Shown: piece after piece, positions 1 through 35,398 of the stretch
How positions within the stretch are numbered: position 1 is the first letter of the stretch
Layout of the letters: every line of letters begins with the position of its first letter
Virus record (IMG/VR): IMGVR_UViG_2541047928_000016
Direction: 5' to 3' (one strand)
Origin: a virus
Taxonomy: Duplodnaviria; Heunggongvirae; Uroviricota; Caudoviricetes
Length of the DNA stretch: 35,398 nucleotides
Notes under the pieces: generated by a model
Databases searched by the model: none
Told to the model about the DNA's origin: nothing
What the model saw: the letters and a program-made list of their open reading frames with translations, nothing else
Made by a program: the position numbers and the translations under genes

Positions 1-123
1 CTCATTACAGAAAAAATAACGTTCTCCACCGACCTCTGTCAGGTCGATTTCCCAGAGCACCACGCTGGCCGACTGCTCCGCACGGGTGCATTCATTCAGT
101 GTTTCCTGCCGGATATCCTGCAT
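1..123 (-). CDS. L: Tail tip assembly protein L, N-terminal 41 codons only (gene continues beyond window start)
   Basis: Reverse complement of 1-123 translates to MQDIRQETLNECTRAEQSASVVLWEIDLTEVGGERYFFCNE, matching my recall of lambda gpL N-terminus; ATG at 121-123 overlaps M stop (ATGA). Confidence 0.85.
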   Translation of the reverse strand, partial: MQDIRQETLNECTRAEQSASVVLWEIDLTEVGGERYFFCNE

Positions 124-452
124 CAGTTCACCACCTGTTCAAACTCTGCGCTGAACTCAACACGCAGCATACTGACCCGCGACGACCATTTTGCGCAGGT
201 CACCTTTATCTGCCGCCACTCATAAGGCGGCGTCCACAGAAAGGATTTCCAGCCCCCGTGCTCTTCCAGAAACGACTCCAGTACCGTGGCCTCCTCACGG
301 GGGACAGAAAGCGTCACGCTGTACGTTTTCAGGTTGGCATTCAGCCCGGCAGGCGCTCGCTGAGAATAGCCATCACCAAAGCGCACCTTTCTTACAGAAG
401 GGACCGAAGCCACATCCATACCGGGTTTCACTTTCCAGCGGAAGGTCTTCAT
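123..452 (-). CDS. M: Tail assembly protein M (109 aa)
   Basis: ORF-track translation MKTFRWKVKPGMDVASV... matches recalled lambda gpM; size and position between H and L. Confidence 0.9.
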   Translation of the reverse strand: MKTFRWKVKPGMDVASVPSVRKVRFGDGYSQRAPAGLNANLKTYSVTLSVPREEATVLESFLEEHGGWKSFLWTPPYEWRQIKVTCAKWSSRVSMLRVEFSAEFEQVVN

Positions 453-3010
453 CGTCCACCTCCGGAGAACAGGCCACCATCACGCATCTGTGTCTGAATT
501 TCATCACGGGCACCCTTGCGGGCCATGTCATACACCGCCTTCAGAGCAGCCGGACCTATCTGCCCGTTCGTGCCGTCGTTGTTAATCACCACATGGTTAT
601 TCTGCTCAAACTTCCCGGACGCCTGCGACCGGCTGTCCGCCAGGCTGCCCGGTGTACCGACATAACCACCGGTGGCATAGCCGCGCATCAGCCGGTAGAG
701 ATTCCCCACGCCAATCCGGCTGGTTGCCTCCTTCGTGAAGACAAATTCACCACGGTGAACAATCCCCGCTGGCTCATATTTGCCGCCGGTTCCCGTAAAT
801 CCCCCGGTTGCAAAATGGAGTTTCGCCGCAGCGGCCTGAATGGCTGTACCGCCTGACGCGGATGCGCCGCCACCAACAGCCCCGCCAATAGCGCTGCCGA
901 TACTCCCGACAATCCCCACCATTGCCTGCTTAAGCAGAATTTCTGTCATCATGGACAGCACGGAACGGGTGAAGCTGCGCCAGTTCTGCTCACTGCCGGT
1001 CAGCATCGCCGCCATATTCTGTGCAATTCCATCAAAGGTCTGCGTGGCTGCACTTTTTACCTGCGACATACTGTCCGTGGCGCTCTCTTCCCACTCACTC
1101 CAGCCGGACTTCAGGCCTGCCATCCAGTTCCCGCGAAGCTGGTCTTCAGCCGCCCAGGTCTTTTTCTGCTCTGACATGACGTTATTCAGCGCCAGCGGAT
1201 TATCGCCATACTCCTCCTTCAGGCGCTGTTCCGTGGCTTCCTTCGCTGCCTGCCGGTCAGTCAGCCCCCGGCTTTTCGCATCAATGGCGGCCCGTTTTGC
1301 CCGTTGCTGCTGTGCGAATTTATCCGCCTGCTGCGCCAGCGCGTTCAGGCGCTCCTGATACGTAACCTTGTCGCCAAGTGCAGCCAGCTGGCGTTTGTAC
1401 TCCAGCGTCTCATCTTTATGCGCCAGCAGGGATTTCTCCTGTGCAGACAGCTGGCGACGTTGCGCCGCCTCCTCCAGTACCGCGAACTGACTCTCCGCCT
1501 TCCACAAATCCCGGCGCTGCTGGCTGATTTTCTCATTTGCTCCGGCATGCTTCTCCAGCGTCCGGAGTTCAGCCTGAAGCGTCAGCAGGGCAGCATGAGC
1601 ACTGTCTTCCTGACGATCGCCCGCAGACACCTTCACGCCGGACTGTTTCGGCTTTTTCAGCGTCGCTTCATAATCCTTTTTCGCCGCCGCCATCAGCGTG
1701 TTGTAATCTGCCTGCAGGATTTTCCCGTCTTTCAGTGCCTTGTTCAGTTCTTCCTGACGGGCGGTATATTTCTCCAGCGGCGTCTGCAGCCGTTCGTAAG
1801 CCTTCTGCGCCTCTTCGGTATATTTCAGCCGTGACGCTTCGGTATCGCTCTGCTGCTGCGCATTTTTGTCCTGTTGACTCTGCTGTTCAGCCTTCTTTCG
1901 GGCGGCTTCAAGCGCAAGACGGGCCTTTTCACGATCATCCCAGTAACGCGCCCGCGCTTCATCGTTAACAAAATAATCATCCTTGCGCAGATTCCAGATG
2001 TCGTCTGCTTTCTTAAACGCAGCCTCTGCCTTAATCAGCATCTCCTGCGCGGTATCAGGACGACCAATATCCAGCACCGCATCCCACATGGATTTGAATG
2101 CCCGTGCTGTCCTGTCTGCCCAGGTTTCCAGCGTGCCCATGTTCTCTTTCAGGCGTCGGGTCTGGTCATCAAACCCTTTCGTTGCGGCCTCGTTCGCCGC
2201 CTGCAATGCCCCGGCTTCATCGCCGGAACGCTGCAACTGAGCAACATACGCAATCTGCTCCGCCGTCACGTTATGGAACTGGCGCGCCATCGCCGTCAGC
2301 CCCGACGTCGGGTCAGTGGTCAGCTTCCCGAAGGCTTCAGCGACCTTGTCCACCTCCACGCCGGATGCAGAGGAGAAACGCGCCACACTCTGGCTGATGG
2401 ACGCAATCTGAGCCTCACCGCTTACCCCCGCCTTAACCAGTGCGCTGAGTGACTCGCTGGTCTGGTTAAACGTCAGCCCTGCCGCCTGCCCGGCTCTGGA
2501 CAGGACCAGCATACGATCTGCCGTCAGACCCGACTGATTACCGGAAAGGACCAGCGTTTTGTTGAAATCGGACAGGGTTGAGTTACCCTGATACCAGGCA
2601 TACGCCAGCGCACCGGTCGCCACCGCCAGCGAGGTGGCCCCGACCATCGGCAGGGTGATCGCACCGGCAAGCCCCCGGAACATGGGGATCATCCCGCCGA
2701 AGGAGTCCTTAACCTGACCACCCTGTTGCAGCAGGATCAGCCACGGACTTTGCCCGCCTGCAAGCTGCGTGGCCACGTCGGTGAACTGCGCAGGCAGCAT
2801 ACGCATGGCAGCTTTATACTGCCCGACGGAAATCCCCGCTTTCTGTGCAGCCAGCGCCTGCCGGTTCATCGACTGTTCAACGACTGCCGCTGTTTTTTTC
2901 GCATCAGTTTCCGTACCGGAAAAATGACGCCTGACTCTGGCCATCTGCTCGTCAAATCTGGCCGCATCCAGACTTAAATCAACGACCAGATCGCCTACCG
3001 GTTCAGCCAT
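449..3010 (-). CDS. H: Tail tape measure protein H (853 aa)
   Basis: 853-aa ORF, same length as lambda gpH; coiled-coil/Ala-Gln-rich middle and Gly-rich C-terminus; synteny. Confidence 0.95.
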   Translation of the reverse strand: MAEPVGDLVVDLSLDAARFDEQMARVRRHFSGTETDAKKTAAVVEQSMNRQALAAQKAGISVGQYKAAMRMLPAQFTDVATQLAGGQSPWLILLQQGGQVKDSFGGMIPMFRGLAGAITLPMVGATSLAVATGALAYAWYQGNSTLSDFNKTLVLSGNQSGLTADRMLVLSRAGQAAGLTFNQTSESLSALVKAGVSGEAQIASISQSVARFSSASGVEVDKVAEAFGKLTTDPTSGLTAMARQFHNVTAEQIAYVAQLQRSGDEAGALQAANEAATKGFDDQTRRLKENMGTLETWADRTARAFKSMWDAVLDIGRPDTAQEMLIKAEAAFKKADDIWNLRKDDYFVNDEARARYWDDREKARLALEAARKKAEQQSQQDKNAQQQSDTEASRLKYTEEAQKAYERLQTPLEKYTARQEELNKALKDGKILQADYNTLMAAAKKDYEATLKKPKQSGVKVSAGDRQEDSAHAALLTLQAELRTLEKHAGANEKISQQRRDLWKAESQFAVLEEAAQRRQLSAQEKSLLAHKDETLEYKRQLAALGDKVTYQERLNALAQQADKFAQQQRAKRAAIDAKSRGLTDRQAAKEATEQRLKEEYGDNPLALNNVMSEQKKTWAAEDQLRGNWMAGLKSGWSEWEESATDSMSQVKSAATQTFDGIAQNMAAMLTGSEQNWRSFTRSVLSMMTEILLKQAMVGIVGSIGSAIGGAVGGGASASGGTAIQAAAAKLHFATGGFTGTGGKYEPAGIVHRGEFVFTKEATSRIGVGNLYRLMRGYATGGYVGTPGSLADSRSQASGKFEQNNHVVINNDGTNGQIGPAALKAVYDMARKGARDEIQTQMRDGGLFSGGGR

Positions 3011-3443
3011 ACCGGACTCCTCCTGCGATCCCTTCTGATACTGTCATCAGCATTACGTCATCCTCCGTCATGTCCGCCACATCCGGGGAAGCGGGGATAA
3101 CTTTATTCCCGTCCGGACCAAAGCGGACGCCTCCGGCAAGCCCTGCCGCTTTCTGCATCAGCACATCATCTTCAGGCTCTTCGTCAGCCTCACACCGATT
3201 CAGCAGACTGAAATCCAGCGGATGCATCTCCGGATCGCTGAAAAACAGGCTGAGCACGGTGTACGTCAGCCCGGAAAAGTGCATATCCAGCAGAACATCA
3301 TGAAAATAATGGGTACTGTAAAAACGGTGCCAGTCGGCATACTCCGTGGATGACATCCCGGCAAGCATGGCGCGCCAGTCGGGTCGCCCCATCTCACGCG
3401 CCAGTTTCAGGGCAAAACTCAGCTCACCGTCGAACACTTTCCC
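3003..3443 (-). CDS. T: T segment of the G-T tail assembly chaperone, expressed by -1 frameshift from G
   Basis: Overlapping ORF in -1 frame relative to G, beginning at the GGGAAAG slip site and ending 8 nt inside H; no canonical start of its own (track start is GTG). Confidence 0.75.
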   Translation of the reverse strand, partial: GKVFDGELSFALKLAREMGRPDWRAMLAGMSSTEYADWHRFYSTHYFHDVLLDMHFSGLTYTVLSLFFSDPEMHPLDFSLLNRCEADEEPEDDVLMQKAAGLAGGVRFGPDGNKVIPASPDVADMTEDDVMLMTVSEGIAGGVRYG

Positions 3444-3841
3444 GCAGAAACAGGCTCTGCAGGCCCGGCGTCCTCTGCCTGTTCAGGGGCATTATTCACC
3501 ACAAACTCAGACATTCCGGACAGACGTAACACCACGTTTTCAGCCTGAGAAATTGCCTCCGCGGGCCAGGTGGTAAGCACTTCCTGCTCAATCTGCGTAA
3601 TGGCTTCATTCATGGACAGCAGCTTTGTCTTCTGCGGATGGTTATGCCACAGAGACATCGCCACCAGAAACGCCCCGCCTCTGATAAGATCCTCTACAGA
3701 CACCTGCAGGTTGCCACTGGATTCAGCCTTTTTTTCCTGCTCTTTCAACCAGGCAAGATGCTCAATACGCTGCAGGGCTGACAGTTCAGAAAGCGTGACG
3801 GTCACGCCGTTATGTTCAAATGATTCTGTTTTCAGGAACAT
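3419..3841 (-). CDS. G: Tail assembly chaperone G (140 aa)
   Basis: 140-aa ORF upstream of H; ends ...SAGKCSTVS; contains slippery heptamer G GGA AAG (minus strand, plus coords 3437-3443). Confidence 0.9.
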   Translation of the reverse strand: MFLKTESFEHNGVTVTLSELSALQRIEHLAWLKEQEKKAESSGNLQVSVEDLIRGGAFLVAMSLWHNHPQKTKLLSMNEAITQIEQEVLTTWPAEAISQAENVVLRLSGMSEFVVNNAPEQAEDAGPAEPVSAGKCSTVS

Positions 3842-3856
3842 CGCTGACTCTCCGGA

Positions 3857-4597
3857 TTAACTGGCGGTGACGGTGATTTCTGCAACCGCAGCAAACTCAC
3901 CATTACCGGATACAACCGGAATGTTGACCTTGCCTGCAGCAACGCCGTTCACGGTGATGGTCATACCACTGACCGACACGGTGGCTTTTGTTTTATCCGC
4001 TGACACCGCACGGAAGCTCTTGTCGGTTGCGCCTTCCGGCTGGAATGCCACGGTCAGCGTCGTGCTCTGCCCTTTCACTACGGAAGCACTGGCTGGCGTT
4101 ACCGTCATGCCGGTGGCCGCTGTTACCGTGCTGCGATCTTCTGCCATCGACGGGCGTCCCACATTGGTGACCTTCACCGTGCGGGTGATCACTTCCTTCG
4201 CCGTCACCGCTTTACCGATACTGCTGACCCAGCCACGGAACACATCGACCGTGCCGTTCGGGAAGCGGATTTTATAGGCACGGGTATCACCTTCATTAAA
4301 CCACGCCAGCAGCGCCTGCTGCCCCTGCTCTCCGGGCATCCACGCCAGCGTGAAGCTGGTATCTCCGGCTGATTTCTGCCCCTGCCCGGTCGCAGTCCAG
4401 TCCGCATCCTCATCATCGAGATAACTGTCGTCATAGGACTCAGCGGTCAGTTCGCCGGGCGTCAGGTCTTTAACTTTTGCCAGACGCGACCAGTCAACGT
4501 CTGAAAGCGGGTTCGCATAAGGGTCACCGTTCCCCTTATAAACCCACAGTGTGGTCCCGGCCCCTTTCACCGGCATTGTAGGATTTGGTACAGGCAT
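3857..4597 (-). CDS. V: Major tail tube protein V (246 aa)
   Basis: Translation from ATG at 4595-4597: [22 protein letters not shown]...; C-terminal Ig-like domain; track ORF extends 10 codons further upstream but the lambda-like start is the 11th codon. Confidence 0.9.
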
Positions 4598-4604
4598 ATC
4601 GTCC

Positions 4605-5000
4605 TCACATTTCATAGGTAATGACATACGTCAGATCGGCTGAACTCCACAGGCCCGCATCATCGTCGCGTCGGTAGTCATAGCCACTGGCCACCATACT
4701 GGTGATCAAATCTGACAGTGCCGGAATATCGCTCATCACCGGATAAATCCGGGACTCCATCCACGAATCCAGCTCTGAATCCGGCACCTGAGCAGGCAGG
4801 AAAACTTCAATATGCAGCTCCGCCTGCCAGGTATCGCTGTCCAGCTCTTCGCCCGTGTATTCAGCGCCGGTGAGATAAACGGCAATTGCCGGAAAATCCG
4901 CCTCATCAAAAACAGCGGGGCGACCATCAAAAAGCGTCGCCCCGGTGTCATGCTTCTCCAGTGCATCCAGTACGGCTGCACGGAGTTCAGTATGTTTCAT
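4605..5000 (-). CDS. U: Tail terminator protein U (131 aa)
   Basis: 131-aa [55 protein letters not shown]...; synteny. Confidence 0.9.
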
Positions 5001-5575
5001 CGCTTTATTACCATTCTCAGTTGATGCTGCAGCGCATAGCCCAGCTCTTTCGGAAGACGCTCACGCCGTATCCGTTCAATATTCTGTTTAAACGCCGTGG
5101 TCAGTGGCACCGCCATCGGGATTTTCACCACATCAATGGGGTAACGGTTTTTCCCGGCCACACGCTGCATAACATGCCAGCGGCCATTTTTCAGTTGCTG
5201 AATAAACGCGCCGGGAATACGACGGTTTCCCACCACAAGCACGCTGCCGCCACCTTTCAGGGCTGAACGCTGCCCCTTTTTACGACGCCTGCGTCGGGAC
5301 AGGACAATCCGCGCGTTACCCAGCTTTATTACGGGCAAATCCCCCCGGTTAACCTTGATTCTGGCCTGCGGATTTTTAACCGTGGCCCTTTTCAGCCTGG
5401 CCCTTTCCTTTACCAGTTTCCGGCGTACCTTTGTCTCACGGGCAACCTGTGACGCCGACTGCGATATCGCGGATGAAGCAACGCGGTTAATGGCCATTGC
5501 GGCGGCACCAGGCACCGCCGTTTTGCTGATACGGCTGAGGTTTTCAACGGCCTGCTCAAGACCTTTTATGGCCAT
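4997..5575 (-). CDS. Z: Tail completion protein Z (192 aa)
   Basis: 192-aa ORF; ATG at 5573-5575; start overlaps FII region as in lambda; synteny. Confidence 0.9.
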   Translation of the reverse strand: MAIKGLEQAVENLSRISKTAVPGAAAMAINRVASSAISQSASQVARETKVRRKLVKERARLKRATVKNPQARIKVNRGDLPVIKLGNARIVLSRRRRRKKGQRSALKGGGSVLVVGNRRIPGAFIQQLKNGRWHVMQRVAGKNRYPIDVVKIPMAVPLTTAFKQNIERIRRERLPKELGYALQHQLRMVIKR

Positions 5576-5586
5576 ACATCCCCCTT

Positions 5587-5940
5587 TCAGCGGCGACGGT
5601 TAACGGCAGGCGGTACGCCCCGTCCAAGCCAGAGATGACAGCTTCCGCCATCATCCGGCGAAACACGATCTATCCAGAAGTTTTCCTCACCGATGGTCAG
5701 CGTGTCTCCACGCCGCAGTTGCCGCACATCATCAGTCCGGACAAACAGGGACGGGCTGGAGCCTTCAACGCGCACGCCCTGTCCGGCATAGCTGATATTT
5801 TCAGGGTCATCAAAAACACCACGTATTACTGCGCCGGACTGCTCACCGGATGTCATGGTGGCTGACGTTCCCATGTACCCGCGTATCGTTTCATCGGCGC
5901 GGGCAATGGCAGCATCGAACAGGTTATCGAAATCAGCCAC
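5587..5940 (-). CDS. FII: Head-tail joining protein FII (117 aa)
   Basis: 117-aa ORF MADFDNLFDAAIARADETIRGYMGTSATMTSGEQSGAVIRGVFDDPENISYAGQGVRVEGSSPSLFVRTDDVRQLRRGDTLTIGEENFWIDRVSPDDGGSCHLWLGRGVPPAVNRRR; size and synteny. Confidence 0.9.
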   Translation of the reverse strand: MADFDNLFDAAIARADETIRGYMGTSATMTSGEQSGAVIRGVFDDPENISYAGQGVRVEGSSPSLFVRTDDVRQLRRGDTLTIGEENFWIDRVSPDDGGSCHLWLGRGVPPAVNRRR

Positions 5941-5951
5941 AGCGCCTCCCG

Positions 5952-6350
5952 TTATTGCATTCTGGCCAGGCCGCGCTCTGTCATTTCAGCTGCCACACCG
6001 GCAGAGACACGGAACGCCGTTCCCGGCAGCACAAATGCCACAGGTTCATCCCGCGTGGCGTGAAGTGCATCAGTATGCAGCGTCACCAGTGCCACGACCG
6101 TGACCAGTTCAGCCGTATCCTGAATCACGGTATCCGGCTGCGCTGATACCACCTCATGTTCATGCCCGGTCAGCACATTTTCCGGGCTGAGAGGGGTATC
6201 CTGACCGGCAGTGTCGCCCGTGTCATCAAGCTCCTCTTCCAGCTCTGCCACACGGAGCGCCAGTTCTTCTTTCGTCCCCGTCAGACTGACATCACGGTTC
6301 AGTTGTTCACCCAGCGAGCGGAGACGGGCAATCAGTTCATCTTTCGTCAT
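5952..6350 (-). CDS. FI: DNA packaging / head completion protein FI (132 aa)
   Basis: Start placed at ATG 6348-6350 (MTKDELIARLRSLGEQLNRD...), giving 132 aa as in lambda; track ORF extends 13 codons upstream. Confidence 0.85.
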   Translation of the reverse strand: MTKDELIARLRSLGEQLNRDVSLTGTKEELALRVAELEEELDDTGDTAGQDTPLSPENVLTGHEHEVVSAQPDTVIQDTAELVTVVALVTLHTDALHATRDEPVAFVLPGTAFRVSAGVAAEMTERGLARMQ

Positions 6351-6391
6351 GGACTCCTCCACAGAGAGAAAATGGCCCCGAAGGGCCACGA

Positions 6392-7417
6392 TTACGCCAG
6401 TTGTACGGACACGAACTCATCAGGGTCAGCCAGCAGCATCAGCGGTGCTGACTGAATCATGGTGAACTCACGCGCCGGATCGCCGGTGGTCACCCAGTTT
6501 TTCGGGTAACGGGCAGAGGCGTTAATGCCTTCGCGCTGTGCGTCCGCATCCTGAATACAGCCATAGGTACGCAGACCGCGTGCCTGAGTGTTCCCCAGCA
6601 CCATCGTGTTGTCCGGCAGGAAGTTCTTTTTGACGCCGTTTTCCACGTACTGTCCGGAATACACGACGATGGCAACATCGCCATACATCCCCTTATAGGA
6701 CACCGCTTTACCCAGGTCTTTCACCGCTGTCTCCAGCTCGGAATTAGAGCCACGACGGGTATCCAGCTTCTCCCTGACGGCTTTGAAGGAACGGAACAGC
6801 GCCCAGCCTTTCGGATCAAACACGATGATATTCACCACACCGCTGGCGTTCAGCGCGTAGGCTTCGATATCGTCGGTCGGGTCATACGTGGACTTGTCAC
6901 GCTTGCTCCACTCCGTGCCGCCGGACTGCGTGATGTTATTCGCCGCACTGCGGCCCATATCCACCTCAACCGGATCGAAGGCTTCACCGGTCATGGTGTA
7001 TTTGCCCTTAAGCACGGCAGAAACGGCCTGCATCTCTTCGACCTGAGCAATGGCCAGCTCTTCGTCACGCATGTTCTGCATGATGATGCGACGGCGGCGG
7101 TAAGCCGGGTCCGCCAGATTCTGCGGATCTTCATCCGGCAGGCGACGCAGGGTCATCTGCGGATTCACCTCATGCTTGGGTTTGACATATCCCGGCGTAA
7201 ATTCAGAGGTGGATCCGCCACGGGAACGGATAACCTCACCGGAAACAATCGGCGAAACGTACAGCGCCATGTTTACCAGTCCCGGAATTTGTGAGAGATA
7301 GACTTTCTCCGTGGTGAAGGGATAGCTCTCACGGAAAAAGAGACGCAGAAACAGCGGATCAAACTTAAATTTCTGCTCATTTGCCGCCAGCAGCTGGGCG
7401 GTTGTGTACATCGACAT
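6392..7417 (-). CDS. E: Major capsid protein E (341 aa)
   Basis: 341-aa ORF MSMYTTAQLLAANEQKFKFDPLFLRLFFRESYPFTTEKVYLSQIPGLVNMALYVSPIVSGEV...; matches recalled lambda gpE. Confidence 0.95.
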   Translation of the reverse strand: MSMYTTAQLLAANEQKFKFDPLFLRLFFRESYPFTTEKVYLSQIPGLVNMALYVSPIVSGEVIRSRGGSTSEFTPGYVKPKHEVNPQMTLRRLPDEDPQNLADPAYRRRRIIMQNMRDEELAIAQVEEMQAVSAVLKGKYTMTGEAFDPVEVDMGRSAANNITQSGGTEWSKRDKSTYDPTDDIEAYALNASGVVNIIVFDPKGWALFRSFKAVREKLDTRRGSNSELETAVKDLGKAVSYKGMYGDVAIVVYSGQYVENGVKKNFLPDNTMVLGNTQARGLRTYGCIQDADAQREGINASARYPKNWVTTGDPAREFTMIQSAPLMLLADPDEFVSVQLA

Positions 7418-7431
7418 AAAAAAAATCCCGT

Positions 7432-7456
7432 AAAAAAAGCCGCACAGGCGGCCTTT
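7432..7456 (-). promoter_or_regulatory. Stem-loop (GCCGC-N4-GCGGC) followed by T7 run on the minus strand in the D-E intergenic region; terminator-like attenuator or RNA processing signal
   Basis: Seen directly: plus strand aaagccgcacaggcggccttt preceded by a8; on the coding (minus) strand the hairpin is followed by TTTTTTT then E start. Confidence 0.4.
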
Positions 7457-7473
7457 AGTGATGAAGGGTAAAG

Positions 7474-7806
7474 TTAAACGATGCTGATTGCCGTTCCGGC
7501 AAACGCGGTCCGTTTTTTCGTCTCGTCGCTGGCAGCCTCCGGCCAGAGCACATCCTCATAACGGAACGTGCCGGACTTGTAGAACGTCAGCGTGGTGCTG
7601 GTCTGGTCAGCTGCAACAGCCAGAATGCCAACGGCAGCACCGTCGGTGGTGCCATCCCACGCAACCAGCTTACGGGTGGCGGTATCCGGCATCAGCGGAG
7701 TCATTGCAGGCGCTTTCGCACTCAATCCGCCGGGCGCGGTTGCGGTATGAGCCGGATCACTGTTGCCCAGCGGCTGGTAATGGGTAAAGGTTTCTTTGCT
7801 CGTCAT
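7474..7806 (-). CDS. D: Head decoration protein D (110 aa)
   Basis: Start at ATG 7804-7806 gives [39 protein letters not shown]..., 110 aa. Confidence 0.9.
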
Positions 7807-7815
7807 AAACATCCC

Positions 7816-8421
7816 TTACACTGGTGTGTTCAGCAAATCGTTAACGGCATCAGATGCCGGGTTACCTGCAGCCAGTGGTGCCGGTGCACCCTGCATCAGA
7901 CGATCCAGCGCAGTGTCACTGCGCGCCTGTGCACTCTGTGGTGCTGCGGCCAGAATGCGGCGGGCCGTTTCCACGGTCATTCCGGGGGTTTCTGCCAGAA
8001 CGCGCGCCTGTTCTTCGCGTCCGTGAGCCTCCTCACAGTTGAGGATCCCCATAATGCGGCTGTTTTCTGCCGCAACCGCTGCGGTGATCTGCGCGTTCAC
8101 GTCCGGCTGCGCCGCGCTGGCGTTTTCGCCCTCCGTCGCTTGCACCACGTCAGTAACGTCAGCCTGCGAAGCGGTGGCTGAAACAGTTGTTGATTGAGTC
8201 TCTTTGGTCATTCGCCCTCCTGAGAGACGGGATTTACGTGCATCCAGTGCATCACGCATGACGGTGATCGCATCGGTGCTGTTAACAAGTTCATCAGCCA
8301 GTCCGGCATCAATGGCCTCCTGACCGCTGTACACTGCAGCCTCGGTATCCAGCACAGCCTGCACGGACAGGCCGGTATATGCCGACACCTTCTGCGCAAA
8401 CATCTGGCGGGTTGCATCCAT
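7816..8421 (-). CDS. Nu3: Scaffolding protein Nu3, nested in-frame in the 3' third of C
   Basis: In-frame internal ATG at 8419-8421 (MDATRQMFAQKVSAYTG...) 606 nt before the C stop, same geometry as lambda Nu3; internal initiation not provable from sequence alone. Confidence 0.6.
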   Translation of the reverse strand: MDATRQMFAQKVSAYTGLSVQAVLDTEAAVYSGQEAIDAGLADELVNSTDAITVMRDALDARKSRLSGGRMTKETQSTTVSATASQADVTDVVQATEGENASAAQPDVNAQITAAVAAENSRIMGILNCEEAHGREEQARVLAETPGMTVETARRILAAAPQSAQARSDTALDRLMQGAPAPLAAGNPASDAVNDLLNTPV

Positions 8422-9115
8422 CCGGGACTGCAGTGTCTCCCGGACGTCATCCGGAAGATGGCTGTAGGGGTTGCCATCCACCTTATGGCTGCCGCTGTAA
8501 ATCAGCGTGATTTCCACGCCCTGTTTCTCCAGCGCAGCACCGTAATTACTGTGAGCCATCATGACGCCGATGGAGCCTGTCCGGGCGGTCTGCGTGACCA
8601 GACGCCGGGAGGCGGCGCTGGCAAGCAGCTGACCTGCACTGCAGTTCATGTCGTTGGCCAGCGCCCATACAGGTTTTATGTCACGCACACGGGCGATGAT
8701 GTCAGCGCAGTCAAATGCCCCTGCCACCATTCCACCGGGCGTGTCCATATCGAGCAGAATGCCGTCCACCATCGGGTCACTGGCAGCCTGTTGCAGACGG
8801 GCGATAATGCCGTTGTAACCGGTCATCCCCGAATAAGGCTGCAGCGCCCGCGTCCGGCTGACCAGCGTACCGGACACCGGCAGCACGGCGATGCCGTTCA
8901 TGACCTGATAACTGCGGGCCTGTCGTGGTCCGTCACCATCACCGGCTAACGCCAGCGTCGCGGGTGCCTCCTGGGCAGTCAGGCTGTCGCCGGACACCGC
9001 ATCCGTCAGGCGGCTGATCCCTAGCTGGCCTGCAAGCGCACAAAAGAAAACCCGCGCATAGGCGGGTTCAAGCATCAGCGGCTCATTAAAGGCCATGCTG
9101 GCAATATGCGGGAGA

Positions 9116-9135
<20 letters not shown>
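7816..9135 (-). CDS. C: Head maturation protease / scaffold fusion protein C (439 aa), probable GTG start
   Basis: ORF contains VTAELRNLPHIASMAFNEPLMLEPAYARVFF...; codon at 9133-9135 is GTG on minus strand; length 439 aa matches lambda gpC; start overlaps B by 20 nt. Confidence 0.85.
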
Positions 9136-12816
<3,681 letters not shown>

Positions 12817-12842
<26 letters not shown>

Positions 12843-13362
12843 TCAGCAACCCCGGTATCAGTTCATCCAGCGCGGCTGCTTTGTTCATGGCTTTGATGAT
12901 ATCCCGTTTCAGGAAATCAATATGCCGGTTATCCAGCTCAGGAAAACGTCGCTGCACCGACAGAGGAATACCGTCGAGAATACTGGATATTTCCCTTGCT
13001 ATACGCGACAGCACGAAAGTACAGAATGCGGTTTCCACCACTTCAGCCGATTCTTTGGCATTTTTCAGTTCCTGCGCCGTCGCCTGAGCACGAGTCAGGC
13101 GATGGCGCTCAAATTCAAGTGTTCCGGGGTGAAGATCTGCCTCGCTGGCCAGCCGCAGTTCTTCAACCTCCCGGCGCAGCTTTTCGCTCTCAATTTCAGC
13201 ATCCCTTTCGGCATACCATTTTATGACGGCGGCAGAGTCATAAAGCACCTCATTACCCTTGCCACCGCCTCGCAGAACGGGCATTCCCTGCTCCTGCCAG
13301 TTCTGAATGGTACGGATACTCGCACCGAAAATATCAGCCAGCTGCTTTTTGTTGACTTCCAT
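12817..13362 (-). CDS. Nu1: Terminase small subunit Nu1 (181 aa)
   Basis: 181-aa ORF MEVNKKQLADIFGASIRTIQNWQEQGMPVLRGGGKGNEVLYDSAAVIKWYAERDAEIE...; winged-HTH N-terminus; overlaps A start. Confidence 0.95.
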
Positions 13363-13575
13363 TGTTCATTCCCCGGACAAAAACAGAGAAAGGAAACGAC
13401 AGAGGCCAAAAAGCCCGTTTTCAGCACCTGTCGTTTCCTTTCTTTTCAGGGGGTGTTTTAAATAAAAACATTAAGTTACGGCGAAGAAGAACGGAAACGC
13501 CTTAAACCGGAAAATTTTCATAAATAGCGAAAACCCGCGAGGTCGCCGCCCCGTAACCTGTCGGATCACCGGAAA
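13363..13575 (-). other. cos region: cosB between Nu1 start and cosN; 12-nt cohesive-end sequence (cosN) at about 13540-13551; cosQ-side flank beyond
   Basis: Plus strand aaacccgcgaggtcgccgcccc is the reverse complement of the lambda left-end GGGCGGCGACCTCGCGGGTTT; flanking sequence ...cgtaacctgtcggatcaccggaaagg matches my recall of the lambda right end. Confidence 0.8.
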
Positions 13576-13750
13576 GGACCCGTAAAGTGATAATGATTAT
13601 CATCTACATATCACAACGTGCGTGGAGGCCATCAAACCACGTCAAATAATCAATTATGACGCAGGTATCGTATTAATTGATCTGCATCAACTTAACGTAA
13701 AAACAACTTCAGACAATACAAATCAGCGACACTGAATACGGGGCAACCTC

Positions 13751-13984
13751 ATGTCAACGAAGAACAGAACCCGCAGAACAACAACCCGCAACATCCGCTT
13801 TCCTAACCAAATGATTGAACAAATTAACATCGCTCTTGAGCAAAAAGGGTCCGGGAATTTCTCAGCCTGGGTCATTGAAGCCTGCCGCCGGAGACTGTGC
13901 TCAGAAAAAAGAGTTTCTTCTGAAGCAAACAAAGAAAAGAGTGACATTACTGAATTGCTCAGAAAACAGGTCAGACCAGATTGA
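13751..13984 (+). CDS. Small basic protein with predicted ribbon-helix-helix (Arc/MetJ-like) fold (77 aa); possibly YnfO-like
   Basis: ORF MSTKNRTRRTTTRNIRFPNQMIEQINIALEQKGSGNFSAWVIEACRRRL...; Arg/Thr-rich N-tail then beta-strand/helix pattern typical of RHH; weak RBS. Confidence 0.55.
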   Translation: MSTKNRTRRTTTRNIRFPNQMIEQINIALEQKGSGNFSAWVIEACRRRLCSEKRVSSEANKEKSDITELLRKQVRPD

Positions 13985-14041
13985 AGCAATTTAGATAATC
14001 GTGCAGACTACGCCCCCTCATATCACATGGAAGGTTTATCT

Positions 14042-14452
14042 ATGGATCAGGTAGTCATTTTTAAACAAATATTTGATAAAGTTCGAAACGATTTAAACTA
14101 TCAATGGTTTTATTCTGAGCTAAAACGTCACAATGTCTCACATTACATTTACTATTTAGCCACAGAGAATGTTCATATTGTATTAAAAAATGATAATACA
14201 GTGTTATTAAAGGGCCTAAAAAACATTGTGTCTGTCAAATTTTCAAAGGATAGGCATCTTATAGAAACGACCTCTAATAAGCTGAAATCCAGAGAGATCA
14301 CATTTCAGGAATACAGAAGAAACCTTGCTAAAGCAGGAGTTTTTCGGTGGGTTACAAATATCCACGAACAAAAAAGATATTACTATACCTTTGATAATTC
14401 ATTACTATTTACTGAAAGCATCCAGAAAACTACACAGATCTTACCACTCTAA
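14042..14452 (+). CDS. ydfO: YdfO-like protein (DUF1398 family), 136 aa
   Basis: Start placed at second ATG (14042) with AAGG 7 nt upstream; translation [52 protein letters not shown]... as I recall Qin YdfO. Confidence 0.7.
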
Positions 14453-14603
14453 ACCATAACGTCCGGCTTCTCTCACTCCTGAGCCGGACTGCATTGGTTT
14501 AATAAAAACCATCAACAATTGTGATTTAGATATTCGGAACCATTCAAATATAACAAAACCCCGTAAAAACGAGGTTTATGGATAAATTTTATTATTGAAT
14601 ACA

Positions 14604-14777
14604 TCAGATTAAATTAATCTTGACATCATAGCTTTCAAGACCCGTCATTTTTTCCCGTGCGGTAAACTGAATACTGGTAACTTCTTTCCCGGTCTTTTTC
14701 TTAAGTTCAATAATTTTTTTTGTTATATATTCAGAAATATCTGCTTCTGCTTTTGTTTTTAAGTTTTCAATATTCAT
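14604..14777 (-). CDS. gnsB: GnsA/GnsB-family small protein (57 aa); below the ORF-track size cutoff
   Basis: Manual translation of minus strand: MNIENLKTKAEADISEYITKKIIELKKKTGKEVTSIQFTAREKMTGLESYDVKINLI, stop TGA at 14604-14606; tandem ATG-ATG start. Confidence 0.75.
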   Translation of the reverse strand: MNIENLKTKAEADISEYITKKIIELKKKTGKEVTSIQFTAREKMTGLESYDVKINLI

Positions 14778-14948
14778 CATTTCCTCTTTTAGTCTGTTAT
14801 GACTTTCCAGTTACACAGTAAGTCGATTATATGGTGCAAACGTGTAAAAGATAAGATGAAACATCGCAATAATCAACATACGATAGTCTAAATTTTACAT
14901 AAACAGACAAAGAGAATTTTCCTGAATTATCAATGCAATAGCATCAAA

Positions 14949-15179
14949 TCAACTCAAGAGCCTTATTGCTGCTTCCAGAATTTCTTCTGAAGTAACATGT
15001 CGATCCGCGGCTACATAAATGACTTTATGATCTCCGGTCAGAGATGGAAACCCTGCGGCCATTACAGTAAGGTGTGTTTTTTCGCCATTTGGATATTCAC
15101 GCATGATGGTGTTAACTCCAGTCATCGCTGGCACTACCACTGCTGGTTCAGAGTTAAAAAAAACTATGATTTTTTTCAT
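14949..15179 (-). CDS. Small hypothetical protein (76 aa from internal ATG; MKKIIVFFNSEPAVVVPAMTGVNTIMREYPNGEKTHLTVMAAG...)
   Basis: ORF-track 90-aa frame; start moved to ATG at 15177-15179; no strong RBS; located between gnsB and cspI as ynfN is in Qin, but identity not verified. Confidence 0.45.
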   Translation of the reverse strand: MKKIIVFFNSEPAVVVPAMTGVNTIMREYPNGEKTHLTVMAAGFPSLTGDHKVIYVAADRHVTSEEILEAAIRLLS

Positions 15180-15450
15180 GATGTTACCGTAGTATGTGAG
15201 TATCCATCGAATAGACACCAAGCAAAAAAGCTCCCGAAGGAGCCTTCATTTTCACTTTTTTAAATCCAACGACAGACGGCTGGCATTTAAGTATTGTGAA
15301 ATATTATCAAATGTAATCATCATTGATTTACAAAAGATACATTTTGCCCCGAAAGGATTCATGTCAGAAACATCAAAAGATGATGTTCTATACTGGGAAC
15401 CATGACAACACGGGCATCTAAAGTGAATATGGTTTGTAATATTGTCTACC

Positions 15451-15663
15451 TCAAAGCGCCACTACATGAACAGCGGCAGGACCTTTAGGTCCGTTCTCAA
15501 TACCAAATTCAACTTCCTGATTCTCAGTTAATGTTTTGAAATCGTTGCTCTGAATTGCTGAGAAATGGACAAACACATCTTTGCTGCCATCTTTCGGCGT
15601 GATGAAACCAAAACCTTTTTCAGGGTTAAACCATTTCACTAAACCAGTCATTTTGTTAGACAT
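15451..15663 (-). CDS. cspI: Cold shock protein, CspA family (70 aa), CspI-like
   Basis: [70 protein letters not shown]; RNP1 motif KGFGFI and RNP2 VFVHF. Confidence 0.9.
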
Positions 15664-16024
15664 AATTATTACCTTTTGAAGAAATTAGCCCTTGGGCAGA
15701 ATGGTCCGAAAAAAATATCAGAGAGAAAAACCAACAAGGAAATCTCAAGAGGTACAAATAATAAAATTATAACAATGACTGCTTCAGATAAATTTGTAAC
15801 AAACCAGAACACCATTAACGCATGATTAACCACCCATAGCAAGGATTACTTTTGTAAAGAAAAACACAGCAATGAAAGAATAGCTTTATTTATTAATAAA
15901 ACGTGTCATTCTGATTAAGACCTTTTATCTTACCCTTAAGATTTCAGGAATTTTGGCTCATGGAAGAGTCCTTTTTATTTAAATTTTACATTCCGCGATG
16001 TAAATGTTCCGATTTAATATTACC

Positions 16025-17048
<1,024 letters not shown>

Positions 17049-17052
<4 letters not shown>

Positions 17053-17360
17053 AGATATTTATGATGAGGACGCTCGTGCTTATTGGCAGGATTTTCAATC
17101 TTAAAGGAGTACTGATGCTGCAGATAAGACTCAACTTTTTCTGACAATTTTTCTGCTACTTCCAGGAAGACTTGCCGGACGCTCCTTCTGGCTGCTGCCT
17201 CATAAAACTCCAGCGCAGCTCCTTCAACACGGTCCATGGCGACATCCAGGTCAAAAATTTCACCGTCAAAGCGTTCTTTGTCCTGTAAGGCTACAGTTAC
17301 CGTAACTTTATTCTCAAAATTACGGACTCCTTTCACAACCAGTTCATAGTCTTGAGTCAT
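17049..17360 (-). CDS. ydfR: YdfR-like protein (DUF1327-type), 103 aa, between holin and endolysin
   Basis: 103-aa ORF MTQDYELVVKGVRNFENKVTVTVALQDKERFDGEIFDLDVAMDRVEGAALEFYEAAARRSVRQ...; position equivalent to ydfR in Qin. Confidence 0.65.
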
Positions 17361-17364
17361 TGGA

Positions 17365-17580
17365 TTACTCTCCTCTCGCAGCCTTACGCCTGTCTTCTTT
17401 AATCTTGAAATAAAGATTTGTCAGATACGTCAGCAGGCCAAAAACCAGGCTACCCAGCACACCGATTGCAGCCCACTGTGACGGAGTTACTTTATCGAGT
17501 AACTGCAATGCCCAGAAACCAGCATTACCCGCCGATGTGCCATAGGCAACACCTGTTGTTAACTTATCCATTGATTTCAT
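17365..17580 (-). CDS. Class II pinholin (phage 21 S-type) with dual-start motif MKSM (71/68 aa)
   Basis: From ATG 17578-17580: [71 protein letters not shown]; two TM segments; track ORF begins 25 codons further upstream. Confidence 0.85.
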
Positions 17581-17799
17581 ATCCTCACCCCGATGTACAC
17601 GGATGGTGCAATATGTTTGAAAAGATCGGAGTCTACGGGGTAGTTTTGACAGCACACGTTGTTCTCAACGGCGCTAAAAAAACATACACATTAAAAATGT
17701 GGGTAATTATTTTGAAAGAAAGTCATATATAAAATAATAATACGAGAAATGTTTTCATATTTAGTGTACTGTATACGGCCATTTATACAGGAAAAGCCT

Positions 17800-17970
17800 A
17801 TGTCAGAACGTAAAAACTCAAAATCACGCCGTAATTATCTCGTTAAATGTTCCTGCCCAAACTGCACCCAAGAGTCAGAACACAGTTTTTCAAGAGTACA
17901 AAAAGGTGCCCTTTTGATCTGCCCTCATTGCAACAAAGTATTCCAGACAAATCTTAAAGCTGTAGCCTGA
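17800..17970 (+). CDS. Small Cys-rich (zinc-ribbon-like) protein, 56 aa, antisense to the late-operon leader
   Basis: MSERKNSKSRRNYLVKCSCPNCTQESEHSFSRVQKGALLICPHCNKVFQTNLKAVA; CxCx2C ... Cx2C; AGGA 9 nt upstream of ATG 17800. Confidence 0.45.
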   Translation: MSERKNSKSRRNYLVKCSCPNCTQESEHSFSRVQKGALLICPHCNKVFQTNLKAVA

Positions 17971-18030
17971 TTGATTTTATTAGTAACAAGTATTTTTTAT
18001 ATTTTAATAATATATTTAAAGCAGATAATA

Positions 18031-18056
18031 AAAAACCCGCCTGAGCGGGTTTGAGA
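18031..18056 (-). terminator. Rho-independent terminator downstream of cspB (hairpin CCCGC-N4-GCGGG then T5 on minus strand); weaker in the plus direction
   Basis: Plus strand aaaaacccgcctgagcgggtttg. Confidence 0.5.
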
Positions 18057-18333
18057 TTGTGGTGCTTTTTGTGGGAGTCATCCACTTACGCACTTTGTTT
18101 TGCCATGCCAGCAGTTAGCTTCTGCTGTAAAACTATTCATGCAGCAAACCTGCACTTCACCACAATGGTTAGCATACTTTTCCTGATTAAGATTTTGCCA
18201 AATATGCTAGCCATTGTTTCATGTATTGGACCTCCTTACTTTTTATTAAAGAGATCCAATATTCACTACTCTGTCCGTATCTCTACTCAGGCATCAGCCT
18301 TCTTCGTTATCGTATACAGACGAGCGATGAATT

Positions 18334-18549
18334 TTAATCAGTAATGATGACATTTGCTGCTGCAGGACCTTTAGCACCACTCTCTATAGAGAAGGTAACC
18401 TTTTGACCTTCAAATAAGGTTCGATAATTATCATTCTGAATCGCAGAAAAATGCACAAACACATCTTTACTACCATCAACAGGAGAAATAAAGCCGAAAC
18501 CTTTATCAGCGTTAAACCATTTTACTAAACCAGTCATTTTATTTGACAT
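18334..18549 (-). CDS. cspB: Cold shock protein, CspA family (71 aa), CspB-like
   Basis: [71 protein letters not shown]; long upstream untranslated region (18550-18700) typical of cold-shock mRNAs. Confidence 0.9.
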
Positions 18550-18849
18550 TCTACATTCCTTAACTTGAGCCTTTCGGCATAAATGGTTTGCATAACAGAA
18601 ACGACTTCGTACTTAATTGGAGAGACTCAAAGAAGGAATAAGTGAATAACACCTGAAATGAGAACTGCTTTAGTAAACTACTTCGTATATCGTCTGTTCT
18701 TCAAACCGACGCAATCATTAACGCATAGTTGAACATATGAAGCAATGTTTATTTTAGACATCCAGCCATCTTCAACCCCATCAAAAAACTATAGCTTTCT
18801 TCAGGAACGTGTGTATAGTGCGCCAAGTTATCAGTATTAAGGAATTTTT

Positions 18850-19062
18850 TTGTCCCGTAAAATGACAGGAATTGTCAAAACCTTTGACGGCAAAAGCGGC
18901 AAGGGTCTTATCACCCCATCCGATGGTCGTATCGATGTCCAGCTTCATGTTTCAGCGCTCAATCTCCGCGATGCAGAAGAAATTACCACCGGATTACGCG
19001 TGGAATTTTGCCGGATAAATGGTCTGCGTGGCCCTTCAGCTGCCAATGTTTACCTTTCATGA
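18850..19062 (+). CDS. cspF: Cold shock protein family member (70 aa), CspF-like; track start is TTG, alternative ATG at 18862
   Basis: [70 protein letters not shown]; divergent from cspB. Confidence 0.8.
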
Positions 19063-19356
19063 GCTATATTAAAGCTTTAATTTCAGGCCCCATCGGATCA
19101 CACATGGAGAGTTTTTATGAATAACCCCGTCTGTCTTGATGACTGGTTGATTGGCTTTAAAAGCTTATGCTGTACTTTGGCCGTAATAGCTCTGCTAATA
19201 ATATAATAAGCAGACTCATTGTGTTTAGGGACATTGTACTGGAAGAAAACATTTTAAACATCAGGCAAATAACCAAGTCACCAGCTAAATAATAAGTTAA
19301 CAGACATGAGTCCCGGGATGAGATTCAACATTACCATTGCCCCATTTAAAGCACAA

Positions 19357-19380
19357 AACCCGCTCATCAGCGGGTTTTCT
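19357..19380 (-). terminator. Bidirectional intrinsic terminator; on the minus strand a candidate tR' about 40-55 nt downstream of the putative late promoter; on the plus strand it terminates cspF
   Basis: Plus strand aaaacccgctcatcagcgggttttct: 5-bp GC stem, A-tract upstream and T-tract downstream on both strands. Confidence 0.6.
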
Positions 19381-19423
19381 ACTTTTTCTTAACGTCGGGT
19401 ATACAAAGCCCATCGTTGAAAAA

Positions 19424-19452
19424 ATTTTATCCATATTTTTTGAAAAATGCAA
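19424..19452 (-). promoter_or_regulatory. Candidate late promoter PR' immediately downstream of Q: -35 TTGCAT, 17-nt spacer, -10 TAAAAT (minus strand)
   Basis: Reverse complement of 19424-19452 is TTGCATTTTTCAAAAAATATGGATAAAAT; sits 32 nt after the Q stop codon. Confidence 0.5.
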
Positions 19453-19483
19453 ACATCATGTCGCCATCTTCAGCAAAAATCAT

Positions 19484-20236
19484 TTATCTCGTCACCTTCC
19501 TCAATTGCGCTTCCGCGTATGCTTCTTCCTGCCAGCACTTTGTTACCAGTTTACCAATGACGTCCGCATACCCCTTATACCACTGATAATCGGTCAGGTC
19601 TGGTACCAGCTTCTGGACATGACGTCGTGCCAGCGTGGTCGGTAAACGACTAAACCGGTTTCCATTACAACGCCCACAAATCTTATATACCGGTACGCCA
19701 TGAAACCGGGTTCTTTTTTCATCCAGAACAATCCCTTTACCCTTACACCCTCTGCACGCTGTGCTGGCTTCGCCCTTACCATGGCAATGCTGACATAGTT
19801 CCTTCACCCATTCTTCCTTGATTACAGATTCCCCGCGTCTGTAGTGTTTCACCACTTCGCGCAATACATTATAAAATCCCGTACCTGAACAATGCTCACA
19901 GCGAGCCTTACTTGCCGCAGACCTGGAGTAATCAGCAAAGGCAAAACTCACGAGGTAAGGAATAATCTGTAACCGGATTTCTTCACTCAATTTGTTCAAT
20001 GTCGGGTTATCCAGTGCCATCGCGTAATTTAGCAGGCCTTCAATCGCAAACTGAGGGTCCTGAACACCAACTTTTGCCAGAAATAAGGCCAACCCAAGTG
20101 GTGCTTTCGACTGCACCATCCCCTGCGCTGCCATTACATCCGTAATTGTTAAACAACCGGTGCCTGTCGCTGGAGCGTCATCGCTCAATTTTGGAGATTT
20201 TGGGGAGTAATATTTTGGTAAGGCTTCAAGGTTCAT
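19484..20236 (-). CDS. quuQ: Late-gene antiterminator Q (phage 82/21 Q family), 250 aa
   Basis: From ATG 20234-20236: MNLEALPKYYSPKSPKLSDDAPATG...; Cys/His zinc-binding cluster (CEHCSGTG, CQHCHGKGEASTACRGCKGKG, CGRCNGN). Confidence 0.85.
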   Translation of the reverse strand: MNLEALPKYYSPKSPKLSDDAPATGTGCLTITDVMAAQGMVQSKAPLGLALFLAKVGVQDPQFAIEGLLNYAMALDNPTLNKLSEEIRLQIIPYLVSFAFADYSRSAASKARCEHCSGTGFYNVLREVVKHYRRGESVIKEEWVKELCQHCHGKGEASTACRGCKGKGIVLDEKRTRFHGVPVYKICGRCNGNRFSRLPTTLARRHVQKLVPDLTDYQWYKGYADVIGKLVTKCWQEEAYAEAQLRKVTR

Positions 20237-20249
20237 GCTCGTTCTCCAC

Positions 20250-21299
20250 TTACGCCAGTACGCCAATTGCCAGCGCGCGATCGATAAAACGAAATATCAG
20301 CTCCAGTTGGGAGCCATACTTATCTTCAAATGCCACTGTATCCGTATGCAGCTCGTTGTGATGCTTTCTGCACAAAGGCAACACAAAGAGATCATGTGCT
20401 TTTGTTCCCATTCCGCCCTGCCCGTGACCAATCAGATGATGCGGATCGTCGGCTGGCATACCGCAGCAAGCACACGGCTGTGTCTTAACCCAACGTGTGT
20501 ATTTCTCCTTAACCCAGCGGCGACGTTTAGGCAGCTTCATGAAAGATTCCGGAGACTCTGGATCAACGGTGATGCTTACCACCGTCTTTTCCTGTGGTGA
20601 TTTTTGTTGCTGGTGGGCGTAAGGCAACGGTGCAAGATTTTTTGTGCGTTGTTTCAATATGCTGGTGGCGGTCTGCTCTCCCGGTACGATGTCGCTTTCG
20701 CGGTACACCGAGCAGATTTTTTCCGCTGGTAATCCCAGCGAACGACGCGATACAGCCTCAGGTAGTGCATCCACCACCTGATTGCAGACCGCCCACCAGG
20801 ATAATTCAGCCAAAGATAATTCCCGCTCCTGCGTACCGCTTATTGCGTGACGGATGACGTCAATCACCCATGCTGTCAGATTTTGTTGAGCAAGCAGCTC
20901 CAGTGATTCCGATGTCTGGTCACGCAGTTGGTTGTCGCAGTGCCAGCACAACACCATTGCGCCGGTACCATAACGGTGAATGACTGTTTCAGTGTGATGG
21001 TAATCGCCATTAGGCCACTGGCAGGATGTAACATGACGTAATAGCCAGTCGGACAATGCGCCAACGCCGCCAGCAGCACGAATCACCCGTTCGTTACTAA
21101 AAAACGGCAGCAATGTTTTGTCTTCCGCCAGCGGCTGGCGAACGGCAGGAACGACTCCGGATGGCAGATTACGCATGCTTTTTGGTTCCGGTTCCACCAG
21201 CACTCGAGGATTATGAAATATCTGTATGGATTCACGGCCCGGCTTAAGGACCACCAGCCCAAGCTCAGGCACCAGAACAGGTCTAAGTAATACCCGCAC
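20250..21299 (-). CDS. ydfU: YdfU-like protein (DUF968 family), about 349 aa if GTG start at 21297-21299; Cys/His-rich C-terminal region
   Basis: ORF-track frame of 362 aa (GTG at 21338); C-terminal CACCGMPADDPHHLIGHGQGGMGTKAHDLFVLPLCRKHHNELH suggests a metal-binding (HNH-like) motif; start choice uncertain. Confidence 0.7.
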   Translation of the reverse strand: MRVLLRPVLVPELGLVVLKPGRESIQIFHNPRVLVEPEPKSMRNLPSGVVPAVRQPLAEDKTLLPFFSNERVIRAAGGVGALSDWLLRHVTSCQWPNGDYHHTETVIHRYGTGAMVLCWHCDNQLRDQTSESLELLAQQNLTAWVIDVIRHAISGTQERELSLAELSWWAVCNQVVDALPEAVSRRSLGLPAEKICSVYRESDIVPGEQTATSILKQRTKNLAPLPYAHQQQKSPQEKTVVSITVDPESPESFMKLPKRRRWVKEKYTRWVKTQPCACCGMPADDPHHLIGHGQGGMGTKAHDLFVLPLCRKHHNELHTDTVAFEDKYGSQLELIFRFIDRALAIGVLA

Positions 21300-21300
21300 G

Positions 21301-21579
21301 TTACCTCCAGATCCGTTGCTGGAAAGTGCGGGACGCACGTGGTGGGCGTTCGGAATAAGGCAGCCTGACAGAGATTATCCAGTGCCGATAGTCGAGACTG
21401 AGAGCTTTCTTAACCTCGAACCCGCGCCTGCGGTAAGAATGAATCAGCCATTCGGCCTGTTCTGCAGTGCATGGAGGGTGCTGGAACCATTCAGACTTGA
21501 ATGCGTGAGAATACCGCCCGTGCGTGCAGGCAAGAACGGGCGAATTATCAGAATTGTAATATTTTGCGTTGCGTGCCAT
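21301..21579 (-). CDS. Hypothetical protein (92 aa), translationally coupled to ydfU
   Basis: ATG at 21577-21579 with GGAG 8 nt upstream; MARNAKYYNSDNSPVLACTHGRYSHAFKSEWFQHPPCTAEQAEWLIHSYRRRGFEVKKALSLDYRH...; no family recognised. Confidence 0.55.
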   Translation of the reverse strand: MARNAKYYNSDNSPVLACTHGRYSHAFKSEWFQHPPCTAEQAEWLIHSYRRRGFEVKKALSLDYRHWIISVRLPYSERPPRASRTFQQRIWR

Positions 21580-21645
21580 CGGTTTTCTCCGGTGGCACGG
21601 TGTTACTCAGCGGGAGTTCAGCCCCGCGCAAGATTGTAGATGAGT

Positions 21646-21897
21646 TTATTCTCCTGAAAAAGCAGAAAAGCCAGCTTTTATTCCGATCTCTTTCAATGCC
21701 TGTAATGAAGTGACAAACTCACCTTCGCGCAAGATAAATCCGTCCGTGACCCGAGCATCCACAAAATTAATTAACGCAGCCCCATTCTTTCGCAAACACA
21801 TAATGCGGTAATGACTAACAAGATTTCCATTTTCAACGCACACAGCATAGAGGCCATCTTCACAAAAAATTTTACGCAGTTCTTCGATGTTCATCAT
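21646..21897 (-). CDS. rem: Small hypothetical protein (83 aa), Rem-like by position and size
   Basis: MMNIEELRKIFCEDGLYAVCVENGNLVSHYRIMCLRKNGAALINFVDARVTDGFILREGEFVTSLQALKEIGIKAGFSAFSGE; assignment to rem is from memory of Qin gene order, not verified. Confidence 0.55.
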   Translation of the reverse strand: MMNIEELRKIFCEDGLYAVCVENGNLVSHYRIMCLRKNGAALINFVDARVTDGFILREGEFVTSLQALKEIGIKAGFSAFSGE

Positions 21898-22113
21898 CAG
21901 AATCCTTCCGGATAATTAGCTCTCCCCTTTAAGGGACCATCCCTCTTATCCCTGCGCGCTACTTAAGTATTTTTGATTCTATTCCGGCACCGTCCAGAAC
22001 TTCAAACGCGTTGAAAATAAAAACAAAAACCAGCCGAAGCGGGTTAAGTGCGGGTGCGTTGAGGATGCCTGCCACATCAGAGGTGGCGAGGGATTTCTCC
22101 CCCGCCGGGTCTC

Positions 22114-22269
22114 TTACTCCTCAGGTTCGTAAGCTGTGAAGACAGCGACCTCCGTCTGGCCGGTTCGGATTCGTACCTCGCAGAGGTCTTTCCTCGTTAC
22201 CAGTGCCGTCACTATGACGGTTAAACAGATGACGATCAGGGCGATTAACATCGCCTTTTGCTGCTTCAT
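22114..22269 (-). CDS. hokD: Hok-family type I toxin (51 aa), HokD/RelF-like; below ORF-track cutoff
   Basis: Manual translation MKQQKAMLIALIVICLTVIVTALVTRKDLCEVRIRTGQTEVAVFTAYEPEE; single TM helix then conserved Hok periplasmic tail; 71 nt downstream of relE. Confidence 0.85.
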   Translation of the reverse strand: MKQQKAMLIALIVICLTVIVTALVTRKDLCEVRIRTGQTEVAVFTAYEPEE

Positions 22270-22340
22270 AGCCTGCTTCTCCTGTCAACGCAAAGCAGAA
22301 GTGTCACCTTCGGTGCGAAACAGAGATGTCATGCTTTGGT

Positions 22341-22628
22341 TCAGAGAATGCGTTTGACCGCCTCGCTATATACTTCCGAGCGTTCTCTTTTCCCAACAGA
22401 AATCACGAAAACGACAACTTTCTCGTCTATAACCTGGTATACAAGGCGATAGCCTGAAGACCGGAGCTTAATCTTGTAACAATCAGGCATACCACGGAGC
22501 TTGTTTGCTTCAATCCGGGGTGACTCAAGTACTTCAACCAGCTTCTTTTTCAACTGTTCACGTACCGTCGAGCCCAGCTTTCGCCATTCCTTTAGTGCCC
22601 GCTCGTCAAAATCCAGAAAATACGCCAT
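22341..22628 (-). CDS. relE: RelE mRNA interferase toxin (95 aa)
   Basis: MAYFLDFDERALKEWRKLGSTVREQLKKKLVEVLESPRIEANKLRGMPDCYKIKLRSSGYRLVYQVIDEKVVVFVISVGKRERSEVYSEAVKRIL. Confidence 0.95.
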   Translation of the reverse strand: MAYFLDFDERALKEWRKLGSTVREQLKKKLVEVLESPRIEANKLRGMPDCYKIKLRSSGYRLVYQVIDEKVVVFVISVGKRERSEVYSEAVKRIL

Positions 22629-22867
22629 CAGAGTTCATCCAGCGTCACACGTACTGGCTTAGGATTACGAAGCCGTTCTTTCACTATCTCCACAAGTTCA
22701 GCATCTTCATCACTCAGGAGTGTCTGTTTGAACGGCAAGCGTTCATTGTCAGCGATATACTCGAGCATGAGACGAAGCGCTTCAGAAGGAGTTACACCCA
22801 TTTTTTCAAGCGCGGCGTAAGAACGCGCTTTAAGTTCATCGTCAATACGCAGGTTAATGCTACCCAT
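22628..22867 (-). CDS. relB: RelB antitoxin (79 aa), RHH DNA-binding
   Basis: MGSINLRIDDELKARSYAALEKMGVTPSEALRLMLEYIADNERLPFKQTLLSDEDAELVEIVKERLRNPKPVRVTLDEL; stop overlaps relE start. Confidence 0.95.
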   Translation of the reverse strand: MGSINLRIDDELKARSYAALEKMGVTPSEALRLMLEYIADNERLPFKQTLLSDEDAELVEIVKERLRNPKPVRVTLDEL

Positions 22868-22879
22868 GTCTTACACCTC

Positions 22880-22904
22880 TTGTAATTACAAATGTCATTA
22901 CAAG
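22880..22904 (-). promoter_or_regulatory. Candidate relO operator: palindromic hexad repeats TTGTAATTACAA and TGTCATTACAAG just upstream of relB
   Basis: Seen directly in sequence 13-37 nt upstream of the relB start codon. Confidence 0.45.
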
Positions 22905-23197
22905 TATCGCACTACAACATGCTTAGGGCAAGTCACGAAGGAAGTCAGAAAGTAGTCGTAAGAACGGTGATCACTGTCCGCTTTGTGCCAGGAGCAGCCA
23001 TTGCTAAGTCCATCCTGTATTGTGCAGGTCAGCTCGTTTTTAAAGAGTCCGGCCATCATCTTACTGGTACAGACACCATATACTTTGTGACGGTCAGGCT
23101 ACATATGCACAACTCAACTTATTCATCTATTTTTTGCTTTAGCATGTCAGTGTTGCTTTCTCGTCGGCGGGTGAGCGGTGACCTGACCTGTCGATAA
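22892..23197 (+). CDS. Hypothetical ORF (101 aa), YdfV-like by position; doubtful
   Basis: ATG-initiated ORF divergent from relB but its start lies inside the relO operator and the translation is low-complexity; retained only because an ORF of this size is annotated at this position in Qin as I recall. Confidence 0.3.
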   Translation: MSLQVSHYNMLRASHEGSQKVVVRTVITVRFVPGAAIAKSILYCAGQLVFKESGHHLTGTDTIYFVTVRLHMHNSTYSSIFCFSMSVLLSRRRVSGDLTCR

Positions 23198-23349
23198 AGG
23201 AACGTAGCACGTTTTATGCAACACCCGCATGCGGCAGAAAATTATTGCCGAACGTTTACCCCTGTCAACAAGCTTTACTTTCTGAGGCGCGCCAGCCCGC
23301 GAGGAAAACAATCTGAACATCAAACAATTAATGACACAAGAAATACGAT

Positions 23350-23376
23350 TAAAGATTTTTTTGTGCATGCCGATAG
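23350..23376 (+). promoter_or_regulatory. Sigma-28 (FliA) class 3 flagellar promoter: TAAAGATT, 11-nt spacer, GCCGATAG
   Basis: Plus strand taaagatttttttgtgcatgccgatag, 24 nt upstream of flxA ATG; matches consensus TAAAGTTT-N11-GCCGATAA at 13 of 16 positions. Confidence 0.55.
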
Positions 23377-23399
23377 TGCTTTTTTAAAAGGAGAAATCT

Positions 23400-23732
23400 A
23401 TGTCTGTCACAATTCAGGGAAATACCTCAACCGTTATTTCAAACAACTCCGCCCCGGAAGGAACATCAGAAATAGCCAAAATCACAAGACAAATTCAGGT
23501 GCTGACTGAAAAGCTTGGGAAAATCTCATCGGAAGAGGGGATGACGACACAGCAGAAAAAAGAAATGGCTGCATTGGTACAGAAGCAAATTGAAAGCCTC
23601 AGGGCTCAACTGGAGCAGTTGTTAAGGCAGCAGGCAGAGAAAAAGAATAAAGACGCGACAGTTCAGCCTGATAAAAAAGAAGAGAAAAAAGACGATACAA
23701 ATACCGCTGGCACCATTGATATTTACGTCTAA
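23400..23732 (+). CDS. flxA: FlxA (FliA-regulated protein), 110 aa
   Basis: MSVTIQGNTSTVISNNSAPEGTSEIAKITRQIQVLTEKLGKISSEEGMTTQQKKEMAALVQKQIESLRAQLEQLLRQQAEKKNKDATVQPDKKEEKKDDTNTAGTIDIYV; AAGGAG RBS. Confidence 0.85.
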   Translation: MSVTIQGNTSTVISNNSAPEGTSEIAKITRQIQVLTEKLGKISSEEGMTTQQKKEMAALVQKQIESLRAQLEQLLRQQAEKKNKDATVQPDKKEEKKDDTNTAGTIDIYV

Positions 23733-23746
23733 GTGACAGCCGTATT

Positions 23747-23769
23747 GTGGCCCTCATCGGGCCACTTTT
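23747..23769 (+). terminator. Intrinsic terminator after flxA (GTGGCCC-TCATC-GGGCCAC then TTTT)
   Basis: Perfect 7-bp stem seen 15 nt after the flxA stop. Confidence 0.55.
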
Positions 23770-24059
23770 CGCCATCAGCCTTTTCTTTAAAGACATATTA
23801 TCTTTGTATCATTTCTGATAGTTAACATTACAAGATATAAGTAATGGACGCACTCCCAATTAGTCTATTTAAATCGCCACGAGTTTAACTGACAACCCAT
23901 GATCAATTATGAATTGCAACTATTTCTGTAGTCACTTTTGTGGGGACAGTCCACAAAACTGCCAACTTCCGCTTCTTGCTCTTAGCGGACATTAGCATAG
24001 GCTATTTACCATAACGCCTCATTACGCGCACCGCCCAGACTGACTCAGCGCGTTTCTGG

Positions 24060-25570
24060 CATATCCCCGGTAAAACAAGTAACAAACCACCCGAAAATGA
24101 ACACCAGAAACGCGACTTAAGAATCTACCCTATGAATGGATATGCACTCAACCGAATCGATCTTGGTTTCAATCTATTTTATCGGGATCAGGCTTCTTTT
24201 TAGGTAACTTCGGGGGCTTAACTTGCTGATGACTTTGCGTTCGGCGCGTAAGCCAGGGATGGTCAGCTTTAGATTTAACATAGTATTTTGAGCGTAAATC
24301 AATACGGGCATTATCCACTCGTTCATGGACACTCTTTTCATCATCCAGTGGTATAGGCTCCGGGCCATCAACATACTTTTCCCAGCCCAGCGCTTTCCCG
24401 TCATACAGAACGTTAATTTCACCGTCAAAGTTCTCACATACAGTAACAACTGAATGCCTAAGTCGATATCCCCGGCCCTCACTGCGTACCTGAAACGCAC
24501 TGCTTTTGTACTGGAAAGTGAGATTTTTAGACAGAACGCGCTTCGCCTGTAGGCTGAAGATATAACCCAGTTCCTCTTCAGAATGGTGCACATCAAGATG
24601 AGCATTATCAGTAGTACGAGGCGACGTAGCGAACCGGTTGTTATAGGCTTCAATAAAGGTCGGCAACCATGCATTTGCTGTTTCAATATCACTGATATTC
24701 TGAAGCCGCATTTCTTTGACCAGCCTGTCCTGTAGTGTCTGATTGGCGCGCTCTACCCGCCCTTTTGCCTGCGGGCTGTTGGCATGGATTGGCTCGATGC
24801 CCAGTGTCTTTATCGCACGAGTGAACTGGGTCAGCTCACCTTCCCGCTCTGGGTTATTTACCCTGAATATACTGTGTCTATCAGAGTAGAGAGCGAGCGG
24901 TACGCCATGATCATTAAGGTAACCCCGGAGGGTTTCCATGTAAGCCCGGGTTGTTTCAGCAGGCACAAAACGCAACGCCATCAACGCACTGGTGGCATCA
25001 TCAATGAAAACGATCAGTGTACATCTGGGGCCTCGATTTTCAAACCAGTCATGAGGTGAGCCATCAATCTGGATCAGTTCACCGTAAGATGGTCGTCGCA
25101 TGCGGCGTTGATATATACGGGCAATTTTACGACGGCGTTCACGCCATAACCCCTCTTCTATCATCCACTTTCTGAGAGTTTCAACGGATAAAGATAAACC
25201 GTGTATCTCGCGCAATTTTTCGCACGCAAACGTAGGTCCAAAATCAGCGTAACGGCCTTTGAGGAGTGAAATTACTGTTGCTCTGAATTCAGTAGAAAAG
25301 GAATTATTAGGACGCTTTCCACGTCGGTGGGAAACCAGACCAGAAGGCCCTTCATTTCTATACCGTTGCACCAGACGTTTAACCTGCCGAATAGAAATGC
25401 CAATGCGTGCCGCAGCTTGTTCCTGAGTAATATGTCGATTAATTGACTCCTGAATAATCTGAAGTCGGTGGAGTTCCTTATGACTCATCGTAACAGTCTC
25501 TTTGATCATGAAAAATCCCCCAGAGAATTGTCTGGGGACATTTTAGAATGGTTCAAAGGGGACATTACAG
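24060..25570 (-). mobile_element. Probable insertion sequence carrying a single DDE transposase; ends not resolved (no clean terminal inverted repeats or target-site duplication found)
   Basis: Single transposase gene interrupting the phage early region between flxA and the replication genes; candidate right end TGTAATGTCCCC at 25558-25569; boundaries approximate. Confidence 0.3.
24169..25509 (-). CDS. DDE-type transposase with N-terminal HTH and integrase-core (rve) domain, 446 aa; IS481/ISNCY-like
   Basis: MIKETVTMSHKELHRLQIIQESINRHITQEQAAARIGISIRQVKRLVQRYR... then LIQIDGSPHDW ... YSDRHSIF ... conserved acidic residues and Lys/Pro-rich C-tail; family-level call is from memory. Confidence 0.8.
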   Translation of the reverse strand: MIKETVTMSHKELHRLQIIQESINRHITQEQAAARIGISIRQVKRLVQRYRNEGPSGLVSHRRGKRPNNSFSTEFRATVISLLKGRYADFGPTFACEKLREIHGLSLSVETLRKWMIEEGLWRERRRKIARIYQRRMRRPSYGELIQIDGSPHDWFENRGPRCTLIVFIDDATSALMALRFVPAETTRAYMETLRGYLNDHGVPLALYSDRHSIFRVNNPEREGELTQFTRAIKTLGIEPIHANSPQAKGRVERANQTLQDRLVKEMRLQNISDIETANAWLPTFIEAYNNRFATSPRTTDNAHLDVHHSEEELGYIFSLQAKRVLSKNLTFQYKSSAFQVRSEGRGYRLRHSVVTVCENFDGEINVLYDGKALGWEKYVDGPEPIPLDDEKSVHERVDNARIDLRSKYYVKSKADHPWLTRRTQSHQQVKPPKLPKKKPDPDKID

Positions 25571-25962
25571 CTTGGTGTTAACAATAGCCTGCTTCTCCTT
25601 GCCTTCCGGCACTCGCGACAGATTATGTTTAGACGACTGTCGTAGCGACGTATTTCTCCGTCAGGTAATGACCAGATAAGGTCCGGATCAACCACAGCAG
25701 GTTTCTTCACCTTTGCCCTCGAGAGTTTTTTGCGGGCGTTTTGCCAGTCCTTACGCGCCTGTTCAGACGGGAATAACCCGTAACCAGAGCTGTATACATC
25801 GCCACTGGCAACCAGCTCTCTGGCCAGAACGCTCATCAGATATCTTGTTGCCCCAGTTTTAGCTTCCAGTTGTCGTAACGTCTCGCGCCCACTCTGGCGT
25901 ACGAGTTCCACCACCTGCCCTTTAATTTTTTCCCGCTCTTCTTGTGTAAAAACTTTTGCCAC
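25543..25962 (-). CDS. Hypothetical protein (139 aa) downstream of the replication initiator, in the position of a helicase loader; C-terminus may be altered by the adjacent IS
   Basis: GTG start with strong AGGAGG 5 nt upstream; basic Arg/Lys-rich C-terminal half; last codons fall within the candidate IS end. Confidence 0.55.
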   Translation of the reverse strand: MAKVFTQEEREKIKGQVVELVRQSGRETLRQLEAKTGATRYLMSVLARELVASGDVYSSGYGLFPSEQARKDWQNARKKLSRAKVKKPAVVDPDLIWSLPDGEIRRYDSRLNIICRECRKARRSRLLLTPSCNVPFEPF

Positions 25963-26002
25963 AAGTCCTCCTGAACATTACTTTATACCCTAAAATCAAC
26001 AC

Positions 26003-26968
26003 TTATCCCCTGAAACCAGGCGGAATTTCTGTATCCGGTTCAGAAATATGATTCACACAACGCTGTACAGGTGAACGTCCCAGGCGGATGACCAGTTCGT
26101 CCCATTTTTCGCGGAGTTTTGACGGGCTCATGATGTTTTTTACCCAGAATTGATCTCGCTGTACCCGACCAAACATTTCGCAAATTTGTCTGTGGCTTCT
26201 GCCATCCAGCATCCGCATTGTGCGCACGTCATTGGCCCAGGCTGTCCAGTTAGGCTCTTTTGGTCGCATGATCTCTCCATCGTCGCTGGCAGCCTGTTCG
26301 TAAAGGTTCACGATCCGCCCCCAAATCCACTGCGCACACGCCAAATCCTCCCTGCTACCCCACTGGCGTTTTTTCGCACTAAACACAACCGCGTCGGGGT
26401 TCCGGGTTAAAAAATCCTGTTCAGCGGTCTGCGGGTCCGGTTGCGAAGCTTCCGGACGAAAAGTGTTTTTATTCTCTGTAGTAATCTCTGTTGTATTCTC
26501 TGTAAGATCATCAGGCCATTTTGACCCGATGACATTGGGTCGTTTTGAACCAATGGAGCGTTTCATTTTGACCTCTTCCATCGTGTCATTTTGACCTGAT
26601 GGAGCGGCGCATTTTAAACCGATGGATTCGCTCAATTTGCCACCATCTAAAAGCTCGCTCCCGTAGTTGATCGTGTAGAAATTGGTCATATCGCGCTTTG
26701 ATTTATTGAGCTTTTCACAACGCAAAAGCCCCAGCGTTTTCAGACTTGCAAACGCGCGCTTTAACGTTGACTCTGACCAGAATGGGAACTGTTCCAGCCA
26801 TTGTTCCGTTGTGTTGTAAATCCAGCGAACACCATCACATTCCATGCCGGAATTGGTATCTCTCAACCAGTAATGCAACTGCTGCAACACAATGGCTTCA
26901 TTTAAGCCAATCTTCATCGCAAGCTGTGTGTTTATAACCAGTGGGCGTTCAGCAAAAAGAAGGCTCAT
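26003..26968 (-). CDS. Phage replication initiator (O-like replisome organiser), 321 aa from ATG 26968 (track TTG start at 27022)
   Basis: N-terminal HTH-like region MSLLFAERPLVINTQLAMKIGLNEAIVLQQLHYWL...; iteron array embedded mid-gene as in lambda O; position after the Cro/CII-slot genes. Confidence 0.75.
   Translation of the reverse strand: MSLLFAERPLVINTQLAMKIGLNEAIVLQQLHYWLRDTNSGMECDGVRWIYNTTEQWLEQFPFWSESTLKRAFASLKTLGLLRCEKLNKSKRDMTNFYTINYGSELLDGGKLSESIGLKCAAPSGQNDTMEEVKMKRSIGSKRPNVIGSKWPDDLTENTTEITTENKNTFRPEASQPDPQTAEQDFLTRNPDAVVFSAKKRQWGSREDLACAQWIWGRIVNLYEQAASDDGEIMRPKEPNWTAWANDVRTMRMLDGRSHRQICEMFGRVQRDQFWVKNIMSPSKLREKWDELVIRLGRSPVQRCVNHISEPDTEIPPGFRG
26461..26650. repeat. Candidate origin of replication: about 6 degenerate direct repeats (iterons) of period about 22-23 bp (ATTTTGACC..GATGGAGCG) plus 3 copies of TCTCTGT, inside the O-like gene
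   Basis: Seen directly: cattttgacccgatgacattgggtcg / ttttgaaccaatggagcg / tttcattttgacctcttccatcg / tgtcattttgacctgatggagcg / gcgcattttaaaccgatggattcg. Confidence 0.6.
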
Positions 26969-27470
26969 AATTCCATCCAGCTTTTTGTTGGTATTGCTGT
27001 CGATACGCAAGTTTGAAAGCAATTGCTTTTTCTATAAGTTCGTCAGTTTCACGATCCACTACGGCAGGATCAGCAAAAAGCAGTCCGGACTCCACCACAT
27101 CGCCATATTCTTTGTTTAACCCGGCGATCATGTACGTGATGCTTTTTCCGTCATTAATTTCACGATACAACCTGAAATCATTAATCCGAATAGCCTCCAT
27201 AATTGCAGGCACTAGCGCCGTGAACTTTTCACGCTTATCCCTGGTGTCGATAGCCTTCCAGCGTTCGAATATCTTCACTCGATTAACGCCAAGTGCTCGC
27301 TGATCAACCGCGCCACCTTCATCTGTGACACGCTGAACATCGATGTTCGGGCGCTCTTTCAAAGCCCAGAATGCTTCAGTGATTAATATCGTCGCCTGCT
27401 CCTGTGTCATTCCTGGTCGACATATCCAGGCATCCAGAGCCTCACGAGCCTGTTCAGGAGTGATTTTCAT
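26949..27470 (-). CDS. Hypothetical protein (173 aa) in the cII position between the cro-like gene and the replication initiator
   Basis: ATG at 27468-27470; MKITPEQAREALDAWICRPGMTQEQATILITEAFWALKERPNIDVQRVTDEGGAVDQRALGVNRVKIFERWKAIDTRDKREKF...; no family recognised. Confidence 0.6.
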   Translation of the reverse strand: MKITPEQAREALDAWICRPGMTQEQATILITEAFWALKERPNIDVQRVTDEGGAVDQRALGVNRVKIFERWKAIDTRDKREKFTALVPAIMEAIRINDFRLYREINDGKSITYMIAGLNKEYGDVVESGLLFADPAVVDRETDELIEKAIAFKLAYRQQYQQKAGWNYEPSFC

Positions 27471-27681
27471 TGTTCAACCGCCCCGCCCGCTTCGTCTTAC
27501 GATATTCGTCATAAACCTTGGGATCATACAGAAGCTCGCCGCCAGATGCCTCCTGTAGACGCATCGCGCGACCTTCAGGAACCAGCTCTTGCCATTGAGA
27601 AACAGCAGATGGGTCAACGCCAGCAGCTTTCGCTACTTTGGCTTTCGTACCGTAAAAATTAATTACGTCTGATTTAAACAT
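27454..27681 (-). CDS. dicC: Cro-like repressor, DicC-like (75 aa from ATG 27681)
   Basis: C-terminal ...ELVPEGRAMRLQEASGGELLYDPKVYDEYRKTKRAGRLNNENHS closely resembles recalled K-12 DicC; divergent from dicA. Confidence 0.75.
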   Translation of the reverse strand: MFKSDVINFYGTKAKVAKAAGVDPSAVSQWQELVPEGRAMRLQEASGGELLYDPKVYDEYRKTKRAGRLNNENHS

Positions 27682-27758
27682 CGCACCTCCAATATTGAGT
27701 TTTCTCAATGCTAATCACTCAAGGAATCTCAAGTCAAGGGTTATTAAGATATCTAAAT

Positions 27759-28166
27759 ATGAACGAGAAAACTTTAGGTCAACGCATTAGAGAAAGACGT
27801 AAGCAGGTAGGCTTAAGTCAAAACGGTTTAAGCAAAGCTGCTGGCGTATCTGGCTCATCAATTTCATTATGGGAAAGTGACCATACAGCCCCGCGCGGGC
27901 AAAATTTGCATCGCCTCGCCGAGGTATTGCAATGTTCACCAACTTGGATACTGTTTGGCGACGAGGACAAAACACCAGCTCCCCCTGTTTCACTCGATAG
28001 TGCCTTAGACTTATCGGAAGATGAGTTAGAGATGCTGCGTTTGTATCGCGCACTTCCTAAATCAGAGCAACAAGCACAACTCAGCGAACTCCGCGCCCGC
28101 GTTGAGAATTTTAATCGCCTGTTCACCGAGCTATTAGAGGCTCGCAAACGCAACAAGCATCAATAA
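27759..28166 (+). CDS. dicA: CI-type repressor with XRE-family HTH, DicA-like (135 aa)
   Basis: From ATG 27759: MNEKTLGQRIRERRKQVGLSQNGLSKAAGVSGSSISLWESDHTAPRGQNLHRLAEVLQCSPTWILFGDEDK...; HTH motif; 135 aa. Confidence 0.85.
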   Translation: MNEKTLGQRIRERRKQVGLSQNGLSKAAGVSGSSISLWESDHTAPRGQNLHRLAEVLQCSPTWILFGDEDKTPAPPVSLDSALDLSEDELEMLRLYRALPKSEQQAQLSELRARVENFNRLFTELLEARKRNKHQ

Positions 28167-28358
28167 TCATCCCTTCACAAAATTTTAAAGCCTTACATTT
28201 CAATGTATTGGCTTTATCTTGCGCCAACACTTGAGTTTTCTCATCAAAAAAACTTGACGAAAAATAATGAGAAAACTAAATTACCTCCATCAAGACACCG
28301 CACGGTGTTCTCAGCAAACAGTTCCGCTACCCCGGCGTTAAGGGGAAATGAGGTCAGC

Positions 28359-28514
28359 ATGGATACTATCGATCTTGGCAACAGCGAATCTCTGGTATGT
28401 GGCGTGTTCCCCAACCAGGACGGCACGTTCACCGCGATGACGTATACCAAAAGCAAAACGTTTAAAACCGAAAATGGTGCCCGTCGCTGGCTGGAAAGAA
28501 ACTCAGGTGAGTGA
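28359..28514 (+). CDS. ydfA: Small protein YdfA-like (51 aa)
   Basis: MDTIDLGNSESLVCGVFPNQDGTFTAMTYTKSKTFKTENGARRWLERNSGE; GAGG RBS; first gene of the dicB operon. Confidence 0.7.
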   Translation: MDTIDLGNSESLVCGVFPNQDGTFTAMTYTKSKTFKTENGARRWLERNSGE

Positions 28515-28515
28515 T

Positions 28516-29091
28516 ATGGATTTCGACACAATCATGGAAAAGGCTTACGAAGAATACTTCGAAGGCCTTGCCGAAGGCGAAGAAGCTCTCAGCTTCAGTG
28601 AGTTTAAACAGGCACTCAGAATAAGAATGTGCTCTCACAATGACGCGGAGCACAAATATGAGAAGCAAAATCAGACCGCAGAAAATTTTGTTCTGGAACC
28701 CGGAGAAACGCTTTTCAAAATTCCCGTTACGTGCCCCATTTGCGGTTTTACATCAGAAGAACTTGACGACTCCTGTAACAATCAGGAAACAACCAAGTAT
28801 GTCGAAGATGATACCGAGTGCGCACGAAGAACGATTATATCCACGAGTCCAAACTCCAGGACCAATAAATCTCACTATGAGAGGGTGATTAATCCACTCC
28901 CCCAAACCAATAAAAAAGATGCCGGAGGACAAAAAACCCAATGGAACAACGGGATATCTGTCAAAAAAAGACGTTCCATTAAAGACAAACAACGCAGCGC
29001 CAACAACTGTAAGAGCTTTATACCAGTAATCAATTTTCATGTTCTTAAGCGGATTTATTGGTGGTTGCGACATTGCTTAATGAATCCTTAA
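28516..29091 (+). CDS. Hypothetical protein (191 aa), YdfB-like N-terminus; 3' extent uncertain
   Basis: ATG 28516 one nt after ydfA stop; MDFDTIMEKAYEEYFEGLAEGEEALSFSEFKQALRIRMCSHN...; a 106-aa antisense ORF (28753-29073) with three predicted TM helices overlaps it, so one of the two may be spurious. Confidence 0.4.
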   Translation: MDFDTIMEKAYEEYFEGLAEGEEALSFSEFKQALRIRMCSHNDAEHKYEKQNQTAENFVLEPGETLFKIPVTCPICGFTSEELDDSCNNQETTKYVEDDTECARRTIISTSPNSRTNKSHYERVINPLPQTNKKDAGGQKTQWNNGISVKKRRSIKDKQRSANNCKSFIPVINFHVLKRIYWWLRHCLMNP

Positions 29092-29350
29092 AACTGTGGT
29101 GATTTTAAGGATACCACCTCGCCTGACGTGGTTAAAAGCAGGCACACAACACGAAAGCGCACGGCGAAGTTCGTCTCACTGTACGGTGTCGTTAAATTTA
29201 ATTCGACCGTGCGCTTCCGGTTGTGGCAACCCGCAAAATGGCGCGGCGGTAAGTATGGCGGGGTTATTCCTTCCCCGTTGAGGACACCGGGTTGTCAGGT
29301 TGACCATACGCTTAAGTGACAACCCCGCTGCAACGCCCTCTGTTATCAAT

Positions 29351-29408
29351 TTTCTGGTGACGTTTGGCGGTATCAGTTTTACTCCGTGACTGCTCTGCCG
29401 CCCTTTTT
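29351..29408 (+). ncRNA. dicF: DicF small RNA (ftsZ/manX-targeting antisense sRNA) with terminator hairpin and U-tract
   Basis: tttctggtgacgtttggcggtatcagttttactccgtgactgctctgccgcccttttt matches my recall of K-12 DicF; 170 nt upstream of dicB. Confidence 0.8.
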
Positions 29409-29577
29409 AAAGTGAATTTTGTGATGCGGTGAATACGGCTAAGCGCACGCGGAACAGTTAAAACCAAAAACAGTGTTATGGGTGGATTCTCTGTATCCGA
29501 CGTTAATTGTTAACTGGTTAACGTCACCTGGAGGCACCAGGCACTGCATCACAAAATTCATTGTTGAGGACGCGATA

Positions 29578-29766
29578 ATGAAAACGTTATTACCAAACGT
29601 TAATACGTCTGAAGGTTGTTTTGAAATTGGTGTCACTATCAGTAACCCTGTATTTACTGAAGATGCCATTAACAAGAGAAAACAAGAACGGGAGCTATTA
29701 AATAAAATATGCATTGTTTCAATGCTGGCTCGTTTACGTCTGATGCCAAAAGGATGTGCACAATGA
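29578..29766 (+). CDS. dicB: Cell division inhibitor DicB (62 aa)
   Basis: MKTLLPNVNTSEGCFEIGVTISNPVFTEDAINKRKQERELLNKICIVSMLARLRLMPKGCAQ; GAGGA RBS. Confidence 0.85.
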   Translation: MKTLLPNVNTSEGCFEIGVTISNPVFTEDAINKRKQERELLNKICIVSMLARLRLMPKGCAQ

Positions 29767-29954
29767 ATTCAGCATTTGCGCTTGTTCTGACAGTTTTTCT
29801 TGTTTCCGGAGTGCCAGTTGATATTGCAGTCAGTGTTCACAGGACAATGCAGGAGTGTATGACTGCAGCAACCGAACAGAAAATTCCCGGTAACTGTTAC
29901 CCGGTCGATAAAGTTATTCACCAGGATAATATCGAAATCCCGGCAGGTCTTTAA
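29763..29954 (+). CDS. ydfD: Small membrane protein YdfD-like (63 aa), reported lysis protein
   Basis: MNSAFALVLTVFLVSGVPVDIAVSVHRTMQECMTAATEQKIPGNCYPVDKVIHQDNIEIPAGL; ATGA overlap with dicB stop; N-terminal TM helix. Confidence 0.8.
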   Translation: MNSAFALVLTVFLVSGVPVDIAVSVHRTMQECMTAATEQKIPGNCYPVDKVIHQDNIEIPAGL

Positions 29955-30047
29955 AACAGTTCCGTAATAAATACCCGGTTTCATTCTTATATGCCAGCAA
30001 TGGCAGGGATTTGTTCATCCTTAAATCTGTCATGAGGTTAAAACAAA

Positions 30048-32519
30048 ATGAGTAAAGTCTTTATTTGCGCCGCTATTCCTGACGAACTGGCAACAAGGGA
30101 AGAAGGCGCTGTGGCTGTAGCCACAGCCATTGAAGCTGGCGACGAACGCCGTGCTCGAGCAAAATTTCACTGGCAGTTCCTGGAACATTATCCGGCTGCT
30201 CAGGACTGCGCTTATAAATTTATTGTCTGCGAGGATAAACCTGGCATACCCCGCCCTGCCCTCGATTCATGGGATGCTGAATATATGCAGGAAAACCGCT
30301 GGGATGAGGAGTCTGCTTCTTTTGTCCCGGTTGAGACTGAATCCGATCCGATGAACGTCACTTTTGACAAGCTGGCCCCTGAAGTACAGAACGCTGTCAT
30401 GGTTAAGTTCGACACATGTGAAAACATCACCGTTGATATGGTTATTAGCGCACAGGAATTGTTGCAGGAAGACATGGCAACATTCGACGGACATATCGTT
30501 GAAGCGTTGATGAAAATGCCAGAAGTTAACGCCATGTATCCGGAGCTTAAGTTGCACGCCATTGGGTGGGTTAAGCATAAATGTATTCCTGGTGCTAAAT
30601 GGCCCGAAATTCAGGCAGAGATGCGCATCTGGAAAAAACGTCGCGAAGGTGAACGCAAGGAAACCGGAAAATACACGTCTGTTGTTGATCTCGCCCGCGC
30701 CAGAGCCAATCAACAGTACACTGAAAATTCAACAGGAAAAATCAGCCCGGTCATTGCTGCCATTCATCGCGAATACAAGCAGACATGGAAAACACTGGAT
30801 GACGAACTGGCCTACGCTCTCTGGCCTGGTGATGTGGATGCCGGAAACATTGACGGCAGCATCCATCGCTGGGCAAAAAAAGAAGTTATCGACAACGACC
30901 GCGAAGACTGGAAGCGTATCTCGGCATCAATGCGCAAACAGCCTGATGCCCTTCGCTACGACCGCCAAACTATTTTTGGCCTTGTCCGTGAGCGTCCGAT
31001 CGACATTCACAAAGATCCCGTAGCACTGAACAAATATATCTGCGAATACCTGACGACAAAGGGCGTGTTTGAGAATGAAGAAACAGACCTGGGCACTGTT
31101 GATGTTCTCCAGTCATCAGAAACACAAACTGATGCAGTGGAAACTGAGGTATCTGATATCCCAAAAAATGAAACCGCGCCGGAAGCTGAACCATCTGTAG
31201 AGCGTGAGGGGCCGTTCTATTTCCTCTTCGCAGATAAGGACGGAGAAAAATACGGTCGCGCAAACAAACTTTCTGGTCTGGATAAGGCACTGGCTGCTGG
31301 CGCCACTGAAATCACAAAAGAAGAATATTTTGCCCGAAAAAATGGCACATACACGGGCTTACCGCAAAATGTAGATACCGCTGAAGATTCAGAACAACCA
31401 GAGCCGATAAAAGTTACCGCTGACGAAGTAAACAAAATTATGCAGGCAGCCAATATCAGCCAGCCTGACGCCGATAAGTTGCTTGCTGCATCACGTGGTG
31501 AATTTGTTGAAGGGATTAGTGACCCGAATGATCCGAAATGGGTTAAGGGGATCCAGACCCGCGATTCTGTGAACCAGAACCAGCATGAATCGGAACGGAA
31601 CTACCAAAAAGCGGAACAAAACAGTCCAAATGCGTTACAAAACGAGCCAGAAACGAAACAGCCTGAACCAGTGGCGCAACAGGAAGTGGAAAAAGCCTGC
31701 ACCGCCTGCGGTCAGACCGGCGGCGGCAACTGCCCTGATTGTGGCGCGGTGATGGGCGACGCAACATACCAAGAAACATTCGATGAAGAGTATCAGGTTG
31801 AAGTTCAGGAAGATGATCCGGAGGAAATGGAAGGCGCTGAACATCCACACAAGGAGAACACTGGCGGCAATCAGCATCACAATAGCGATAATGAAACTGG
31901 CGAGACGGCAGATCACCCAATTAAGGTGAACGGTCATCACGAAATCACATCCACCAGCAGGACGTGTGACCATCTAATGATCGACCTTGAAACCATGGGA
32001 AAAAATCCTGATGCCCCGATCATCTCAATAGGTGCAATATTTTTCGATCCGCAAACCGGAGATATGGGACCGGAATTTAGTAAGACTATCGATCTGGAAA
32101 CTGCTGGCGGAGTCATTGATCGGGACACCATTAAATGGTGGCTTAAGCAATCACGCGAAGCGCAATCTGCCATTATGACCGATGAAATCCCGTTAGATGA
32201 TGCACTGTTACAATTGCGGGAATTTATCGACGAAAACTCCGGTGAATTTTTTGTTCAGGTTTGGGGAAATGGAGCCAACTTCGACAACACGATTTTGCGC
32301 CGTTCATACGAACGGCAGGGGATCCCCTGCCCGTGGCGTTACTACAACGATCGCGATGTACGCACAATCGTTGAGCTGGGGAAAGCCATAGACTTCGATG
32401 CCAGAACGGCTATTCCATTCGAAGGTGAGCGCCATAATGCACTTGATGACGCCCGTTACCAGGCAAAATACGTTTCAGTTATCTGGCAAAAACTGATCCC
32501 GAGTCAGGCTGATTCTTAA
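30048..32519 (+). CDS. Large multidomain protein (823 aa) with C-terminal DnaQ-like DEDDh 3'-5' exonuclease domain, internal zinc ribbon and acidic linker; YdfE-family
   Basis: Exo motifs HLMIDLETMG (Exo I), GNGANFDNTIL (Exo II), HNALDDARY (Exo III); zinc ribbon CTACGQTGGGNCPDCG; Glu/Asp/Gln-rich low-complexity segment aa 570-640. Confidence 0.85.
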   Translation: MSKVFICAAIPDELATREEGAVAVATAIEAGDERRARAKFHWQFLEHYPAAQDCAYKFIVCEDKPGIPRPALDSWDAEYMQENRWDEESASFVPVETESDPMNVTFDKLAPEVQNAVMVKFDTCENITVDMVISAQELLQEDMATFDGHIVEALMKMPEVNAMYPELKLHAIGWVKHKCIPGAKWPEIQAEMRIWKKRREGERKETGKYTSVVDLARARANQQYTENSTGKISPVIAAIHREYKQTWKTLDDELAYALWPGDVDAGNIDGSIHRWAKKEVIDNDREDWKRISASMRKQPDALRYDRQTIFGLVRERPIDIHKDPVALNKYICEYLTTKGVFENEETDLGTVDVLQSSETQTDAVETEVSDIPKNETAPEAEPSVEREGPFYFLFADKDGEKYGRANKLSGLDKALAAGATEITKEEYFARKNGTYTGLPQNVDTAEDSEQPEPIKVTADEVNKIMQAANISQPDADKLLAASRGEFVEGISDPNDPKWVKGIQTRDSVNQNQHESERNYQKAEQNSPNALQNEPETKQPEPVAQQEVEKACTACGQTGGGNCPDCGAVMGDATYQETFDEEYQVEVQEDDPEEMEGAEHPHKENTGGNQHHNSDNETGETADHPIKVNGHHEITSTSRTCDHLMIDLETMGKNPDAPIISIGAIFFDPQTGDMGPEFSKTIDLETAGGVIDRDTIKWWLKQSREAQSAIMTDEIPLDDALLQLREFIDENSGEFFVQVWGNGANFDNTILRRSYERQGIPCPWRYYNDRDVRTIVELGKAIDFDARTAIPFEGERHNALDDARYQAKYVSVIWQKLIPSQADS

Positions 32520-32591
32520 TGTTCAACTGTCGCCGGTTGTGACTGGTATTCTGCAACCGGCGCTCGTCTGATGTAAGAGATAAAGAAATCG

Positions 32592-32843
32592 ATGAGCGAA
32601 GTAATCATGATTGTCTCTCCCGGCAAATGGGTATCCGAAGAGCAGTTAATTGCGCTGAAAGGAATAAAAAAAGGTACGTTAAAAAAGGCCCGGGAAAAAT
32701 CGTTTATGGAAGGAAGGGAATATAAGCATGTCGCTCATGACGGTATGCCATGGGATAACAGTCCATGCTTTTACAACCTGGAAGAAATTGATCGCTGGAT
32801 TGAGCGCCAGGCATCAGCGAGACCAAGACGTCATCTTACTTGA
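32592..32843 (+). CDS. Excisionase-like small DNA-binding protein (83 aa)
   Basis: Small basic ORF immediately upstream of the integrase and ending 20 nt before it; the excisionase call rests on position and size only. Confidence 0.55.
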   Translation: MSEVIMIVSPGKWVSEEQLIALKGIKKGTLKKAREKSFMEGREYKHVAHDGMPWDNSPCFYNLEEIDRWIERQASARPRRHLT

Positions 32844-32862
32844 CTAAAAGCCACACTAACTA

Positions 32863-34158
32863 ATGAGAGAAGTTGAAATGAAATATCCGACAGGCGTGGA
32901 AAACCATGGAGGGAAATTACGTATCTGGTTTGTTTATAAAGGCGTAAGAGTCAGGGAAAATCTGGGGGTTCCTGACACAGCAAAAAACAGGCGCGTTGCA
33001 GGTGAACTACGCTCCTCTGTTTGTTACGCAATAAAAACTGGTGTTTTCGACTATGCAAAACAGTTTCCCTCCTCACGCAATCTGGAAAAATTTGGTGAGG
33101 CCCGACAAGATTTAACCATAAAAGAACTGGCTGAAAAATTTCTGGCACTGAAAGAAACTGAAGTCGCCAAAACATCACTCAACACATACCGTGCCGTCAT
33201 CAAAAATATCCTGAGCATAATCGGTGAAAAAAATCTTGCCTCATCGATTAATAAAGAAAAATTACTGGAGGTTCGTAAAGAGCTACTGACTGGATACCAG
33301 ATCCCCAAAAGTAACTATATTGTTACACAACCAGGGAGATCGGCTGTAACTGTAAATAATTACATGACAAATCTTAACGCCGTGTTCCAGTTTGGTGTTG
33401 ATAACGGTTACCTGGCAGATAATCCGTTTAAGGGGATCTCGCCATTAAAGGAATCAAGAACCATTCCGGATCCTCTTGCGCGGGAGGAATTTATCCGTCT
33501 TATCGATGCATGCAGAAATCAGCAAGCAAAAAATTTATGGTGTGTTTCTGTTTATACTGGCGTTCGCCCTGGTGAGCTGTGTGCACTTGGATGGGAGGAC
33601 ATAGATCTGAAAAATGGAACAATGATGATCAGGAGAAATTTAGCAAAAGACCGTTTCACGGTACCAAAAACACAGGCGGGAACCAATCGGGTCATTCATC
33701 TTATTAAGCCAGCAATCGACGCTCTCCGGAGTCAGATGACATTAACGAGACTGAGCAAAGAGCATATCATTGATGTTCACCTCAGAGAGTATGGCAGAAC
33801 AGAAAAACAAAAATGCACCTTTGTTTTTCAACCTGAAGTGTCAGCGAGAGTAAAAAATTATGGTGACCATTTTACCGTTGACTCAATAAGGCAGATGTGG
33901 GACGCAGCGATAAAACGTGCCGGACTCCGCCATCGAAAATCATATCAGTCGAGACATACTTATGCCTGCTGGTCGCTGACAGCTGGTGCTAACCCGGCAT
34001 TTATAGCAAACCAGATGGGCCATGCAGATGCGCAAATGGTATTTCAGGTATACGGAAAATGGATGTCTGAAAACAATAATGCACAGGTAGCTTTGTTAAA
34101 TACACAGTTAAGCGAGTTTGCCCCAACCATGCCCCATAACGAAGCAATGAAAAATTAA
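32863..34158 (+). CDS. Tyrosine site-specific integrase (lambda Int family), about 426-431 aa
   Basis: C-terminal catalytic region with conserved R (VYTGVRPGE), H-x-x-R (HRKSYQSRHTYA) and GH...VYGKW tyrosine; alternative ATG at 32878. Confidence 0.9.
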   Translation: MREVEMKYPTGVENHGGKLRIWFVYKGVRVRENLGVPDTAKNRRVAGELRSSVCYAIKTGVFDYAKQFPSSRNLEKFGEARQDLTIKELAEKFLALKETEVAKTSLNTYRAVIKNILSIIGEKNLASSINKEKLLEVRKELLTGYQIPKSNYIVTQPGRSAVTVNNYMTNLNAVFQFGVDNGYLADNPFKGISPLKESRTIPDPLAREEFIRLIDACRNQQAKNLWCVSVYTGVRPGELCALGWEDIDLKNGTMMIRRNLAKDRFTVPKTQAGTNRVIHLIKPAIDALRSQMTLTRLSKEHIIDVHLREYGRTEKQKCTFVFQPEVSARVKNYGDHFTVDSIRQMWDAAIKRAGLRHRKSYQSRHTYACWSLTAGANPAFIANQMGHADAQMVFQVYGKWMSENNNAQVALLNTQLSEFAPTMPHNEAMKN

Positions 34159-34186
34159 TTTAATATTTATCAAATAGTTAACACGC

Positions 34187-35398
34187 ATGACTCTTGAAAT
34201 CCATAACATCCAGAGCATTCTTGGGATCCAGTCGATCGACACCGGGATCCTCGGTGCGGTGATCGCCGGTATTATCGTCTGGATGCTGCATGAGCGATTC
34301 CATAATATCCGCCTGCCGGATGCGCTGGCATTCTTCGGCGGTACGCGCTTCGTACCAATCATCTCCTCGCTAGTGATGGGTCTTGTCGGCCTGGTGATTC
34401 CATTAGTCTGGCCGATTTTCGCCATGGGTATTAGCGGCTTAGGCCATATGATCAACAGCGCGGGAGATTTCGGACCGATGCTGTTTGGTACCGGTGAACG
34501 TCTGCTGTTGCCGTTTGGTCTGCATCACATTCTGGTGGCATTAATTCGCTTTACCGACGCAGGCGGCACGCAGGAAGTCTGCGGTCAAACCGTCAGCGGT
34601 GCACTGACCATCTTCCAGGCGCAATTGAGTTGCCCAACCACTCACGGTTTTTCTGAAAGCGCCACGCGTTTCCTTTCGCAAGGTAAAATGCCTGCGTTTC
34701 TCGGCGGTCTGCCAGGTGCAGCGTTAGCTATGTATCACTGTGCGCGCCCGGAAAATCGCCATAAAATTAAAGGTCTGCTGATTTCTGGCCTGATCGCCTG
34801 TGTCGTTGGCGGCACGACCGAACCGCTGGAATTCCTGTTCCTGTTCGTAGCGCCAGTTCTGTATGTCATCCACGCGCTGTTAACCGGCCTCGGCTTCACT
34901 GTCATGTCTGTGCTCGGCGTCACCATCGGTAATACCGACGGCAATATCATCGACTTTGTGGTGTTCGGTATTTTGCATGGTCTGTCAACCAAGTGGTACA
35001 TGGTGCCAGTAGTGGCGGCAATCTGGTTTGTCGTTTACTACATCATCTTCCGTTTCGCTATCACCCGCTTCAATCTCAAAACCCCGGGGCGCGATAGTGA
35101 AGTTGCCAGTTCAATCGAAAAAGCCGTTGCCGGTGCGCCGGGTAAATCAGGTTACAACGTTCCGGCAATCCTCGAAGCCTTAGGCGGTGCCGACAATATT
35201 GTCAGCCTCGATAACTGCATTACGCGTCTGCGTTTGTCTGTAAAAGATATGTCGCTTGTTAATGTGCAGGCACTGAAGGACAATCGGGCAATTGGCGTAG
35301 TACAACTTAATCAACATAACCTGCAGGTTGTTATCGGGCCACAAGTTCAGTCAGTAAAAGATGAAATGGCCGGTCTGATGCATACTGTCCAGGCATAA
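34187..35398 (+). CDS. PTS glucose-family EIICB component, 3' portion (403 aa); appears 5'-truncated at the prophage junction (possibly MalX/PtsG-like)
   Basis: Multiple TM helices then C-terminal EIIB domain with phosphorylation-site motif NCITRLRLSV; shorter than typical EIICB by roughly 70-120 N-terminal residues; integrase gene lies 29 nt upstream. Confidence 0.75.
   Translation: MTLEIHNIQSILGIQSIDTGILGAVIAGIIVWMLHERFHNIRLPDALAFFGGTRFVPIISSLVMGLVGLVIPLVWPIFAMGISGLGHMINSAGDFGPMLFGTGERLLLPFGLHHILVALIRFTDAGGTQEVCGQTVSGALTIFQAQLSCPTTHGFSESATRFLSQGKMPAFLGGLPGAALAMYHCARPENRHKIKGLLISGLIACVVGGTTEPLEFLFLFVAPVLYVIHALLTGLGFTVMSVLGVTIGNTDGNIIDFVVFGILHGLSTKWYMVPVVAAIWFVVYYIIFRFAITRFNLKTPGRDSEVASSIEKAVAGAPGKSGYNVPAILEALGGADNIVSLDNCITRLRLSVKDMSLVNVQALKDNRAIGVVQLNQHNLQVVIGPQVQSVKDEMAGLMHTVQA

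Follow-up and report, generated by a model that had tools for sequence, protein, structure and literature searches.

The closest described relative of the locus considered here is found in the Qin prophage of Escherichia coli K-12 MG1655 (NC_000913.3 1636756-1638667), where the genes follow one another as ynfO-ydfO-gnsB-ynfN-ynfR-ynfQ-cspI, and where the packaging region is represented only by nohA, followed by tail-fibre genes. The host chromosome carries a second series of this kind, cspG-ymcF-ymcE-gnsA, in which a csp gene, an ATT-start gene for the CxxC protein YmcF, a 76-aa gene and a gene for a Gns protein occur in matching order and overlap. At the right end of phage lambda, the matching position is occupied by a ynfO-like gene, ybcW, ybcV and bor, with no csp-gns cassette. 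Like the gene for the small basic protein YnfO, arc and mnt of P22 lie within the late region of their lambdoid phage.

The DNA analysed (hereafter the window) is a stretch of 35,398 nucleotides from a virus of the Caudoviricetes (IMG/VR record IMGVR_UViG_2541047928_000016), and the features discussed are collected in Table 1. Gene order and strands are identical to those of K-12 Qin, and only 4 of the 2473 positions of the cos-to-Rz interval differ; the proteins YnfO, GnsB, YnfR, YnfQ and CspI (five of seven) are identical to those of K-12, YdfO differs by the single change L136R, and ynfN is intact here and frameshifted there. Unlike K-12 Qin, the prophage in the window has full Nu1, A and cos. 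Read in reverse complement, the cosN sequence is the left end of lambda; positions 13500-13750 show 100% identity with lambda, and the heptamer AGGACCC corresponds to cosQ of the lambda literature. Of 5426 complete E. coli genomes, 1054 contain at least 80% of positions 13400-16100, where these same seven genes are annotated; identity over this part reaches 99.8% for many E. coli chromosomes and 99.3% for the phage record PhiR42_1. The locus is already known and is an ordinary one, annotated in E. coli K-12 and in thousands of further genomes.

Table 1. Positions of the features discussed, numbered from the first letter of the window.
Feature	Position	Strand	Remarks
A	10917-12842	-	
Nu1	12817-13362	-	
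cosN cohesive-end sequence AGGTCGCCGCCC	13540..13551		Direct sequence reading; packaging boundary of the interval
cosQ-equivalent heptamer AGGACCC	13575..13581		Sequence; maps to lambda 48473-48479 by identity alignment
ynfO	13751..13984	+	77 aa, pI 10.5, DUF3950 / YlcI-YnfO family; antisense to late operon
PdhR-box-like palindrome AACAGGTCAGACCAGAT	13965..13981	+	3' end of ynfO; sole exact match in the window
ydfO	14042..14452	+	136 aa, DUF1398; soluble; antisense to late genes
Stable hairpin	14461..14489	+	Directly past ydfO stop; no canonical T-tract
Intrinsic-terminator-like hairpin with T-rich tail	14546..14577	-	Downstream of gnsB; terminator scan
gnsB	14604..14777	-	57 aa, GnsA/GnsB family
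ynfN	14949..15179	-	Intact 76-aa form
ynfR	15184..15249	-	21 aa; RefSeq and K-12 annotation
Intrinsic terminator GGCTCC-TTCG-GGAGC then T6	15224..15246	-	Directly past ynfQ stop; terminator scan
ynfQ	15252..15440	-	62 aa, YmcF-like CxxC...CxxC small protein; ATT start
cspI	15451..15663	-	70 aa, CspA-family cold-shock protein
cspI 5' leader	15664..15808	-	145 nt, part of cspA-type RNA thermoregulator
Rz-type spanin	16025-16522		
Lysozyme	16519-17052		

A preliminary description of this DNA had presented positions 13751-15663 as an AT-rich, moron-like cluster of five genes lying between cos and the lysis cassette. The position and the composition were both borne out, with a G+C content of 0.364 against 0.570 on the head/terminase side and 0.464 in the rest of the window, a deviation in base composition of the kind looked for in morons; the whole interval from cosN to the spanin gene, with its intact small genes, has 36% G+C. 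All five open reading frames named are present where they had been placed, but the count has to be raised to seven, as RefSeq has it for K-12 and for near-identical genomes, since ynfQ, with its ATT start, and ynfR had been left out. Nor do the genes form a single cluster, for at least two modules can be told apart that move independently. Lambda lacks the csp-gns part, and in 12 of 80 close IMG/VR relatives ynfO-ydfO or ydfO occurs without the csp-gns genes, with ydfO leading directly to Rz; Stx phages, in turn, are found without ydfO. Presence and absence among similar phages, the other mark of a moron, is thus seen in ydfO and the csp-gns cassette, for which the accessory label stands, and not in ynfO. 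It is highly probable that the interval is an accessory region of a Qin-type lambdoid E. coli prophage whose separable parts, a cold-acclimation cassette, ydfO and ynfO, are set at the lysis-packaging junction.

The product of ynfO belongs to the DUF3950 / YlcI-YnfO family, with scores above the curated cut-offs for both PF13132 (75.6 bits, cut-off 25) and NF041551 (36.6 bits, cut-off 30). Codons 1-49 show a pN/pS of 0.07-0.20, which is strong purifying selection, and the N-terminus is conserved among homologues while the C-terminal tail is variable. The same division is seen in lambda, where the DNA is identical from cos to ynfO codon 45 and the tail of the homologue (complement 48109-48303) differs; J02459 and NC_001416 carry no feature over this gene. 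YnfO is present in all lambdoid relatives examined in detail, and 155 phage records, lambda among them, hold a homologue antisense at the lysis-packaging junction; in YYZ-2008, and likewise in further contigs, ynfO is the sole antisense gene between Rz and HNH, and in Stx-type phages it stands without a co-directional neighbour. Because its location at the lysis-packaging junction is conserved across differing packaging modules and its sequence is under selection, ynfO is unlike cargo, and the earlier statement that none of these genes is needed for phage growth lacks support for ynfO, which is probably a phage regulator.

The same gene had also been described as encoding a ribbon-helix-helix (RHH) protein. 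The NIRFP motif of YnfO falls in RHH register with NLRWP of P22 Arc and NFRMP of Mnt, and is followed by a helix, a Gly turn and a helix; in the AF2 model, which is a monomer model, an extended N-terminus leads into helix 19-32, which turns at G33 into a second helix starting at residue 34, with a pLDDT of 71-85 over residues 11-50 and a mean of 69 for the whole model. By hhalign, NIRFP was aligned onto Arc NLRWP and G33 onto Arc G30, at an E of 0.05 and low probability. The best Foldseek matches in the PDB were ParD antitoxins and a TCP domain, all with E of at least 1.2 and hence non-significant, these non-significant matches being consistently RHH proteins; a search against solved structures with the single sequence and with a 25-sequence profile gave no meaningful PDB sequence match. 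YnfO differs from Arc and Mnt in its long variable C-terminal helix or tail, and its sequence and fold scores against them are non-significant. The RHH call is consistent with motif, model and top fold matches, none of them being statistically significant, and the N-terminal 49 residues resemble, as modelled, an RHH of the Arc/Mnt type; YnfO may accordingly be read as a candidate DNA-binding protein. A weak tblastn match of YnfO in a Pasteurella phage was discarded because it lies on the strand opposite an annotated 'transcriptional repressor'.

It can be proposed, as a tentative and rather doubtful extension, that YnfO is an Arc/Mnt-like repressor belonging to the core of lambdoid phages, which, made from a promoter of its own in the lysogen, might control transcription into or out of the packaging region or that of the neighbouring accessory genes. 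Its variable tail might suit different partners. Genomic SELEX has placed a PdhR site at 'ynfO > ydfO < gnsB' (PMC7660256), and a PdhR-box-like palindrome is found in the window at the end of ynfO (Table 1).

It seems unlikely that YnfO has a different role, in a two-gene unit with ydfO, as an antitoxin to the DUF1398 protein or a regulator dedicated to it. The two genes run in the same direction with 57 bp between them and are neighbours in all close loci that are not truncated, and the conserved, DNA-binding-like N-terminus with a variable tail resembles that of RHH antitoxins, ParD proteins being, as noted, the top non-significant fold matches. However, a YnfO homologue is seen in 155 phage records and a YdfO homologue in just 43, YnfO is solitary in Stx-type phages, lambda has the opposite-strand ybcW between its ynfO-like and ydfO-like genes, and none of 20 chromosomal DUF1398 genes (Kluyvera, Klebsiella, Salmonella and others) has a YnfO homologue within 3 kb. 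These loci were searched with the narrower alignment as query, the alignment with distant members being too divergent. The RHH protein thus has, as had been remarked, no evident partner, and ynfO is better read as the stand-alone, positionally conserved gene of a putative small basic Arc/Mnt-like DNA-binding protein.

YdfO itself is a full-length DUF1398 protein (PF07166, 157.5 bits, profile positions 1-119/119) and matches PDB 2HH8, 'hypothetical protein ydfO', at an E of 6.8e-90; an alternative ATG at 14027 would give 141 aa. On reading of its sequence, no signal peptide or membrane segment was seen. For DUF1398, the label 'head protein' used in PHROG 413 and that of 'putative envelope protein' used in lambda are unsupported, 2HH8 being a solved NMR structure. 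The DUF1398 gene of lambda (lambdap78/ybcV-like) is 79% identical to YdfO, and ynfO and ydfO both lie antisense to the late operon, as lambda bor does; ydfO may be regarded as a lambda-type accessory gene. Directly past its stop, the stable hairpin has a folding energy of -21.9 kcal/mol (z = -5.95), with 0 of 200 shuffles equally stable. It has been reported that ydfO transcripts are inducible in K-12.

The other genes, cspI-ynfQ-(terminator)-ynfR-ynfN-gnsB, are co-directional with the late genes. CspI has a full-length cold-shock domain (PF00313, 108.4 bits, profile positions 1-65/66) with the motifs KGFGFI and VFVHF (RNP1, RNP2), and its gene is reportedly cold-induced. The leader of cspI is of the thermoregulator kind, for the Rfam model RF01766 matches 15424-15808 on the minus strand with 114.2 bits (gathering score 78; E 1e-28) from model position 1, beginning 145 nt upstream of the cspI ATG; at a permissive Rfam threshold, the only other matches were chance microRNA-like ones on the cosB inverted repeat. 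The ATT start of ynfQ lies 10 nt past the cspI stop, and its Shine-Dalgarno sequence GAGG overlaps the cspI stop codon; the translation contains CPCC...CIFC and matches PF23641 over profile positions 1-62/62 (111.8 bits), as expected of a YmcF-like small zinc ribbon. The terminator past ynfQ (-14.9 kcal/mol, z = -2.43) keeps its stem and T-tract, with a different loop, in related loci L116, L117 and L120. The start codon of ynfR is just 5' of this hairpin, which is encoded by the first ynfR codons, and the ynfR ATG is missing in the related cassette of L116-L120. In a lineage of 76% identity, the order cold-shock domain, YmcF-like, YnfN, GnsAB is found beside another packaging module (HNH, Terminase_4, TerL).

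YnfN matches phrog_3425 over positions 1-76/76, and homologues retain the 76-aa form down to 52% identity; the frameshift of the K-12 allele comes from the loss of one nucleotide, at window position 15156. Its AF2 model (pLDDT 89.1, pTM 0.78) predicts five strands and a C-terminal helix, and an informative structural neighbour of this model was not found. GnsB has a full-length domain (PF08178, 120.2 bits, profile positions 1-54/54), and the terminator-like hairpin downstream of its gene has -14.7 kcal/mol (z = -2.37). Compared with the host cspG locus, residue identity is 55/70 (79%) for CspI and CspG, 41/62 (66%) for YnfQ and YmcF, and 37/57 (65%) for GnsB and GnsA, while the third gene, ynfN in the prophage and ymcE in the host, is unrelated; furthermore, where the host genes overlap, the prophage has an intrinsic terminator and ynfR after ynfQ, and a gap of 171 bp before gnsB.

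This comparison bears on whether GnsB is a type II toxin with the upstream ynfN as its antitoxin, as ymcE is said to be for gnsA, which we regard as very unlikely. The Pfam title of PF08178 is 'GnsA/GnsB toxin of bacterial toxin-antitoxin system', RefSeq lists gnsB as 'addiction module toxin', and ynfN has the position and the length (76 aa) of ymcE. An adjacent, usually overlapping gene for a YmcE-related antitoxin is nevertheless not seen, since similarity between YnfN and YmcE is not detectable (best local score 21) and the 171 bp separates ynfN from gnsB; the most divergent YnfN homologue (locus L121) has csp and YmcF-like genes upstream and no GnsAB gene called nearby, PADLOC gave no match for GnsB or YnfN, and plasmid-borne gnsB rescues growth and does not block it. 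At 25 °C, a relA fadR mutant could be rescued with gnsB on a plasmid, and overexpression restores low-temperature growth of mutants poor in unsaturated fatty acids. As described in work citing Sugai 2001, overexpressed K-12 gnsB raises the unsaturated fatty-acid content. The earlier view of these genes as host-physiology modifiers is thus supported for GnsB and CspI, through published work on identical K-12 proteins.

A cold-acclimation cassette mirroring the host cspG-ymcF-ymcE-gnsA locus would then work as follows. By the known behaviour of cspA-type leaders, that of cspI would stabilise and open the mRNA in the cold; ynfQ would be translated from its ATT just past cspI, ahead of the intrinsic terminator, and those transcripts that pass the terminator, in the cold or through Q-modified late transcription, would carry ynfR, ynfN and probably gnsB. 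CspI would act as an RNA chaperone, and GnsB would increase membrane unsaturated fatty acids. Since the internal terminator is conserved, ynfR, ynfN and probably gnsB would depend on read-through. Cold-shock induction has been reported for YnfR-SPA (PMC6001520), and cspI, ynfQ and ynfN are induced together; that transcripts pass the ynfQ terminator in the cold may be deduced from the induction of YnfR. In addition, for the prophage Tritos of strain LF82, which is 96% identical, lysogen transcriptomes place cspI and ynfN 93-fold and 27-fold above the prophage background; these two have been termed morons, and ydfO, gnsB and ynfO are not among the morons so named. At its threshold, the promoter scan (2 sites, against 8.7 in shuffles) found no consensus sigma-70 promoter upstream of ynfO or gnsB, so we infer the transcription units; terminator-like hairpins follow ynfQ, gnsB and ydfO, and the start of the cspI leader is set by Rfam.

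Accessory regions of prophages, such as the lysis-packaging junction, often hold defence genes, and CspI has sub-threshold matches to the PADLOC model CSD_V (E 3e-15) and, at 50 bits against a cut-off of 82, to the model of the retron Se72 effector. That the cluster serves anti-phage defence, as an island whose cold-shock-domain protein acts like a retron- or CSD-type effector, is nonetheless highly improbable: CspI shares 79% of its residues with the housekeeping protein CspG and does not differ from K-12 CspI, cspI has a full cspA thermoregulator leader, Rfam gave no match to a retron non-coding RNA, no reverse transcriptase is among the genes annotated here, and apart from the generic CSD model on CspI no protein of the interval was matched by PADLOC. 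Lastly, the idea that the small open reading frames are pieces left from larger genes broken up as the prophage decayed, which could appeal to the AT-rich interval, to short frames on both strands and to the defective prophage around the K-12 copy, is refuted by profile searches in which each gene matches its own family end to end and none is a fragment, ynfN being intact here and the sequenced phage PhiR42_1 having the same interval.

It can be seen above that the cold-acclimation cassette, ydfO and ynfO most probably represent separable parts of a prophage accessory region. The functions of CspI and GnsB are already published, and the locus itself counts for little as a discovery; what changes is the description of the locus as seven genes in separable modules, with the 76-aa YnfN as the intact form and the K-12 allele as a frameshifted one. 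YnfO is strongly constrained, positionally conserved and, as modelled, probably DNA-binding, and is missing even from the lambda reference records. These leads could guide the study of a second cold-acclimation unit that the prophage may supply to its host.

The cos-to-spanin interval is the already known accessory region of Qin. In E. coli K-12 MG1655, the Qin sequence of this interval differs from the window at 4 of 2473 positions, and its YnfO, GnsB, YnfR, YnfQ and CspI match the window proteins exactly; YdfO departs from its counterpart by the final residue. Of 5426 complete E. coli genomes, 1054 contain 80% or more of window 13400-16100; phage record PhiR42_1 is 99.3% identical over the same stretch, and Tritos, the prophage of strain LF82, is 96% identical over the interval. 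In this lambda-like prophage the minus strand encodes the late genes, and cos and the lysis cassette, which also includes the holin gene, lie on either side of the interval, as the preliminary description had placed them; the interval's AT-richness is borne out by a G+C of 0.36, compared with 0.57 in the flank holding the head genes and 0.46 in the opposite flank. The five open reading frames listed there were all found where it had put them, and, because profile searches showed that all five cover their family profiles end to end, the view that they are remnants of larger genes is not supported. The count of five was too low, since RefSeq lists seven genes here, both in K-12 and in E. coli chromosomes that are 99.8% identical, the overlooked ones being ynfQ and ynfR. 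Overall, the locus is real, its location right and the interpretation largely right, but already known. Elsewhere in the window, 17.5-19.5 kb forms a second AT-rich island; a second cspA-type thermoregulator (158.8 bits) occurs upstream of the holin gene, at a position syntenic with cspB in K-12; and a DicF small RNA match (76.7 bits) is likewise consistent with a Qin-type prophage.

Features of the interval, the rest of the window and comparison loci
Feature	Coordinates	Strand	Remark
Terminase gene A	10917-12842	minus	packaging side
Terminase gene Nu1	12817-13362	minus	packaging side
Inverted repeat, 26 nt, 85% complementary	13384-13446		between Nu1 and cosN
Cohesive-end sequence AGGTCGCCGCCC	13540-13551		beyond Nu1
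Perfect 13-bp palindrome GATAATGATTATC	13589-13601		between cosQ-equivalent heptamer and ynfO
ynfR	15184-15249	minus	21 aa
Intrinsic terminator, GGCTCC-TTCG-GGAGC + six T	15246 to 15224	minus	directly 3' of ynfQ stop codon
ynfQ	15252-15440	minus	ATT start; RefSeq/K-12 annotation
Spanin gene	16025-16522		lysis side
Lysozyme gene	16519-17052		lysis side
YdfR-like gene	17049-17360		lysis side
Second cspA-type thermoregulator	18318-18710	minus	
DicF match	29352-29403	plus	
Host ymcF, apparent ATT start, locus L005	3185-3373		
Uncalled YmcF-like ORF, apparent ATT start, locus L121 (most divergent YnfN)	about 2755-2950		
Conserved 74-aa gene, chromosomal loci L086-L093, L099, L103, L105	about 2530-2770	minus	MLEGYFDLD...

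The genes had been described as one cluster; they proved to be modular, with parts separable among relatives. The full order Nu1, ynfO, ydfO, gnsB, ynfN, ynfQ, cspI, Rz predominates among 80 close IMG/VR loci, and in 12 of the 80 ydfO adjoins lambda-type Rz directly. Lambda has, at the same place, a YnfO homologue, ybcW, a DUF1398 gene and bor, while the csp-gns genes are absent. In the lineage whose YnfN is 76% identical, the genes CSD, YmcF-like, YnfN and GnsAB keep their order, lack ynfO and ydfO, and are flanked by a lysis cassette and a packaging module of HNH, Terminase_4 and TerL. The most divergent YnfN (L121, 60% identical) still comes after a CSD gene and a YmcF-like ORF that had not been called, and no Gns gene was called at this locus.

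This last locus bears on whether GnsB and YnfN form a toxin-antitoxin pair, which is not supported. The host cspG-ymcF-ymcE-gnsA locus resembles the cassette, its csp, ymcF-like and gns pairs being 79%, 66% and 65% identical, but YnfN is unrelated to YmcE; moreover, a gnsB plasmid rescues a mutant poor in unsaturated fatty acids at 25 °C. Overexpressed GnsB is reported to increase unsaturated fatty acids. One of the four differences in K-12 MG1655 is a 1-nt deletion in ynfN at window position 15156 (compare locus L003, 7955-8185), which makes the 51-aa YnfN of K-12 a truncated allele; the protein is intact in the window, at 76 aa, a form that is kept in other Enterobacteriaceae down to 52% identity.

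A complete thermoregulator of the cspA type accompanies cspI (Rfam RF01766, 114 bits; gathering score 78), its match starting 145 nt upstream of the ATG; this is one of the grounds on which a defence island is not supported. The Rfam search gave no match to the 3' terminator of the model after cspI. The next gene, ynfQ, follows after 10 nt, with GAGG overlapping the cspI stop codon, and was missed by an ATG/GTG/TTG scan because it starts with ATT. An ATT a few bases past the csp stop codon is also apparent in host ymcF and the YmcF-like ORF of L121, and from these sequences it looks like a conserved non-canonical start missed by gene callers. The first codons of ynfR, whose start lies just upstream of the terminator hairpin, form the hairpin stem. 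In the 76%-identical cassette (L116, L117, L120), the stem and T-tract are kept and the loop differs, while the ynfR ATG is not conserved; the selected element may be the terminator and not the small ORF. The basal unit would be cspI-ynfQ, and ynfR, ynfN and perhaps gnsB would be transcribed when polymerase passes the terminator, either at low temperature or as part of Q-modified late transcription. CspA-family proteins are known antiterminators. It has been reported that YnfR is strongly cold-shock induced in tagging experiments (PMC6001520), that cspI, ynfQ and ynfN increase together under AZT treatment (PMC11228462), and that in a Tritos lysogen cspI and ynfN are 93-fold and 27-fold over prophage background (PMC9928086).

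YdfO belongs to DUF1398, a small family (199 representative clusters among 1.84 billion, E <= 0.001); it matches 2HH8, an NMR structure whose depositors listed it as a hypothetical protein. In K-12, ionic liquid strongly induces ydfO transcripts, and a PdhR SELEX site has been reported just upstream of ydfO (PMC7660256), the sequence of which is found in the window at 13965-13981. A conserved 74-aa gene is divergently paired with the chromosomal DUF1398 gene of Kluyvera and its relatives.

The claim that YnfO lacks a partner held. The evidence does not support an obligate pairing of YnfO with YdfO: YnfO homologues occur in 155 phage records and YdfO homologues in 43; in Stx-type phages YnfO stands alone in the gap from Rz to the HNH-terminase genes and is invariably antisense to the late genes; no YnfO homologue lies within 3 kb of 20 chromosomal DUF1398 genes (Kluyvera, Klebsiella, Salmonella and others); and in lambda an opposite-strand gene, ybcW, separates the two. 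Hundreds of ~3.5-kb ENA contigs carry lambda-like YnfO and YdfO of variable length (protein hits P0014-P0120, P0195-P0300), as do records labelled Staphylococcus, Bacillus, spider and 'Campylobacter phage' (MW057783); these appear to be artefacts of public data, namely lambda control DNA that was carried over and variants due to sequencing errors.

Purifying selection on codons 1-49 of ynfO is strong (pN/pS 0.07-0.20 at pS 0.4-0.65), the C-terminal tail being variable; with its conserved position, ynfO looks like a conserved phage gene and not the cargo that had been proposed. The DNA is identical to lambda from cos to codon 45 and diverges abruptly at codon 50, which on alignment has the appearance of a mosaic joint within ynfO. 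The nearby 13-bp palindrome, found once in the window at 0 mismatches, could be a candidate protein-binding site; the inverted repeat, in a cosN-to-Nu1 stretch near-identical to lambda, attracted microRNA-like Rfam matches judged to be chance. The lambda homologue has 64 aa (L004 2852-3046, lambda complement 48109-48303), and J02459 and NC_001416 have no feature over it. YnfO is basic (pI 10.5), and its structure model has an extended N-terminus followed by two helices joined by a Gly turn, the first spanning 19-32. Assignment to the RHH proteins is reasonable as a prediction, but neither the top Foldseek matches (ParD antitoxins and a TCP domain) nor the profile comparison, which places NIRFP on Arc NLRWP and Gly33 on Arc Gly30, is significant. 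The sole mildly novel lead is YnfO as a conserved, predicted Arc-like gene located where the lysis and packaging genes of lambdoid phages meet.

Follow-up and report, generated by a model that had tools for sequence, protein, structure and literature searches.

The window analysed here (a single stretch of 35,398 nucleotides) is 100% identical to the cryptic prophage Qin of E. coli K-12 MG1655. From the late-gene antiterminator gene to the lysis genes it carries the following features, listed along the minus strand.

19484–20236, minus strand: quuQ (ydfT), late-gene antiterminator Q (Pfam, PDB match, RefSeq annotation)
19424–19452, minus strand: candidate PR' core promoter (sequence, scan score 9/12, alignment with lambda PR', conservation)
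19409–19417, minus strand: predicted +1 (A19417) with putative sigma70-dependent pause element AACGAT (+1 to +6) and GGG (+7 to +9) (identity with lambda PR')
19351–19417, minus strand: predicted constitutive PR'-tR' transcript of about 67 nt, unannotated in K-12 (predicted +1 and measured 3' end)
19351–19378, minus strand: tR' intrinsic terminator (fold, scan, Term-seq, conservation)
19117–19206, plus strand: ynfS, gene of a 29-aa small protein, antisense to the late leader (RefSeq annotation)
18850–19062, plus strand: cspF, cold-shock-domain gene, antisense to the late leader (Pfam CSD, E 5.6e-22; annotation)
18318–18710, minus strand: cspB mRNA, sense to the late leader, with cspA-type thermoregulator 5' UTR and CDS at 18334–18549 (Rfam, Pfam)
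18219–18266, minus strand: hairpin downstream of cspB (fold -18.4 kcal/mol, z -5.0; Term-seq)
18033–18052, minus strand: second terminator, bidirectional (scan; fold -12.8 kcal/mol, z -4.0)
17800–17970, plus strand: ynfU, gene of a small zinc-ribbon protein, antisense to the late leader (Pfam PF23499 YnfU, E 6.4e-31; annotation)
16025–17580, minus strand: lysis cassette, the first late genes (Pfam Phage_holin_2_1, DUF1327, Phage_lysozyme; annotation)
17365–17580, minus strand: essQ pinholin (Pfam, annotation)
17049–17360, minus strand: ydfR (Pfam, annotation)
16519–17052, minus strand: rrrQ lysozyme (Pfam, annotation)
16025–16522, minus strand: rzpQ/rzoQ spanins (annotation)

QuuQ is, judged by its sequence, a protein of the lambda-Q family. 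It matches Pfam PF03589 (E 3.6e-54) together with DnaJ_CXXCXGXG, and the Q-lambda entries 7UBM/7UBN of the PDB (E 4.6e-36). Identity is 33% to lambda Q, with a 48-residue gap, and 94% to the Q of phage SfV. An insertion of about 48 aa brings extra CxxCxGxG zinc-finger motifs into QuuQ, which lambda Q does not have. The gene ends with a TAA stop codon at 19486–19484 and lies directly upstream of the candidate promoter on the same strand, as in a lambda-type module.

The candidate promoter consists of a -35 hexamer TTGCAT (19452–19447), a spacer of 17 nt and a -10 hexamer TAAAAT (19429–19424). A previous sequence-only reading had described a near-consensus promoter 32 nt after the Q stop; the promoter is there with this spacing, but the distance is 31 nt and “near-consensus” overstates the case, as TTGCAT matches TTGACA at three of six positions (four of six if read as TTTGCA with an 18-nt spacer). 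Promoter-like matches in the surrounding 4 kb number 10 against 7.8 +/- 3.1 expected and are thus not above chance, so that the hexamers alone prove nothing, and significance was not claimed from them by themselves.

The 29-nt promoter core is present as a single copy in the window. Directly after the -10 hexamer follows TCAACGATGGG, which has one exact occurrence in the window; this 11-mer is the sequence of lambda PR' from -2 to +9, at the same distance from the -10. AACGAT begins 6 nt after the -10, as in lambda PR', with +1 to +9 identical, and a putative -10-like pause element lies in the first transcribed bases. When aligned, the two promoters agree in 52 of 88 columns, and their hexamers have the same geometry. 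Homology of the promoter region to lambda PR', the putative sigma-dependent pause element included, is supported by this likeness. The 17-nt spacer presumably is the Q-binding region; it differs in sequence from the corresponding spacer of lambda, where Q binds. No transcription start site at NC_000913.3 1642422(-) (~1640446 in U00096.2) was found in the supplements of the Cappable-seq, Kim 2012 and RNET-seq sigma-pausing papers, and we therefore infer the start site. A search of the window found no second copy of the PR' core or of the pause motif near the essQ holin, and a second Q-dependent promoter there was dropped for this reason.

The tR' hairpin, AAAACCCGCT-GATG-AGCGGGTTTT with loop GATG, occupies 19378–19355 and is followed by GTGCTTT (tail GTGC). 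It begins 45 nt after the -10, in agreement with the strong hairpin and T-tract previously placed within about 50 nt, and the scan flagged it as a bidirectional terminator. In vivo, Term-seq records a 3' end at NC_000913.3 1642356(-), which is window position 19351, just past the hairpin; it was seen in all three listed conditions (LB OD 0.4, LB OD 2.0, M63) and was classed as ‘orphan’ (Adams et al. 2021, PMC7815308, supplementary file 1). The hairpin and U-tract (19378–19351) thus form an intrinsic terminator shortly downstream of the promoter, which would give a short constitutive RNA. Since the measured 3' end lies at 19351 and the predicted +1 at 19417, this RNA would be roughly 67 nt long; its predicted fold has an MFE of -26.2 kcal/mol (z = -5.55). 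The annotations of phages SfV and Ayreon likewise have a terminator here, and the hairpin and U-tract are retained in nearly all of 28 sequence variants. Covariation tests detected no two-sided changes in the terminator or in the 5' hairpin (stems are mostly invariant or changed on one side, and shuffle controls overlap the observed values), so the structure is supported by conservation and folding energy. A further minus-strand 3' end at window position 19183, found in one condition (PMC7815308), could reflect some Q-independent read-through or another promoter.

Beyond tR' lies the cold-shock cargo. The cspB 5' UTR matches Rfam RF01766 with 158.8 bits (gathering score 78, E 1.6e-42) and CspB matches Pfam CSD (E 9.8e-32); a Rho-dependent 3' end lies in the 5' UTR at window position 18629 (PMC7815308). 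Of all 3' ends in this region, the one at the base of the hairpin downstream of cspB is the most abundant (18221/18219, i.e. 1641224/1641226(-), scores 0.6 to 2.5 million; Term-seq, PMC7815308). The second terminator reads AAACCCGC-TCAG-GCGGGTTT, followed by TTTATTAT; in uninduced cells Term-seq shows a plus-strand 3' end only (1641060, on the ynfU side) and no minus-strand one (PMC7815308). An Rfam Trp_leader match at 18027–18111 (21.7 bits, below the gathering score of 41; E 0.64) was dismissed as this terminator hairpin. YnfS has been detected by epitope tag (PMC6001520).

The lysis genes essQ, ydfR, rrrQ and rzpQ (17580–16025) lie downstream on the same strand as PR'. The essQ ATG at 17580 is 1,837 nt past the predicted +1 and 1,903 nt past the Q stop, which confirms a holin 1.8 kb further on. 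By this geometry, Q-modified polymerase must cross cspF (antisense), cspB (sense), the second terminator and ynfU (antisense), as proposed; the antisense ynfS, also in the path, had been missed. Every element that the sequence-only reading did describe was found where it had been placed.

The arrangement is widely conserved. In a survey of 120 IMG/VR viral contigs/loci with the promoter motif, the same Q lies upstream of the motif in 119, with the same 31-nt gap in 112. There are 11 promoter variants among these contigs; the -35 and the spacer are invariant, which was largely fixed by the search pattern, and the -10 is kept as TARRAT. Among related phages found by blastn, the spacer differs at single positions only (Tritos, 118970_sal3, F1055), and AACGATGGGCTTTGT is invariant save in HannyBb's degenerate Q-adjacent copy. 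Across phages, conservation of the -35/-10 spacer goes along with that of Q, and the -35, spacer, -10 and +1 to +17 are more conserved than the stretch from +18 to +40. The module after Q is conserved in SfV, Ayreon, mEp460, Stx2c phages, Tritos, HannyBb and Salmonella phages. In every related phage examined, with any cargo, PR'-tR' lies beside Q and never on the holin side; seven loci carry a 1.7 kb insertion.

What follows tR' is variable. BLAST homology to phages with unrelated cargo stops at window positions 19355–19348, a mosaic joint that coincides with the end of tR'. Cargo of at least five classes was distinguished in 80 loci, including methylase, stx2c and the cspF/cspB/ynfU set. In phages that share this Q and PR', +1 and the holin are 419 to 4431 nt apart (median 1781), and for a lambdoid phage there is nothing unusual in a leader of 1.8 kb that bears cargo. 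Phage PhiR42_1 has this csp leader at 100% identity and phage HannyBb at 98.5%. With cargo that varies between shared flanks and has its own signals (the cspB 5' UTR, internal terminators and 3' ends), the csp/ynf genes are autonomous moron cargo, placed at the customary exchange point after tR' and ahead of the lysis cassette.

We therefore read the locus, with good confidence, as the region by which the lambdoid prophage Qin controls its late operon, leader included, with a PR'/tR' switch, a cargo moron and the following mechanism as a whole. Without Q, sigma70 RNA polymerase would initiate at PR' at the predicted +1, A19417, and would be expected to pause around +16/+17 through renewed binding of sigma region 2 to AACGAT, which resembles a -10 element and lies in the DNA transcribed first. 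Termination at tR' would follow and release an RNA of about 67 nt. Once made, QuuQ would bind the promoter DNA between -35 and -10 and load onto the paused polymerase, making it resistant to terminators. The modified polymerase would pass tR', run antisense over ynfS and cspF, read through the cspB 5' UTR with its Rho-dependent attenuator, cspB and the cspB 3' hairpin, and continue past the 18052–18033 terminator and antisense over ynfU into essQ-ydfR-rrrQ-rzpQ. In K-12 the switch would act only if QuuQ is expressed there.

This is the design of the Q/PR'/6S RNA/tR' system of phage lambda, with Q of the same family directly upstream, a homologous promoter geometry with the identical 11-mer, a terminated short RNA and a lysis cassette downstream. 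The short RNA of Qin (predicted) is shorter than that of lambda, which has 194 nt, and the leader that precedes the holin, about 0.6 kb in lambda, measures 1.84 kb in Qin and contains both antisense and sense cargo. In SfV, Ayreon and mEp460 the PR'-tR' DNA is 83-86% identical to that of Qin (with Q 94% identical, as shown for SfV), whereas the cargo after tR' is unrelated (orf47 and a DNA methylase, in some cases also a lipoprotein) and homology ends at the terminator. Shiga-toxin phages likewise hold cargo between tR' and the lysis genes that is reached by Q-antiterminated transcription, the cargo being stx there and, in Qin, cold-shock genes, of which two or three are antisense. In Stx2c phages the very same Qin-type Q-PR'-tR' module lies about 2.6 kb upstream of stx2A, with stx2A/B downstream. 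In lysogens of Stx phages the short PR' transcript is made constitutively (PMC7547250). StxS of Stx1/Stx2a phages has 258 nt and is processed to 74 nt, as against the predicted 67 nt in Qin, and is likened to the Qin RNA by its PR'-tR' origin alone.

In lambda qin hybrids, reportedly described by Espion et al. in 1983, Qin's own Q/late promoter/lysis block is said to be functional in viable phage. The Q of the K-12 prophage DLP12 is of a different type from the Q of Qin. Capture of the DLP12 Q-late promoter-lysis segment by phage 434B shows that such a block from a K-12 cryptic prophage can function in a viable phage (PMC9119081); DLP12 is a different prophage, likened to Qin by description, not by sequence.

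Could the hairpin at 19378–19355 instead be a plain terminator of the ydfU-quuQ mRNA, its 3' end stemming from RNAs begun upstream of Q and the hexamers being incidental? Term-seq gives 3' ends only and leaves the origin of the RNA open, and both the chance-level hexamer matches of the region and the lack of a start site in the supplements searched would suit such a scenario. Yet the initial transcribed sequence equals +1 to +9 of lambda PR' at the right spacing, promoter and +1 to +17 are more conserved than +18 to +40, and lambda's equivalent hairpin is the tR' of 6S RNA. Moreover, upstream transcription appears to end before ydfU and is unlikely to feed the 67-nt RNA, because Term-seq has a 3' end at 1644572, on the upstream side of ydfU (PMC7815308), and the terminator there ranks among the strongest Rho-dependent ones (PMC9160355). 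We regard a plain quuQ terminator as very unlikely. The same strong termination upstream of ydfU-quuQ (PMC9160355) would accord with the K-12 module being a stand-alone small-RNA gene, like StxS or lambda 6S RNA, whose ‘leader’ is historical only and where late read-through never happens because a defective prophage cannot express Q. Qin is indeed annotated as cryptic, and its defective state in K-12 counts against our main explanation; all three uninduced conditions show the 3' end, and short PR' transcripts can regulate, as StxS exemplifies (PMC7547250). Against this stands the finding that quuQ, PR', tR' and the lysis genes are intact and 94-100% identical to their counterparts in deposited phage genomes, and that the Qin RNA is without known target, Hfq binding or phenotype. 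A purely stand-alone RNA gene seems unlikely to us, and it is compatible with the late switch, because a short RNA is the expected by-product of the latter.

A promoter of their own, within the ~220 nt that part ynfU from essQ, might also account for most transcription of the lysis genes, in which case PR' transcripts need not cross the cold-shock cargo. A promoter-like TTTATA-16-AATAAT (9/12) does occur there at 17733–17706 on the minus strand, but this match is at chance level and no copy of the PR'/pause motif accompanies it near essQ. Term-seq lists no 3' ends between 1640300 and 1640999 that would mark an active unit, and PR'-tR' stays beside Q, not the holin, in every related phage examined. 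A separate promoter would remove the need to override the strong terminator at 18052–18033; for lambda Q, however, it is established that the modified polymerase overrides intrinsic and Rho terminators alike. This scenario is in our view highly improbable. Five findings thus support the PR'-tR' assignment: homology of the promoter region with lambda PR', membership of QuuQ in the lambda-Q family, linkage to Q in the survey, the in vivo 3' end and the missing second motif near the holin.

It is unlikely, too, that the ~67-nt RNA is a trans-acting regulator of the StxS kind and that, separately or additionally, Q-dependent transcription would deliberately reprogramme the cargo on lytic induction, in that it would boost CspB past the Rho-dependent 5' UTR attenuator and would silence cspF, ynfS and ynfU by head-on antisense transcription.

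In conclusion, the locus holds an ordinary lambda-type late-gene switch, with promoter and terminator directly after Q, a swappable 1.8 kb csp cargo and the lysis genes. The Qin late switch is real and of a kind already known; all that is new, and it is minor, is a short K-12 RNA that lacks annotation. Its value lies mainly in annotation, and the understanding of lambdoid late control is unchanged. The 3' end that Term-seq left as an orphan in E. coli K-12 is explained as the point where the transcript of the Qin late promoter stops at tR', and cspB, cspF, ynfS and ynfU are thereby placed within a Q-controlled late leader. This same leader is present in about 30% of complete E. coli genomes, and because the same Q-PR'-tR' module lies upstream of stx2c in Stx2c phages, K-12 could serve as a safe model for that module.

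The 2.3 kb around the candidate late promoter match E. coli K-12 MG1655 at 100% identity (NC_000913.3 coordinate = window + 1,623,005), whose annotation places them inside the "cryptic prophage Qin", and at least 80% of this stretch was found in 1,615 of 5,426 complete E. coli genomes. In the sense of the late operon (minus strand) the genes run ydfU, quuQ/ydfT, ynfS, cspF, cspB, ynfU, essQ, ydfR, rrrQ, rzpQ/rzoQ, cspI. Pfam matches comprise Q (PF03589), two cold-shock domains, YnfU, a phage-21-type holin, DUF1327 and lysozyme.

Features from gene Q to the holin gene (window coordinates)
19484-20236, minus: quuQ/ydfT, gene Q (Pfam PF03589)
19486-19484, minus: Q stop codon TAA, from the sequence
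19452-19447, minus: candidate -35 hexamer TTGCAT, 31 nt past the Q stop
19429-19424, minus: candidate -10 hexamer TAAAAT, after a 17-nt spacer
19378-19355, minus: tR' hairpin AAAACCCGCT-GATG-AGCGGGTTTT, then GTGCTTT
19117-19206, opposite to the late operon: ynfS, small antisense gene
18850-19062, opposite to the late operon: cspF, cold-shock domain (Pfam)
18334-18549, minus: cspB, cold-shock domain (Pfam)
18266-18221, minus: hairpin downstream of cspB
18052-18033, minus: strong terminator
17800-17970, opposite to the late operon: ynfU, YnfU (Pfam)
17365-17580, minus: essQ, holin gene, ATG at 17580

Every element described in the sequence-only reading (Q stop, hexamers, hairpin, essQ start) was found in the sequence, with the gap from the Q stop to the -35 corrected from 32 to 31 nt. 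Its term "near-consensus" suits the -10; the -35 agrees at 3 of 6 consensus positions (4 of 6 in an 18-nt register). Promoter-like hexamer pairs in the AT-rich 4 kb show no excess (10 versus 7.8 +/- 3.1 in shuffles), so the hexamers alone are no evidence. Homology to lambda supports a late promoter PR'. Six nt past the -10 sits AACGATGGG, and in lambda PR' the identical nine bases follow the -10 at the same interval. In lambda, AACGAT at +1 to +6 is a -10-like element at which re-binding of sigma70 pauses the polymerase at +16/+17, the state recognised by Q. Within the 35 kb window both the 11-mer TCAACGATGGG and the 29-nt promoter core have a single occurrence. A pairwise alignment of Qin with lambda (52 identities in 88 columns) brings -35, -10 and start into register, so the two regions are homologous and share more than a layout. 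The predicted +1 is window position 19417. The adjacent protein, QuuQ, belongs to the lambda-Q family (33% end-to-end identity) and matches the solved Q-lambda loading complexes 7UBM/7UBN; relative to lambda Q it carries an insertion of about 48 residues (residues ~121-168) at the zinc-finger region, bringing extra CxxCxGxG motifs (DnaJ_CXXCXGXG match, E 1.3e-08).

The 170 bp after Q have close relatives after the Q genes of SfV, Ayreon, mEp460, Tritos, 2H10, HannyBb, PhiR42_1, fifteen Stx2c-converting phages and Salmonella phages; the SfV and Ayreon records annotate the hairpin as a terminator. Across the alignments the -35, spacer, -10 (TAAAAT, TAAGAT or TAGGAT) and +1 to +17 are nearly invariant, +18 to +40 and the terminator loop vary, and hairpin and U-tract are retained. 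An IMG/VR scan for a degenerate form of the promoter yielded at least 120 loci. Among the matches listed, a QuuQ-type Q (90-100% identity) lies upstream in 119 of 120, at the same 31-nt gap in 112 of these 119 and with a 1.7 kb insertion in the other 7. In HannyBb (L009 1311-1460 and 2989-3150), as in those 7 of 119 listed loci, the module is duplicated: the HannyBb copy next to Q is degenerate (-10 AAAGAG, AATGATGAG in place of AACGATGGG), and 1.7 kb downstream, past inserted DNA, a leftover piece of the Q 3' end leads into an intact copy of the Qin type. Direct contact between PR' and Q is thus not required.

A 3' end at tR' has been mapped in vivo. MG1655 Term-seq (Adams et al. 2021, PMC7815308, supplementary file 1) places a minus-strand 3' end at 1642356, window 19351, the C of ...AGCGGGUUUUGUGC directly past the hairpin; it is present in LB OD 0.4, LB OD 2.0 and M63 and classed "orphan" (PMC7815308). 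Together with the predicted +1, this gives a 67-nt RNA, whose predicted fold (a small 5' hairpin plus the terminator) reaches -26.2 kcal/mol (z = -5.6). Two-sided covariation was sought in both hairpins and none was found; their stems are invariant or show one-sided changes, so neither hairpin is independently proven by covariation. The first ~27 nt of the transcript (19391-19417, minus) can form the 5'-terminal hairpin from the pause-element bases AACG.UGGG. In its 3' arm phage groups differ solely by pairing-preserving transitions (98.8% of cells paired), its folding z-scores of -1.5 and -2.5 are weak, and the lambda transcript (L006 788-812) is capable of similar 5' pairing. Another minus-strand 3' end, at 1642188 (window 19183; LB OD 2.0 sample only), lies 168 nt beyond tR', antisense to ynfS and near promoter-like matches at 19227-19198; it implies that tR' is read through to some extent without Q, or that transcription starts separately.

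On a less well supported reading, the tR' hairpin does no more than terminate the quuQ mRNA. A 3' end at 1644572 (PMC7815308) and a terminator upstream of ydfU ranked among the strongest Rho-dependent ones (PMC9160355) bear on this reading: transcription from upstream seems to stop before ydfU, which favours PR' as the start of the 67-nt RNA over an origin as a quuQ mRNA tail. A promoter of its own for essQ is also less well supported, since no second PR'/pause motif occurs near essQ and PR' lies beside Q in every relative examined, whatever the cargo. Survival of the K-12 module solely as a small-RNA gene has less support as well. The PR'-tR' interpretation is supported by the lambda PR' homology, the Q family, the Term-seq 3' end and conservation. 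Pausing, Q loading and read-through are proposed from lambda: without Q, polymerase that starts at PR' is expected to pause at the sigma-dependent element before it ends at tR'. Once modified by QuuQ, it should pass through tR', antisense ynfS and cspF, the cspB 5' UTR, cspB and the hairpin at 18266-18221, then the terminator at 18052-18033 and antisense ynfU, into the lysis cassette.

The sequence-only reading had correctly placed cspF, cspB, a second terminator and an antisense small ORF (ynfU) across this leader and overlooked ynfS. The cspB 5' UTR is a cspA-type thermoregulator (Rfam, 158.8 bits) with a Rho-dependent 3' end at window 18629 (PMC7815308). A second such match (114 bits; 15424-15808, minus) covers cspI directly past the lysis cassette, so that cold-shock cargo stands on both sides of the lysis genes in the late operon. 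The region's strongest Term-seq 3' end (1641224/1641226, window 18219/18221, minus; scores 0.6 to 2.5 million, exceeding the tR' scores 5- to 20-fold) lies at the base of the post-cspB hairpin, ~113 nt past the cspB stop. No U-tract follows this hairpin, which sequesters a perfect Shine-Dalgarno TAAGGAGGT (18238-18230) preceding an unannotated 11-codon ORF, MKQWLAYLAKS (18222-18187, minus). Term-seq lists no minus-strand 3' end at the canonical terminator 18052-18033.

The Qin leader is ordinary. BLAST homology to phages with other cargo ends at 19355-19348, the end of tR', which marks Q-PR'-tR' as one mosaic unit with exchangeable DNA beyond the terminator. In the 80 loci (from at least 120) where a holin could be found, among the matches listed, +1 lies 419 to 4431 nt (median 1781) from the holin start; the cargo is cspF/cspB/ynfU in 34, a single 85-aa ORF in 19, orf47 plus DNA methylase in 13, lipoprotein plus orf47 plus methylase in 6, and other genes in the remainder. 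Phage PhiR42_1 (from ECOR13) has the csp-bearing leader at 100% identity and HannyBb at 98.5%, and Tritos carries it with a 258-bp deletion; the leader is not something left by the decay of a dead prophage. The deletion (L008 3192/3193; window 19053-19310) removes ynfS and the last cspF codons, so this part of the cargo is dispensable for a phage.

Lambdoid phages are well known to carry cargo between tR' and the lysis genes. In one Stx2c phage this module precedes a lipoprotein gene and a methylase, with stx2A/stx2B ~2.6 kb downstream, the textbook case of cargo expressed through Q antitermination (PMC7547250; PMC6266700). The DLP12 counterpart of the Q-lysis segment is recorded in phage 434B (PMC9119081). 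The Qin module is homologous to lambda PR'-6S-tR', and Stx2c, SfV and mEp460-type phages use this same module. From lambda qin hybrids made decades ago, the Qin Q-lysis segment is said to be able to substitute for lambda's. The Qin RNA could conceivably act in an StxS-like way; StxS of Stx1/Stx2a phages, however, begins as a far longer transcript of 258 nt and is processed to 74 nt, versus the predicted 67 nt in Qin. The observation is confirmed and its interpretation supported: the system is of an already known kind, and the one thing it adds to the K-12 annotation is a predicted short PR'-tR' RNA as the source of the "orphan" 3' end.

Follow-up and report, generated by a model that had tools for sequence, protein, structure and literature searches.

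The small, predicted zinc-ribbon gene ynfU of the cryptic prophage Qin is under purifying selection in Enterobacteriaceae and is usually accompanied by cold-shock genes

What kind of gene, if any, is the short open reading frame (ORF) that lies against the direction of late transcription in a lambdoid prophage, and does it belong with the lysis genes on its one side or with the cold-shock gene on its other side? This question is raised by positions 17800 to 17970 of the window, being the whole stretch of 35,398 nucleotides that was analyzed (IMG/VR record IMGVR_UViG_2541047928_000016, classified in the Caudoviricetes). In a previous reading, made from the sequence only, this ORF was described as a small zinc-ribbon gene that was not recognized as an annotated K-12 Qin gene. 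The latter remark is out of date: over the 501 nucleotides that correspond to Escherichia coli K-12 MG1655 1640605-1641105, the DNA of the window is the same at 501 of 501 positions (100% identity), and the MG1655 RefSeq annotation at the ORF is ynfU (b4776, YP_010051186.1, "putative zinc-binding protein YnfU"), within the feature "cryptic prophage Qin." The region is present in 1,653 of the 5,426 complete E. coli genomes when searched by megablast, and wherever the ORF is covered, it is annotated as ynfU. The ORF of the window and YnfU (b4776; PF23499; NF038384) are the same gene, and there is no difference between the two. Clearly, ynfU is already known, having been found in 2019, being present in the reference annotation, and having its own Pfam and NCBIfam families.

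The translation from the ATG at position 17800 is MSERKNSKSRRNYLVKCSCPNCTQESEHSFSRVQKGALLICPHCNKVFQTNLKAVA. This sequence scores 107.3 bits against Pfam PF23499 (cut-off 27, E=3.5e-31), with residues 1-49 aligned on profile positions 1-49 of 49, and 79.4 bits against NCBIfam NF038384, "YnfU family zinc-binding protein" (cut-off 36, E=1.1e-22). Membership of the YnfU family is given by these scores, above both curated cut-offs, and by the identity with the type member b4776. In the profile search that had been proposed together with the sequence-only reading, the YnfU family is thus matched well above its cut-offs, whereas all other zinc-ribbon families of Pfam and NCBIfam are below theirs. The features of the region are collected in Table 1.

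Table 1. Position of ynfU, its signals, and its neighbors in the window
Feature	Position	Strand	Description and source
ynfU CDS	17800..17970	+	56 codons and TGA (stop 17968-17970); equals MG1655 1640805-1640975, b4776
Shine-Dalgarno CAGGAA	17788..17793	+	6-7 nt 5' of the ATG; AGGA core 17789-17792; read from the sequence
-10-like hexamer TACTGT	17767..17772	+	Family consensus TAtgGT; putative promoter element from the upstream alignment
GC-rich hairpin AAACCCGCCTGAGCGGGTTT	18033..18052		Between convergent ynfU and cspB; strong intrinsic terminator on the - strand in the terminator scan
essQ, holin-like lysis gene	17365..17580	-	Divergent upstream neighbor of ynfU; ORF and MG1655 annotation
cspB, cold-shock-protein gene	18334..18549	-	Convergent with ynfU, its most conserved neighbor; ORF and annotation
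cspA-type thermoregulator RNA element (cspB 5' UTR and coding region)	18318..18710	-	Rfam RF01766, 158.8 bits (gathering 78), E=1.2e-42
YmcF/YnfQ-type gene (PF23641)	15252..15440	-	Within the window

The small protein has been observed experimentally. Weaver et al. (10.1101/511675) found YnfU by ribosome profiling of stalled initiation complexes (Ribo-RET/Onc112) and confirmed the protein with a chromosomal SPA tag and western blotting; SPA-tagged YnfU was the most abundant among their new small proteins, and YnfU was the only one of these having a recognizable motif, described as two CPxC zinc knuckles, with a moderate threading match to PA0128. In RiboReport, ynfU has full Ribo-seq coverage and an enriched translation initiation site peak, and the gene is recovered independently by PIRT-seq (PMC12350097). 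Ribosome footprints had been named in the earlier note as a check on the ORF, and the published footprints, together with the initiation-site peak, favor a real gene. With high confidence, ynfU (b4776) of the cryptic lambdoid prophage Qin is a stand-alone gene, the product of which, a cytoplasmic protein of 56 residues, is made in vivo.

This is also in agreement with the conservation of the reading frame, which was analyzed in a comparative set of 80 ynfU loci obtained by scanning one genome per species. None of the 80 loci has a disrupted frame; the lengths are 51-60 codons, and the start is at the same aligned position (ATG in 78 loci and GTG in two). When the dN/dS ratio is calculated by the Nei-Gojobori method over the gap-free first 49 codons of the 74 distinct sequences, the median is 0.10, and when only pairs having a dS of less than 1 are taken, it is 0.087. 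The fractions of nonconsensus nucleotides at codon positions 1, 2, and 3 are 0.19, 0.08, and 0.40, respectively, and the five other frames over ynfU have on average between 1.2 and 3.7 stop codons. The conservation and dN/dS check that had been suggested for this ORF is therefore answered by a frame kept in every homologous locus and by a median ratio of about 0.09-0.10, and ynfU codes for a protein on which purifying selection is strong. The alternative, a chance ORF or the functionless remnant of a pseudogene, has only the small size and the location in a cryptic prophage in its favor; given the curated family matches (PF23499 and NF038384), the detected protein, the ribosome footprints, the conserved frame, and the low dN/dS ratio, its probability is negligible, and the earlier claim of a genuine coding gene for a small zinc ribbon is borne out.

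The same comparison also defines the start of the protein. The ORF list of the window contains a 73-residue version of this frame, starting from the ATG at position 17749. This version was rejected: among the 80 loci, the frame is open upstream of the ynfU start for anything between 1 and 93 codons, such that there is no conservation of the N-terminal extension, and the relatives all align from the Met of MSERK, preceded by a conserved Shine-Dalgarno sequence. The 56-residue frame and its AGGA ribosome-binding site, 7 nt 5' of the ATG, are both found as had been described before, and CAGGA(A/G) occurs at an equal distance from the start codon in nearly all 80 loci. The upstream consensus of 79 distinct sequences, when aligned, is cgTGTAtgGT...CCaTT..CAGGAa-N6-7-ATG, and the putative -10 element in this alignment (TACTGT in Qin) would give ynfU a leader of roughly 20-25 nt. 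A different match of the promoter scan, TTGAAA-18-AATAAT at 17712..17741, was set aside, as it is not conserved outside Escherichia; it is the -10-like hexamer that is conserved. No RNA element is found under ynfU in an Rfam scan of positions 17800-17970, and there are no tRNA genes in the window.

At its 3' side, ynfU is followed by the hairpin that separates it from cspB. On the + strand side of this hairpin in K-12, there is a short T run, giving a weak tail (TTTGAGATT). A hairpin with the same stem, AAACCCGC-loop-GCGGGTTT, with differing loops, recurs 3' of the gene in Escherichia, Citrobacter, Klebsiella, and Raoultella. In 17 loci, terminator scores are obtained for both of its strands, which is what one would expect if two convergent genes have one terminator in common. 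Two sub-threshold Rfam matches are also seen near this terminator.

In Qin, ynfU has the gene of the Q-like antiterminator, ydfT, on one side and the lysis cassette (essQ-ydfR-rrrQ-rzpQ) on the other, and its direction is against both. The gene is on the + strand, which agrees with the position claimed in the earlier note, opposite to late transcription and between the holin gene and the cspB terminator. ynfU is a moron-type insert that is transcribed in the direction opposite to the late operon of the phage and converges with cspB, the two genes sharing one hairpin, and the RF01766 element marks cspB as a cold-shock-type transcript. From this arrangement, it could be thought that the protein is secondary and that it is the transcription of ynfU, by convergent interference or as an antisense RNA, which silences essQ-rrrQ in the lysogen: ynfU and ydfT(Q)-cspB-essQ-rrrQ are encoded on opposite strands, ynfU lies immediately upstream of the holin gene, and the placement is equal in the active phages HannyBb and ST13-OXA48phi12.4. 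This explanation is very unlikely, as the selection acts strongly on the amino acid sequence (dN/dS about 0.1), the protein reaches readily detectable levels (10.1101/511675), and lysis genes are missing from the 1.5-kb surroundings of ynfU in 71 of the 80 loci.

The latter count comes from a comparison of the neighbors within 1.5 kb of ynfU in the 80 species loci, which are not phylogenetically independent. A csp gene is found in 58 of these loci and is absent in 22, and in 40 loci, a convergent csp gene is located within 1 kb downstream of ynfU. The arrangement of ynfU and csp varies, being convergent or co-directional, with csp upstream or downstream. A YnfN-like gene (57% identical to Qin YnfN) is present in 23 loci and a YmcF-like gene (PF23641) in 15, and at least one gene of these three kinds is seen in 64 of the 80 loci. 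An EssQ or RrrQ homolog, as a lysis gene, is found in only nine. The E. coli genome has roughly nine csp genes, and from this number, the chance of a csp gene being adjacent to ynfU is estimated to be less than 1%. By these counts, ynfU is physically linked to the cold-shock gene island, and it does not consistently co-occur with the lysis cassette. In Enterobacteriaceae, ynfU is mostly chromosomal and is linked to csp genes, often together with ynfN-like or ymcF-like genes of the cold-shock island, and not to lysis genes. It is this usual company of cold-shock genes, rather than of phage lysis genes, that is new here. The description of the ORF as part of the "late leader" is correct for its placement in Qin, but this placement is incidental when seen across species.

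In Klebsiella and Raoultella, ynfU is found in an ordinary chromosomal context, with neighbors that we take, from inspection of the ORFs by eye, to be a LysR-type regulator and genes of the acetoin (bud) operon. Phages also carry the gene: in phage PHB10, a block of ynfU, csp, and a cspF-like gene is located near the integrase gene, away from the lysis genes, whereas in Klebsiella phage ST13-OXA48phi12.4 and Escherichia phage HannyBb, ynfU adjoins the holin gene. YnfU is also encoded by the Tritos prophage of strain LF82. As Qin and several temperate phages have ynfU next to a holin gene, YnfU could be regarded as a factor for lysis timing or lysis inhibition, acting on the adjacent holin/endolysin cassette. 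Such a role is highly improbable, considering that lysis genes are rarely nearby across the species loci, that ynfU of PHB10 is far from the lysis genes and beside csp genes, that no PHROG family is matched by YnfU, and that its 56 residues show no hydrophobic stretch long enough to span a membrane. Membership of an anti-phage defense system is not indicated either, since no family is matched when YnfU is compared with the PADLOC models at E values up to 0.1.

The YnfU family is not widespread. A word-indexed protein search finds 49 clusters, in all of which the Pfam domain of YnfU is present in full or in part; their sources are Escherichia, Klebsiella, Enterobacter, Kosakonia, Citrobacter, Salmonella, Kluyvera, Lelliottia, and other genera. 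When 1.84 billion representative proteins are searched exhaustively with HMMER, only 40 clusters are returned at E <= 0.001, from which it follows that the family is narrow and centered on the Enterobacteriaceae. The most distant members, having 53-63 residues, keep the pattern TCPxC..SEHS..RV.K...LICPxC..LF; in the contigs of the two distant members that were examined, there is no csp gene, and the neighbors are DinI/Usp/ABM/YdhR or TetR/MFS genes.

The sequence of YnfU has the basic N-terminus and the cysteine pattern CxCx2C...Cx2C that had been noted before. The cysteines are arranged as C17-x-C19-x2-C22 and C40-x2-C43, and the first 16 residues include R4, K5, K8, R10, R11, and K16 against a single acidic residue, E3, giving a net charge of +5. 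Cys19, Cys22, Cys40, and Cys43 are invariant in all 80 loci, as is the SEHS sequence, and Cys17 is substituted in three loci. Also conserved are the SEHSF-x-RVQKG segment between the knuckles and, in the basic tail, R4, K5, R11, and N12, and the segment after Cys43 is the most variable part of the family. The AlphaFold2 model, calculated from a 25-sequence alignment, is of moderate confidence (mean pLDDT of 69.7, and 77-81 over residues 11-50). In this model, there are β-strands at residues 12-16, 25-29, 38-40, and 47-49 and a helix at residues 30-35, such that the order of the elements is strand, knuckle, strand, short helix, strand, knuckle, strand. The two CxxC knuckles are at the turns of the β-hairpins formed by strands 12-16/25-29 and 38-40/47-49, respectively, and the structural neighbors of the model are zinc ribbons. 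The predicted fold of YnfU is that of a generic zinc ribbon, in which a β-hairpin, a short helix, and a second β-hairpin follow each other.

When the model is compared with the PDB by Foldseek, the best matches are small zinc-finger proteins of archaeal ribosomes and HVO_2753 (9o17_AZ, 9znf_BV, 9fhl_C, and 6ydh; E=0.4-0.7), and in the BFVD, the matches are uncharacterized Cys-rich phage proteins (E >= 0.06). With the sequence profile, the PDB entries of L44e/eL42 are matched with E=0.028-1.5, over the first knuckle only, where CPxC...EHS is aligned. These matches, together with a basic tail that is like the extensions of ribosomal proteins, would fit with YnfU being a ribosome-associated zinc ribbon, either as an accessory or as a stress-specific binder. 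Nevertheless, none of the structural or profile matches is statistically significant, the NCBIfam model of L44e (NF004425) gives only 10.5 bits against a cut-off of 87, and low-level matches of this kind are generic for zinc ribbons. To our knowledge, there is also no YnfU density in the many E. coli ribosome structures. A dedicated ribosomal role is therefore considered to be unlikely, and membership of the eL42/L44e family is rejected.

For the role of YnfU, we prefer a reading in three steps. One zinc ion would organize the ribbon; it is very likely that Cys19, Cys22, Cys40, and Cys43 chelate one Zn2+. The basic tail and the conserved face between the knuckles would then bind a macromolecular partner, and YnfU may well be a small adaptor of which these two surfaces interact with nucleic acid, the ribosome, or a protein. 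Finally, the partner might belong to the cold-shock or stationary-phase stress response, centered on RNA and translation. Such a partner is the most plausible one because csp, ynfN-like, and ymcF-like genes so frequently surround ynfU, and it is conceivable, although somewhat doubtful, that the activity of YnfU is part of the cold-shock or stationary-phase stress program of its csp neighbors. Co-regulation with csp is not implied by the sequence, because the ynfU leader is apparently short, unlike the 5' UTRs of csp genes, which are long and thermosensing. In the literature searched, we found no cold-shift expression data for ynfU, and no report on zinc binding, a partner, cold induction, or a mutant phenotype of YnfU.

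The neighboring genes have been studied. In strain LF82, cspB, cspI, and ynfN are morons that are expressed from the active Tritos prophage (PMC9928086), and in long-term stationary phase, cspB, cspF, cspI, ynfN, and ydfK are co-upregulated (PMC7406224); the annotations used in these two studies do not contain ynfU. We tentatively propose, with still less confidence than for the link with the stress program, that csp, ymcF/ynfQ, ynfN, and ynfU form a mobile cold-shock/stress cassette, which moves between enterobacterial chromosomes and lambdoid prophages, and in which YnfU is functional and acts with or on the Csp RNA chaperones. It could, for example, be a zinc-ribbon factor that binds RNA or the ribosome and is needed when the cells adapt to cold or long-term stationary phase. 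If this is correct, a protein to which no function is assigned gains a physiological role, and the carriage of ynfU as a moron by temperate phages is explained. The csp linkage and the selection data are a small addition, and they make the function of YnfU experimentally approachable.

YnfU can be compared with several known families of small zinc proteins. The N-terminal zinc ribbon of PhnA/YjdM (PF08274; PA0128, PDB entry 2akl) has, as in YnfU, a zinc-ribbon knuckle pair, but the match to PF08274 is below the cut-off (E=1.3e-4, 22.4 versus 30.8 bits), and PA0128 is matched by the sequence profile with E=0.52 only, such that membership is rejected; PhnA proteins have a further C-terminal domain, which is absent from YnfU. 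The best profile match in the PDB is Tim15 (2e2z_A, E=0.012), a DNL zinc finger (Tim15/Zim17/Hep1, PF05180). In the alignment, C-xx-C..S.H..S....KG..LI.CPHC, several residues match around both knuckles, and the order of the secondary structure elements is the same. DNL fingers are escorts of mitochondrial and plastid Hsp70, and YnfU could by analogy be a bacterial counterpart that escorts or modulates DnaK. However, the zf-DNL match (E=0.074) has 13.5 bits against the required 27, the Tim15 match is likewise sub-threshold, and the region after the second CxxC, which carries the D-N-L motif, is not conserved in the YnfU family. YnfU is not a member of the DNL family by these results, and a role at Hsp70 has only a very small probability.

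Similar in size are small archaeal zinc-finger micro-proteins, being those of the HVO_2753 type and the ribosome-bound zinc fingers in M. acetivorans and Saccharolobus structures, which have 50-60 residues and a zinc-ribbon core, as YnfU is predicted to have, and which are its top structural neighbors. A similar setting is that of YmcF/YnfQ, the "cold shock small protein" (PF23641), the gene of which follows cspG/cspI; this protein likewise has about 60 residues and two Cys knuckles (CPCC...CIFC) and is found beside csp genes. The two are not homologous by the available comparison, since the hhalign probability is 2.6% over 7 columns and PF23641 is not among the Pfam matches of YnfU. The spacing of the knuckles and the motif between them also differ, and whereas the YmcF/YnfQ gene is co-directional with its csp gene and downstream of it, ynfU is usually convergent.

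The genes ynfU, gnsB and those of the ymcF-like, ynfN-like and csp types occur together repeatedly, in varying order and orientation (ynfU-bearing loci L006-L085, from species genomes), and they keep this company on the chromosomes of enterobacteria as well as in lambdoid prophages. Such a group resembles a mobile "cold-shock island", and in the window it occupies two segments (see the table). In the layout common in Enterobacter, ynfU is divergent from a ynfN-like gene and converges on a cspB-like gene. The ynfU copies of Klebsiella and Raoultella (L016-L029, L033) are in a core-chromosome setting, with a cspF-like gene located about 180-240 nt 3' of ynfU, and no phage genes are found in these 10-kb loci. 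When read by eye, nearby ORFs appear to include a gene for a LysR-type regulator and bud genes (acetolactate decarboxylase/synthase).

The shared terminator hairpin 3' of ynfU has a conserved stem and a freely varying loop. The stem, AAACCCGC / GCGGGTTT, is kept in the loci L012-L028 and in the window, and the loop varies by genus, being for example CTGA, TGGCT, TGAAT, CAGCGT or CATAGT.

Several contigs with ynfU have database entries assigned to Veillonella parvula (MAG), Vagococcus sp., Kocuria sabuli, a Bacillota MAG and Azospira oryzae (MAG); the entries labelled outside Enterobacterales are the loci L008, L030, L040 and L042 and the protein record P0003. In the flanks that were scanned there are homologues of csp, ynfN-like or lysis genes of the Enterobacteriaceae type, and the contigs are probably contaminating or mis-binned rather than genuine cases of ynfU outside Enterobacterales. 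Public records also disagree on the start and extent of ynfU, as seen for the phage HannyBb locus (L003) and the protein records P0050, P0058 and P0002. The calls include a 73-residue version with an upstream ATG start, read-through "fusions" of 167 and 186 residues and one copy named "Permease, cytosine/purine...", and the copies in phages Tritos and 2H10 have no annotation at all.

Coordinates of the features discussed (window positions, except for the HannyBb call)
Feature	Position	Strand	Remarks
Cold-shock gene group	14604..15663 and 17800..19062
YmcF-like Cys-rich small ORF	15252..15440	-	62 codons, ITNHIHFRCPCCHGSQYRTS...CIFCKS...
Terminator hairpin 3' of ynfU	18033..18052
Interval from hairpin to cspB stop codon	18053..18333		about 280 nt
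Second, weaker terminator-like site	18139..18155	-	within 18053..18333
cspA thermoregulator, Rfam RF01766	18318..18710	-	full-length match, 158.8 bits
ynfU call in phage HannyBb (L003)	3450..3671		example of inconsistent start/extent

The RF01766 match spans the cspB coding region and its 5' UTR. The interval that separates the strong hairpin terminator from the stop codon of cspB has no annotated feature, and on its + strand there is a single, spurious-looking ORF of 97 residues with a TTG start; this interval may be a long cspB 3' UTR or an unannotated RNA.

The YmcF-like ORF, which has cspI directly upstream, is a second zinc-knuckle micro-protein of the prophage that carries ynfU, and its sequence is unrelated to that of YnfU (hhalign probability 2.6%). 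In RefSeq it is named ynfQ, or "cold shock small protein YmcF", with a non-canonical Ile codon, AT[TCA], annotated as its first codon, and because of this start it is missing from the ORF listing of the window.

When 1 kb is compared with MG1655, the sole difference is found at about 15708, in the 5' UTR of cspI (- strand), where the window has a run of seven A and MG1655 has eight. This shorter run causes the one-base coordinate shift relative to the MG1655 and J53 annotations, and the window is therefore K-12-like, without being exactly identical to MG1655 at this site.

Follow-up and report, generated by a model that had tools for sequence, protein, structure and literature searches.

Introduction

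The closest described relative of the locus considered here is the relBEF operon of Escherichia coli K-12, located in the cryptic prophage Qin. The operator of this operon, relO, has been defined by its motif and half-site layout. It covers −10 to +17, and the −10 box has ‘TA’ and ‘CT’ at −10 to −7 (PMC2812701). The third gene, relF or hokD, encodes a toxin of the Hok family. Canonical hok translation needs coupling to mok (background in preprint 10.1101/2025.08.07.668861), and chromosomal hok loci, including hokD, have been reported as inactive (Pedersen and Gerdes 1999, as relayed in PMC7232551 and PMC5630033). Also relevant here is the IS1202 family of insertion sequences, whose members have 24–26-bp imperfect inverted repeats (IRs) with TGT/ACA ends and transposases of 394–507 aa, with long target duplications in one subgroup. 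Some members are site specific for dif-like sites, and no target duplication was detectable for ISEsa1 (PMC10132070).

Here, we argue that the window (the whole 35,398-nt stretch of DNA that was analyzed) very probably holds a K-12-type relBEF module within a Qin-like lambdoid prophage, and that its hokD gene was orphaned by a relBE-carrying, ISEsa1-like transposon.

Results

The relBE genes and their control region match those of K-12. An ungapped alignment with K-12 MG1655 has no mismatches between 22033 and 23206, and the span flagged in a preliminary description of this DNA as a relB-relE-hokD toxin module is 100% identical. Judged by this identity to relBEF of Qin, the module is already known. 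Both relB (WP_000534858.1 in the K-12 annotation) and relE are identical to K-12 at the DNA level, and RelE gives full-length matches to the RelE chains of PDB entries 4v7k, 4fxe, and 2kc8. The two genes had been described as intact and overlapping, and they are: the antitoxin gene comes first in a bicistronic arrangement, and the relB stop overlaps the relE ATG by 1 nt (TGATG, 22626–22630). With an antitoxin-first overlapping operon, an antitoxin of the RelB family, a toxin of the RelE/ParE superfamily, and a relO operator, RelBE is a type II system. Coordinates of all features are collected in Table 1.

Table 1. Features of the relBEF module and the surrounding transposon, in window coordinates.
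Feature	Position	Strand	Description
Intrinsic terminator after hokD	22012-22045	minus	hairpin 22045-22028, then U-run
Orphan fbi-like 3′ element	22052-22064	minus	CCTCAACGCACCC; 5′ partner GGGTGCTTGAGG absent
hokD (relF)	22114-22269	minus	51-aa Hok/Gef membrane toxin ORF MKQQKAMLIALIVICLTVIVTALVTRKDLCEVRIRTGQTEVAVFTAYEPEE; no mok, sokT, or sok
Target-site duplication, right copy	22268-22282	minus	15 bp, GGAGAAGCAGGCTAT; hokD Shine-Dalgarno through ‘AT’ of start codon
relE-hokD spacer	22270-22340		71 nt
Whole transposon	22283-25583	minus	3,301 bp; IRL - tnp - passenger - relBE - IRR
relBE arm	22283-22995	minus	promoter, relO, relB, relE, IRR
IRR	22283-22308	minus	...GGTGACACTTCTGCTTTGCGTTGACA, inside relE-hokD spacer
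relE	22341-22628	minus	95 aa, ribosome-dependent mRNA endonuclease toxin; Pfam ParE_toxin 2.2e-13
relB	22628-22867	minus	79 aa, ribbon-helix-helix antitoxin and autorepressor; Pfam RelB 1e-32
relO operator	22880-22903	minus	24 contiguous bp TTGTAATTACAAATGTCATTACAA; four hexads [A/T]TGT[A/C]A, two per strand
ydfV	22892-23197	plus	annotated ORF
relB promoter	22903-22931	minus	−35 TTGCCC 22931-22926, 17-nt spacer, −10 GATACT 22908-22903
Variable passenger segment	22996-23973		holds flxA and ORF ydfV here; different genes in other copies
flxA	23400-23732	plus
Transposase	24169-25509	minus	DDE, ISNCY/IS1202 family, ISEsa1-like; intact, 446 aa
IRL	25558-25583	minus	TGTTAACACCAAGCTGTAATGTCCCC
Target-site duplication, left copy	25598-25584	minus	15 bp; inside 25584-25612 segment, after last 14 nt of hok leader

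The hexads noted upstream of relB do fit relO. They form two abutting 12-bp half-sites, one a perfect and the other a pseudo-palindrome, and overlap the −10 box. A degenerate relO 24-mer matches once in the window and in none of 100 shuffles. The placement of the relB promoter, read off the sequence, agrees with the published description of relO and the −10 box (PMC2812701), and transcription would start near 22896. A consensus promoter scan did not report this promoter because only 8 of 12 positions match. Given the 100% identity to the K-12 proteins, we assume that RelB is Lon labile, that regulation follows conditional cooperativity, and that mRNA is cleaved at the A site (PMC2812701, PMC3507626). 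RelB would thus neutralize RelE by binding it, would be degraded by Lon, and would repress the relB promoter at the four-hexad relO, while the RelB:RelE ratio would set whether RelE acts as co-repressor or de-repressor.

hokD is an intact Hok-family gene whose type I controls were not detected. The 51-aa ORF, translated by hand in the preliminary description, is borne out. Its frame has no frameshifts or internal stops, and the protein matches Pfam HOK_GEF (1.2e-23; 82.9 bits against a cut-off of 22) over profile positions 1–42 of 42, as well as PHROG 251 ‘MokW-like host killing’ (2.8e-33). The gene is identical to K-12 hokD (WP_000813254.1), and only a length cut-off had kept it out of the ORF track. 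The toxicity assay suggested for this ORF has a precedent, since relF has been reported to show Hok-like toxicity (Gerdes 1986, as cited in PMC3598666), which also serves as a control in preprint 10.1101/2025.08.07.668861.

The Rfam model of Sok and the hok leader (RF01794) has no match at E≤1 in 21000–24000, nor at gathering score across the whole window. As positive controls, seven loci (L003, L004, L087, L088, L089, L090, and L091) gave 80–118 bits directly 5′ of hok. Homology to intact hok/sok loci begins at 22283, which is 14 nt upstream of the hokD ATG. From there upward, relBE DNA occupies the position of the leader and the mok start is absent, the overlapping mok frame being reduced to a start-less remnant (ORF 22121–22288). 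The 5′ tac/ucb element is likewise absent at the hokD locus. In intact loci, the fbi-like box is predicted to complement this element at the 5′ end of the hok mRNA, and the two ends pair in the predicted fold of one such locus (L003). No promoter-like site was found on either strand between relE and hokD by the consensus scan, the same scan that missed the relB promoter. A separate hok transcript, for which northern blots had been suggested, runs counter to published ones: a single full-length transcript hybridizes with probes for relB, relE, and relF, and deleting the relBEF promoter abolishes it (PMC3598666).

According to the preliminary description, the module carries toxins of both type II and type I. 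HokD is indeed a member of a type I toxin family, yet the locus, in which no Sok, mok start, or leader was found, is not a type I toxin-antitoxin system. Without mok coupling, HokD is probably poorly translated. RNA folds of the hokD start region give an answer on sequestration that differs with the sequence context.

Downstream of hokD, position 22032 is the sole difference from K-12 near the module, with A here and C in K-12. It places a mismatch in the terminator stem, with a predicted stability of −5.6 kcal/mol here versus −11.8 for the K-12 allele. This weakened hairpin was not reported by a terminator scan. Of the 3,440 genomes with any match, five carry exactly this terminator allele among the matches listed. 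The downstream gene rem is labeled as a HokD antitoxin in one phage record. We rejected that role, as Rem is the DicA antirepressor (PMC10448788); PHROGs gives no function for rem.

The relBE genes lie within an ISEsa1-like element. The transposase scores 465 bits against NCBIfam NF033594 (ISNCY_2; cut-off 250) and has Pfam HTH and rve_3 domains. A plasmid copy is 94% identical, and K-12 ydfW is a C-terminal remnant of the same 446-aa protein. IRL and IRR match at 19 of 26 positions and have TGT/ACA tips, and their alignment score was reached in 1 of 500 shuffles. Because of small gaps within them, these repeats are missed by an ungapped inverted-repeat finder and require gapped local alignment with shuffles. 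No integrase gene is present inside the transposon. Taken together, the transposase, the imperfect IRs with TGT/ACA tips, and a target duplication with a matching empty site are the features of an IS1202/ISNCY-family element. The conserved IS arm stops at 23974, 1,610 bp from IRL, and the listed length of ISEsa1 is 1,609 bp. Thus, the element could be a composite of an IS and a relBE cassette instead of a single unit. The preliminary description did not recognize the relE-hokD junction as the end of a transposon.

The target duplication is a perfect 15-bp direct repeat located exactly outside IRL and IRR, and uninterrupted loci (L087 and L088) carry a single copy of it, as expected of an empty site. 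The left copy and the 14-nt leader stub are fused to a 3′-truncated DUF977 gene, which indicates that the rest of the leader, including sok, was deleted. Other prophages retain the full hok leader beside IRL (L094, L112, L128, and L147). On this sequence evidence, the element appears to have moved by transposition.

Three other candidate boundaries were rejected. One was that the 0.72-kb relBE block forms a cassette by itself, bounded by its own pair of inverted repeats. The outer IRL at 25583 fits the data better: no duplication flanks the inner ‘left repeat’ near 22995, which is also the weaker repeat (2 of 1,000 shuffles in L007). Integron attC-type ends (GTTRRRY) fit neither GTTGACA nor the left end. 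As for the dif/cer-like Xer site at 24032–24004, an exact-pattern search located it in the E. coli version only and in none of the three plasmid copies L089–L091.

The relBE arm is widespread, and the element recurs at hok loci. The same element, with its own 15-bp duplication each time, splits three hok/sok loci on Klebsiella, Cronobacter, and Citrobacter plasmids. The duplication is GGAGAAAAAGGCTAT in L089 and GGAGAAGAAGGCCAT in L090 and L091. A HOK_GEF ORF adjoins IRR in all three, and the hok leader adjoins IRL in L090 and L091; in L089, it lies further left, with an IS481-like insertion between. The sequence of the duplication follows the local hok allele, while the ends of the element stay constant: the IRL 26-mer is identical in these three plasmids and in 60 viral contigs. 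With other hok types (L015, L019, L030, and L034), the breakpoint falls at the same base though the following sequence differs.

Flanking repeats vary in length, being 15 bp at four hok sites, 12–13 bp in L025, and 6 bp in L122. The latter is a 3,301-bp unit, 99.8% identical, at an unrelated non-hok site, and L025 (Pantoea) is an 853-bp relBE derivative from which the transposase has been deleted. The relBE arm shows ~99% identity across Klebsiella, Enterobacter, Citrobacter, Kluyvera, and further genera. In the collection, it occurs on roughly 670 plasmids, and roughly 1,150 of 5,426 complete E. coli genomes have it. The relBE block ends at IRR in more than 20 different sequence contexts. The element seems to prefer hok start regions. 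Non-hok right flanks nevertheless make up about half of the distinct relBE-arm contexts, so the preference is not absolute, and the hok-site pattern may partly reflect selection for insertions that do no harm.

Discussion

We propose that an ISEsa1-like (IS1202/ISNCY-family) transposon with relBE beside its IRR inserted immediately 5′ of the hokD Shine-Dalgarno. The insertion would have duplicated 15 bp and parted hokD from its promoter, leader, mok start, Sok target, and sok gene. A later deletion may then have taken most of the displaced leader in this prophage, and a larger deletion in K-12 the left half of the transposon. hokD would keep only its Shine-Dalgarno, ORF, 3′ UTR, and terminator, and would consequently depend on the relB promoter, from which it would be read as the third cistron.

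This orphaned hokD might still act as a third effector, a role that we regard as doubtful. relBEF would be de-repressed by stress or another mRNA interferase, its transcript cleaved, and a stable 3′ hokD fragment translated, in which case RelBE would gate a membrane toxin. Loci that have relBE and loci that lack it encode identical HokD proteins. However, canonical hok translation is mok coupled and the mok start is missing here, and chromosomal hok loci, hokD among them, are reported at second hand to be inactive (PMC7232551, PMC5630033). We found no protein-level evidence for HokD.

It is unlikely that the junction arose without transposition, for instance through recombination, illegitimate or homologous, between hok loci or through an integrase-type event with a 15-bp core, and that the resemblance of the ends to IRs is incidental. 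Such an origin would accommodate the inconstant repeat length (15, 12–13, or 6 bp) and the report of ISEsa1 without a duplication; moreover, the conserved stretch from hok Shine-Dalgarno to ATG could serve as a short crossover site, and attL/attR pairs typically share a 15-bp core. Against it, the repeats lie exactly outside the TGT...ACA IRs of an element with a full-length DDE transposase and no integrase gene, their sequence tracks the local hok allele around fixed element ends, the same-base breakpoint is kept with other hok types, and the whole unit also occurs at non-hok sites. Simple homologous recombination within the Shine-Dalgarno-to-ATG stretch was rejected, as junctions exist where the hok sequence differs right after GTTGACA.

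That a functional type I system accompanies the type II system, with hokD having its own transcript and Sok-like antisense control, is highly improbable and largely refuted. HokD is an intact, high-scoring Hok-family ORF that keeps its Shine-Dalgarno, 3′ UTR, and terminator, and E. coli genomes encode Sok RNAs at hok loci in other places, but no sok or hok leader was detected in the window at permissive thresholds, against 80–118 bits in the controls, the Sok target sits in the leader and hence outside every transcript reaching hokD, the relE-hokD interval has no promoter-like site on either strand, and northern blots reveal only the relB-promoter-dependent relBEF transcript (PMC3598666).

Beyond the orphaning of hokD by the transposon, we lean toward a broader reading in which relBE is standing cargo, the right end of the element lies beside relE, hok starts are targeted, and a type I module is swapped for a type II module. 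The transposon would preferentially insert, to the nucleotide, just 5′ of the hok Shine-Dalgarno on both prophages and plasmids, with 15 bp duplicated. Each insertion would disarm the resident hok/sok and substitute the transposon's own type II module, and the hok ORF would remain as a promoter-less third cistron of relBE. A true right end beside relE would also explain the lack of a duplication found for ISEsa1.

The module by itself is ordinary; its transposon context is a moderately interesting lead. That context offers a concrete, testable origin for a 25-year-old observation, hokD without hok/sok regulation. If true, it would supply the mechanism behind the ‘major genetic rearrangement’ reported for hokD in 1999. 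It also suggests that a much-studied type II toxin-antitoxin system travels across Enterobacterales as transposon cargo, and it hints at a mobile element whose target is the start site of another addiction module. Such targeting would exemplify competition between selfish modules and possibly a new target specificity within the IS1202 family. In the literature searched, mostly non-subscription, we found neither an ISEsa1-like transposon carrying relBE nor hok as its target described.

Comparison with known systems

The K-12 relBEF locus of Qin has the same promoter, relO, three ORFs, and spacer. It also shares the neighbors of the module, with rem, ydfU, and ydfT on one side and ydfV and flxA on the other. 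In contrast, K-12 lacks 24354–27190, and the window therefore keeps what K-12 has lost: an intact transposase, IRL, the left duplication, and the hok-leader stub. The prophage described here is also more complete than Qin, with structural genes and an integrase.

The toxin family is shared with hok/sok systems, including parB of R1, hokW/sokW of Stx2 prophage Sp5, and leader-intact prophage hokD. From −14 on, prophage hokD and hokW loci are 93–99% identical across the Shine-Dalgarno, ORF, 3′ UTR with its fbi-like box, and terminator. Unlike those systems, the locus here has no tac/ucb leader, mok start, Sok target, or sok gene and promoter, and the promoter of a type II toxin-antitoxin module drives transcription.

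The transposon resembles ISEsa1 and IS1202 in its ~440-aa transposase with HTH and DDE (rve) domains, its ~26-bp imperfect IRs, and its TGT...ACA tips. It shares an unusually long target duplication with one IS1202 subgroup. Compared with ISEsa1, the unit extends past the 1.6-kb IS to the repeat beside relBE, carries relBE and variable passenger genes (3.3–6.1 kb), and makes a 15-bp duplication where none was reported. The site that it hits repeatedly is the translation-initiation region of hok rather than an Xer site as for some of the IS1202 family.

Tn3-family transposons also carry toxin-antitoxin genes as cargo. There, too, a type II pair is located near one transposon end and plausibly stabilizes the element or its replicon. 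However, the element described here belongs to another transposase family with another mechanism, and it breaks up an addiction module already in place as it brings in its own.

The module and its prophage setting

The relB-relE-hokD module corresponds to a known operon. The preliminary description reported intact, overlapping relB and relE genes, a relO operator upstream and a 51-aa Hok-family toxin 71 nt downstream; this observation holds, and the genes were identified correctly. One base is common to the relB stop and the relE start, RelE aligns end to end with solved RelE chains, and the hokD frame runs uninterrupted across a full-profile Hok match. Experimentally defined relO has perfect and pseudo-palindromic 12-bp half-sites without spacing (PMC2812701), an architecture that the sequence at 22880-22903 shares. 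A degenerate relO 24-mer has a single match in the window, and 100 shuffles gave none. As relO spans -10 to +17 and the -10 box holds the dinucleotides TA and CT (PMC2812701), the relB -10 box is probably GATACT (22908-22903), with transcription starting near 22896. The annotated plus-strand ORF ydfV (22892-23197) overlaps, on the other strand, relO, the relB promoter and the left edge of the relBE arm (22995-22283; promoter to right repeat). Pfam, NCBIfam and PHROG gave no match for ydfV, which thus may not be a real gene.

The alignment to K-12 relBEF that had been proposed shows zero differences from MG1655 over 22033-23206 (ungapped comparison), which by sequence identifies the module as the relBEF operon of cryptic prophage Qin. 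This module is already known. A 1.1-kb module query finds 99.9% identity in complete E. coli genomes, annotated there as relB, relE, hokD and ydfV. The window is a Qin-like lambdoid prophage more complete than K-12 Qin, with structural genes, a lysis cassette, cold-shock genes, a Q-like antiterminator, dicB, DicF, and exonuclease, excisionase and integrase genes. One deposited phage genome, PhiR42_1 from ECOR13, has the same arrangement. Similarity to the best-matching genomes ends just past the integrase, and a different ORF of at least 403 aa follows (34216-35398); thus, the prophage appears to occupy a different chromosomal site from theirs.

Features of the module, the transposon and the surrounding prophage
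Feature	Position	Strand	Details
relB	22628-22867	minus	79 aa; Pfam RelB 1e-32
relE	22341-22628	minus	95 aa; Pfam ParE_toxin (RelE/ParE superfamily) 2.2e-13
relE-hokD spacer	22270-22340	minus	71 nt
hokD	22114-22269	minus	51 aa; Pfam HOK_GEF 1.2e-23
relO	22880-22903		TTGTAATTACAAATGTCATTACAA; four contiguous hexads [A/T]TGT[A/C]A, two per strand
Right 15-mer	22282-22268		GGAGAAGCAGGCTAT; hokD Shine-Dalgarno sequence through AT of start codon
Right repeat	22308-22283	minus	...GGTGACACTTCTGCTTTGCGTTGACA; end of relE-hokD spacer
Transposase	25509-24169	minus	446 aa, uninterrupted; starts ~75 nt past left repeat
Left repeat	25583 downward		TGTTAACACCAAGCTGTAATGTCCCC; directly after leader match
End of hok leader with GGAGAAGCAGGCTAT	25612-25584		29 nt
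DUF977-family ORF	25543-25962	minus	3'-truncated relative to L088 homologue
cspA-type thermoregulator leaders	15424-15808, 18318-18710		two, of prophage cold-shock genes; Rfam gathering score
DicF antisense RNA	29352-29403		Rfam gathering score
Prophage integrase	32863-34158

hokD lacks a type I system

There is no type I system at hokD. The preliminary description was right to call a Hok-family gene beside a type II pair; its framing of hokD as a type I toxin overstates the case, as neither sok nor the hok leader was found. Rfam returned no sok at gathering score across the window, and nothing at E<=1 in a permissive search of 21000-24000. As a control, RF01794, which models the hok leader up to the ATG, gave 80-118 bits immediately before hok in the seven loci used for comparison (one O157 prophage, two E. 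coli prophages and four plasmid loci), and the HokD encoded by the two E. coli prophages is identical to that of the window. Across genomes, phages and plasmids, BLAST similarity to hokD/hokW-type loci without relBE always starts at 22283, 14 nt before the hokD ATG. What remains of the hokD locus is therefore the Shine-Dalgarno sequence, the ORF, the 3' UTR and the terminator, and no more. Within the 3' UTR lies the box CCTCAACGCACCC, which pairs with the hok mRNA 5' end in the predicted fold of an intact locus; that 5' partner is gone here.

The absence of a type I system agrees with the literature. Pedersen and Gerdes, in their 1999 abstract, reportedly put the hokD case down to a major genetic rearrangement. 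PMC7232551 and PMC5630033 cite the 1999 study for hokD as one of the inactive K-12 hok loci, and give only "genetic rearrangement" for that set as a whole. On northern blots, relB, relE and relF (hokD) probes detect a single transcript, which is lost on deletion of the relBEF promoter (PMC3598666).

relBE lies within a putative transposon

Comparison with prophages in which the hokD locus is intact revealed a second, 29-nt match far upstream, ending in GGAGAAGCAGGCTAT. The same 15-mer stands immediately outside the right repeat, and two uninterrupted loci (L087, L088) have a single copy. In reverse complement, the right repeat matches the left 26-mer at 19 positions, with common TGT/ACA tips. 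The transposase carries helix-turn-helix and rve domains, reaches 465 bits with the NCBIfam ISNCY transposase model, and has a homologue labeled in RefSeq as "IS1202-like element ISEsa1 family transposase". Because of the paired repeats, the transposase, the flanking 15-mers and their single copy in uninterrupted loci, 25583-22283 bears the signature of a 3,301-bp transposon with a 15-bp target duplication.

IS1202-family elements have 24-26-bp imperfect inverted repeats, TGT...ACA ends and 394-507-aa transposases, and in one subgroup the duplications are of unusual length; for ISEsa1, the listed size is 1,609 bp and no duplication was detected (PMC10132070). The window segment conserved with other IS copies stops at 23974, 1,610 bp from the left repeat. 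The duplication is visible only when the right end is set at the relE-side repeat. Within the conserved IS arm, about 30 nt from its end, the minus strand at 24004-24032 reads GGTGCGCGTAA-TGAGGCG-TTATGGTAAAT, which looks like a dif/cer-type XerC/XerD site. By exact-pattern search, this site is confined to the E. coli version of the element (including viral contig L122) and is absent from plasmid loci L089-L091. Dif-like sites are targets of other IS1202-family members (PMC10132070).

The element recurs at other hok loci

Many Enterobacterales genera have RelE with 100% identity in amino acids, and the relBE arm with about 99% identity in nucleotides; the arm is present on about 670 plasmids. 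In loci with close relBE relatives, the relBE block ends at GTTGACA (slightly earlier in a few) and the following sequence varies. To its right lie Hok-family genes of at least eight kinds, with 28-70% identity to HokD and all those tested passing HOK_GEF; a single hok leader in inverted orientation is also found there, as are about a dozen sequences that are unrelated.

Three plasmid loci with long flanks were taken for full structure: L089 (K. pneumoniae p44-1; 4,661 bp, with an ISEc52 insertion as passenger), L090 (a Cronobacter IncHI2 plasmid; 6,093 bp, with cytochrome b and a cation transporter) and L091 (an IncFII plasmid of C. freundii, directly after psiB-psiA; 5,706 bp, with two hypotheticals and a DJ-1/PfpI protein). 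Each runs from a left repeat through a transposase gene (446 aa; the L089 copy, the one compared, has 94% identity to that of the window), passenger genes and relBE to a right repeat. Perfect 15-bp direct repeats matching local hok sequence flank the ends (GGAGAAAAAGGCTAT in L089, GGAGAAGAAGGCCAT in L090 and L091), and a Hok ORF adjoins the right end in all three. A full sok/hok leader adjoins the left end in L090 and L091; in L089, it lies further left, beyond an IS481-like insertion.

The unit also occurs elsewhere. L122 carries the identical 3,301-bp E. coli element at an unrelated site with only a 6-bp repeat. An 853-bp non-autonomous derivative, in which only a transposase-start stub and relBE stand between the left and right repeats, occupies a non-hok site in Pantoea eucrina (L025, 1494-2346; also L028) with a 12-13-bp direct repeat. 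These non-hok sites suggest a mobile unit whose flanking repeat is long but not fixed, and the hok start region appears to be a strongly over-represented target, not the sole one. Sequence comparison gives good support to the view of relBE as the cargo of an ISEsa1-like transposon, which would have inserted at the hokD start and at other hok starts. On K. pneumoniae pC706_1 (L086, 678-745), a hok gene without relBE keeps the last ~65 nt of the relE-hokD spacer, right repeat included, and probably arose by deletion from a relBE-hok fusion. This hok gene adjoins a GNAT/DUF1778 toxin-antitoxin pair.

Two different hok loci have a diverged IS481-family element inserted at the same AGGAG: hokD of E. 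coli E2348/69 (L002, 1413-2500) and the Klebsiella plasmid hok (L089, 3947-5036). Its copies are only 75% identical, and with it a second IS lineage is represented at the Shine-Dalgarno sequence of hok. This could reflect either a target preference common to these related transposases or selection for insertions that uncouple hok from its leader.

Expression of hokD and comparison with K-12

In K-12, RelB acts at relO to repress the promoter, and RelE serves as co-repressor; RelE excess or Lon-mediated loss of RelB lifts the repression, and RelE cuts mRNA on the ribosome (PMC2812701, PMC3507626). By identity, this mechanism would carry over to the window module. hokD RNA is produced as the third cistron, and a stable 3' fragment builds up after mRNA-interferase induction (PMC3598666). 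A-to-I editing of hokD RNA at a Tyr codon, recoding it to Cys, is also described; the TACG context is present at 22128-22131 (codon 47, TAC, then G). A functional third effector under relBE control is an unlikely role for HokD. Its translation would be poor without mok coupling, which may be why the relBEF operon is tolerated.

The only K-12 difference near the module, base 22032, lies in the terminator hairpin after hokD (22028-22045). This allele, matched exactly in five listed genomes among 3,440 with any match, creates a stem mismatch (predicted -5.6 versus -11.8 kcal/mol for the K-12 allele). The next gene, rem, encodes an antirepressor of DicA (PMC10448788); thus, read-through from the relB promoter into rem could in principle occur. 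On the minus strand, TTGAAG-18-TAGAAT (21976-22005) lies between the terminator and rem; the region has no other promoter-like consensus match, and this one is a possible rem promoter.

Later deletions distinguish the window from K-12. In the window, the DUF977 ORF runs through the hok-leader stub and target duplication into the left repeat; a separate deletion of ~1.6 kb joined it to the last 14 nt of the leader, removing sok and most of the leader. Other prophages still have the whole leader beside the left repeat. K-12 lacks window 24354-27190, which leaves ydfW as a C-terminal transposase stub. That deletion also takes the left repeat and left duplication, both kept in the window, so the transposon origin is invisible in K-12. 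The searchable literature, of which coverage is incomplete, yielded no description of a relBE transposon or of hok-start insertions. What our analysis adds to the known module, allowing for an earlier description elsewhere, is the probable transposon-cargo origin of relBE beside hokD.

Follow-up and report, generated by a model that had tools for sequence, protein, structure and literature searches.

The window, by which we mean the whole 35,398-nucleotide stretch analysed here, is an E. coli Qin-type cryptic prophage in which the transposase of a mobile element separates the early (replication) genes from the remainder, as an earlier note made from the sequence had recognized. The features at the locus, in order of position, are the following.

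22114-22269, minus strand: hokD (relF), a type I toxin gene and the target of the insertion (HOK_GEF, E = 1e-23), now apart from its sok/mok leader.
22268-22282, minus strand: IRR-side copy of the target-site duplication, GGAGAAGCAGGCTAT, overlapping the ribosome-binding site and reaching two bases into the hokD start codon.
22283-25583: the whole transposon as delimited here, 3301 bp, in the order IRL, transposase, flxA, ydfV, relB, relE, IRR.
22283-22308, minus strand: IRR, GGTGACACTTCTGCTTTGCGTTGACA in transposase orientation.
22341-22628, minus strand: relE toxin, passenger (Pfam ParE_toxin, E = 2e-13), its stop codon 32 nt before IRR.
22628-22867, minus strand: relB antitoxin, passenger (Pfam RelB, E = 1e-32).
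22892-23197, plus strand: ydfV, an annotated passenger ORF without a Pfam match.
23400-23732, plus strand: flxA, passenger, lying inside the IRL-IRR interval and missing from L083, a relative without the transposon.
23964-23995, minus strand: palindrome AATGTCCGC-N12-GCGGAAGTT, the end of the conserved transposase module, past which cargo differs among copies.
24169-25509, minus strand: intact transposase of 446 aa (Pfam HTH_28/HTH_29/HTH_32 and rve_3).
25517-25538, minus strand: hairpin TCCCCAGA-CAATTC-TCTGGGGG, with an 8-bp stem and 6-nt loop, followed by ATTTTTC into the ATG and flagged by a terminator scan.
25534-25557, minus strand: subterminal repeat in which AATGTCCCC occurs again, 24 nt inward of the first motif, and presumed to be a second transposase-binding site.
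25558-25583, minus strand: IRL, TGTTAACACCAAGCTGTAATGTCCCC, beginning with the family's 5'-TGT.
25584-25598, minus strand: IRL-side copy of GGAGAAGCAGGCTAT, the final 15 nt of the sok/mok-hok leader, from the hok ribosome-binding site through the 'AT' of the ATG.
25584-25612, minus strand: 29-nt remnant of the sok/mok-hok leader, the remainder having been lost to a 1.9-kb deletion.
25603-25612, no strand assigned: junction of that deletion, at the microhomology CTT(C/T)CGGCAC, 20-29 bp outside IRL.
25543-25962, minus strand: chimeric 139-aa ORF, in which DUF977 supplies residues 1-120, the hok-leader remnant residues 121-126, and IRL residues 127-139 together with the stop.

The 446-aa transposase with HTH and rve domains is thus real as first described, and a check of its family gave a match to NCBIfam NF033594 (‘ISNCY family transposase’) of 465 bits against a cut-off of 250, placing it in the IS1202 family. 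It carries the catalytic motifs IQID149, FID170D171, LYSD210 and GRVE254, with Q261 at E+7, and PGAP labels it ‘IS1202-like element ISEsa1 family’; NCBI PGAP also divides the intact gene into a pseudogene and ‘ydfW’. Over all 446 residues it is 100% identical to a copy on a Klebsiella michiganensis plasmid and 94% identical to copies from Enterobacter, Citrobacter and Kluyvera. An exact-protein lookup returned Qin contexts only, and a sequence search against solved structures found nothing beyond a weak resemblance to a retroviral integrase core (E = 0.01).

The palindrome with a T-tract that had been noticed upstream of the transposase ATG likewise exists. Its stem pairs the putative inner binding site with the ribosome-binding-site region of the transposase gene, and when 9 family members were folded as single sequences, 8 formed an equivalent hairpin with a different stem sequence and L020 a weaker one only. 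A consensus-structure tool found no common fold for it, the automatic alignment having placed the stems out of register. The hairpin might conceal the transposase ribosome-binding site and may also terminate transcripts entering from the phage early operon, so that outside transcription would not drive transposase synthesis.

Clean terminal repeats and a target-site duplication, which the first reading of this DNA did not find, are both present: IRL lies within the interval then considered, and IRR with the second copy of the duplication lies about 1.8 kb outside it (22268-22308). The ends had been missed because the right end is 1.9 kb past the transposase stop. Beside that stop (23730-24168) a repeat finder returned chance-level pairs only, and alignment of independent copies gave a ragged edge with half of an IRR-like palindrome, and no right end was found there. 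IRL and IRR are identical at 19 of 26 positions and differ at 7, with TGT/ACA termini and a common inner block, TGTC(C/A)CC. The IRL edge at 25583 is sharp, homology stopping there in more than 25 independent copies from many genera, and the subterminal AATGTCCCC motif is kept in relatives from Scandinavium, Hahella and Chromatiales. A second IRR-like repeat, GACATCTCTGTTTCGC, lies just interior to IRR, which itself matches the genuine right ends of simple members of the family (Rhabdochlamydiaceae, GCGGACATTTCTATTTTGCGTTGACA; Chromatiales, GGGGACACTTCTGAATTGGATTGACA; Hahella). We envisage that the transposase binds paired repeats at both ends (AATGTCCCC twice at IRL and GACAnnTCTGnTTnGC twice at IRR) and would cut at the TGT/ACA termini, with target cuts staggered by 15 bp.

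The two copies of the 15-mer GGAGAAGCAGGCTAT match at 15 of 15 positions and are its only occurrences in the window; none of 100 shuffles gave any match. Simple relatives of the element have target duplications of 15-16 bp, a size included in the range reported for the ISTde1 subgroup (bioRxiv 10.1101/2022.12.17.520857). When the element and one copy of the duplication were excised in silico from L002, the product was collinear with the intact sok-hokD of L083 (631 of 650 positions identical), a relative in which the leader-hokD arrangement is intact. This comparison with a related prophage, which the earlier note had proposed, sets the insertion point at the hokD ribosome-binding site and ATG. 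A hok/sok locus, that is, a Hok/Gef ORF after a sok/mok leader RNA, was indeed recovered at the target, with no more than 29 nt of leader surviving in the window. Scores of 99.8-110 bits were obtained for the Rfam sok model (RF01794) in L002, L016 and L083, with the L002 match (99.8 bits) abutting the element end, and the model stops exactly at IRL in L002, L005, L009, L012, L016, L021, L023 and L038. Two other readings of the hok-like 5' flank, as belonging to the IS or as a long, imperfectly duplicated copy of the 3' end of the transposase module, were ruled out: loci with 99% identical IS differ by about 20% in this flank, which Rfam recognizes as sok/hok leader. Elsewhere, one 3301-bp copy (L126) has flanks with just 6 bp in common and a plasmid copy (L095) is without a clean duplication. 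Among E. coli chromosomes it is in essence a single-copy element confined to one locus, with a median of 1 place per genome.

Between the transposase gene and IRR sit four passenger ORFs (flxA, ydfV, relB and relE), as in passenger-carrying members of the IS1202 family, so that at 3301 bp the element is not a simple IS of 1.3-1.75 kb with the transposase as its sole gene. A mobile element had been correctly located here, but it is not a 1.6-kb IS between flxA and the replication genes: flxA lies inside a 3.3-kb transposon in hok/sok. relB is directly upstream of and overlaps relE, as expected of a relBE type II pair, and the accessions of both proteins are identical to those of K-12 RelB and RelE, the RelB accession being common to K-12, the Klebsiella pneumoniae plasmid p1864-1 and the Cronobacter sakazakii plasmid pGW1. 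The relBE-plus-IRR module recurs in other copies at 90-99% identity. Relatives on pGW1 (6093 bp, duplication GGAGAAGAAGGCCAT) and p1864-1 (4661 bp, duplication GGAGAAAAAGGCTAT) show the same pairing of IRL with relBE-IRR around other cargo, as two Kluyvera loci (L015 and L023) have the same ends and relBE with different cargo, and one Scandinavium copy has tacAT as its toxin-antitoxin pair, versus relBE in most copies. Always adjoining IRR, relBE may stabilise the element by acting as an addiction module. The same backbone on IncHI2 and IncF plasmids bears metal-ion transporter genes, which makes the element relevant to the movement of plasmid cargo; in pEB5_OXA48, nickel-resistance genes follow the transposase module.

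Taken at the level of sequence comparison, these results establish the structure and the insertion event of the 3301-bp transposon, and 22283-25583 is very probably a single, structurally intact IS1202-family transposon that entered hok/sok in one insertion. One transposition at the ribosome-binding site and start codon of the prophage hok/sok duplicated GGAGAAGCAGGCTAT, cut hokD from the sok antisense and mok leader, and set it directly downstream of relBE to give relB-relE-hokD.

The 139-aa gene next to the element had been seen as occupying a helicase loader's position, at a length well below that of a lambda P-type loader, and as ending inside the putative IS end. It does end there, its stop codon (25543-25545) being 38 nt inside the element, within the terminal repeat. 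Its sole Pfam match, however, is DUF977, with no NCBIfam match, and in all relatives seen a DUF977 protein in this place is about 140 aa long, so that it is not a short loader. The native C-terminus has nonetheless been lost, as suspected: the DUF977 proteins of related prophages have 140 aa and are identical at 117 of 121 positions up to residue 121 and different thereafter, so that a shared C-terminus, named in the earlier note as refuting truncation, is not seen, and the DUF977 model covers positions 1-134 of 134 in an intact protein versus 1-115 of 134 in the 139-aa ORF. The cause is a separate deletion and not the insertion. In undeleted relatives, 1.9 kb of genes and the hok leader lie between DUF977 and IRL, and a three-way alignment of the window with two L002 segments places the junction. 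This independent 1.9-kb deletion between 10-nt microhomologies took out the genes between DUF977 and the hok leader and joined DUF977 codon 120 to leader and IRL sequence, the last 19 residues being replaced. An IS-mediated adjacent deletion was rejected as the source of the fusion, the junction lying outside IRL and within the microhomology. As for the suggestion that the insertion might have disabled replication, the putative initiator gene upstream is intact and nothing indicates disablement. No replication gene is cut by the transposon, a modest conclusion in practice as far as this prophage is concerned.

The position of the element at hok is repeated elsewhere. In one E. coli genome a second copy of about 3300 bp lies at another hok with a 16-bp duplication, TGGAGGGGCTATGATG, its two flanks now divided between two copies by recombination; with a duplication of its own, this copy indicates that the unit moves as a whole. 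Relatives with other cargo occupy the same 15-bp position at no fewer than three other hok genes, every one of these insertions being flanked by a matching duplication that is its own, and the locus-specific duplications GGAGAAGCAGGCTAT, GGAGAAGAAGGCCAT, GGAGAAAAAGGCTAT and (T)GGAGGGGCTATGATG all begin at the GGAG of the hok ribosome-binding site. Because each of these relatives sits at the same position with a duplication of its own, the repeated insertion at the hok 15-mer points to a target preference, and the element may favour the 15-mer spanning the hok ribosome-binding site and ATG. It could alternatively be that the structure is as proposed here and that the hok location reflects homologous recombination between hok loci, or selection of survivors, and not a choice of target. 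Different loci do share homology in their hok leaders and coding regions, copies are seen to recombine, distant relatives such as those in Hahella are inserted at unrelated sites, and several enterobacterial copies (L036, L074, L008 and L015) lie away from hok. Transfer through flanking homology would, however, bring along the donor's duplication, whereas each locus has its own 15-mer on both sides; the shared start at GGAG also argues against it, as does the L019 copy, which adjoins the same 15-mer in the opposite orientation. We regard this explanation as unlikely, albeit the strongest of the competitors. On balance we lean, by a modest degree, towards an Enterobacteriaceae lineage of the IS1202 family that carries a type II toxin-antitoxin pair by its right end and specifically targets the 15-bp hok ribosome-binding-site/start segment in prophages and plasmids, uncoupling hok from sok/mok and bringing it under relBE control.

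Far less probable are two unrelated events, in which an old relBE element left a solitary right end by hokD and an IS copy lacking a right end later arrived nearby, the 3.3 kb never having been one unit. Different cargo does link the transposase module to the relBE-IRR module in different replicons, and the palindrome that closes the transposase module resembles the inner half of a former IRR; the homology shared by independent copies runs out raggedly here, at 23964-23978, about 1.6 kb from IRL. Yet identical 15-bp repeats flank IRL and IRR exactly, excision in silico precisely gives back sok-hokD, the unit of about 3300 bp recurs at the second hok with its own 16-bp duplication, and the pGW1 and p1864-1 elements pair IRL with relBE-IRR between matching duplications of their own. 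Least probable of all, and already contradicted, is a stand-alone, transposase-only IS roughly 1.6 kb long that went in between flxA and the replication genes, cut the end of a helicase loader and disabled replication: the 139-aa ORF does end inside IRL, ISEsa1 is entered in ISfinder at 1609 bp (IR 15/22, no duplication and no known target; PMC10132070) and the homology of many copies stops at about that length, but just half a right-end repeat lies at 23964-24168, the true IRR and a perfect 15-bp duplication are at 22268-22308, undeleted relatives separate DUF977 from IRL, DUF977 is natively 140 aa, and none of 5117 matching records holds both halves of an empty site joining the flxA-side flank to the hok-leader flank, an absence to be expected with flxA inside the element.

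The single 3301-bp transposon also accounts for the arrangement in E. coli K-12, whose relBE is a reference type II toxin-antitoxin system and whose hokD/relF is a classic Hok toxin. The K-12 Qin segment flxA-ydfV-relB-relE-hokD, together with ydfW and ydfX, corresponds to the same element at the same site as in the window. K-12 retains IRR, the hokD-side duplication, relBE, ydfV, flxA and the final 185 nt of the transposase gene (ydfW); a larger deletion removed IRL and most of the transposase gene, along with DUF977, the initiator gene and a portion of ydaT, whereas in the window neither end is missing and the transposase is intact. The K-12 copy is the more decayed one: its deletion begins within the transposase gene, of which ‘ydfW’ remains, and reaches into ydaT, of which ‘ydfX’ remains. 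Several orphan K-12 annotations are explained in this way: ydfW is a transposase tail, hokD is without sok/mok, and flxA and ydfV are passengers. relBE has been described as ‘integrated’ next to hokD by horizontal transfer, no vehicle being named in the available part of the literature searched (PMC6379469, citing Ramisetty and Santhosh 2016). That vehicle is now defined, with its ends, duplication and empty site, and a transposon landing on the hok start explains how the relB-relE-hokD operon of E. coli arose. If this is true, the textbook relBEF operon is a product of transposition, and a transposon that homes to one addiction module is itself the carrier of another.

Among known systems, the element is closest to the ISTde1 subgroup of the IS1202 family, which has 15-17-bp duplications and includes ISEsa1. 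Shared with it are the N-terminal HTH, a DDE domain with two extra D and a Q at E+7, imperfect terminal repeats of about 26 bp starting with TGT (24-29 bp in the family), an inner conserved block and a duplication of 15 bp; it differs in being 3.3 kb with passengers, versus 1.3-1.7-kb single-gene IS, and in its recurrence at hok starts. The comparison with ISEsa1 itself (446-aa versus 439-aa transposase) rests on the PGAP label and a published table. Two published family surveys give neither duplication nor target for ISEsa1, and found no specific target outside the short-duplication ISAba32/ISAjo2 subgroup; the ISEsa1-like group now gains true ends, a duplication of 15 bp and a candidate for a specific target. 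The ISAba32/ISAjo2 members belong to the same family, insert in a fixed orientation by a short conserved site without Tn7-type helpers, and in some cases (e.g. ISKpn21) carry passenger genes as here, but they make 5-6-bp duplications and insert 5 bp from XerC/D dif-like sites (dif/xrs), not at hok. The TGT...ACA termini and the multiple, here putative, transposase-binding repeats per end recall the TnsB-type ends of Tn7, a resemblance pointed out previously (PMC10132070). Unlike Tn7, the element has no TnsA, TnsC, TnsD or TnsE genes, and its duplication is 15 bp versus 5 bp. Chromosomal hok loci disrupted by IS are also familiar from K-12, where, as Pedersen and Gerdes are said to have described in 1999, IS150 and IS186 lie at hokA, hokC and hokE, downstream of the hok reading frames. 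Those belong to other IS families and carry no cargo, whereas the element described here sits at the hok ribosome-binding site and ATG and brings a type II toxin-antitoxin pair with it.

The window is a cryptic E. coli prophage of the Qin type. Several E. coli chromosomes match its stretch 23700-26100 at 100% identity; they are annotated on one flank with ydfT, ydfU, rem, hokD, relE, relB, ydfV and flxA, and on the other with DUF977, a hypothetical protein, YdaT, Cro/CI, a repressor and dicB. The transposase gene and the Rfam matches expected for Qin are:

24169-25509, minus strand: transposase ORF, 446 aa, HTH_28/29/32 and rve_3 domains
24169-24318, minus strand: ydfW (K-12 gene name), the last 49 codons of the transposase
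29352-29403, plus strand: DicF antisense RNA
15424-15808 and 18318-18710, minus strand: two cspA-type thermoregulator leaders

The ends of the mobile element were located by comparing the window with ~80 loci encoding relatives of the transposase. On the 5' side of the gene homology breaks off sharply at 25583, where every copy reads TGTTAACACCAAGCTGTAATGTCCCC with a second AATGTCCCC 24 nt inward (the left inverted repeat, IRL, 25558-25583), and on the 3' side it frays out at 23964-23978, where we sought an inverted copy of the 5' end and found none. The DNA directly outside IRL is alike in unrelated replicons and corresponds to the sok/hok leader (Rfam RF01794), the model stopping exactly at the element boundary in 8 loci. 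L083, a related prophage that lacks the element, has this leader continuing directly into the toxin gene hokD; the window has hokD 3.3 kb distant from it, behind relBE. Upstream of the window hokD the sequence reads ...GGTGACACTTCTGCTTTGCGTTGACA|GGAGAAGCAGGCTATG, and the 26-mer found there (the right inverted repeat, IRR, 22283-22308) closely resembles the authentic right ends that simple members of the family have in Rhabdochlamydiaceae, Chromatiales and Hahella. The duplications made by those simple ISs are 15-16 bp long. Clean terminal inverted repeats and a target duplication had earlier been reported as not found; IRR is in fact identical to IRL at 19 of 26 positions in inverted orientation, and the 15 nt outside it (22268-22282) perfectly repeat those outside IRL (25584-25598), with no further occurrence of this 15-mer in the window and no match in any of 100 shuffles. 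When the element and one duplication copy are removed from L002, an undeleted relative, the remainder is collinear with the sok-hokD locus of L083 (631/650 identical). The ends, duplication and empty site together define the mobile unit as 22283-25583 (3301 bp), with flxA, ydfV, relB and relE as passengers; flxA thus lies inside the unit and not beside it, where the earlier note had put it. The right end terminates in TTGACA (22283-22288), an outward-facing -35-like hexamer abutting the hokD ribosome-binding site.

The earlier description of the 446-aa ORF as an HTH plus rve transposase is borne out by its Pfam domains, by a match to NCBIfam NF033594 ('ISNCY family transposase') that scores 465 bits where the cut-off is 250, and by full-length relatives. 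It has the catalytic signature described for the IS1202 family (bioRxiv 10.1101/2022.12.17.520857), namely D149, D170/D171, D210, E254, and Q at E+7. Copies in Klebsiella, Enterobacter, Citrobacter, Kluyvera and other genera align over 446/446 residues at 94-100% identity, while a Scandinavium transposase is ~80% and that of a multicopy Hahella IS 62% identical, and the window protein is accordingly full length. PGAP labels it 'incomplete, missing C-terminus' and gives ydfW separately, a split that persists in genomes with an intact 446-aa ORF; this call is an artefact, because the NCBIfam model extends over residues 17-377 only and the K-12 fragment bears a name of its own.

The palindrome with a T-tract noted just upstream of the transposase ATG is present (TCCCCAGA-CAATTC-TCTGGGGG, then ATTTTTC-ATG, on the transposase strand) and is flagged as terminator-like by a terminator scan. 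Single-sequence folds of 9 family members, a formal covariation test having failed for alignment reasons, gave a hairpin in 8, with differing stem sequences, in which the inner (putative) binding site pairs with the G-rich ribosome-binding-site region that immediately precedes the start codon; L020 from Leclercia folds only a weaker one. Most likely the hairpin keeps incoming outside transcripts from yielding transposase, and here the phage early operon, transcribed in the same direction, would be their source. L020 also has, at 2891-2952, a right end followed head to tail by a left end after a 10-bp spacer (GAAGGCTATG), resembling tandem insertions or a circle-junction-like arrangement.

The neighbouring 139-aa gene (25543-25962, minus strand) had been noted as lying in the position of a helicase loader and as much shorter than a lambda P-type one. 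By Pfam and NCBIfam it belongs to no loader family, and the protein at this position is ~140 aa in all relatives. It does end within the IS end, as was noted: residues 121-126 are leader remnant, and residues 127-139 and the stop derive from IRL. In undeleted relatives such as L002 the DUF977 protein has 140 aa; next come genes for a methyltransferase, a DUF7167 protein and a hypothetical protein, then a small ORF, the full sok/hok leader and IRL. The window tracks the leader-proximal sequence to ~25603-25612, within the microhomology CTT(C/T)CGGCAC, and then changes to DUF977 sequence, so that relative to L002 it carries a 1.9-kb deletion ending 20-29 bp outside IRL, to which the original C-terminus was lost. 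The two proteins are identical at 117/121 residues and divergent thereafter, and Pfam DUF977 coverage falls from 1-134/134 (101.5 bits) to 1-115/134 (79.1 bits). Of ~789 E. coli genomes that have the transposase module, ~106 carry this deletion. The suggestion that replication was disabled is unsupported. The upstream 339-aa gene is intact. This putative replication protein (26003-27022, minus strand) has no Pfam family, and its last 20 residues are weakly like the C-terminus of the primosomal protein DnaT (E = 0.006).

In Kluyvera, Leclercia and other genomes a relBE plus IRR module 90-99% identical to window 22280-23000 lies downstream of the transposase module, separated from it by differing DNA. 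Copies delimited at both ends include:

C. sakazakii IncHI2 plasmid pGW1 (L198), 3621-9713: 6093 bp, perfect duplication GGAGAAGAAGGCCAT, at another hok
K. pneumoniae p1864-1: 4661 bp, duplication GGAGAAAAAGGCTAT (left copy cut back to 11 bp by IS26), at another hok
Scandinavium hiltneri (L036), 2927-7201: 4275 bp, perfect 15-bp duplication CATTAAGCTGCAAAT, not at hok

The pGW1 cargo comprises a cytochrome b gene and a CDF (cation-diffusion) transporter gene, also found in the K. pneumoniae plasmid versions L095/L096, and these plasmid copies have acquired ISEsa2 (in pGW1) and ISEc52; their RelB and RelE have the same accessions as those of E. coli K-12. One E. coli genome holds a second copy of 3300 bp at another hok with a 16-bp duplication (TGGAGGGGCTATGATG), the flanks of its two copies having been exchanged by recombination. 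Both ends and the Qin duplication are present in 32 IMG/VR prophage contigs, with element lengths of 3274, 3299-3303, 2261 or 4655 bp. L036 carries GrpB, a hexapeptide transferase and, beside IRR, a TacA/GNAT-toxin pair as a second type of such cargo after relBE, so a toxin-antitoxin module in this position may be a recurring feature. In L084 (pEB5_OXA48, 9029-14100) the transposase module adjoins a hok leader and is followed by ncrABCY nickel-resistance genes as possible cargo, with no right end found within 10 kb. An Rfam isrO match in L015 (2837-2950, minus strand, 58.8 bits) extends over 24 nt at the start of IRL, which may be chance or may mean that the isrO family borders such elements.

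Spread between hok loci through flanking homology would also place the element repeatedly beside hok, but is unlikely given that each hok locus has its own 15-mer, matched on both sides. Target preference for hok is the better reading of these sequences: the duplications at Qin, pGW1, p1864-1 and the second E. coli copy all start at the GGAG in the ribosome-binding site of hok, and L019 abuts the same 15-mer in opposite orientation. This preference is not absolute, as copies away from hok occur in L036 and L074. A 3301-bp copy at a non-hok site in L126 (1345-4645) has flanks sharing CGCCTT only, with no 15-bp duplication (right flank 37 nt).

The element separates the replication genes from the DUF968-Q region and stands where early transcription runs toward Q; any harm to the phage would more plausibly come through weaker activation of the late genes than through a replication defect. 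The insertion also cut the link between hokD and sok/mok. It is shared by K-12, where a subsequent deletion that begins within the transposase gene (window 24353) and reaches into ydaT left ydfW and ydfX.

According to a review, relBE integrated beside hokD after transfer from plasmids, the vehicle not being named (PMC6379469). Nowhere in the literature searched on hokD, relBE, ISEsa1 and ISNCY, with incomplete coverage of journals, did we see this transposon described. In two surveys the IS1202 family is characterised by a transposase signature, by TGT ends and by three subgroups that differ in duplication length; passenger genes are reported for some members and specific targeting (dif/xrs) for the 5-bp subgroup only, and ISEsa1 is given as 1609 bp long without a duplication (PMC10132070; bioRxiv 10.1101/2022.12.17.520857). 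An IS in a prophage, as originally noted, is ordinary. Within a known IS family the element forms a well-defined variant that carries passengers and has a candidate new target specificity, and it accounts for how the textbook relB-relE-hokD operon arose.

Follow-up and report, generated by a model that had tools for sequence, protein, structure and literature searches.

We found that positions 26470-26647 of the window (the whole 35,398-nucleotide stretch of viral DNA that was analyzed) very probably constitute the replication origin of a lambdoid prophage, a computationally supported prediction that places the origin in its own initiator gene, within the segment that codes for the interdomain linker. 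The results support an origin of the oriLambda type in which the O-like gene has a different, unannotated DNA-binding domain. The first-pass annotation had likened the repeats in this gene to ori-lambda lying within gene O, and that parallel is supported by the layout of the region, by homology of the C-terminal domain, by constraint at the DNA level, by conservation in 184 loci, and by co-variation of the repeats with the N-terminal domain (N-domain). Since lambda is the textbook case of an origin that lies inside its initiator gene, the finding itself is unsurprising; the parts that most deserve experiments are a conserved 12-nt repeat (12-mer) and an initiator-only design with a DnaT-like tail.

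The window represents a lambdoid prophage, which, besides the genes listed in Table 1, has an exonuclease-like gene and, further on, genes for DUF968, antiterminator Q, lysis, and terminase. The order of the control genes, with the cI-like gene on the plus strand and the cro, cII-like, and O-like genes on the minus strand, puts the origin zone within the rightward early operon, behind a candidate pR-like promoter.

Table 1. Features of the predicted origin, its initiator gene, and the surrounding prophage (window coordinates)
Feature	Position	Strand	Details
O-like replication initiator gene, 321 aa	26003..26968	minus	ATG at 26968, stop 26003-26005; phrog_391
N-terminal winged-helix domain, aa 1-105	26654..26968	minus	Presumed iteron-binding domain; conservation, AlphaFold2, Foldseek
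Disordered linker, aa 109-175	26444..26644	minus	Holds iterons and 12-mers; AlphaFold2 pLDDT about 25
Helical C-terminal domain, aa 181-296	26081..26428	minus	BLASTP to lambda O; helices 206-295 in model
C-terminal tail, aa 301-321	26006..26068	minus	VQRCVNHISEPDTEIPPGFRG; nearly identical to C-terminus of host DnaT
Iteron array, six 23-nt copies	26509-26647	minus	Lag autocorrelation, shuffles
Individual iteron copies	26509-26531, 26533-26555, 26556-26578, 26579-26601, 26602-26624, 26625-26647		Plus-strand register
Three 12-nt repeats	26470-26505	minus	TACAGAGAATAC, AACAGAGATTAC, TACAGAGAATAA (sense strand); presumed unwinding or helicase-entry element
cII-like / YdaT-family gene	26949-27470	minus	Pfam YdaT_toxin 8.8e-06; phrog_163 "CII-like transcriptional activator" 3.4e-40
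cro-like gene	27454-27708	minus	Pfam P22_Cro 4.5e-16
pR-like promoter candidate before cro	27708..27737	minus	Consensus 9/12, by pattern match only
cI-like repressor	27708-28166	plus	
DUF977 / Ren-like gene	25543..25962	minus	Directly downstream of initiator; Pfam DUF977 4.1e-22; phrog_142 "Ren-like exclusion protein" 4e-35
Insertion-sequence transposase	24169-25509		Beyond DUF977 / Ren-like gene
Integrase gene	32863-34158		Beside host PTS gene

Iterons and 12-mers within the initiator gene

On the sense (minus) strand, the repeat unit is CATCrGGTCAAAATGrCCyGATG, a dyad-symmetric near-palindrome. The first-pass annotation had described five to six degenerate direct repeats of 22 to 23 bp, and we found six in register, with spacings of 24, 23, 23, 23, and 23 nt in plus-strand coordinates; its coordinates and copy number were right, and "five to six" was a fair count because the copy at 26625-26647, the one farthest from the 12-mers, is degenerate. 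The core that it gave, ATTTTGACC, is correct and is the reverse complement of GGTCAAAAT. The other sequence that it took as part of the repeat, GATGGAGCG, is instead the junction of two neighboring repeats, with no more than two exact copies and a partial third.

The 23-nt copies are 62 to 83% alike, which is too divergent for Tandem Repeats Finder, so that this program reported the 12-nt array only. Periodicity of the 23-nt array was therefore scored by lag autocorrelation, and the self-match of positions 26505-26650 was 0.52 at lag 23 (0.516) and 0.53 at lag 46. A self-comparison against random expectation, which the first-pass annotation had suggested, put the repeats far above chance: in 5,000 dinucleotide-preserving shuffles, the best self-match at lags of 10 to 40 had a mean of 0.339, a standard deviation of 0.022, and a maximum of 0.448, and none of the shuffles reached the observed value (z = 8.3). 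When codons were redrawn 5,000 times with the protein kept, the mean was 0.388 and the maximum 0.508, and again no resampling reached 0.516. Equal periodicity occurs at just one other place in the 35-kb window, about 31511-31700 in a different gene, where the period is 21 nt. Clusters of the iteron motif itself are confined to 26509-26647, with no second cluster in the window.

The block of three 12-mers abuts the 23-nt array on its 3' side with respect to transcription. The three TCTCTGT copies noted in the first-pass annotation are exact (26473-26479, 26485-26491, and 26497-26503) and are part of these 12-nt repeats. The G+C content of 27.5% at 26460-26499 is the minimum between 25800 and 27300 and the lowest of the O-like gene, and the exact 12-mer occurs at this block alone in the window. 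The Thr/Glu/Asn-rich linker that had been proposed for the whole repeat region does exist as a peptide (LTENTTEITTENKNT), but it comes from the 12-mers, whereas the 23-nt repeats encode SESIGLKCAAPSGQNDTMEEVKMKRSIGSKRPNVIGSKWPDD.

The constraint in the repeat zone acts on DNA and not on protein. The six copies of the repeat core fall in codon phases 3, 2, 1, 3, 2, and 2, which yield GKL, LKC, GQN, VKM, GSK, and GSK, respectively, and the core GGTCAAAATG is translated as GQN, VKM, GSK, or GLK. Because the 23-nt period is not a multiple of 3 and the core occurs in three phases, the units are DNA repeats rather than a repeated peptide. We also measured variability by codon position in 58 unique close relatives. 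At codon positions 1, 2, and 3, the values were 0.14, 0.07, and 0.54 in the N-domain, a normal coding pattern, compared to 0.19, 0.28, and 0.12 in the iteron cores and 0.03, 0.09, and 0.04 in the 12-mers, which are nearly invariant at synonymous positions. The low third-position variability in the repeats thus indicates that synonymous sites are constrained. Within the 23-nt register, the least variable positions among close relatives are the CAAA-TG center and the outer CAT/ATG arms; in the closest clade, the iteron cores are barely more conserved than the spacers (0.198 versus 0.213). The linker is unstructured in the protein model, so the origin sits where the protein constrains the sequence least.

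The O-like initiator and co-variation among its relatives

Although the listed open reading frame (ORF) reaches back to a TTG at 27022, the homologues begin with MSLL, and the ATG at 26968 is the annotated start in mEp460_ev081 and HannyBb. The ORF matches phrog_391, "replication initiation O-like," with an E value of 5.1e-93 (residues 35 to 339 of the 339-aa ORF against profile positions 11 to 298 of 298). The gene is 99.8% identical to that of mEp460_ev081 and 97 to 98% identical to those of HannyBb and PhiR42_1, and the product is named "Primosomal protein I" or "replication initiation O-like" in those phage records. The initiator had no Pfam match, even at an E value of 10, and no NCBIfam family was found for it beyond the DnaT tail. 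Searches of the available literature on this initiator family (covering its origin, "initiator-solo" modules, and mEp460) returned no experiment and nothing specific to it. The TP901-1 ORF13 and r1t ORF11 proteins were considered as relatives and rejected, as they are not homologous to the initiator and their published internal repeats have a 15-nt period.

[quoted passage not shown] Foldseek matches of the N-domain model are winged-helix proteins, with the best E value above 0.01. The N-terminal Phage_rep_O domain (PF04492) is absent by Pfam, and BLASTP and hhalign (the latter with a shallow profile) against lambda O residues 1 to 130 gave no match. When hhalign was used to compare the N-domain with that of the Stx2_14040 O protein, we obtained a weak, co-linear match (E = 0.0065, probability 6%). 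The C-terminal half is homologous to that of lambda O, whose C-terminal domain interacts with P: by BLASTP, residues 147 to 294 align to lambda O residues 135 to 270 with 34% identity over 148 residues (E = 3e-28), and this alignment sets the 12-mer block opposite the A/T-rich region of lambda.

To compare this locus with its relatives, we assembled 184 unique related loci from three viral-contig scans and phage records; the first viral-contig scan gave near-identical loci only, and a re-ordered query alignment yielded diverse ones. The N-domain is 45 to 78% identical across phages of Escherichia coli, Klebsiella, Pantoea, Erwinia, Pseudomonas, Hafnia, Staphylococcus (phage 96), and Bacillus (TP21-L), and in most of these phages 4 to 7 palindromic repeats at 22 to 24 nt come after it, with ACAGAGAnTAC repeats beyond them. 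All 184 loci have a best period of 22, 23, or 24 nt in the zone that follows the N-domain. The relatives' iterons are palindromes centered on CAAAATG or CAAATTG, with arms that vary by clade (GGTCA, GGGCA, GGACA, GGATCA, and GTATCA among the examples).

The base 5' of CAAA tracks the residue that precedes the invariant Thr of the FWSxxT.KR helix. Counted without regard to shared ancestry, the pairings are Ser with T (74 of 74 loci), Asp with G (19 of 19), and Lys or Arg with A (16 of 19), each of which recurs across several host groups and sequence contexts. In the present initiator, the co-varying residue is S67, at the start of the helix spanning residues 66 to 78, which is the predicted recognition helix in the AlphaFold2 model. 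Across loci with differing neighbor genes, the iteron sequence follows the O-like N-domain. This co-variation, in counts uncorrected for shared ancestry, is the strongest computational evidence that the N-domain may read the repeats. The comparative data thus provide a testable recognition rule (Ser/T, Asp/G, and Lys/Arg/A at one half-site position) along with the conserved 12-mer.

At least two CAGAGA copies are present in 157 of the 184 loci, and three are present in 125 loci. Across relatives, 266 of the spacings between copies are 12 nt and 22 are 11 nt, positions +7 and +8 of the 12-mer are T and A in 96 to 97% of copies, and in most loci the block starts 18 to 21 nt past the center of the last iteron. 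Among phages whose hosts are low in G+C, the block has a G+C content of 41% compared to 35% for the gene, so it is conserved as a sequence and not as an A/T-rich tract. An Stx2 phage has a distantly related O gene in which the iterons differ (they are of the GGGAAACCC type) but the 12-mer block is the same; this shared block accounts for a 40-nt, 97.5% identical match in many Stx phage O genes. One tentative idea, which we regard as possible but doubtful, is that the ACAGAGAnTAC block is a sequence-specific origin element (a defined unwinding or helicase-entry site) common to phages of Proteobacteria and Firmicutes, whose reader could be either the conserved initiator N-domain, acting on single-stranded DNA, or a host replisome protein that is universally conserved; stand-alone initiators would then recruit host machinery via short C-terminal tails that copy host hub proteins (a copy of DnaT here and a likeness of the SSB tip in relatives). 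We found no description of a specific 12-mer element combined with hub-type tails in the searchable literature, a search that did not extend to older work in subscription journals.

Helicase loading and the DnaT-like tail

The place that P occupies in lambda is taken here by the DUF977 / Ren-like gene. A scan of the window that covered its 16 larger ORFs, but not the small ORFs at 21338-24169, turned up no P, DnaC, or DnaB domain, and no P, DnaC, or DnaB gene lies between O and Q of the isolated phage HannyBb. That the insertion sequence might account for the lack of P was considered and rejected, since HannyBb has no insertion sequence and lacks P all the same.

The last 21 residues of the initiator closely resemble the end of E. 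coli DnaT (SEPDTEIPPGFRG in the query compared to SEPDSQIPPGFRG in DnaT). A phmmer search of the PDB matched DnaT chains 2ru8_A, 6aep_A, and 9zbt_D at residues 301 to 321 only. Some phage records name the initiator primosomal protein DnaT, an identification that we rejected because it scored 16.2 bits against the DnaT equivalog model NF002770, for which the cut-off is 201, with a match to model positions 160 to 179 only. Among unique relatives, the next ORF has a Walker A motif in 0 of 84 cases for initiators with a DnaT tail, compared to 30 of 87 for the others (Fisher P = 1e-10, uncorrected for ancestry). In 15 other relatives, the initiator ends in an SSB-like ..DD[LI]PF tip. The literature that we searched, including a 2026 preprimosome paper, does not state a binding partner for the last residues of DnaT, and on DnaT-like tails in phages it offered nothing specific except DopC.

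With no P, DnaC, or DnaB gene found and a tail that copies DnaT, direct recruitment of the host primosome or the DnaB-DnaC machinery appears to be the most likely route to helicase loading; that the tail itself recruits host primosome or helicase-loading proteins is speculative. The initiator-only design with a DnaT tail offers a handle on how such phages load DnaB.

By analogy with lambda, we propose that dimers of the winged-helix N-domain would bind the six dyad-symmetric iterons, whose 23-bp spacing amounts to about 2.2 helical turns and each of which has an A-tract at its center. The resulting nucleoprotein complex would bend and stress the DNA, and the duplex would open at the three adjoining ACAGAGAnTAC 12-mers. 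Transcription from the pR-like promoter through the cro, cII-like, and O-like genes probably aids activation, as in lambda. The C-terminal part of the initiator would then bring in the host helicase, with the DnaT-copy tail possibly leading to the host primosome or the DnaB-DnaC machinery.

Alternative readings and comparison with known origins

If the repeats are initiator-binding sites with a mainly regulatory role (autoregulation of the operon, titration or handcuffing as a limit on replication, or exclusion of related phages), replication would start elsewhere. The co-variation ties the N-domain to the repeats and says nothing on the outcome of binding, and two reports (PMC3349717 and PMC4488673) describe inhibition of related phages by plasmid-borne lambda ori fragments. 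We nevertheless consider this reading unlikely, given that the conserved 12-mer block always follows the repeats at a fixed distance, as expected for an unwinding element, that the position relative to the homologous C-terminal domain matches oriLambda, and that the motif cluster is the only one in the window. The protein that binds the repeats might instead be another phage or host regulator (the cII-like / YdaT protein, Cro, or DnaA, for instance) rather than the O-like one. Several helix-turn-helix regulators are indeed encoded by neighboring genes, but the iterons follow the O-like N-domain where the neighbors differ, and a DnaA box is lacking within about 2.7 kb of the repeats (matches with one mismatch come no nearer than 24311 and 30886), so binding of this kind is very improbable.

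Two further readings dispense with a binding protein. A disordered linker is a segment that tolerates duplication, and the degenerate copies could be neutral leftovers of slippage with no function; against this, the period and palindromic design recur in all 184 loci, from phages of Proteobacteria to those of Firmicutes, synonymous positions are constrained, and the repeat sequence shifts together with an N-domain residue, which leaves very little room for a neutral origin of the array. The periodicity could also stem from a peptide that the protein requires in several copies, for instance a repeated binding motif within the linker, and the 12-nt repeats are in frame and encode TENT/TEIT/TENK. 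However, the 23-nt period is out of frame, so that this explanation was rejected for the 23-nt repeats on reading-frame grounds, and the CAGAGA motif is read in two frames in 24 related loci (as P-E-T, Q-R, or R-D); overall, we find a peptide-level explanation extremely improbable. A replication origin thus remains our preferred reading of the region.

The predicted origin resembles oriLambda in that iterons in the middle of the initiator gene are followed, in the direction of transcription, by the presumed opening site, which in lambda is an A/T-rich region. The operon order cro, cII, O is the same, and the C-terminal domains of the two initiators are homologous. In lambda, the dyad arms of the four annotated iterons flank CAAAACG, TAAAACG, CAAATTG, or CAAAACA, the spacings are 20, 24, and 23 nt, and these iterons share with the present ones a CAAAAYG center, dyad symmetry, and a spacing of 20 to 24 nt. 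In contrast to lambda, there are six iterons here rather than four, the arms are GGTCA rather than CCCTC, three specific 12-mers replace the A/T-rich tract, and there is no P gene. The lambda O protein lacks a DnaT-like tail, which the present initiator has, and its Phage_rep_O N-domain has no detectable similarity, with a shallow profile, to the present one. Since the N-domain is not the Pfam lambda O domain and no P-like partner was found, we regard the module as working in an oriLambda-like manner and not as a straightforward O/P module.

The gp18 initiator of phage P22 presumably belongs to a family different from that of the present initiator. Short direct repeats inside gene 18, which encodes the origin-binding protein, are taken as the origins of P22 and L (PMC8022706). 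As in those phages, each initiator type here has its own repeat sequence, but the P22/L initiator is paired with a DnaB-type helicase, gp12 (PMC8022706), and none was found here among the scanned ORFs. In lambda and the Stx phages, iterons within the initiator gene form the origin, and the six iterons of the Stx phages (PMC7466680), including 933W and P27, match the number in the present array.

The best structural matches to the N-domain model, which are weak, are the winged-helix RepA_N plasmid initiators pSK41 RepA and pTZ2162 RepA. With our moderate-confidence model, Foldseek gave E values of 0.018 for 4pql_B (TM score of 0.47 on the target), 0.061 for 4pt7_B, and 0.092 for 5kbj_H, and there is no sequence or Pfam match to RepA_N. 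In RepA_N replicons of Gram-positive plasmids, the origin iterons lie inside the rep gene, between the parts that encode its two domains; these initiators differ from the present one in being plasmid-borne and not from a phage. An origin embedded in the gene for the origin-binding protein is also a feature of SPP1 G38P, with oriL, and of phage 80alpha ORF20, and for 80alpha, the origin within the initiator gene has been reported along with an ORF20 deletion that is not complemented in trans (PMC5499656). Those initiators have another N-terminal domain (we found no Pfam Phage_rep_org_N match here), and their phages encode a helicase loader, with or without a helicase. DopC, a domesticated lambda-O-like protein, has a C-terminal part like the DnaT C-terminus (PDB 2ru8) (Brezellec et al. 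2017, PMC5509034) and in this respect, as an O-like protein with a DnaT C-terminal motif, is similar to the present initiator. DopC differs in being chromosomal, in having a P-like gene as a partner, and, according to its authors, in lacking iterons, whereas iterons are present and P is absent here.

Prophages of E. coli carry this module very often, yet it is unannotated. Of 5,426 complete E. coli genomes, 1,747 contain at least 80% of the length of the gene; in every match listed, the gene is labeled "hypothetical protein" and the origin is unannotated.

The 12-mer block and its junction with the iterons

Across the 184 unique loci with a related N-domain, the ACAGAGAnTAC 12-mer that adjoins the iterons is conserved at the DNA level, from enterobacterial phages to phages of Staphylococcus and Bacillus. 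Two reading frames are used across the 12-mer in 24 loci of this set, and in low-G+C phages its G+C content is higher than that of the gene in which it lies. We also found that the 12-mer block forms a 40-nt stretch, 97.5% identical, that the window has in common with the O gene of the Stx2a phage Stx2_14040 (locus L002) and with 18 other Stx phage records. The O genes of this type encode an N-domain very different from that of the window and carry different iterons, of the GGGAAACCC type, likewise at 23 nt. This match suggests that the 12-mer block is swapped between phages or maintained as a unit of its own. A Dam site at the junction of the two repeat types is retained in several enterobacterial relatives (loci L003, L004, and L008) and is absent in another related phage locus, L005.

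Features of the window and of related phage loci
Feature	Position	Strand	Remarks
Insertion-sequence transposase, 446 aa	24169-25509	-	helix-turn-helix domains and rve_3 integrase core
Initiator gene	26003-26968	-	
DnaT-like tail of the initiator	26006-26068	-	last 21 residues, VQRCVNHISEPDTEIPPGFRG
12-mer block	26470-26505		
GATC (Dam) site, GATGATCTTACAGAGA	26506-26509		exact junction of last iteron and first 12-mer
Short tandem repeat	29582-29606		2 copies of the 13-nt unit AAACGTTAATACC, between immunity genes and exonuclease gene
21-nt periodic stretch	about 31511-31700	+	inside ORF 30048-32519; self-match 0.51-0.58
Stx2_14040 O gene (L002)	2094-2987		
Bacillus phage TP21-L gp32 (L011)	1492-2307		initiator with SSB-like ending

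C-terminal tails, spread, and naming of the initiator

The C-terminus of the host primosomal protein DnaT (PDB 2ru8, 6aep, and 9zbt) is nearly identical to the tail of the O-like initiator. Among unique relatives, an adjacent Walker-A ORF was found with none of the 84 initiators that have a DnaT-like tail, compared to 30 of the 87 that lack it. Another 15 related initiators, from L011 and IMG/VR loci among others, end in ..DD[LI]PF or ..[IV]LPF, resembling the C-terminal tip of bacterial SSB, and in 12 of these a Walker-A ORF then follows.

Of 5426 complete E. coli genomes, 1747 carry at least 80% of the initiator gene, and it is found in part in 3957. All E. coli records among the matches listed label it "hypothetical protein." Some phage records name the initiator "Primosomal protein I," which is misleading.

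Downstream transposase gene and other repeats

The transposase gene adjoins the DUF977 gene on its downstream side, and there is none at the equivalent place in the isolated phage HannyBb. The only other strong periodicity within the window is the 21-nt repeat, which is in frame and codes for a Gln/Glu/Asn/Pro-rich low-complexity segment of an exonuclease-like protein, and it is therefore probably a peptide-level repeat.

Follow-up and report, generated by a model that had tools for sequence, protein, structure and literature searches.

Introduction

Which of the reading frames between ydfA and dicF are genes? This question is raised by positions 28,359 to 29,954 of the window, a stretch of 35,398 nucleotides of viral DNA, in which the region between the two genes of a dicB operon holds a 191-aa open reading frame (ORF) in operon sense, a 106-aa ORF antisense to it and a 63-aa ORF with a GTG start. 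In the original prediction, the first two were regarded as competitors. Long antisense overlaps in bacteria and phages are routinely dropped by annotation, and most of the published bacterial cases are young and disputed. The arrangement described here is common to hundreds of complete E. coli genomes and was left unannotated by PGAP in L001, a reference locus 99.9% identical to the window, in which about 960 bp remain empty in the ydfA-dicF region and the sense-strand calls in the cassette region comprise a truncated ydfB pseudogene and nothing further. With other pipelines, it is a matter of chance which of the two strands receives a gene call.

The dicB Operon and Its Cassette

The following features were recognized in the window:

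28359-28514, + strand: ydfA (DUF1391), the promoter-proximal dicB-operon gene (Pfam PF07151, E 8.8e-28; PGAP annotation of L001)
28516-29091, + strand: 191-aa sense ORF from the ORF list, 34 ydfB codons joined in frame to the cassette ORF
28617-29133, no strand given: 517-bp cassette (blastn against L002, where homology covers 28288-28616 and resumes at 29134)
28627-29091, + strand: native operon-sense ("mirror") ORF, 154 aa from its own ATG, with equivalents in other prophage lineages
28687-28752, + strand: N-terminal motif of the sense ORF (FVLEPGETLFKIPVTCPICGFT), outside the overlap, with CPICG at 28732-28746
28753-29073, - strand: 106-aa three-helix membrane-protein gene, fully nested antisense in the sense ORF (ORF list; homologues, dN/dS, AlphaFold2)
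29084-29112, no strand given: perfect 10-nt inverted repeat (ATCCTTAAAA / TTTTAAGGAT) from a repeat search
29108-29135, - strand: candidate membrane-gene promoter, -35 TTAACC (29135-29130), 16-nt spacer, extended -10 TGgTATCCT (29116-29108)
29128-29319, + strand: 63-aa GTG ORF from the ORF list, judged a non-gene
29134-29351, + strand: structured 5' leader of the dicF precursor RNA (folding; conservation; PMC5069750)
29352-29403, + strand: DicF sRNA (Rfam RF00039 at full length, 76.7 bits, gathering score 48, E 2.3e-16)
29578-29766, + strand: dicB (Pfam PF05358, DicB, E 1.9e-40)
29763-29954, + strand: ydfD (DUF1482; Pfam PF07358, E 2.2e-25)

All features lie at the coordinates originally predicted, and Pfam, Rfam and the comparison with the K-12-type locus L002 bear out the K-12-like arrangement of ydfA, DicF, dicB and ydfD; the distance between the 3' end of DicF and the ATG of dicB, predicted as 170 nt, is 174 nt in the window and equally in L002. 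Compared to the K-12 Qin dicBF operon (ydfA-ydfB-ydfC-dicF-dicB-ydfD), five elements, namely ydfA, the dicF leader, DicF, dicB and ydfD, are 97-98% identical in the window and have identical order and spacing, with ydfA promoter-proximal and DicF followed by dicB and ydfD. The difference lies between ydfA and dicF, where ydfC is absent, ydfB is truncated and fused, and the 517-bp cassette stands in place of the ydfB 3' end and the whole of ydfC. Homology to the K-12-type locus ends at a recombination joint at 28616/28617, and by this alignment the cassette was swapped in where the K-12 arrangement has the 3' part of ydfB and ydfC. This window-type layout was found in 791 of 5426 complete E. 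coli genomes.

The joint also explains the sense ORF of the window. Over residues 1-34 it is the YdfB of the K-12-type locus, which agrees with the YdfB-like N-terminus noted originally; as a longer version of YdfB the ORF did not survive the alignment to K-12 ydfB and ydfC, as it is an in-frame recombination product of 34 ydfB codons and the cassette ORF. The same frame is also listed from an upstream ATG (205 aa, 28474-29091), and the 191-aa ORF matches phrog_35040 over its full length. Where PHROG matches arise for the two overlapping proteins, they are to families of unknown function and reflect annotation in phage records.

The Antisense ORF Encodes a Three-Helix Membrane Protein

Judged by comparison with its relatives, the 106-aa antisense ORF is a real gene. 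Its homologues are 100-111 aa long, align over the full length with 34-58% identity and occur in many bacteria, the sources including Yersinia, Herminiimonas, Reinekea, Pantoea, Pseudomonas, Shewanella and metagenomes. The profile of this membrane family, whose invariant residues span the DYWYKA and GEWxNHP motifs (DYWYKA...GLGEWINHPL), is matched by 486 cluster representatives (50%-identity clusters). In the phage collection, tblastn with the 106-aa sequence matched only HannyBb, mEp390 and Bcep176. Comparison shows that the protein is under strong purifying selection, with a dN/dS of 0.10-0.19 and substitutions concentrated at its own third codon positions; in the mEp390 clade the dN/dS is 0.11 and the differences by codon position are 286/196/742.

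The three strongly hydrophobic, helix-like segments noted originally coincide with helices 17-32, 42-62 and 85-105 of the AlphaFold2 model (pLDDT 84.7), in which three helices are accompanied by a beta hairpin. The protein belongs to an uncharacterised three-helix membrane family: a Pfam scan with E up to 1 returned two sub-threshold chance matches only, no PHROG, NCBIfam or PADLOC match was found, and a Foldseek search of the model against the PDB gave no match (best E 0.6). The same topology, i.e., a membrane gene close to the immunity region and antisense to an early operon, recurs in L007-L013.

Upstream of the membrane gene lies a Shine-Dalgarno sequence, AAGGA (29089-29085), 11 nt before its ATG. 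The inverted repeat at 29084-29112 spans this site together with the candidate -10 element and is partly conserved in the L007 and L010 lineages. The element TTAACC-16-TGgTATCCT might serve as the promoter of the membrane gene, as suggested by its conservation in the window, L135, L136, L010 and L007; it is also present upstream of an unrelated minus-strand gene in L151. A stricter consensus scan for promoters and terminators returned nothing convincing for the membrane gene and missed this element.

Both Strands Are Kept Open in a Codon-Mirror Register

The sense and antisense ORFs stand in exact codon-mirror register over 321 bp. The antisense gene of the window contains no TTA, CTA or TCA codon, and the same is true of diverged relatives. 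Among Leu and Ser codons these three account for 0 of 110 in operon-embedded relatives versus 127 of 320 in the controls, which are low-GC family members outside the antisense-operon arrangement, counts in which the lineages are phylogenetically non-independent and host codon usage differs between test and control set. Leucine in the operon-embedded relatives is encoded by CTT, TTG and CTC instead of TTA.

The mirror frame has no stop in the window, L135, L136, L010-13, Yersinia, mEp390, Pantoea and 10 or more additional viral lineages (GC 0.46-0.53), compared to 3-17 stops in membrane-family members outside the arrangement (GC 0.28-0.45). Among operon-embedded lineages (GC 0.41-0.53) it is open except in L242, in which the sense ORF ends 17 codons early, in the Bcep176 type and in two rare alleles (L131 and L161) with one mirror-frame stop, and it is open in essentially all phage-borne relatives. 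At GC 0.41-0.48 the probability of an open frame per lineage is approximately 0.04-0.13 if enteric codon usage is assumed and 1e-4 to 1e-3 under the codon usage of the family controls, and open frames are found repeatedly, in many lineages with saturated synonymous sites. High-GC viral loci all have an open mirror frame; their operon context is unreadable because of long spurious ORFs, and the stop statistics are restricted to lineages with a GC below 0.5. Because the dS of the membrane gene is saturated between lineages, only the avoidance of stops is informative on the constraint acting on the sense frame.

Taken by comparison, the evidence favours the view that both frames are maintained by selection rather than competing for the same DNA, and both ORFs are probably real. 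The outcome against which the original prediction had been set, an interrupted sense frame together with an unconserved antisense frame, was found in neither half: the sense frame is open and the antisense frame strongly conserved.

A Conserved N-Terminal Motif of the Sense ORF

In other prophage lineages, the equivalent sense ORFs are 148-166 aa long and extend past the membrane-gene stop by approximately 30-65 codons, according to which start codon is taken. In this part, comparison shows the sense ORF to be under purifying selection. The window clade carries the motif PGE..F.IP..CPICGF (PG...CPxCG form), and mEp390-type N-termini have a PGSV...GW form without cysteines. The register of the motif is fixed, with CPxCG two codons before the mirrored membrane-gene stop and P(G) at -19, and this extends to a Roseateles prophage and a gammaproteobacterial MAG. 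Over the N-terminal stretch of the window clade, the sense frame has a pN/pS of 0.49, the lowest among the six frames, and the CP(I/V)CGF codons vary synonymously; in the mEp390 clade, the non-overlapping N-terminus has a dN/dS of 0.16, with differences by position of 103/99/230. A third coding frame on the membrane strand beyond the membrane-gene stop was considered across this conserved stretch and rejected, as the frames of that strand contain stops in several lineages and are not conserved open.

Within the overlap, the dN/dS of the sense frame is 1.2-1.5, and the only sense-frame constraint detectable by comparison is that the frame stays open. The AlphaFold2 model of the sense protein is of low confidence (pLDDT 48.6) and mostly predicted disordered, and Pfam, PHROG, NCBIfam and PADLOC scans gave no family assignment. 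Because of this overlap dN/dS, the disorder and the lack of a family match, most of the sense protein looks like a by-product. The UniRef name of P0115 suggested a zinc ribbon of the FmdB type; this was rejected, as two CxxC knuckles (four ligands) are needed and a single conserved CPxCG is present, alignments A2 and A3 showed no second conserved cysteine pair, and all zinc-ribbon Pfam matches were below threshold.

The position of the sense ORF is that of an operon gene. It is always co-directional with the early operon and lies in the order cro, ORF, cII-like gene with gaps of 16-40 nt; in Roseateles it follows cro with overlapping stop and start, and in L135 it begins exactly at the ydfA ribosome binding site and ATG. 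In many lineages a canonical Shine-Dalgarno sequence (AAAGGGGTAGGT-ATG) precedes it. In the window the internal ATG at 28627 has a poor one, so translation of the native sense ORF would rely on the ydfB start.

The 63-aa ORF Is Part of the dicF Leader

The 63-aa GTG-initiated ORF is present at 29128-29319 as predicted, and its candidacy as a gene was rejected: its frame has 2-3 stops in the K-12-type loci L002 and L153 and it lies inside the folded dicF leader. Folding of 29134-29410 gave a minimum free energy of -104.8 kcal/mol (z = -3.9), a stability reached by 0 of 200 shuffled sequences, and a repeat search placed stems of the leader at 29152-29164/29207-29219 and 29289-29297/29317-29325. 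The DNA at 29128-29319 is almost invariant at every codon position. By these comparisons the ORF is not a gene and belongs to the folded leader that precedes DicF in its precursor. Its PHROG 8854 match merely reflects annotation in some phage records.

Discussion

We consider it moderately likely, from comparative evidence throughout, that the locus is a mobile two-gene cassette, carried by a lambdoid prophage of the Qin/Rac type within its early operon, and that both strands of one 321-bp segment are read. The early operon holding it would be of the dicB/PL-like type. The minus strand would encode the 106-aa inner-membrane protein with its own start codon, Shine-Dalgarno sequence and candidate extended -10-type promoter, and the plus strand a protein composed of the short N-terminal motif outside the overlap and a tail of approximately 107 residues that is the complement of the membrane gene. 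In the lysogen, a DicA-type repressor would hold the early promoter off and the membrane gene would be expressed as a "moron", a gene of benefit to the lysogen. Its function would most likely be superinfection exclusion or abortive infection, by analogy to sieB of lambda and P22. By the same analogy, we infer an exclusion-type protein that is expressed in the lysogen and shut off by antisense early transcription, from position and orientation only; no PADLOC, Pfam or PDB match was found. Upon derepression, convergent early transcription across the cassette would silence the membrane mRNA by collision or antisense pairing, and ribosomes on the open sense frame would yield the CPxCG protein and maintain translation of the transcript as far as the dicF leader, dicF and dicB.

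A more specific form of this model, which we regard as tentative and rather doubtful, is a conserved dual-coding toggle of temperate phages, in which the direction of transcription decides which product is made: the leftward membrane protein in the lysogen and, from the same codons in mirror register, the rightward CPxCG/PGSV-domain protein after derepression. The membrane protein would be counteracted by the sense product or by its mRNA. If true, the antisense pair would be of great evolutionary age and fully nested, and would switch an exclusion function between lysogeny and lysis.

Several other explanations were weighed against the two-gene cassette. The sense frame may be open merely for ribosome coverage across the antisense insert, with a functionless polypeptide; Rho-dependent polarity or mRNA decay would thus be averted and expression of dicF and dicB, or of cII and the replication genes, secured. 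This explanation is unlikely, although the overlap is unconstrained apart from stop avoidance, the ORF is invariably co-directional with the operon, and it stops 4-12 codons past the membrane-gene start or continues in frame into ydfC (P0068, P0113 and P0114). Coverage would make the selected N-terminal domain (dN/dS 0.16) superfluous, and likewise a CPxCG in fixed register across distant hosts. The anti-polarity argument is weakened because the K-12 operon already tolerates a long untranslated stretch of several hundred nucleotides upstream of dicB (PMC5069750).

It is less probable still that only the membrane gene is real and the sense ORF is a chance-open shadow that was joined to ydfB by chance. 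The dN/dS of 1.2-1.5 of the sense frame in the overlap, the predicted disorder without family match, the chance-open mirror frames of high-GC family members and the PGAP call of nothing but a ydfB pseudogene on the sense strand all fit this explanation. However, an open frame is unexpected at GC 0.41-0.48 and recurs across synonymous-saturated lineages, the sense part outside the overlap is conserved as protein, and the ORF has Shine-Dalgarno sites and tight operon spacing.

A type I toxin-antitoxin-like cassette, with the membrane protein as toxin and the convergent early transcript as antitoxin, is improbable. A small hydrophobic protein antisense to another transcript and an inverted repeat over its Shine-Dalgarno sequence recall such systems, and toxin-antitoxin modules (HigBA and RelBE) occupy neighbouring positions in related prophages. 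However, a type I toxin has fewer than 60 aa and a single helix and is opposed by a constitutive antisense RNA, whereas the protein described here is considerably larger than typical type I toxins, having 106 aa and a fold of three helices plus a hairpin; the antisense RNA would not be constitutive because it would come from a repressor-controlled early promoter, which, repressed in the lysogen, would leave the "toxin" unopposed; and many family members stand alone without an antisense partner. That only the sense ORF is real and the antisense ORF its shadow is very improbable, even if the sense ORF is an annotated CDS in mEp390 (gene 039) and HannyBb and most gene callers agree with it (called in 1798 database members in public data versus 141 for the antisense ORF), as the antisense family exists independently in many genomes with a stop-filled mirror frame, carries the purifying selection seen within the overlap and yields a confident three-helix model.

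Besides the K-12 operon, the preferred two-gene cassette can be compared to three known systems. The first is sieB/esc/sas of P22 and lambda, a membrane-protein gene expressed in the lysogen near the immunity region and against the early-left operon, to which the early transcript is therefore antisense, as proposed here. In P22, sas antisense RNA switches sieB translation (PMC12197685). The topology agrees, as the gene at 28753-29073 on the minus strand lies inside the plus-strand dicB operon and 590 bp from the dicA-like repressor. In lambda, sieB is likewise oriented against the early-left operon. The proteins differ: SieB has approximately 190 aa compared to 106 aa, and the 106-aa protein has no Pfam match to SieB or any family. 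We know of no protein-coding ORF that spans sieB on the opposite strand.

The second is olg1/gene 10 of the B3-like Pseudomonas phage Fc02, an opposite-strand overlap beside the repressor and ner (cro-like) genes. Lysogens read one member of the pair, and the early operon has the other as its second gene; production of both proteins was demonstrated, and each of them excludes phages (PMC9936078). The cassette differs in its proteins and in phage type, full codon-mirror nesting is not known for Fc02, and the evidence is experimental for Fc02 and evolutionary for the cassette. The third comprises the antisense genes of EHEC (pop/ompA, ano, asa, laoB and olo), long ORFs embedded antisense like that of the cassette, an arrangement that annotation pipelines exclude (PMC7103648, PMC5960689, PMC9927249). 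Full-length olo ORFs are confined to Escherichia and Shigella (PMC9927249). While the EHEC cases examined are taxonomically narrow and known from Ribo-seq and phenotypes, the cassette pair occurs in many phage lineages and host classes and is known from sequence comparison. In our literature search, no paper describing the cassette module was found.

Two uncharacterised protein families emerge from the comparison, located where lambdoid prophages have their immunity regions, a typical place for exclusion and defence genes. As the cassette lies directly upstream of DicF and DicB, whatever crosses it would control two cell-division inhibitors. The module recurs in many phage lineages and at more than one operon position, and it offers a clean comparative case, in which one frame has a dN/dS of approximately 0.1 and the other a selected N-terminus and three-codon avoidance. 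Single synonymous substitutions can close either frame separately.

Genomic Setting of the Cassette

The cassette lies in a Qin/Rac-type lambdoid prophage, in its immunity and early-left region, where exonuclease, excisionase and integrase genes follow ydfD. Relevant features of this region are:

27454-27681, minus strand, cro/YdaS-like gene
27759-28166, plus strand, DicA-like repressor gene
28359-28514, plus strand, ydfA (DUF1391)
28516-29091, plus strand, 191-aa sense ORF (cassette-native form 28627-29091, 154 aa)
28753-29073, minus strand, 106-aa antisense ORF (membrane gene)
29128-29319, plus strand, GTG-initiated 63-aa ORF
29352-29403, plus strand, DicF (Rfam, 76.7 bits)
29578-29766, plus strand, dicB
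29763-29954, plus strand, ydfD

The original prediction is confirmed as an observation, including the operon features and the three questioned ORFs, which the ORF list returned exactly as given; the dicF-dicB distance, put at 170 nt, measures 174 nt between the 3' end of DicF and the ATG of dicB and is equal in the K-12-type locus. The spacer between dicF and dicB carries a weak Rfam match to STnc100 at 29401-29610, which at 34.6 bits does not reach the gathering score of 47. In related prophages, inserted HigBA-like or RelBE toxin-antitoxin pairs separate the DicA-like repressor from the dicB operon (L135 3139-3803; L152 782-1260).

Because homology to the K-12-type locus (L002; ydfA-ydfB-ydfC-dicF-dicB-ydfD) stops at 28616 and restarts at 29134, 517 bp stand in place of the last codons of ydfB and the entire ydfC. 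A single match spanning at least 80% of a 1.7-kb query, the criterion applied for counting, was found in 791 of 5,426 complete E. coli genomes; in such a genome PGAP annotates ydfB as a truncated pseudogene and leaves approximately 960 bp without annotation. In the window, the 191-aa ORF consists of 34 ydfB codons fused in frame to the cassette sense ORF at 28616/28617. Since the Shine-Dalgarno site of its internal ATG is weak, this ORF would be translated from the start codon of ydfB, which is coupled to the stop of ydfA. In some other E. coli prophages the sense ORF lacks a stop and is fused in frame to YdfC, giving proteins of 245-271 aa (P0068, P0113, P0114).

The Antisense Membrane Gene

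The antisense ORF, whose reality had been left uncertain, is a real gene. Full-length membrane-protein homologues of 100-111 aa with 34-58% identity are found in Yersinia, Herminiimonas, Reinekea, Pantoea, Pseudomonas, Shewanella, Arcobacter and metagenomes, and an exhaustive profile search collected 486 clusters at 50% identity. Invariant residues (Y16 W17 Y18 K19 A20 ... G56 G58 E59 W60 N62 H63 P64) extend across a DYWYKA and a GEWxNHP motif. The dN/dS is 0.10-0.16 among E. coli variants and 0.10-0.19 over all computable pairs, and substitutions accumulate at the gene's own third codon positions (e.g., 8/8/22 and 12/8/36). The AlphaFold2 model is confident (pLDDT 84.7), with helices at 17-32, 42-62 and 85-105 and a hairpin at 65-79; no relative was found in Pfam, PHROG, NCBIfam, PADLOC or PDB. 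In enteric prophages the gene always lies next to the repressor and is oriented against the early operon.

Outside these prophages, an Arcobacter MAG (NZ_CP182343; L032, L033, L034) contains three copies far apart on the chromosome; their match statistics are identical (38% identity, with coordinates and E-value the same), which suggests carriage on a repeated mobile element. On one metagenome contig (L006 1309-3513), the gene is represented by a Reinekea-type homologue two genes downstream of a reverse transcriptase (RVT_1), possibly a defence-island context.

Stop Avoidance in the Mirror Frame

The membrane gene is nested in the sense ORF in exact codon-mirror register, so that any TTA, CTA or TCA codon in the membrane gene would close the sense frame. 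Avoidance of these codons is complete in the window, in the E. coli variants L135 and L136 (membrane-gene dS 0.39-0.85 between variants), in the L010-13 lineage (58% identity), Yersinia (51%), phage mEp390 and Pantoea (38-39%), and in at least 10 further viral lineages with GC contents of 0.46-0.53. Stop-generating Leu/Ser codons amount to 0/110 when pooled over this arrangement, whereas low-GC members outside it (GC 0.28-0.45) have 127/320, with 3-17 mirror stops each. With ordinary enteric codon usage, an open mirror frame has a chance of approximately 0.04-0.13 per lineage, and synonymous sites are saturated between lineages. The Leu codons used are CTT, TTG and CTC, the AT-rich options that leave the mirror frame open. 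Two rare alleles in IMG/VR contigs (L131, L161) have one mirror-frame stop each, arising from nonsynonymous membrane-gene changes (F53L; A85S), so the sense frame is not open without exception; the sense ORF stops 17 codons early in L242, and Bcep176-type members are without it.

A6-A7 runs occur inside the overlap (approximately 28915-28960). In the frameshifted database variants P0058, P0067, P0074, P0077 and P0084, one with 39 members, both reading frames are broken, which could reflect sequencing errors or real inactivation.

Evidence for a Second Gene on the Operon Strand

The sense ORF starts approximately 30-65 codons upstream, past the stop of the membrane gene, depending on the choice of start codon; the window copy has an ATG of its own at 28627, for a length of 154 aa. 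This non-overlapping part contains a fixed-register motif, CPxCG placed two codons ahead of the mirrored stop plus P(G) at -19, which is kept in E. coli and Yersinia as well as in a Roseateles prophage-like element and a gammaproteobacterial MAG, its codons varying at the third position (TGC CCC/CCT/CCA ... TGC/TGT GGT/GGA/GGG); the mEp390 clade has a second flavour, PGSV.ID....V.L.GW, at the equivalent place. The stretch evolves as coding sequence, with a dN/dS of 0.16 and differences of 103/99/230 by codon position in the mEp390 clade and a pN/pS of 0.49, the lowest among six frames, in the window's clade; among its other-strand frames, none is conserved open. The ORF sits in an ordinary gene slot, in many phages with the order repressor | cro -> ORF -> cII-like gene and gaps of 16-40 nt. 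In Roseateles it directly follows cro with overlapping stop and start, in L135 it starts with the ydfA RBS and ATG, and many copies have good Shine-Dalgarno sites (AAAGGGGTAGGT-ATG). The annotations of mEp390 and HannyBb call the sense ORF and omit the membrane gene.

Within the overlap, the sense-frame dN/dS is 1.2-1.5, and the protein model is disordered except for a C-terminal helix mirroring the invariant DYWYKA segment; selection here appears to act on openness, not on sequence. No family match was found, Pfam and NCBIfam included, and a complete zinc ribbon was rejected, as only one CPxCG knuckle is present. In P0013-type prophages the sense ORF is followed immediately by an operon-sense tRNA gene (Gly-CCC or Asn-GTT; L010 5802-5875, L011 3952-4033, L013 3482-3563).

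Judged from these evolutionary patterns, the sense ORF is most likely real too and more than a shadow of the membrane gene. The original interpretation is supported in part: the two ORFs, first seen as competitors, probably form an unusual dual-coding cassette. Overlapping antisense genes in phages are a known kind of arrangement, as are morons lying antisense to early operons; what would be new here is that the pair is completely nested in codon-mirror register, is conserved in many phage lineages and shows a clear evolutionary signature in each frame. A literature search found no paper on the module or either protein family.

Proposed Expression and Function

Upstream of the membrane gene lies a conserved element, TTAACC, 16 nt, TGgTATCCT (29135-29108, minus strand), common to diverged lineages and an unrelated minus-strand gene in L151 (66 aa), which we read as a putative, portable extended -10-type promoter. 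A perfect 10-nt inverted repeat (ATCCTTAAAA / TTTTAAGGAT; 29084-29112) over the membrane-gene Shine-Dalgarno site and the candidate -10 could be an operator or a translation-blocking hairpin. In the lysogen, repression of the early promoter would leave the membrane-gene strand as the one expressed. Upon derepression, convergent early transcription would silence it, while the sense protein would be made and the transcript would stay translated as far as the dicF leader.

The sieB gene of lambda and P22 has the same position and orientation as the membrane gene, and its expression is switched by an antisense RNA (PMC12197685). In Pseudomonas phage Fc02, an antisense gene pair beside the repressor was shown experimentally to encode two proteins which both exclude phages (PMC9936078). 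Because of the sieB match and the Fc02 precedent, an exclusion or abortive-infection role is our favoured guess for the membrane gene, although a tentative one.

The dicF Leader and the Insertion Hotspot

The 63-aa GTG ORF, the third candidate of the original prediction, is spurious: it starts at the cassette joint, and in K-12-type loci its frame has 2-3 stops and no alternative start. Between approximately 29200 and dicF the DNA hardly varies at any codon position, and the leader folds far better than shuffles (z = -3.9) with conserved stems. The stretch before DicF has been described as long and untranslated, with DicF released from it through cleavage by RNase E and RNase III (PMC5069750).

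At the position of the cassette, other prophages carry still other inserts; the ydfB-dicF interval is a cassette hotspot with differing inserts in E. coli prophages (L151 1724-2258; L152 1835-2596; L153 2095-2469), which often include a small gene on the minus strand (66 aa in L151; in L152, 61 aa and CxxC motifs).

Follow-up and report, generated by a model that had tools for sequence, protein, structure and literature searches.

What is the function of the large protein encoded immediately ahead of the excisionase and integrase genes in this phage? The gene lies in a window of 35,398 nt (the whole stretch of viral DNA that was analysed), and the initial annotation had placed an 823-residue reading frame in the exo slot beside xis and int, in agreement with the open reading frame list, with an identical RefSeq coding sequence (WP_000048324.1, 'exonuclease') and with the neighbouring genes (Table 1). 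Judged by its sequence, the gene is an intact allele of ydfE, a pseudogene of the K-12 Qin prophage (b1577) that has the same neighbours, dicB and ydfD. In K-12 an IS2 insertion interrupts ydfE behind residue 256, and the remainder, nuclease included, is lost, whereas the copy in the window is complete. Literature searches found no functional study of ydfE. The gene is nevertheless common and already catalogued: of 5426 complete E. coli genomes, 3537 contain at least 80% of it, and a single cluster of 823-aa sequences has 23,183 members. Database labels for it are inconsistent, alternating between 'exonuclease', 'exoribonuclease' and 'exonuclease VIII'.

Table 1. Features of the exonuclease gene, its product and its operon, with positions in the window.
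Feature	Position	Strand	Basis
DicA/CI-like HTH repressor, head of leftward operon	27708..28166	+	Pfam HTH_3; layout as K-12 Qin dicA
DicF sRNA, upstream in same operon	29352..29403	+	Rfam RF00039, 76.7 bits
dicB, upstream of ydfD	29578-29766	+	Pfam DicB; annotation of identical region
ydfD, immediately upstream of exonuclease gene	29763-29954	+	Pfam DUF1482; annotation of identical region
Exonuclease gene, 823 aa	30048..32519	+	ORF list; ATG start; identical RefSeq CDS
N1 module, YdfE type, aa 1-230	30048..30737	+	100% identity to K-12 ydfE over aa 1-256
Helical 'mid' domain, aa 240-345	30765..31082	+	BLASTP to RecE 278-360; AF2 pLDDT 81-90
First acidic low-complexity linker, aa 346-390	31083..31217	+	27% D+E, net charge -10
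Small 'GPFY...GRANK...EI(S/T)xEEY' domain, aa 391-470	31218..31457	+	Conserved
Block with motif DKLLAASRGEFVEGISDPNDPKW, zinc ribbon and most of acidic linker	31472..31914	+	DNA-level match to Rac recE
Zinc ribbon C551-x2-C554-x7-C562-x2-C565	31698..31742	+	Regular expression
Second acidic linker, aa 576-640, directly before nuclease	31773..31967	+	Composition
DexA-like DEDDh 3'-5' exonuclease domain (predicted activity), aa 641-823	31968..32519	+	Pfam, PDB profile search, residue mapping
Excisionase xis	32592-32843	+	Pfam DUF1233; no gene between exonuclease and xis
Tyrosine integrase int	32863-34158	+	Pfam Arm-DNA-bind_2, Phage_integrase

Given the fate of the K-12 copy, and the fragmentation of the Shigella copy (L010), the gene might be taken for a relic that is decaying in a cryptic prophage and no longer has a function. 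It is intact, however, in the isolated phages HannyBb, Tritos, PhiR42_1 and mEp460, its catalytic residues are invariant, its cluster is very large, and its folded modules are under purifying selection. Values of dN/dS were 0.08-0.10 for N1, 0.11-0.12 for the mid domain and about 0.2 for the GPFY domain, against 0.68 for the first linker; overall, folded modules gave 0.08-0.28 and linkers 0.7-0.9. We regard decay as barely credible, the selection and conservation data having already largely refuted it.

Three DnaQ-like motifs had been claimed for the C-terminus and a profile search proposed as the check, which the domain passed far beyond chance: PF16473 (Rv2179c-like) matches aa 642-813 with an E value of 2.4e-67 and a score of 226.5 bits (cutoff 27), spanning profile positions 2-177 of 177. 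All three motifs are in place (Exo I D646-L-E648, Exo II D746 and Exo III H796-x4-D801, the last giving the 'h' subtype), and in a MAFFT alignment D646, E648, D746, H796 and D801 correspond to D7, E9, D119, H186 and D191 of T4 DexA. These five residues are also invariant in nine stand-alone homologues and across genera. A profile search of the PDB with the domain retrieved T4 DexA (exonuclease A; 8KEL, E 5.6e-23), with DnaQ next at 1.5e-5, which makes DexA (8KEL/8KEN) the nearest relative of known structure for aa 641-823; DexA itself, however, is a 227-aa stand-alone protein of a virulent phage, with extra loops and without a scaffold. E. coli ExoI (SbcB) and ExoX, which process the intermediates of recombination (Viswanathan and Lovett 1999 and Lovett 2011, cited in PMC12315714), are likewise DEDDh 3'-5' DNA exonucleases, but they are host enzymes, related to the window nuclease at the superfamily level only and not among its top matches. 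The statement that this is not a nuclease of the PD-(D/E)XK type also held, as Pfam found no PD-(D/E)XK (RecB-like, DUF3799) domain in the 823-aa protein. The 'Exodeoxyribonuclease VIII' label carried by phage records is therefore wrong, the nuclease being DEDDh rather than PD-(D/E)XK and the protein falling below the RecE equivalog cutoff.

A DEDDh fold could also serve on RNA, and an exoribonuclease might trim or degrade transcripts, for instance in processing the polycistronic dicBF/int RNA, or attack host or defence RNAs. The name of PF16473 derives from an RNase, Rv2179c of M. tuberculosis, many RefSeq copies carry the corresponding label (NCBI '3'-5' exoribonuclease'), and the gene lies beside int. 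The PDB search, however, retrieved the DNA exonuclease DexA and did not recover Rv2179c at E <= 0.01, for which reason we down-weighted an RNase AS-like role; moreover, the scaffold described below has as its other partners a PD-(D/E)XK nuclease and a Rad52-fold annealase, both of them proteins of DNA recombination. We consider an RNA substrate improbable.

The remainder of the protein had been described as some 500 N-terminal residues of no nameable fold, followed by a CxxC-x7-CxxC ribbon and an acidic stretch. The ribbon and the acidic stretch are present (aa 551-565 and 576-640), but the N-terminus does have relatives: aa 1-256 are YdfE, at 100% identity, and aa 262-627 resemble the N-terminal part of RecE. 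In newer Pfam releases YdfE_N (PF27430) and YdfE_C (PF27432) cover the N-terminal region, on the evidence of precomputed matches to proteins that are 100% identical over aa 1-470. The protein as a whole thus consists of a YdfE_N/YdfE_C scaffold and a C-terminal DexA-like DEDDh exonuclease domain. Within N1, an alpha/beta subdomain (approximately aa 1-95) is followed by a helical one (approximately aa 105-205), with AF2 pLDDT of about 80-90, and the module is distantly homologous to RecE aa 1-270, the two being bridged by one relative (P0235). Searching for homologues of aa 1-470 yielded nothing but near-identical sequences from E. coli, and the diversity described here comes from a 50%-representative search and two profile queries. 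Among the DEDDh, PD-(D/E)XK and annealase-fused relatives compared, the mid domain was matched in most, not all, and the GPFY domain is conserved in all YdfE-type relatives, whichever C-terminus they carry. In nearly all relatives the effector domain follows an acidic stretch of 70 aa; in the window protein the linker at aa 576-640 is 28% D+E and 5% K+R, with a net charge of -15. Relatives from Citrobacter, Kluyvera, Atlantibacter and Enterobacter lack the zinc ribbon, which is thus not a family-wide feature.

Another way to view the protein is by comparison with RecE (exodeoxyribonuclease VIII) of the Rac prophage, which has the same plan of a long N-terminal scaffold, a zinc ribbon (C517-C531), an acidic linker and a C-terminal nuclease, and whose gene takes the same place ahead of xis-int in a PL-type operon. 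By BLASTP, aa 262-627 align to RecE 278-592 (E 3e-62), with approximately 85% identity between aa 474-627 and RecE 454-592, and the conserved block has 78% DNA identity to nt 1365-1765 of K-12 Rac recE (blastn). DNA homology ends at RecE aa 588, making the 3' end of the block the module-swap junction, and RecE homology stops where the minimal RecE nuclease fragment starts; neither BLAST nor tblastn found similarity to RecE 601-866. Consistent with this, the NCBIfam RecE equivalog (PRK09709) matches only aa 246-623, with 281 bits against a cutoff of 1269. The two proteins differ in that RecE carries a PD-(D/E)XK nuclease of 5'-3' polarity and the window protein a DEDDh nuclease of predicted 3'-5' polarity, in the merely distant relationship of RecE 1-270 to the YdfE-type N1 module, and in the recT gene that lies beside recE but does not follow the window gene. 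We conclude that the protein is a RecE-family scaffold whose nuclease has been swapped for one of predicted opposite polarity. The identity to ydfE, the homology to RecE and the kinship of the nuclease with T4 DexA are what the initial annotation had missed.

Relatives of the protein show the same modularity. One (P0123) is a clean swap, joining RecE 1-600 (99% identity) to a DEDDh domain of the window type (99% identity), and in two others (P0139 and P0160) the YdfE_N/YdfE_C scaffold is fused to PD-(D/E)XK nucleases. In nuclease-less relatives that have the same scaffold, structure comparison identified a Rad52/Mgm101-like fold, for which a sequence-profile search of the PDB found nothing. 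The scaffold therefore occurs with three effectors, a 5'-3' PD-(D/E)XK nuclease, a 3'-5' DexA-type nuclease and a Rad52-fold annealase, the polarities being those of the families. Nuclease-less RecE-related proteins ('RecE-2') are reported in a survey of lambdoid phages (Zheng et al., Genome Res 2025, PMC12315714), the available text of which describes neither the RecE-scaffold/DnaQ fusion nor the Rad52-like fold of the nuclease-less relatives.

The exonuclease gene sits in a DicA-repressed, PL-type (early-left) operon, the order dicF-dicB-ydfD-exo-xis-int matching that of the dicBF operon (PMC10448788). Sites that might provide the gene with its own promoter or terminators were no more numerous around it than in shuffled sequence. 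The same text of the lambdoid survey states that DnaQ-like 3'-5' nucleases usually have their genes very close to int (PMC12315714), the slot seen here, and there these int-proximal nucleases are assigned no function and kept out of Rec modules. Stand-alone DexA-like genes were also found in this slot in other temperate phages, and the nuclease may therefore be able to work independently of a recombination scaffold.

Could the gene then serve in conflict between phages? The comparison that suggests itself is with EcD, an E. coli homologue of DexA. Kang et al. (NAR 2025, PMC12153337) found that EcD digests T4 DNA in vitro and makes E. coli resist T4, and by analogy the window protein would be an 'HREX' nuclease of superinfection exclusion or anti-phage defence, digesting incoming DNA of the 5hmC type found in T-even phages and sparing unmodified DNA. 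DexA-like DEDDh enzymes are abundant in Escherichia, the genus in which DexA homologues are most frequent (PMC12153337), the DexA-like domain with its intact catalytic residues favours such a role, and the neighbouring dicB is itself a phage-exclusion gene (PMC6832061). However, residues W152 and D169, proposed to recognise 5hmC in T4 DexA, are not conserved and correspond to Y766 and A780, respectively, with the alignment near D169 less certain. The tetramer residue D90, which EcD has lost (A78), is kept as D718, and S87 is replaced by P715; for EcD the comparison draws on primers and published residues only. EcD, moreover, stands alone: judging by its primer sequence it begins with the Exo I motif, and it lacks a RecE-like scaffold, so a role of this kind leaves unexplained a 620-aa scaffold common to RecE and an annealase. 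Finally, a gene in a DicA-repressed operon (PMC10448788), around which no convincing separate promoter is seen, should not be expressed in a lysogen. On balance we think an exclusion function unlikely, if worth keeping in mind.

The annotation's suggestion of a recombination or anti-defence nuclease fared unevenly. Recombination is supported by the RecE-like scaffold, but the protein is unlike any known anti-defence family, and its scaffold partners point to DNA recombination rather than to the destruction of nucleic acids that serve host immunity as signals or effectors, cyclic oligonucleotides or retron msDNA for example. An anti-defence role would suit a position in the accessory region of a temperate phage and a weak PADLOC match (E 1.8e-5). 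That match, to a generic CRISPR-associated DEDDh family, was set aside as evidence of defence because it reflects only the shared DEDDh fold. We judge the anti-defence part of the suggestion very improbable.

The role established for DexA in T4 is the scavenging of host DNA (PMC12153337), in which fragments of the host genome are reduced to mononucleotides for the synthesis of phage DNA. The window gene, as part of an early lytic operon, would be expressed at an appropriate time for this. The stand-alone homologue of phages Eeyore and YeP1 lies near a dNMP phosphatase or HD hydrolase gene, an arrangement that would also suit scavenging, together with a queuine-tRNA-ribosyltransferase-like gene. 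To our knowledge, however, those lambdoid phages on which there is work spare the host chromosome, and the operon has no gene for an endonuclease partner. Scavenging also leaves the RecE-type scaffold without an explanation, and we consider it quite unlikely.

If the protein acts in recombination, an annealase partner might be expected to accompany it, as RecT accompanies RecE. A genome scan with a 5-sequence alignment gave 11 loci. No match to RecT or to a Rad52-like protein was found in the window, in ten DEDDh loci from six lineages or in the complete phage HannyBb, and neither an annealase nor Gam is annotated in the DEDDh loci or in HannyBb, Redβ and Erf being covered by this annotation and not by the sequence queries. 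Among the loci compared, RecT adjoins only RecE of the PD-(D/E)XK type. Additionally, the window contains 6 Chi sites where 1.24 would be expected, a number reached in 0 of 100 shuffles, and the HannyBb genome contains 7. One of the sites (31951-31958, - strand) lies inside the segment encoding the acidic linker. The density is moderate, approximately 1 per 6 kb, and far below that of LLS (1 per 1.9 kb). With these properties the phage fits the lambdoid class without a Rec module and bearing Chi, as Zheng et al. (PMC12315714) define it.

The reading that we favour, tentatively and with a little less than even confidence, is that of a lytic-cycle exonuclease targeted by its scaffold to DNA ends, on which it would act in the 3'-5' direction without an annealase. 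Here, an early-left protein of a lambdoid phage would have a RecE-like build of about 620 scaffold residues (N1, helical mid domain, GPFY domain, conserved motif and zinc ribbon), an acidic linker and a nuclease, the 5'-3' PD-(D/E)XK domain of RecE having been exchanged at the linker for a DEDDh domain of the T4 DexA type. The scaffold would be a portable module for targeting or assembly, by which exchangeable effectors reach the ends of phage or host DNA during lytic growth, and the DEDDh effector would remove nucleotides from 3' ends with no need of a phage annealase. Given the lack of annealase and Gam and the presence of Chi sites, its most likely job would be to trim or blunt 3'-tailed ends such that the host RecBCD-Chi-RecA recombination, on which such phages would depend, can act; less probably, it would degrade the 3' tails of competing DNA. 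Set against this is a statement by Zheng et al. (PMC12315714) that 3'-5' DnaQ-type exonucleases usually inhibit homologous recombination. The analysis shows the identity of each domain, the intact catalytic residues, the junction of the swap, the place in the operon, the lack of a partner, purifying selection and the number of Chi sites. That the substrate is DNA, that degradation runs 3'-5', that the scaffold serves in targeting and that RecBCD is involved we infer, the assistance given to RecBCD purely so. Structure comparisons gave no informative neighbour for the scaffold fold; the term targeting module therefore derives only from the scaffold's domain partners.

The N-terminal two thirds of RecE are known only for boosting linear-linear recombineering. 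Their function is still described as unknown (PMC11611040), and a shared scaffold that carries three types of effector provides a handle on this unexplained region. More generally, and more doubtfully, the RecE/YdfE N-terminus may be a portable platform with which the temperate phages of enterobacteria deliver exchangeable effectors of DNA ends to a single shared site or partner, with the DEDDh variant providing an annealase-independent end-processing route of opposite polarity in phages that rely on RecBCD and bear Chi. Should the exclusion function be the true one after all, then the gene would constitute a very widespread prophage-borne defence. A nuclease of opposite polarity in the recombination slot bears on how lambdoid phages lacking a Rec module replicate and recombine, and could matter for the design of recombineering tools.

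The initial annotation had described an 823-aa fusion protein ending in a DEDDh (DnaQ-like) exonuclease, and that observation as a whole was confirmed: the reading frame opens with ATG, and a RefSeq entry of identical sequence exists (WP_000048324.1, named 'exonuclease'). The domain search it proposed returned Pfam PF16473, the Rv2179c-like 3'-5' exonuclease family, at aa 642-813 (E 2.4e-67, 226.5 bits against a cutoff of 27), with RNase_T as a second, weak Pfam match. All three DnaQ-like motifs are present (D646-x-E648, D746 and H796-x4-D801); on alignment (MAFFT) their residues coincide with the catalytic D7, E9, D119, H186 and D191 of T4 DexA and are invariant in 9 stand-alone homologues. 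Judged from sequence, the protein is a bona fide DEDDh/PF16473 family member with an intact, DexA-type DEDDh catalytic centre. The CxxC-x7-CxxC ribbon (C551-x2-C554-x7-C562-x2-C565) and the acidic stretch (aa 576-640, 28% D+E, net charge -15) are as described, and the enzyme is indeed not of the PD-(D/E)XK type, no such domain being found by Pfam or by BLAST/tblastn against RecE. Among solved structures, T4 DexA (8KEL) is the best match by sequence, with E 1.5e-6 in a single-sequence search and 5.6e-23 with a 16-sequence profile, followed by a DnaQ (1.5e-5) and then oligoribonucleases; Rv2179c was absent from the profile's matches at E <= 0.01. Because DexA is the best match and Rv2179c was not recovered, the name 'exoribonuclease' stems from the Pfam family title, the nearest characterised relative being a DNA exonuclease. 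That the enzyme acts as an exoribonuclease, as the name has it, we consider quite improbable.

The N-terminal 500 residues, for which the initial annotation could name no fold, proved assignable by sequence, with YdfE at aa 1-256 and RecE-like sequence from aa 262 onward. IS2 truncates the Qin-prophage pseudogene ydfE of K-12; aa 1-256 match that pseudogene at 100% identity, so that the window gene is ydfE in its intact form. Precomputed annotations from newer Pfam releases assign the region to YdfE_N (PF27430) and YdfE_C (PF27432), of which the protein is a bona fide member. The NCBIfam RecE equivalog model pairs aa 246-623 with RecE positions 271-600 at 281 bits, far under its 1269-bit cutoff, and BLASTP against K-12 RecE pairs aa 262-627 with RecE 278-592 (E 3e-62). 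Within this, aa 474-627, ~85% identical to K-12 RecE (BLASTP), hold the motif DKLLAASRGEFV(E/D)GISDPNDPKW, the zinc ribbon and the acidic linker. DNA homology to recE is limited to gene nt 1425-1867 (78% identity) and ends at RecE codon 588, the starting point of 'RecE588', a truncated form that keeps full activity and serves in recombineering. PMC11257833 names the fragment 'E588', and the review PMC11611040 places the RecE nuclease domain at 564-866. The protein is nevertheless not RecE, since it has neither the defining nuclease domain, nor an equivalog score, nor a recT neighbour to make it so.

We searched 1.8 billion 50%-identity representatives for relatives and compared these segment by segment with BLAST. 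Two types of N-terminal module (N1) occur with the scaffold, YdfE and RecE (PF06630), and they are distantly homologous, relative P0235 matching both. At least four kinds of C-terminus follow: a DexA-like DEDDh domain (the window protein and P0122-P0126, and, with RecE-type N1, many Citrobacter, Salmonella, Kluyvera and Atlantibacter proteins); a PD-(D/E)XK nuclease (RecE, P0139, P0160); a ~280-aa domain in Enterobacter, Klebsiella, Pantoea, Citrobacter and Erwinia proteins labelled 'exodeoxyribonuclease VIII' in databases; and a 257-aa domain (phrog_26058), without a Pfam match, on P0130. The last protein carries the YdfE scaffold, and in prophages of Enterobacter its gene likewise takes the exo place in an exo-xis-int order. 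An acidic linker ahead of the effector domain is nearly universal among the relatives compared, and the zinc ribbon is limited to the E. coli Rac/Qin block. P0123, which joins RecE 1-600 (99% identity) to the DEDDh domain of the window protein (99% identity), represents a clean exchange at the linker, and phage 640R1 (vB_EcoS-640R1) carries a further hybrid. In both hybrids the RecE-type N1 is 92-99% identical to Rac RecE while the linker and DEDDh domain are 98-99% identical to the window's, and recombination between Rac-like and Qin-like prophages inside the gene appears to be ongoing. A single scaffold thus has, depending on the phage, a 5'-3' nuclease, a 3'-5' nuclease or a predicted annealase fused to it.

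Comparing the window allele with those of mEp460 and E. albertii gave dN/dS of 0.08-0.10 for N1, 0.11-0.12 for the mid domain, about 0.2 for the GPFY domain, 0.25-0.28 for the motif and ribbon, 0.18 for DEDDh (mEp460 allele; few substitutions) and 0.7-0.9 for the linkers, where countable. These values indicate that selection maintains the entire protein and not the nuclease alone, and the comparisons show a RecE-type scaffold under purifying selection with its swap junction at the linker; that the gene is a functionless relic is hardly credible. Of 5426 complete E. coli genomes, 3537 carry at least 80% of the gene, and the phages Tritos, PhiR42_1 and mEp460_ev081 have it intact as well.

Features of the window and of compared loci
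Feature	Location	Strand	Remark
IS1202/ISEsa1-like transposase ORF	24169-25509	-	446 aa
Ren-like gene	25543-25962
Region 99% identical to isolated phage HannyBb	25603-34206
O-like initiator	26003-27022	-
dicA-like repressor	27708-28166
ydfB-derived ORF	28516-29091	+	191 aa; 34-residue YdfB N-terminus, then ~150 residues with CxxC pair (phrog_35040)
Hydrophobic ORF	28753-29073	-	106 aa; no family match
DicF sRNA	29352-29403	+	Rfam RF00039, 76.7 bits
dicB	29578-29766	+
ydfD	29763-29954	+
Exonuclease gene	30048-32519	+	823 aa
PTS EIICB-like ORF	34187-35398	+	translation read by eye
Chi sites (GCTGGTGG)	16627, 20609, 20661, 21194, 21251, 31951
640R1 hybrid gene	L004 3671-6112
P0130-type gene	L020, L021 6001-8109
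Stand-alone DexA-like gene	L024 3986-4555		Morganella phage IME1369_02
Stand-alone DexA-like gene	L025 3998-4570		Yersinia phage YeP1
Stand-alone DexA-like gene	L026 3998-4570		Escherichia phage Eeyore

The window is a lambdoid prophage with lambda-like tail, head and terminase genes, lysis genes and Q region on the - strand, and an immunity region of Qin/mEp460 type. Its gene order is dicA-like repressor, ydfA, ydfB-derived ORF, DicF, dicB, ydfD, exonuclease, xis and int, the exonuclease lying directly upstream of xis and int, next to which the initial annotation had placed it. The same layout in K-12 is the dicBF operon; its transcription starts at a DicA-repressed promoter resembling PL, ydfE is said to belong to it, and YdfD, DicB and DicF are the only products of it to have been characterised (PMC10448788). 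The gene sits in the early lytic operon; a consensus scan found no convincing promoter for the exonuclease itself. The window holds a complete dicBF-type operon in an apparently viable phage, not merely a cryptic remnant. Either the ydfB-derived frame or the hydrophobic frame opposite it may be the real gene. The transposase frame is inserted between the Ren-like gene and downstream early-right genes, and in a related genome (L001) the corresponding site contains a truncated copy. In the scanned part of the replication module, the O-like initiator, with the Ren-like gene after it, is the only replication gene found; a helicase loader was not found there, an unusual arrangement that PMC12315714 also describes, for phage LLS and 34 other lambdoid phages. 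The PTS EIICB-like frame starts 29 bp past the int stop codon, and its product seemingly lacks the usual N-terminal part. Judging from the end of HannyBb homology at ~34206, the phage seems to have its attachment site where this host gene begins, at the 5' end.

DexA-like genes of ~190 aa also stand alone, directly upstream of xis-int, in three phages. Eeyore's has a queuine-tRNA-ribosyltransferase-like neighbour and a dNMP phosphatase further upstream, and YeP1 has an HD-superfamily hydrolase further upstream in the same operon; these neighbours hint at some connection with the modification of DNA or with nucleotide metabolism.

As tblastn probes for an annealase partner we used K-12 RecT and the Rad52-like domain (the C-terminal domain of nuclease-less scaffold relatives such as P0136). 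RecT was found only beside the PD-(D/E)XK RecE of Rac, and neither was found in the window or in ten other DEDDh-fusion loci, from E. coli (L001), E. ruysiae (L007), E. albertii (L011), Shigella (L010), phage 640R1 (L004), mEp460 (L005), a Citrobacter koseri-type contig (L018), two Atlantibacter contigs (L022, L023) and the complete HannyBb genome (L027). In every DEDDh-fusion locus compared, xis-int follows the fusion gene immediately. The annotation of the complete HannyBb genome lists neither annealase nor Gam, and no unassigned ORF of annealase size was found in the window's early-left operon. The window has 6 Chi sites where 1.24 would be expected, a number attained in 0 of 100 shuffles; four of the sites cluster at 20.6-21.3 kb, and the last falls inside the exonuclease gene just ahead of the DEDDh domain. 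HannyBb has 7. Because RecT, the Rad52-like domain and Gam were not found and Chi exceeds expectation, the phage falls in the 'no Rec module, Chi-bearing' class set out by Zheng, Casjens, Davidson, Amundsen and Smith (Genome Res 2025, PMC12315714), a placement made with RecT and the Rad52-like domain, not Redβ or Erf, as sequence probes. The same paper reports DnaQ-like 3'-5' nucleases in lambdoid phages, usually very near int, states that these 'usually inhibit homologous recombination', and describes some RecE relatives ('RecE-2') without a nuclease fold.

The enzyme would remove nucleotides 3'-5' from DNA ends. Its use in scavenging host DNA is rather improbable, and an anti-defence role, suggested in the initial annotation, very improbable. 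An exclusion nuclease of the DexA-like HREX class is unlikely: the stand-alone E. coli homologue EcD gives protection against T4 (PMC12153337), but in the window protein Y766 and A780 stand at the positions proposed for 5hmC recognition, the counterpart of D90 has been kept, and in lysogens the operon is under repression. Given the fusion partners, and that full-length RecE is reported to improve linear-linear recombination (PMC11611040), the scaffold may be a portable module by which a variety of DNA-end effectors reach one shared place or partner. Where a phage bears Chi but has neither annealase nor Gam, the 3' exonuclease would most plausibly trim or blunt 3'-tailed ends so that RecBCD loads. 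We propose this last, speculative step because RecBCD requires nearly blunt ends, which host 3' exonucleases help supply. The whole chain, a scaffold-targeted 3'-5' DNA-end exonuclease aiding RecBCD loading, we put forward tentatively, as somewhat short of probable. The protein's architecture itself is already catalogued in databases. New, it appears, are the recognition of a very common gene as a RecE scaffold whose nuclease has been exchanged for one of opposite polarity, the predicted Rad52-fold annealase carried by the same scaffold, and the consistent occurrence of the DEDDh variant without an annealase partner.
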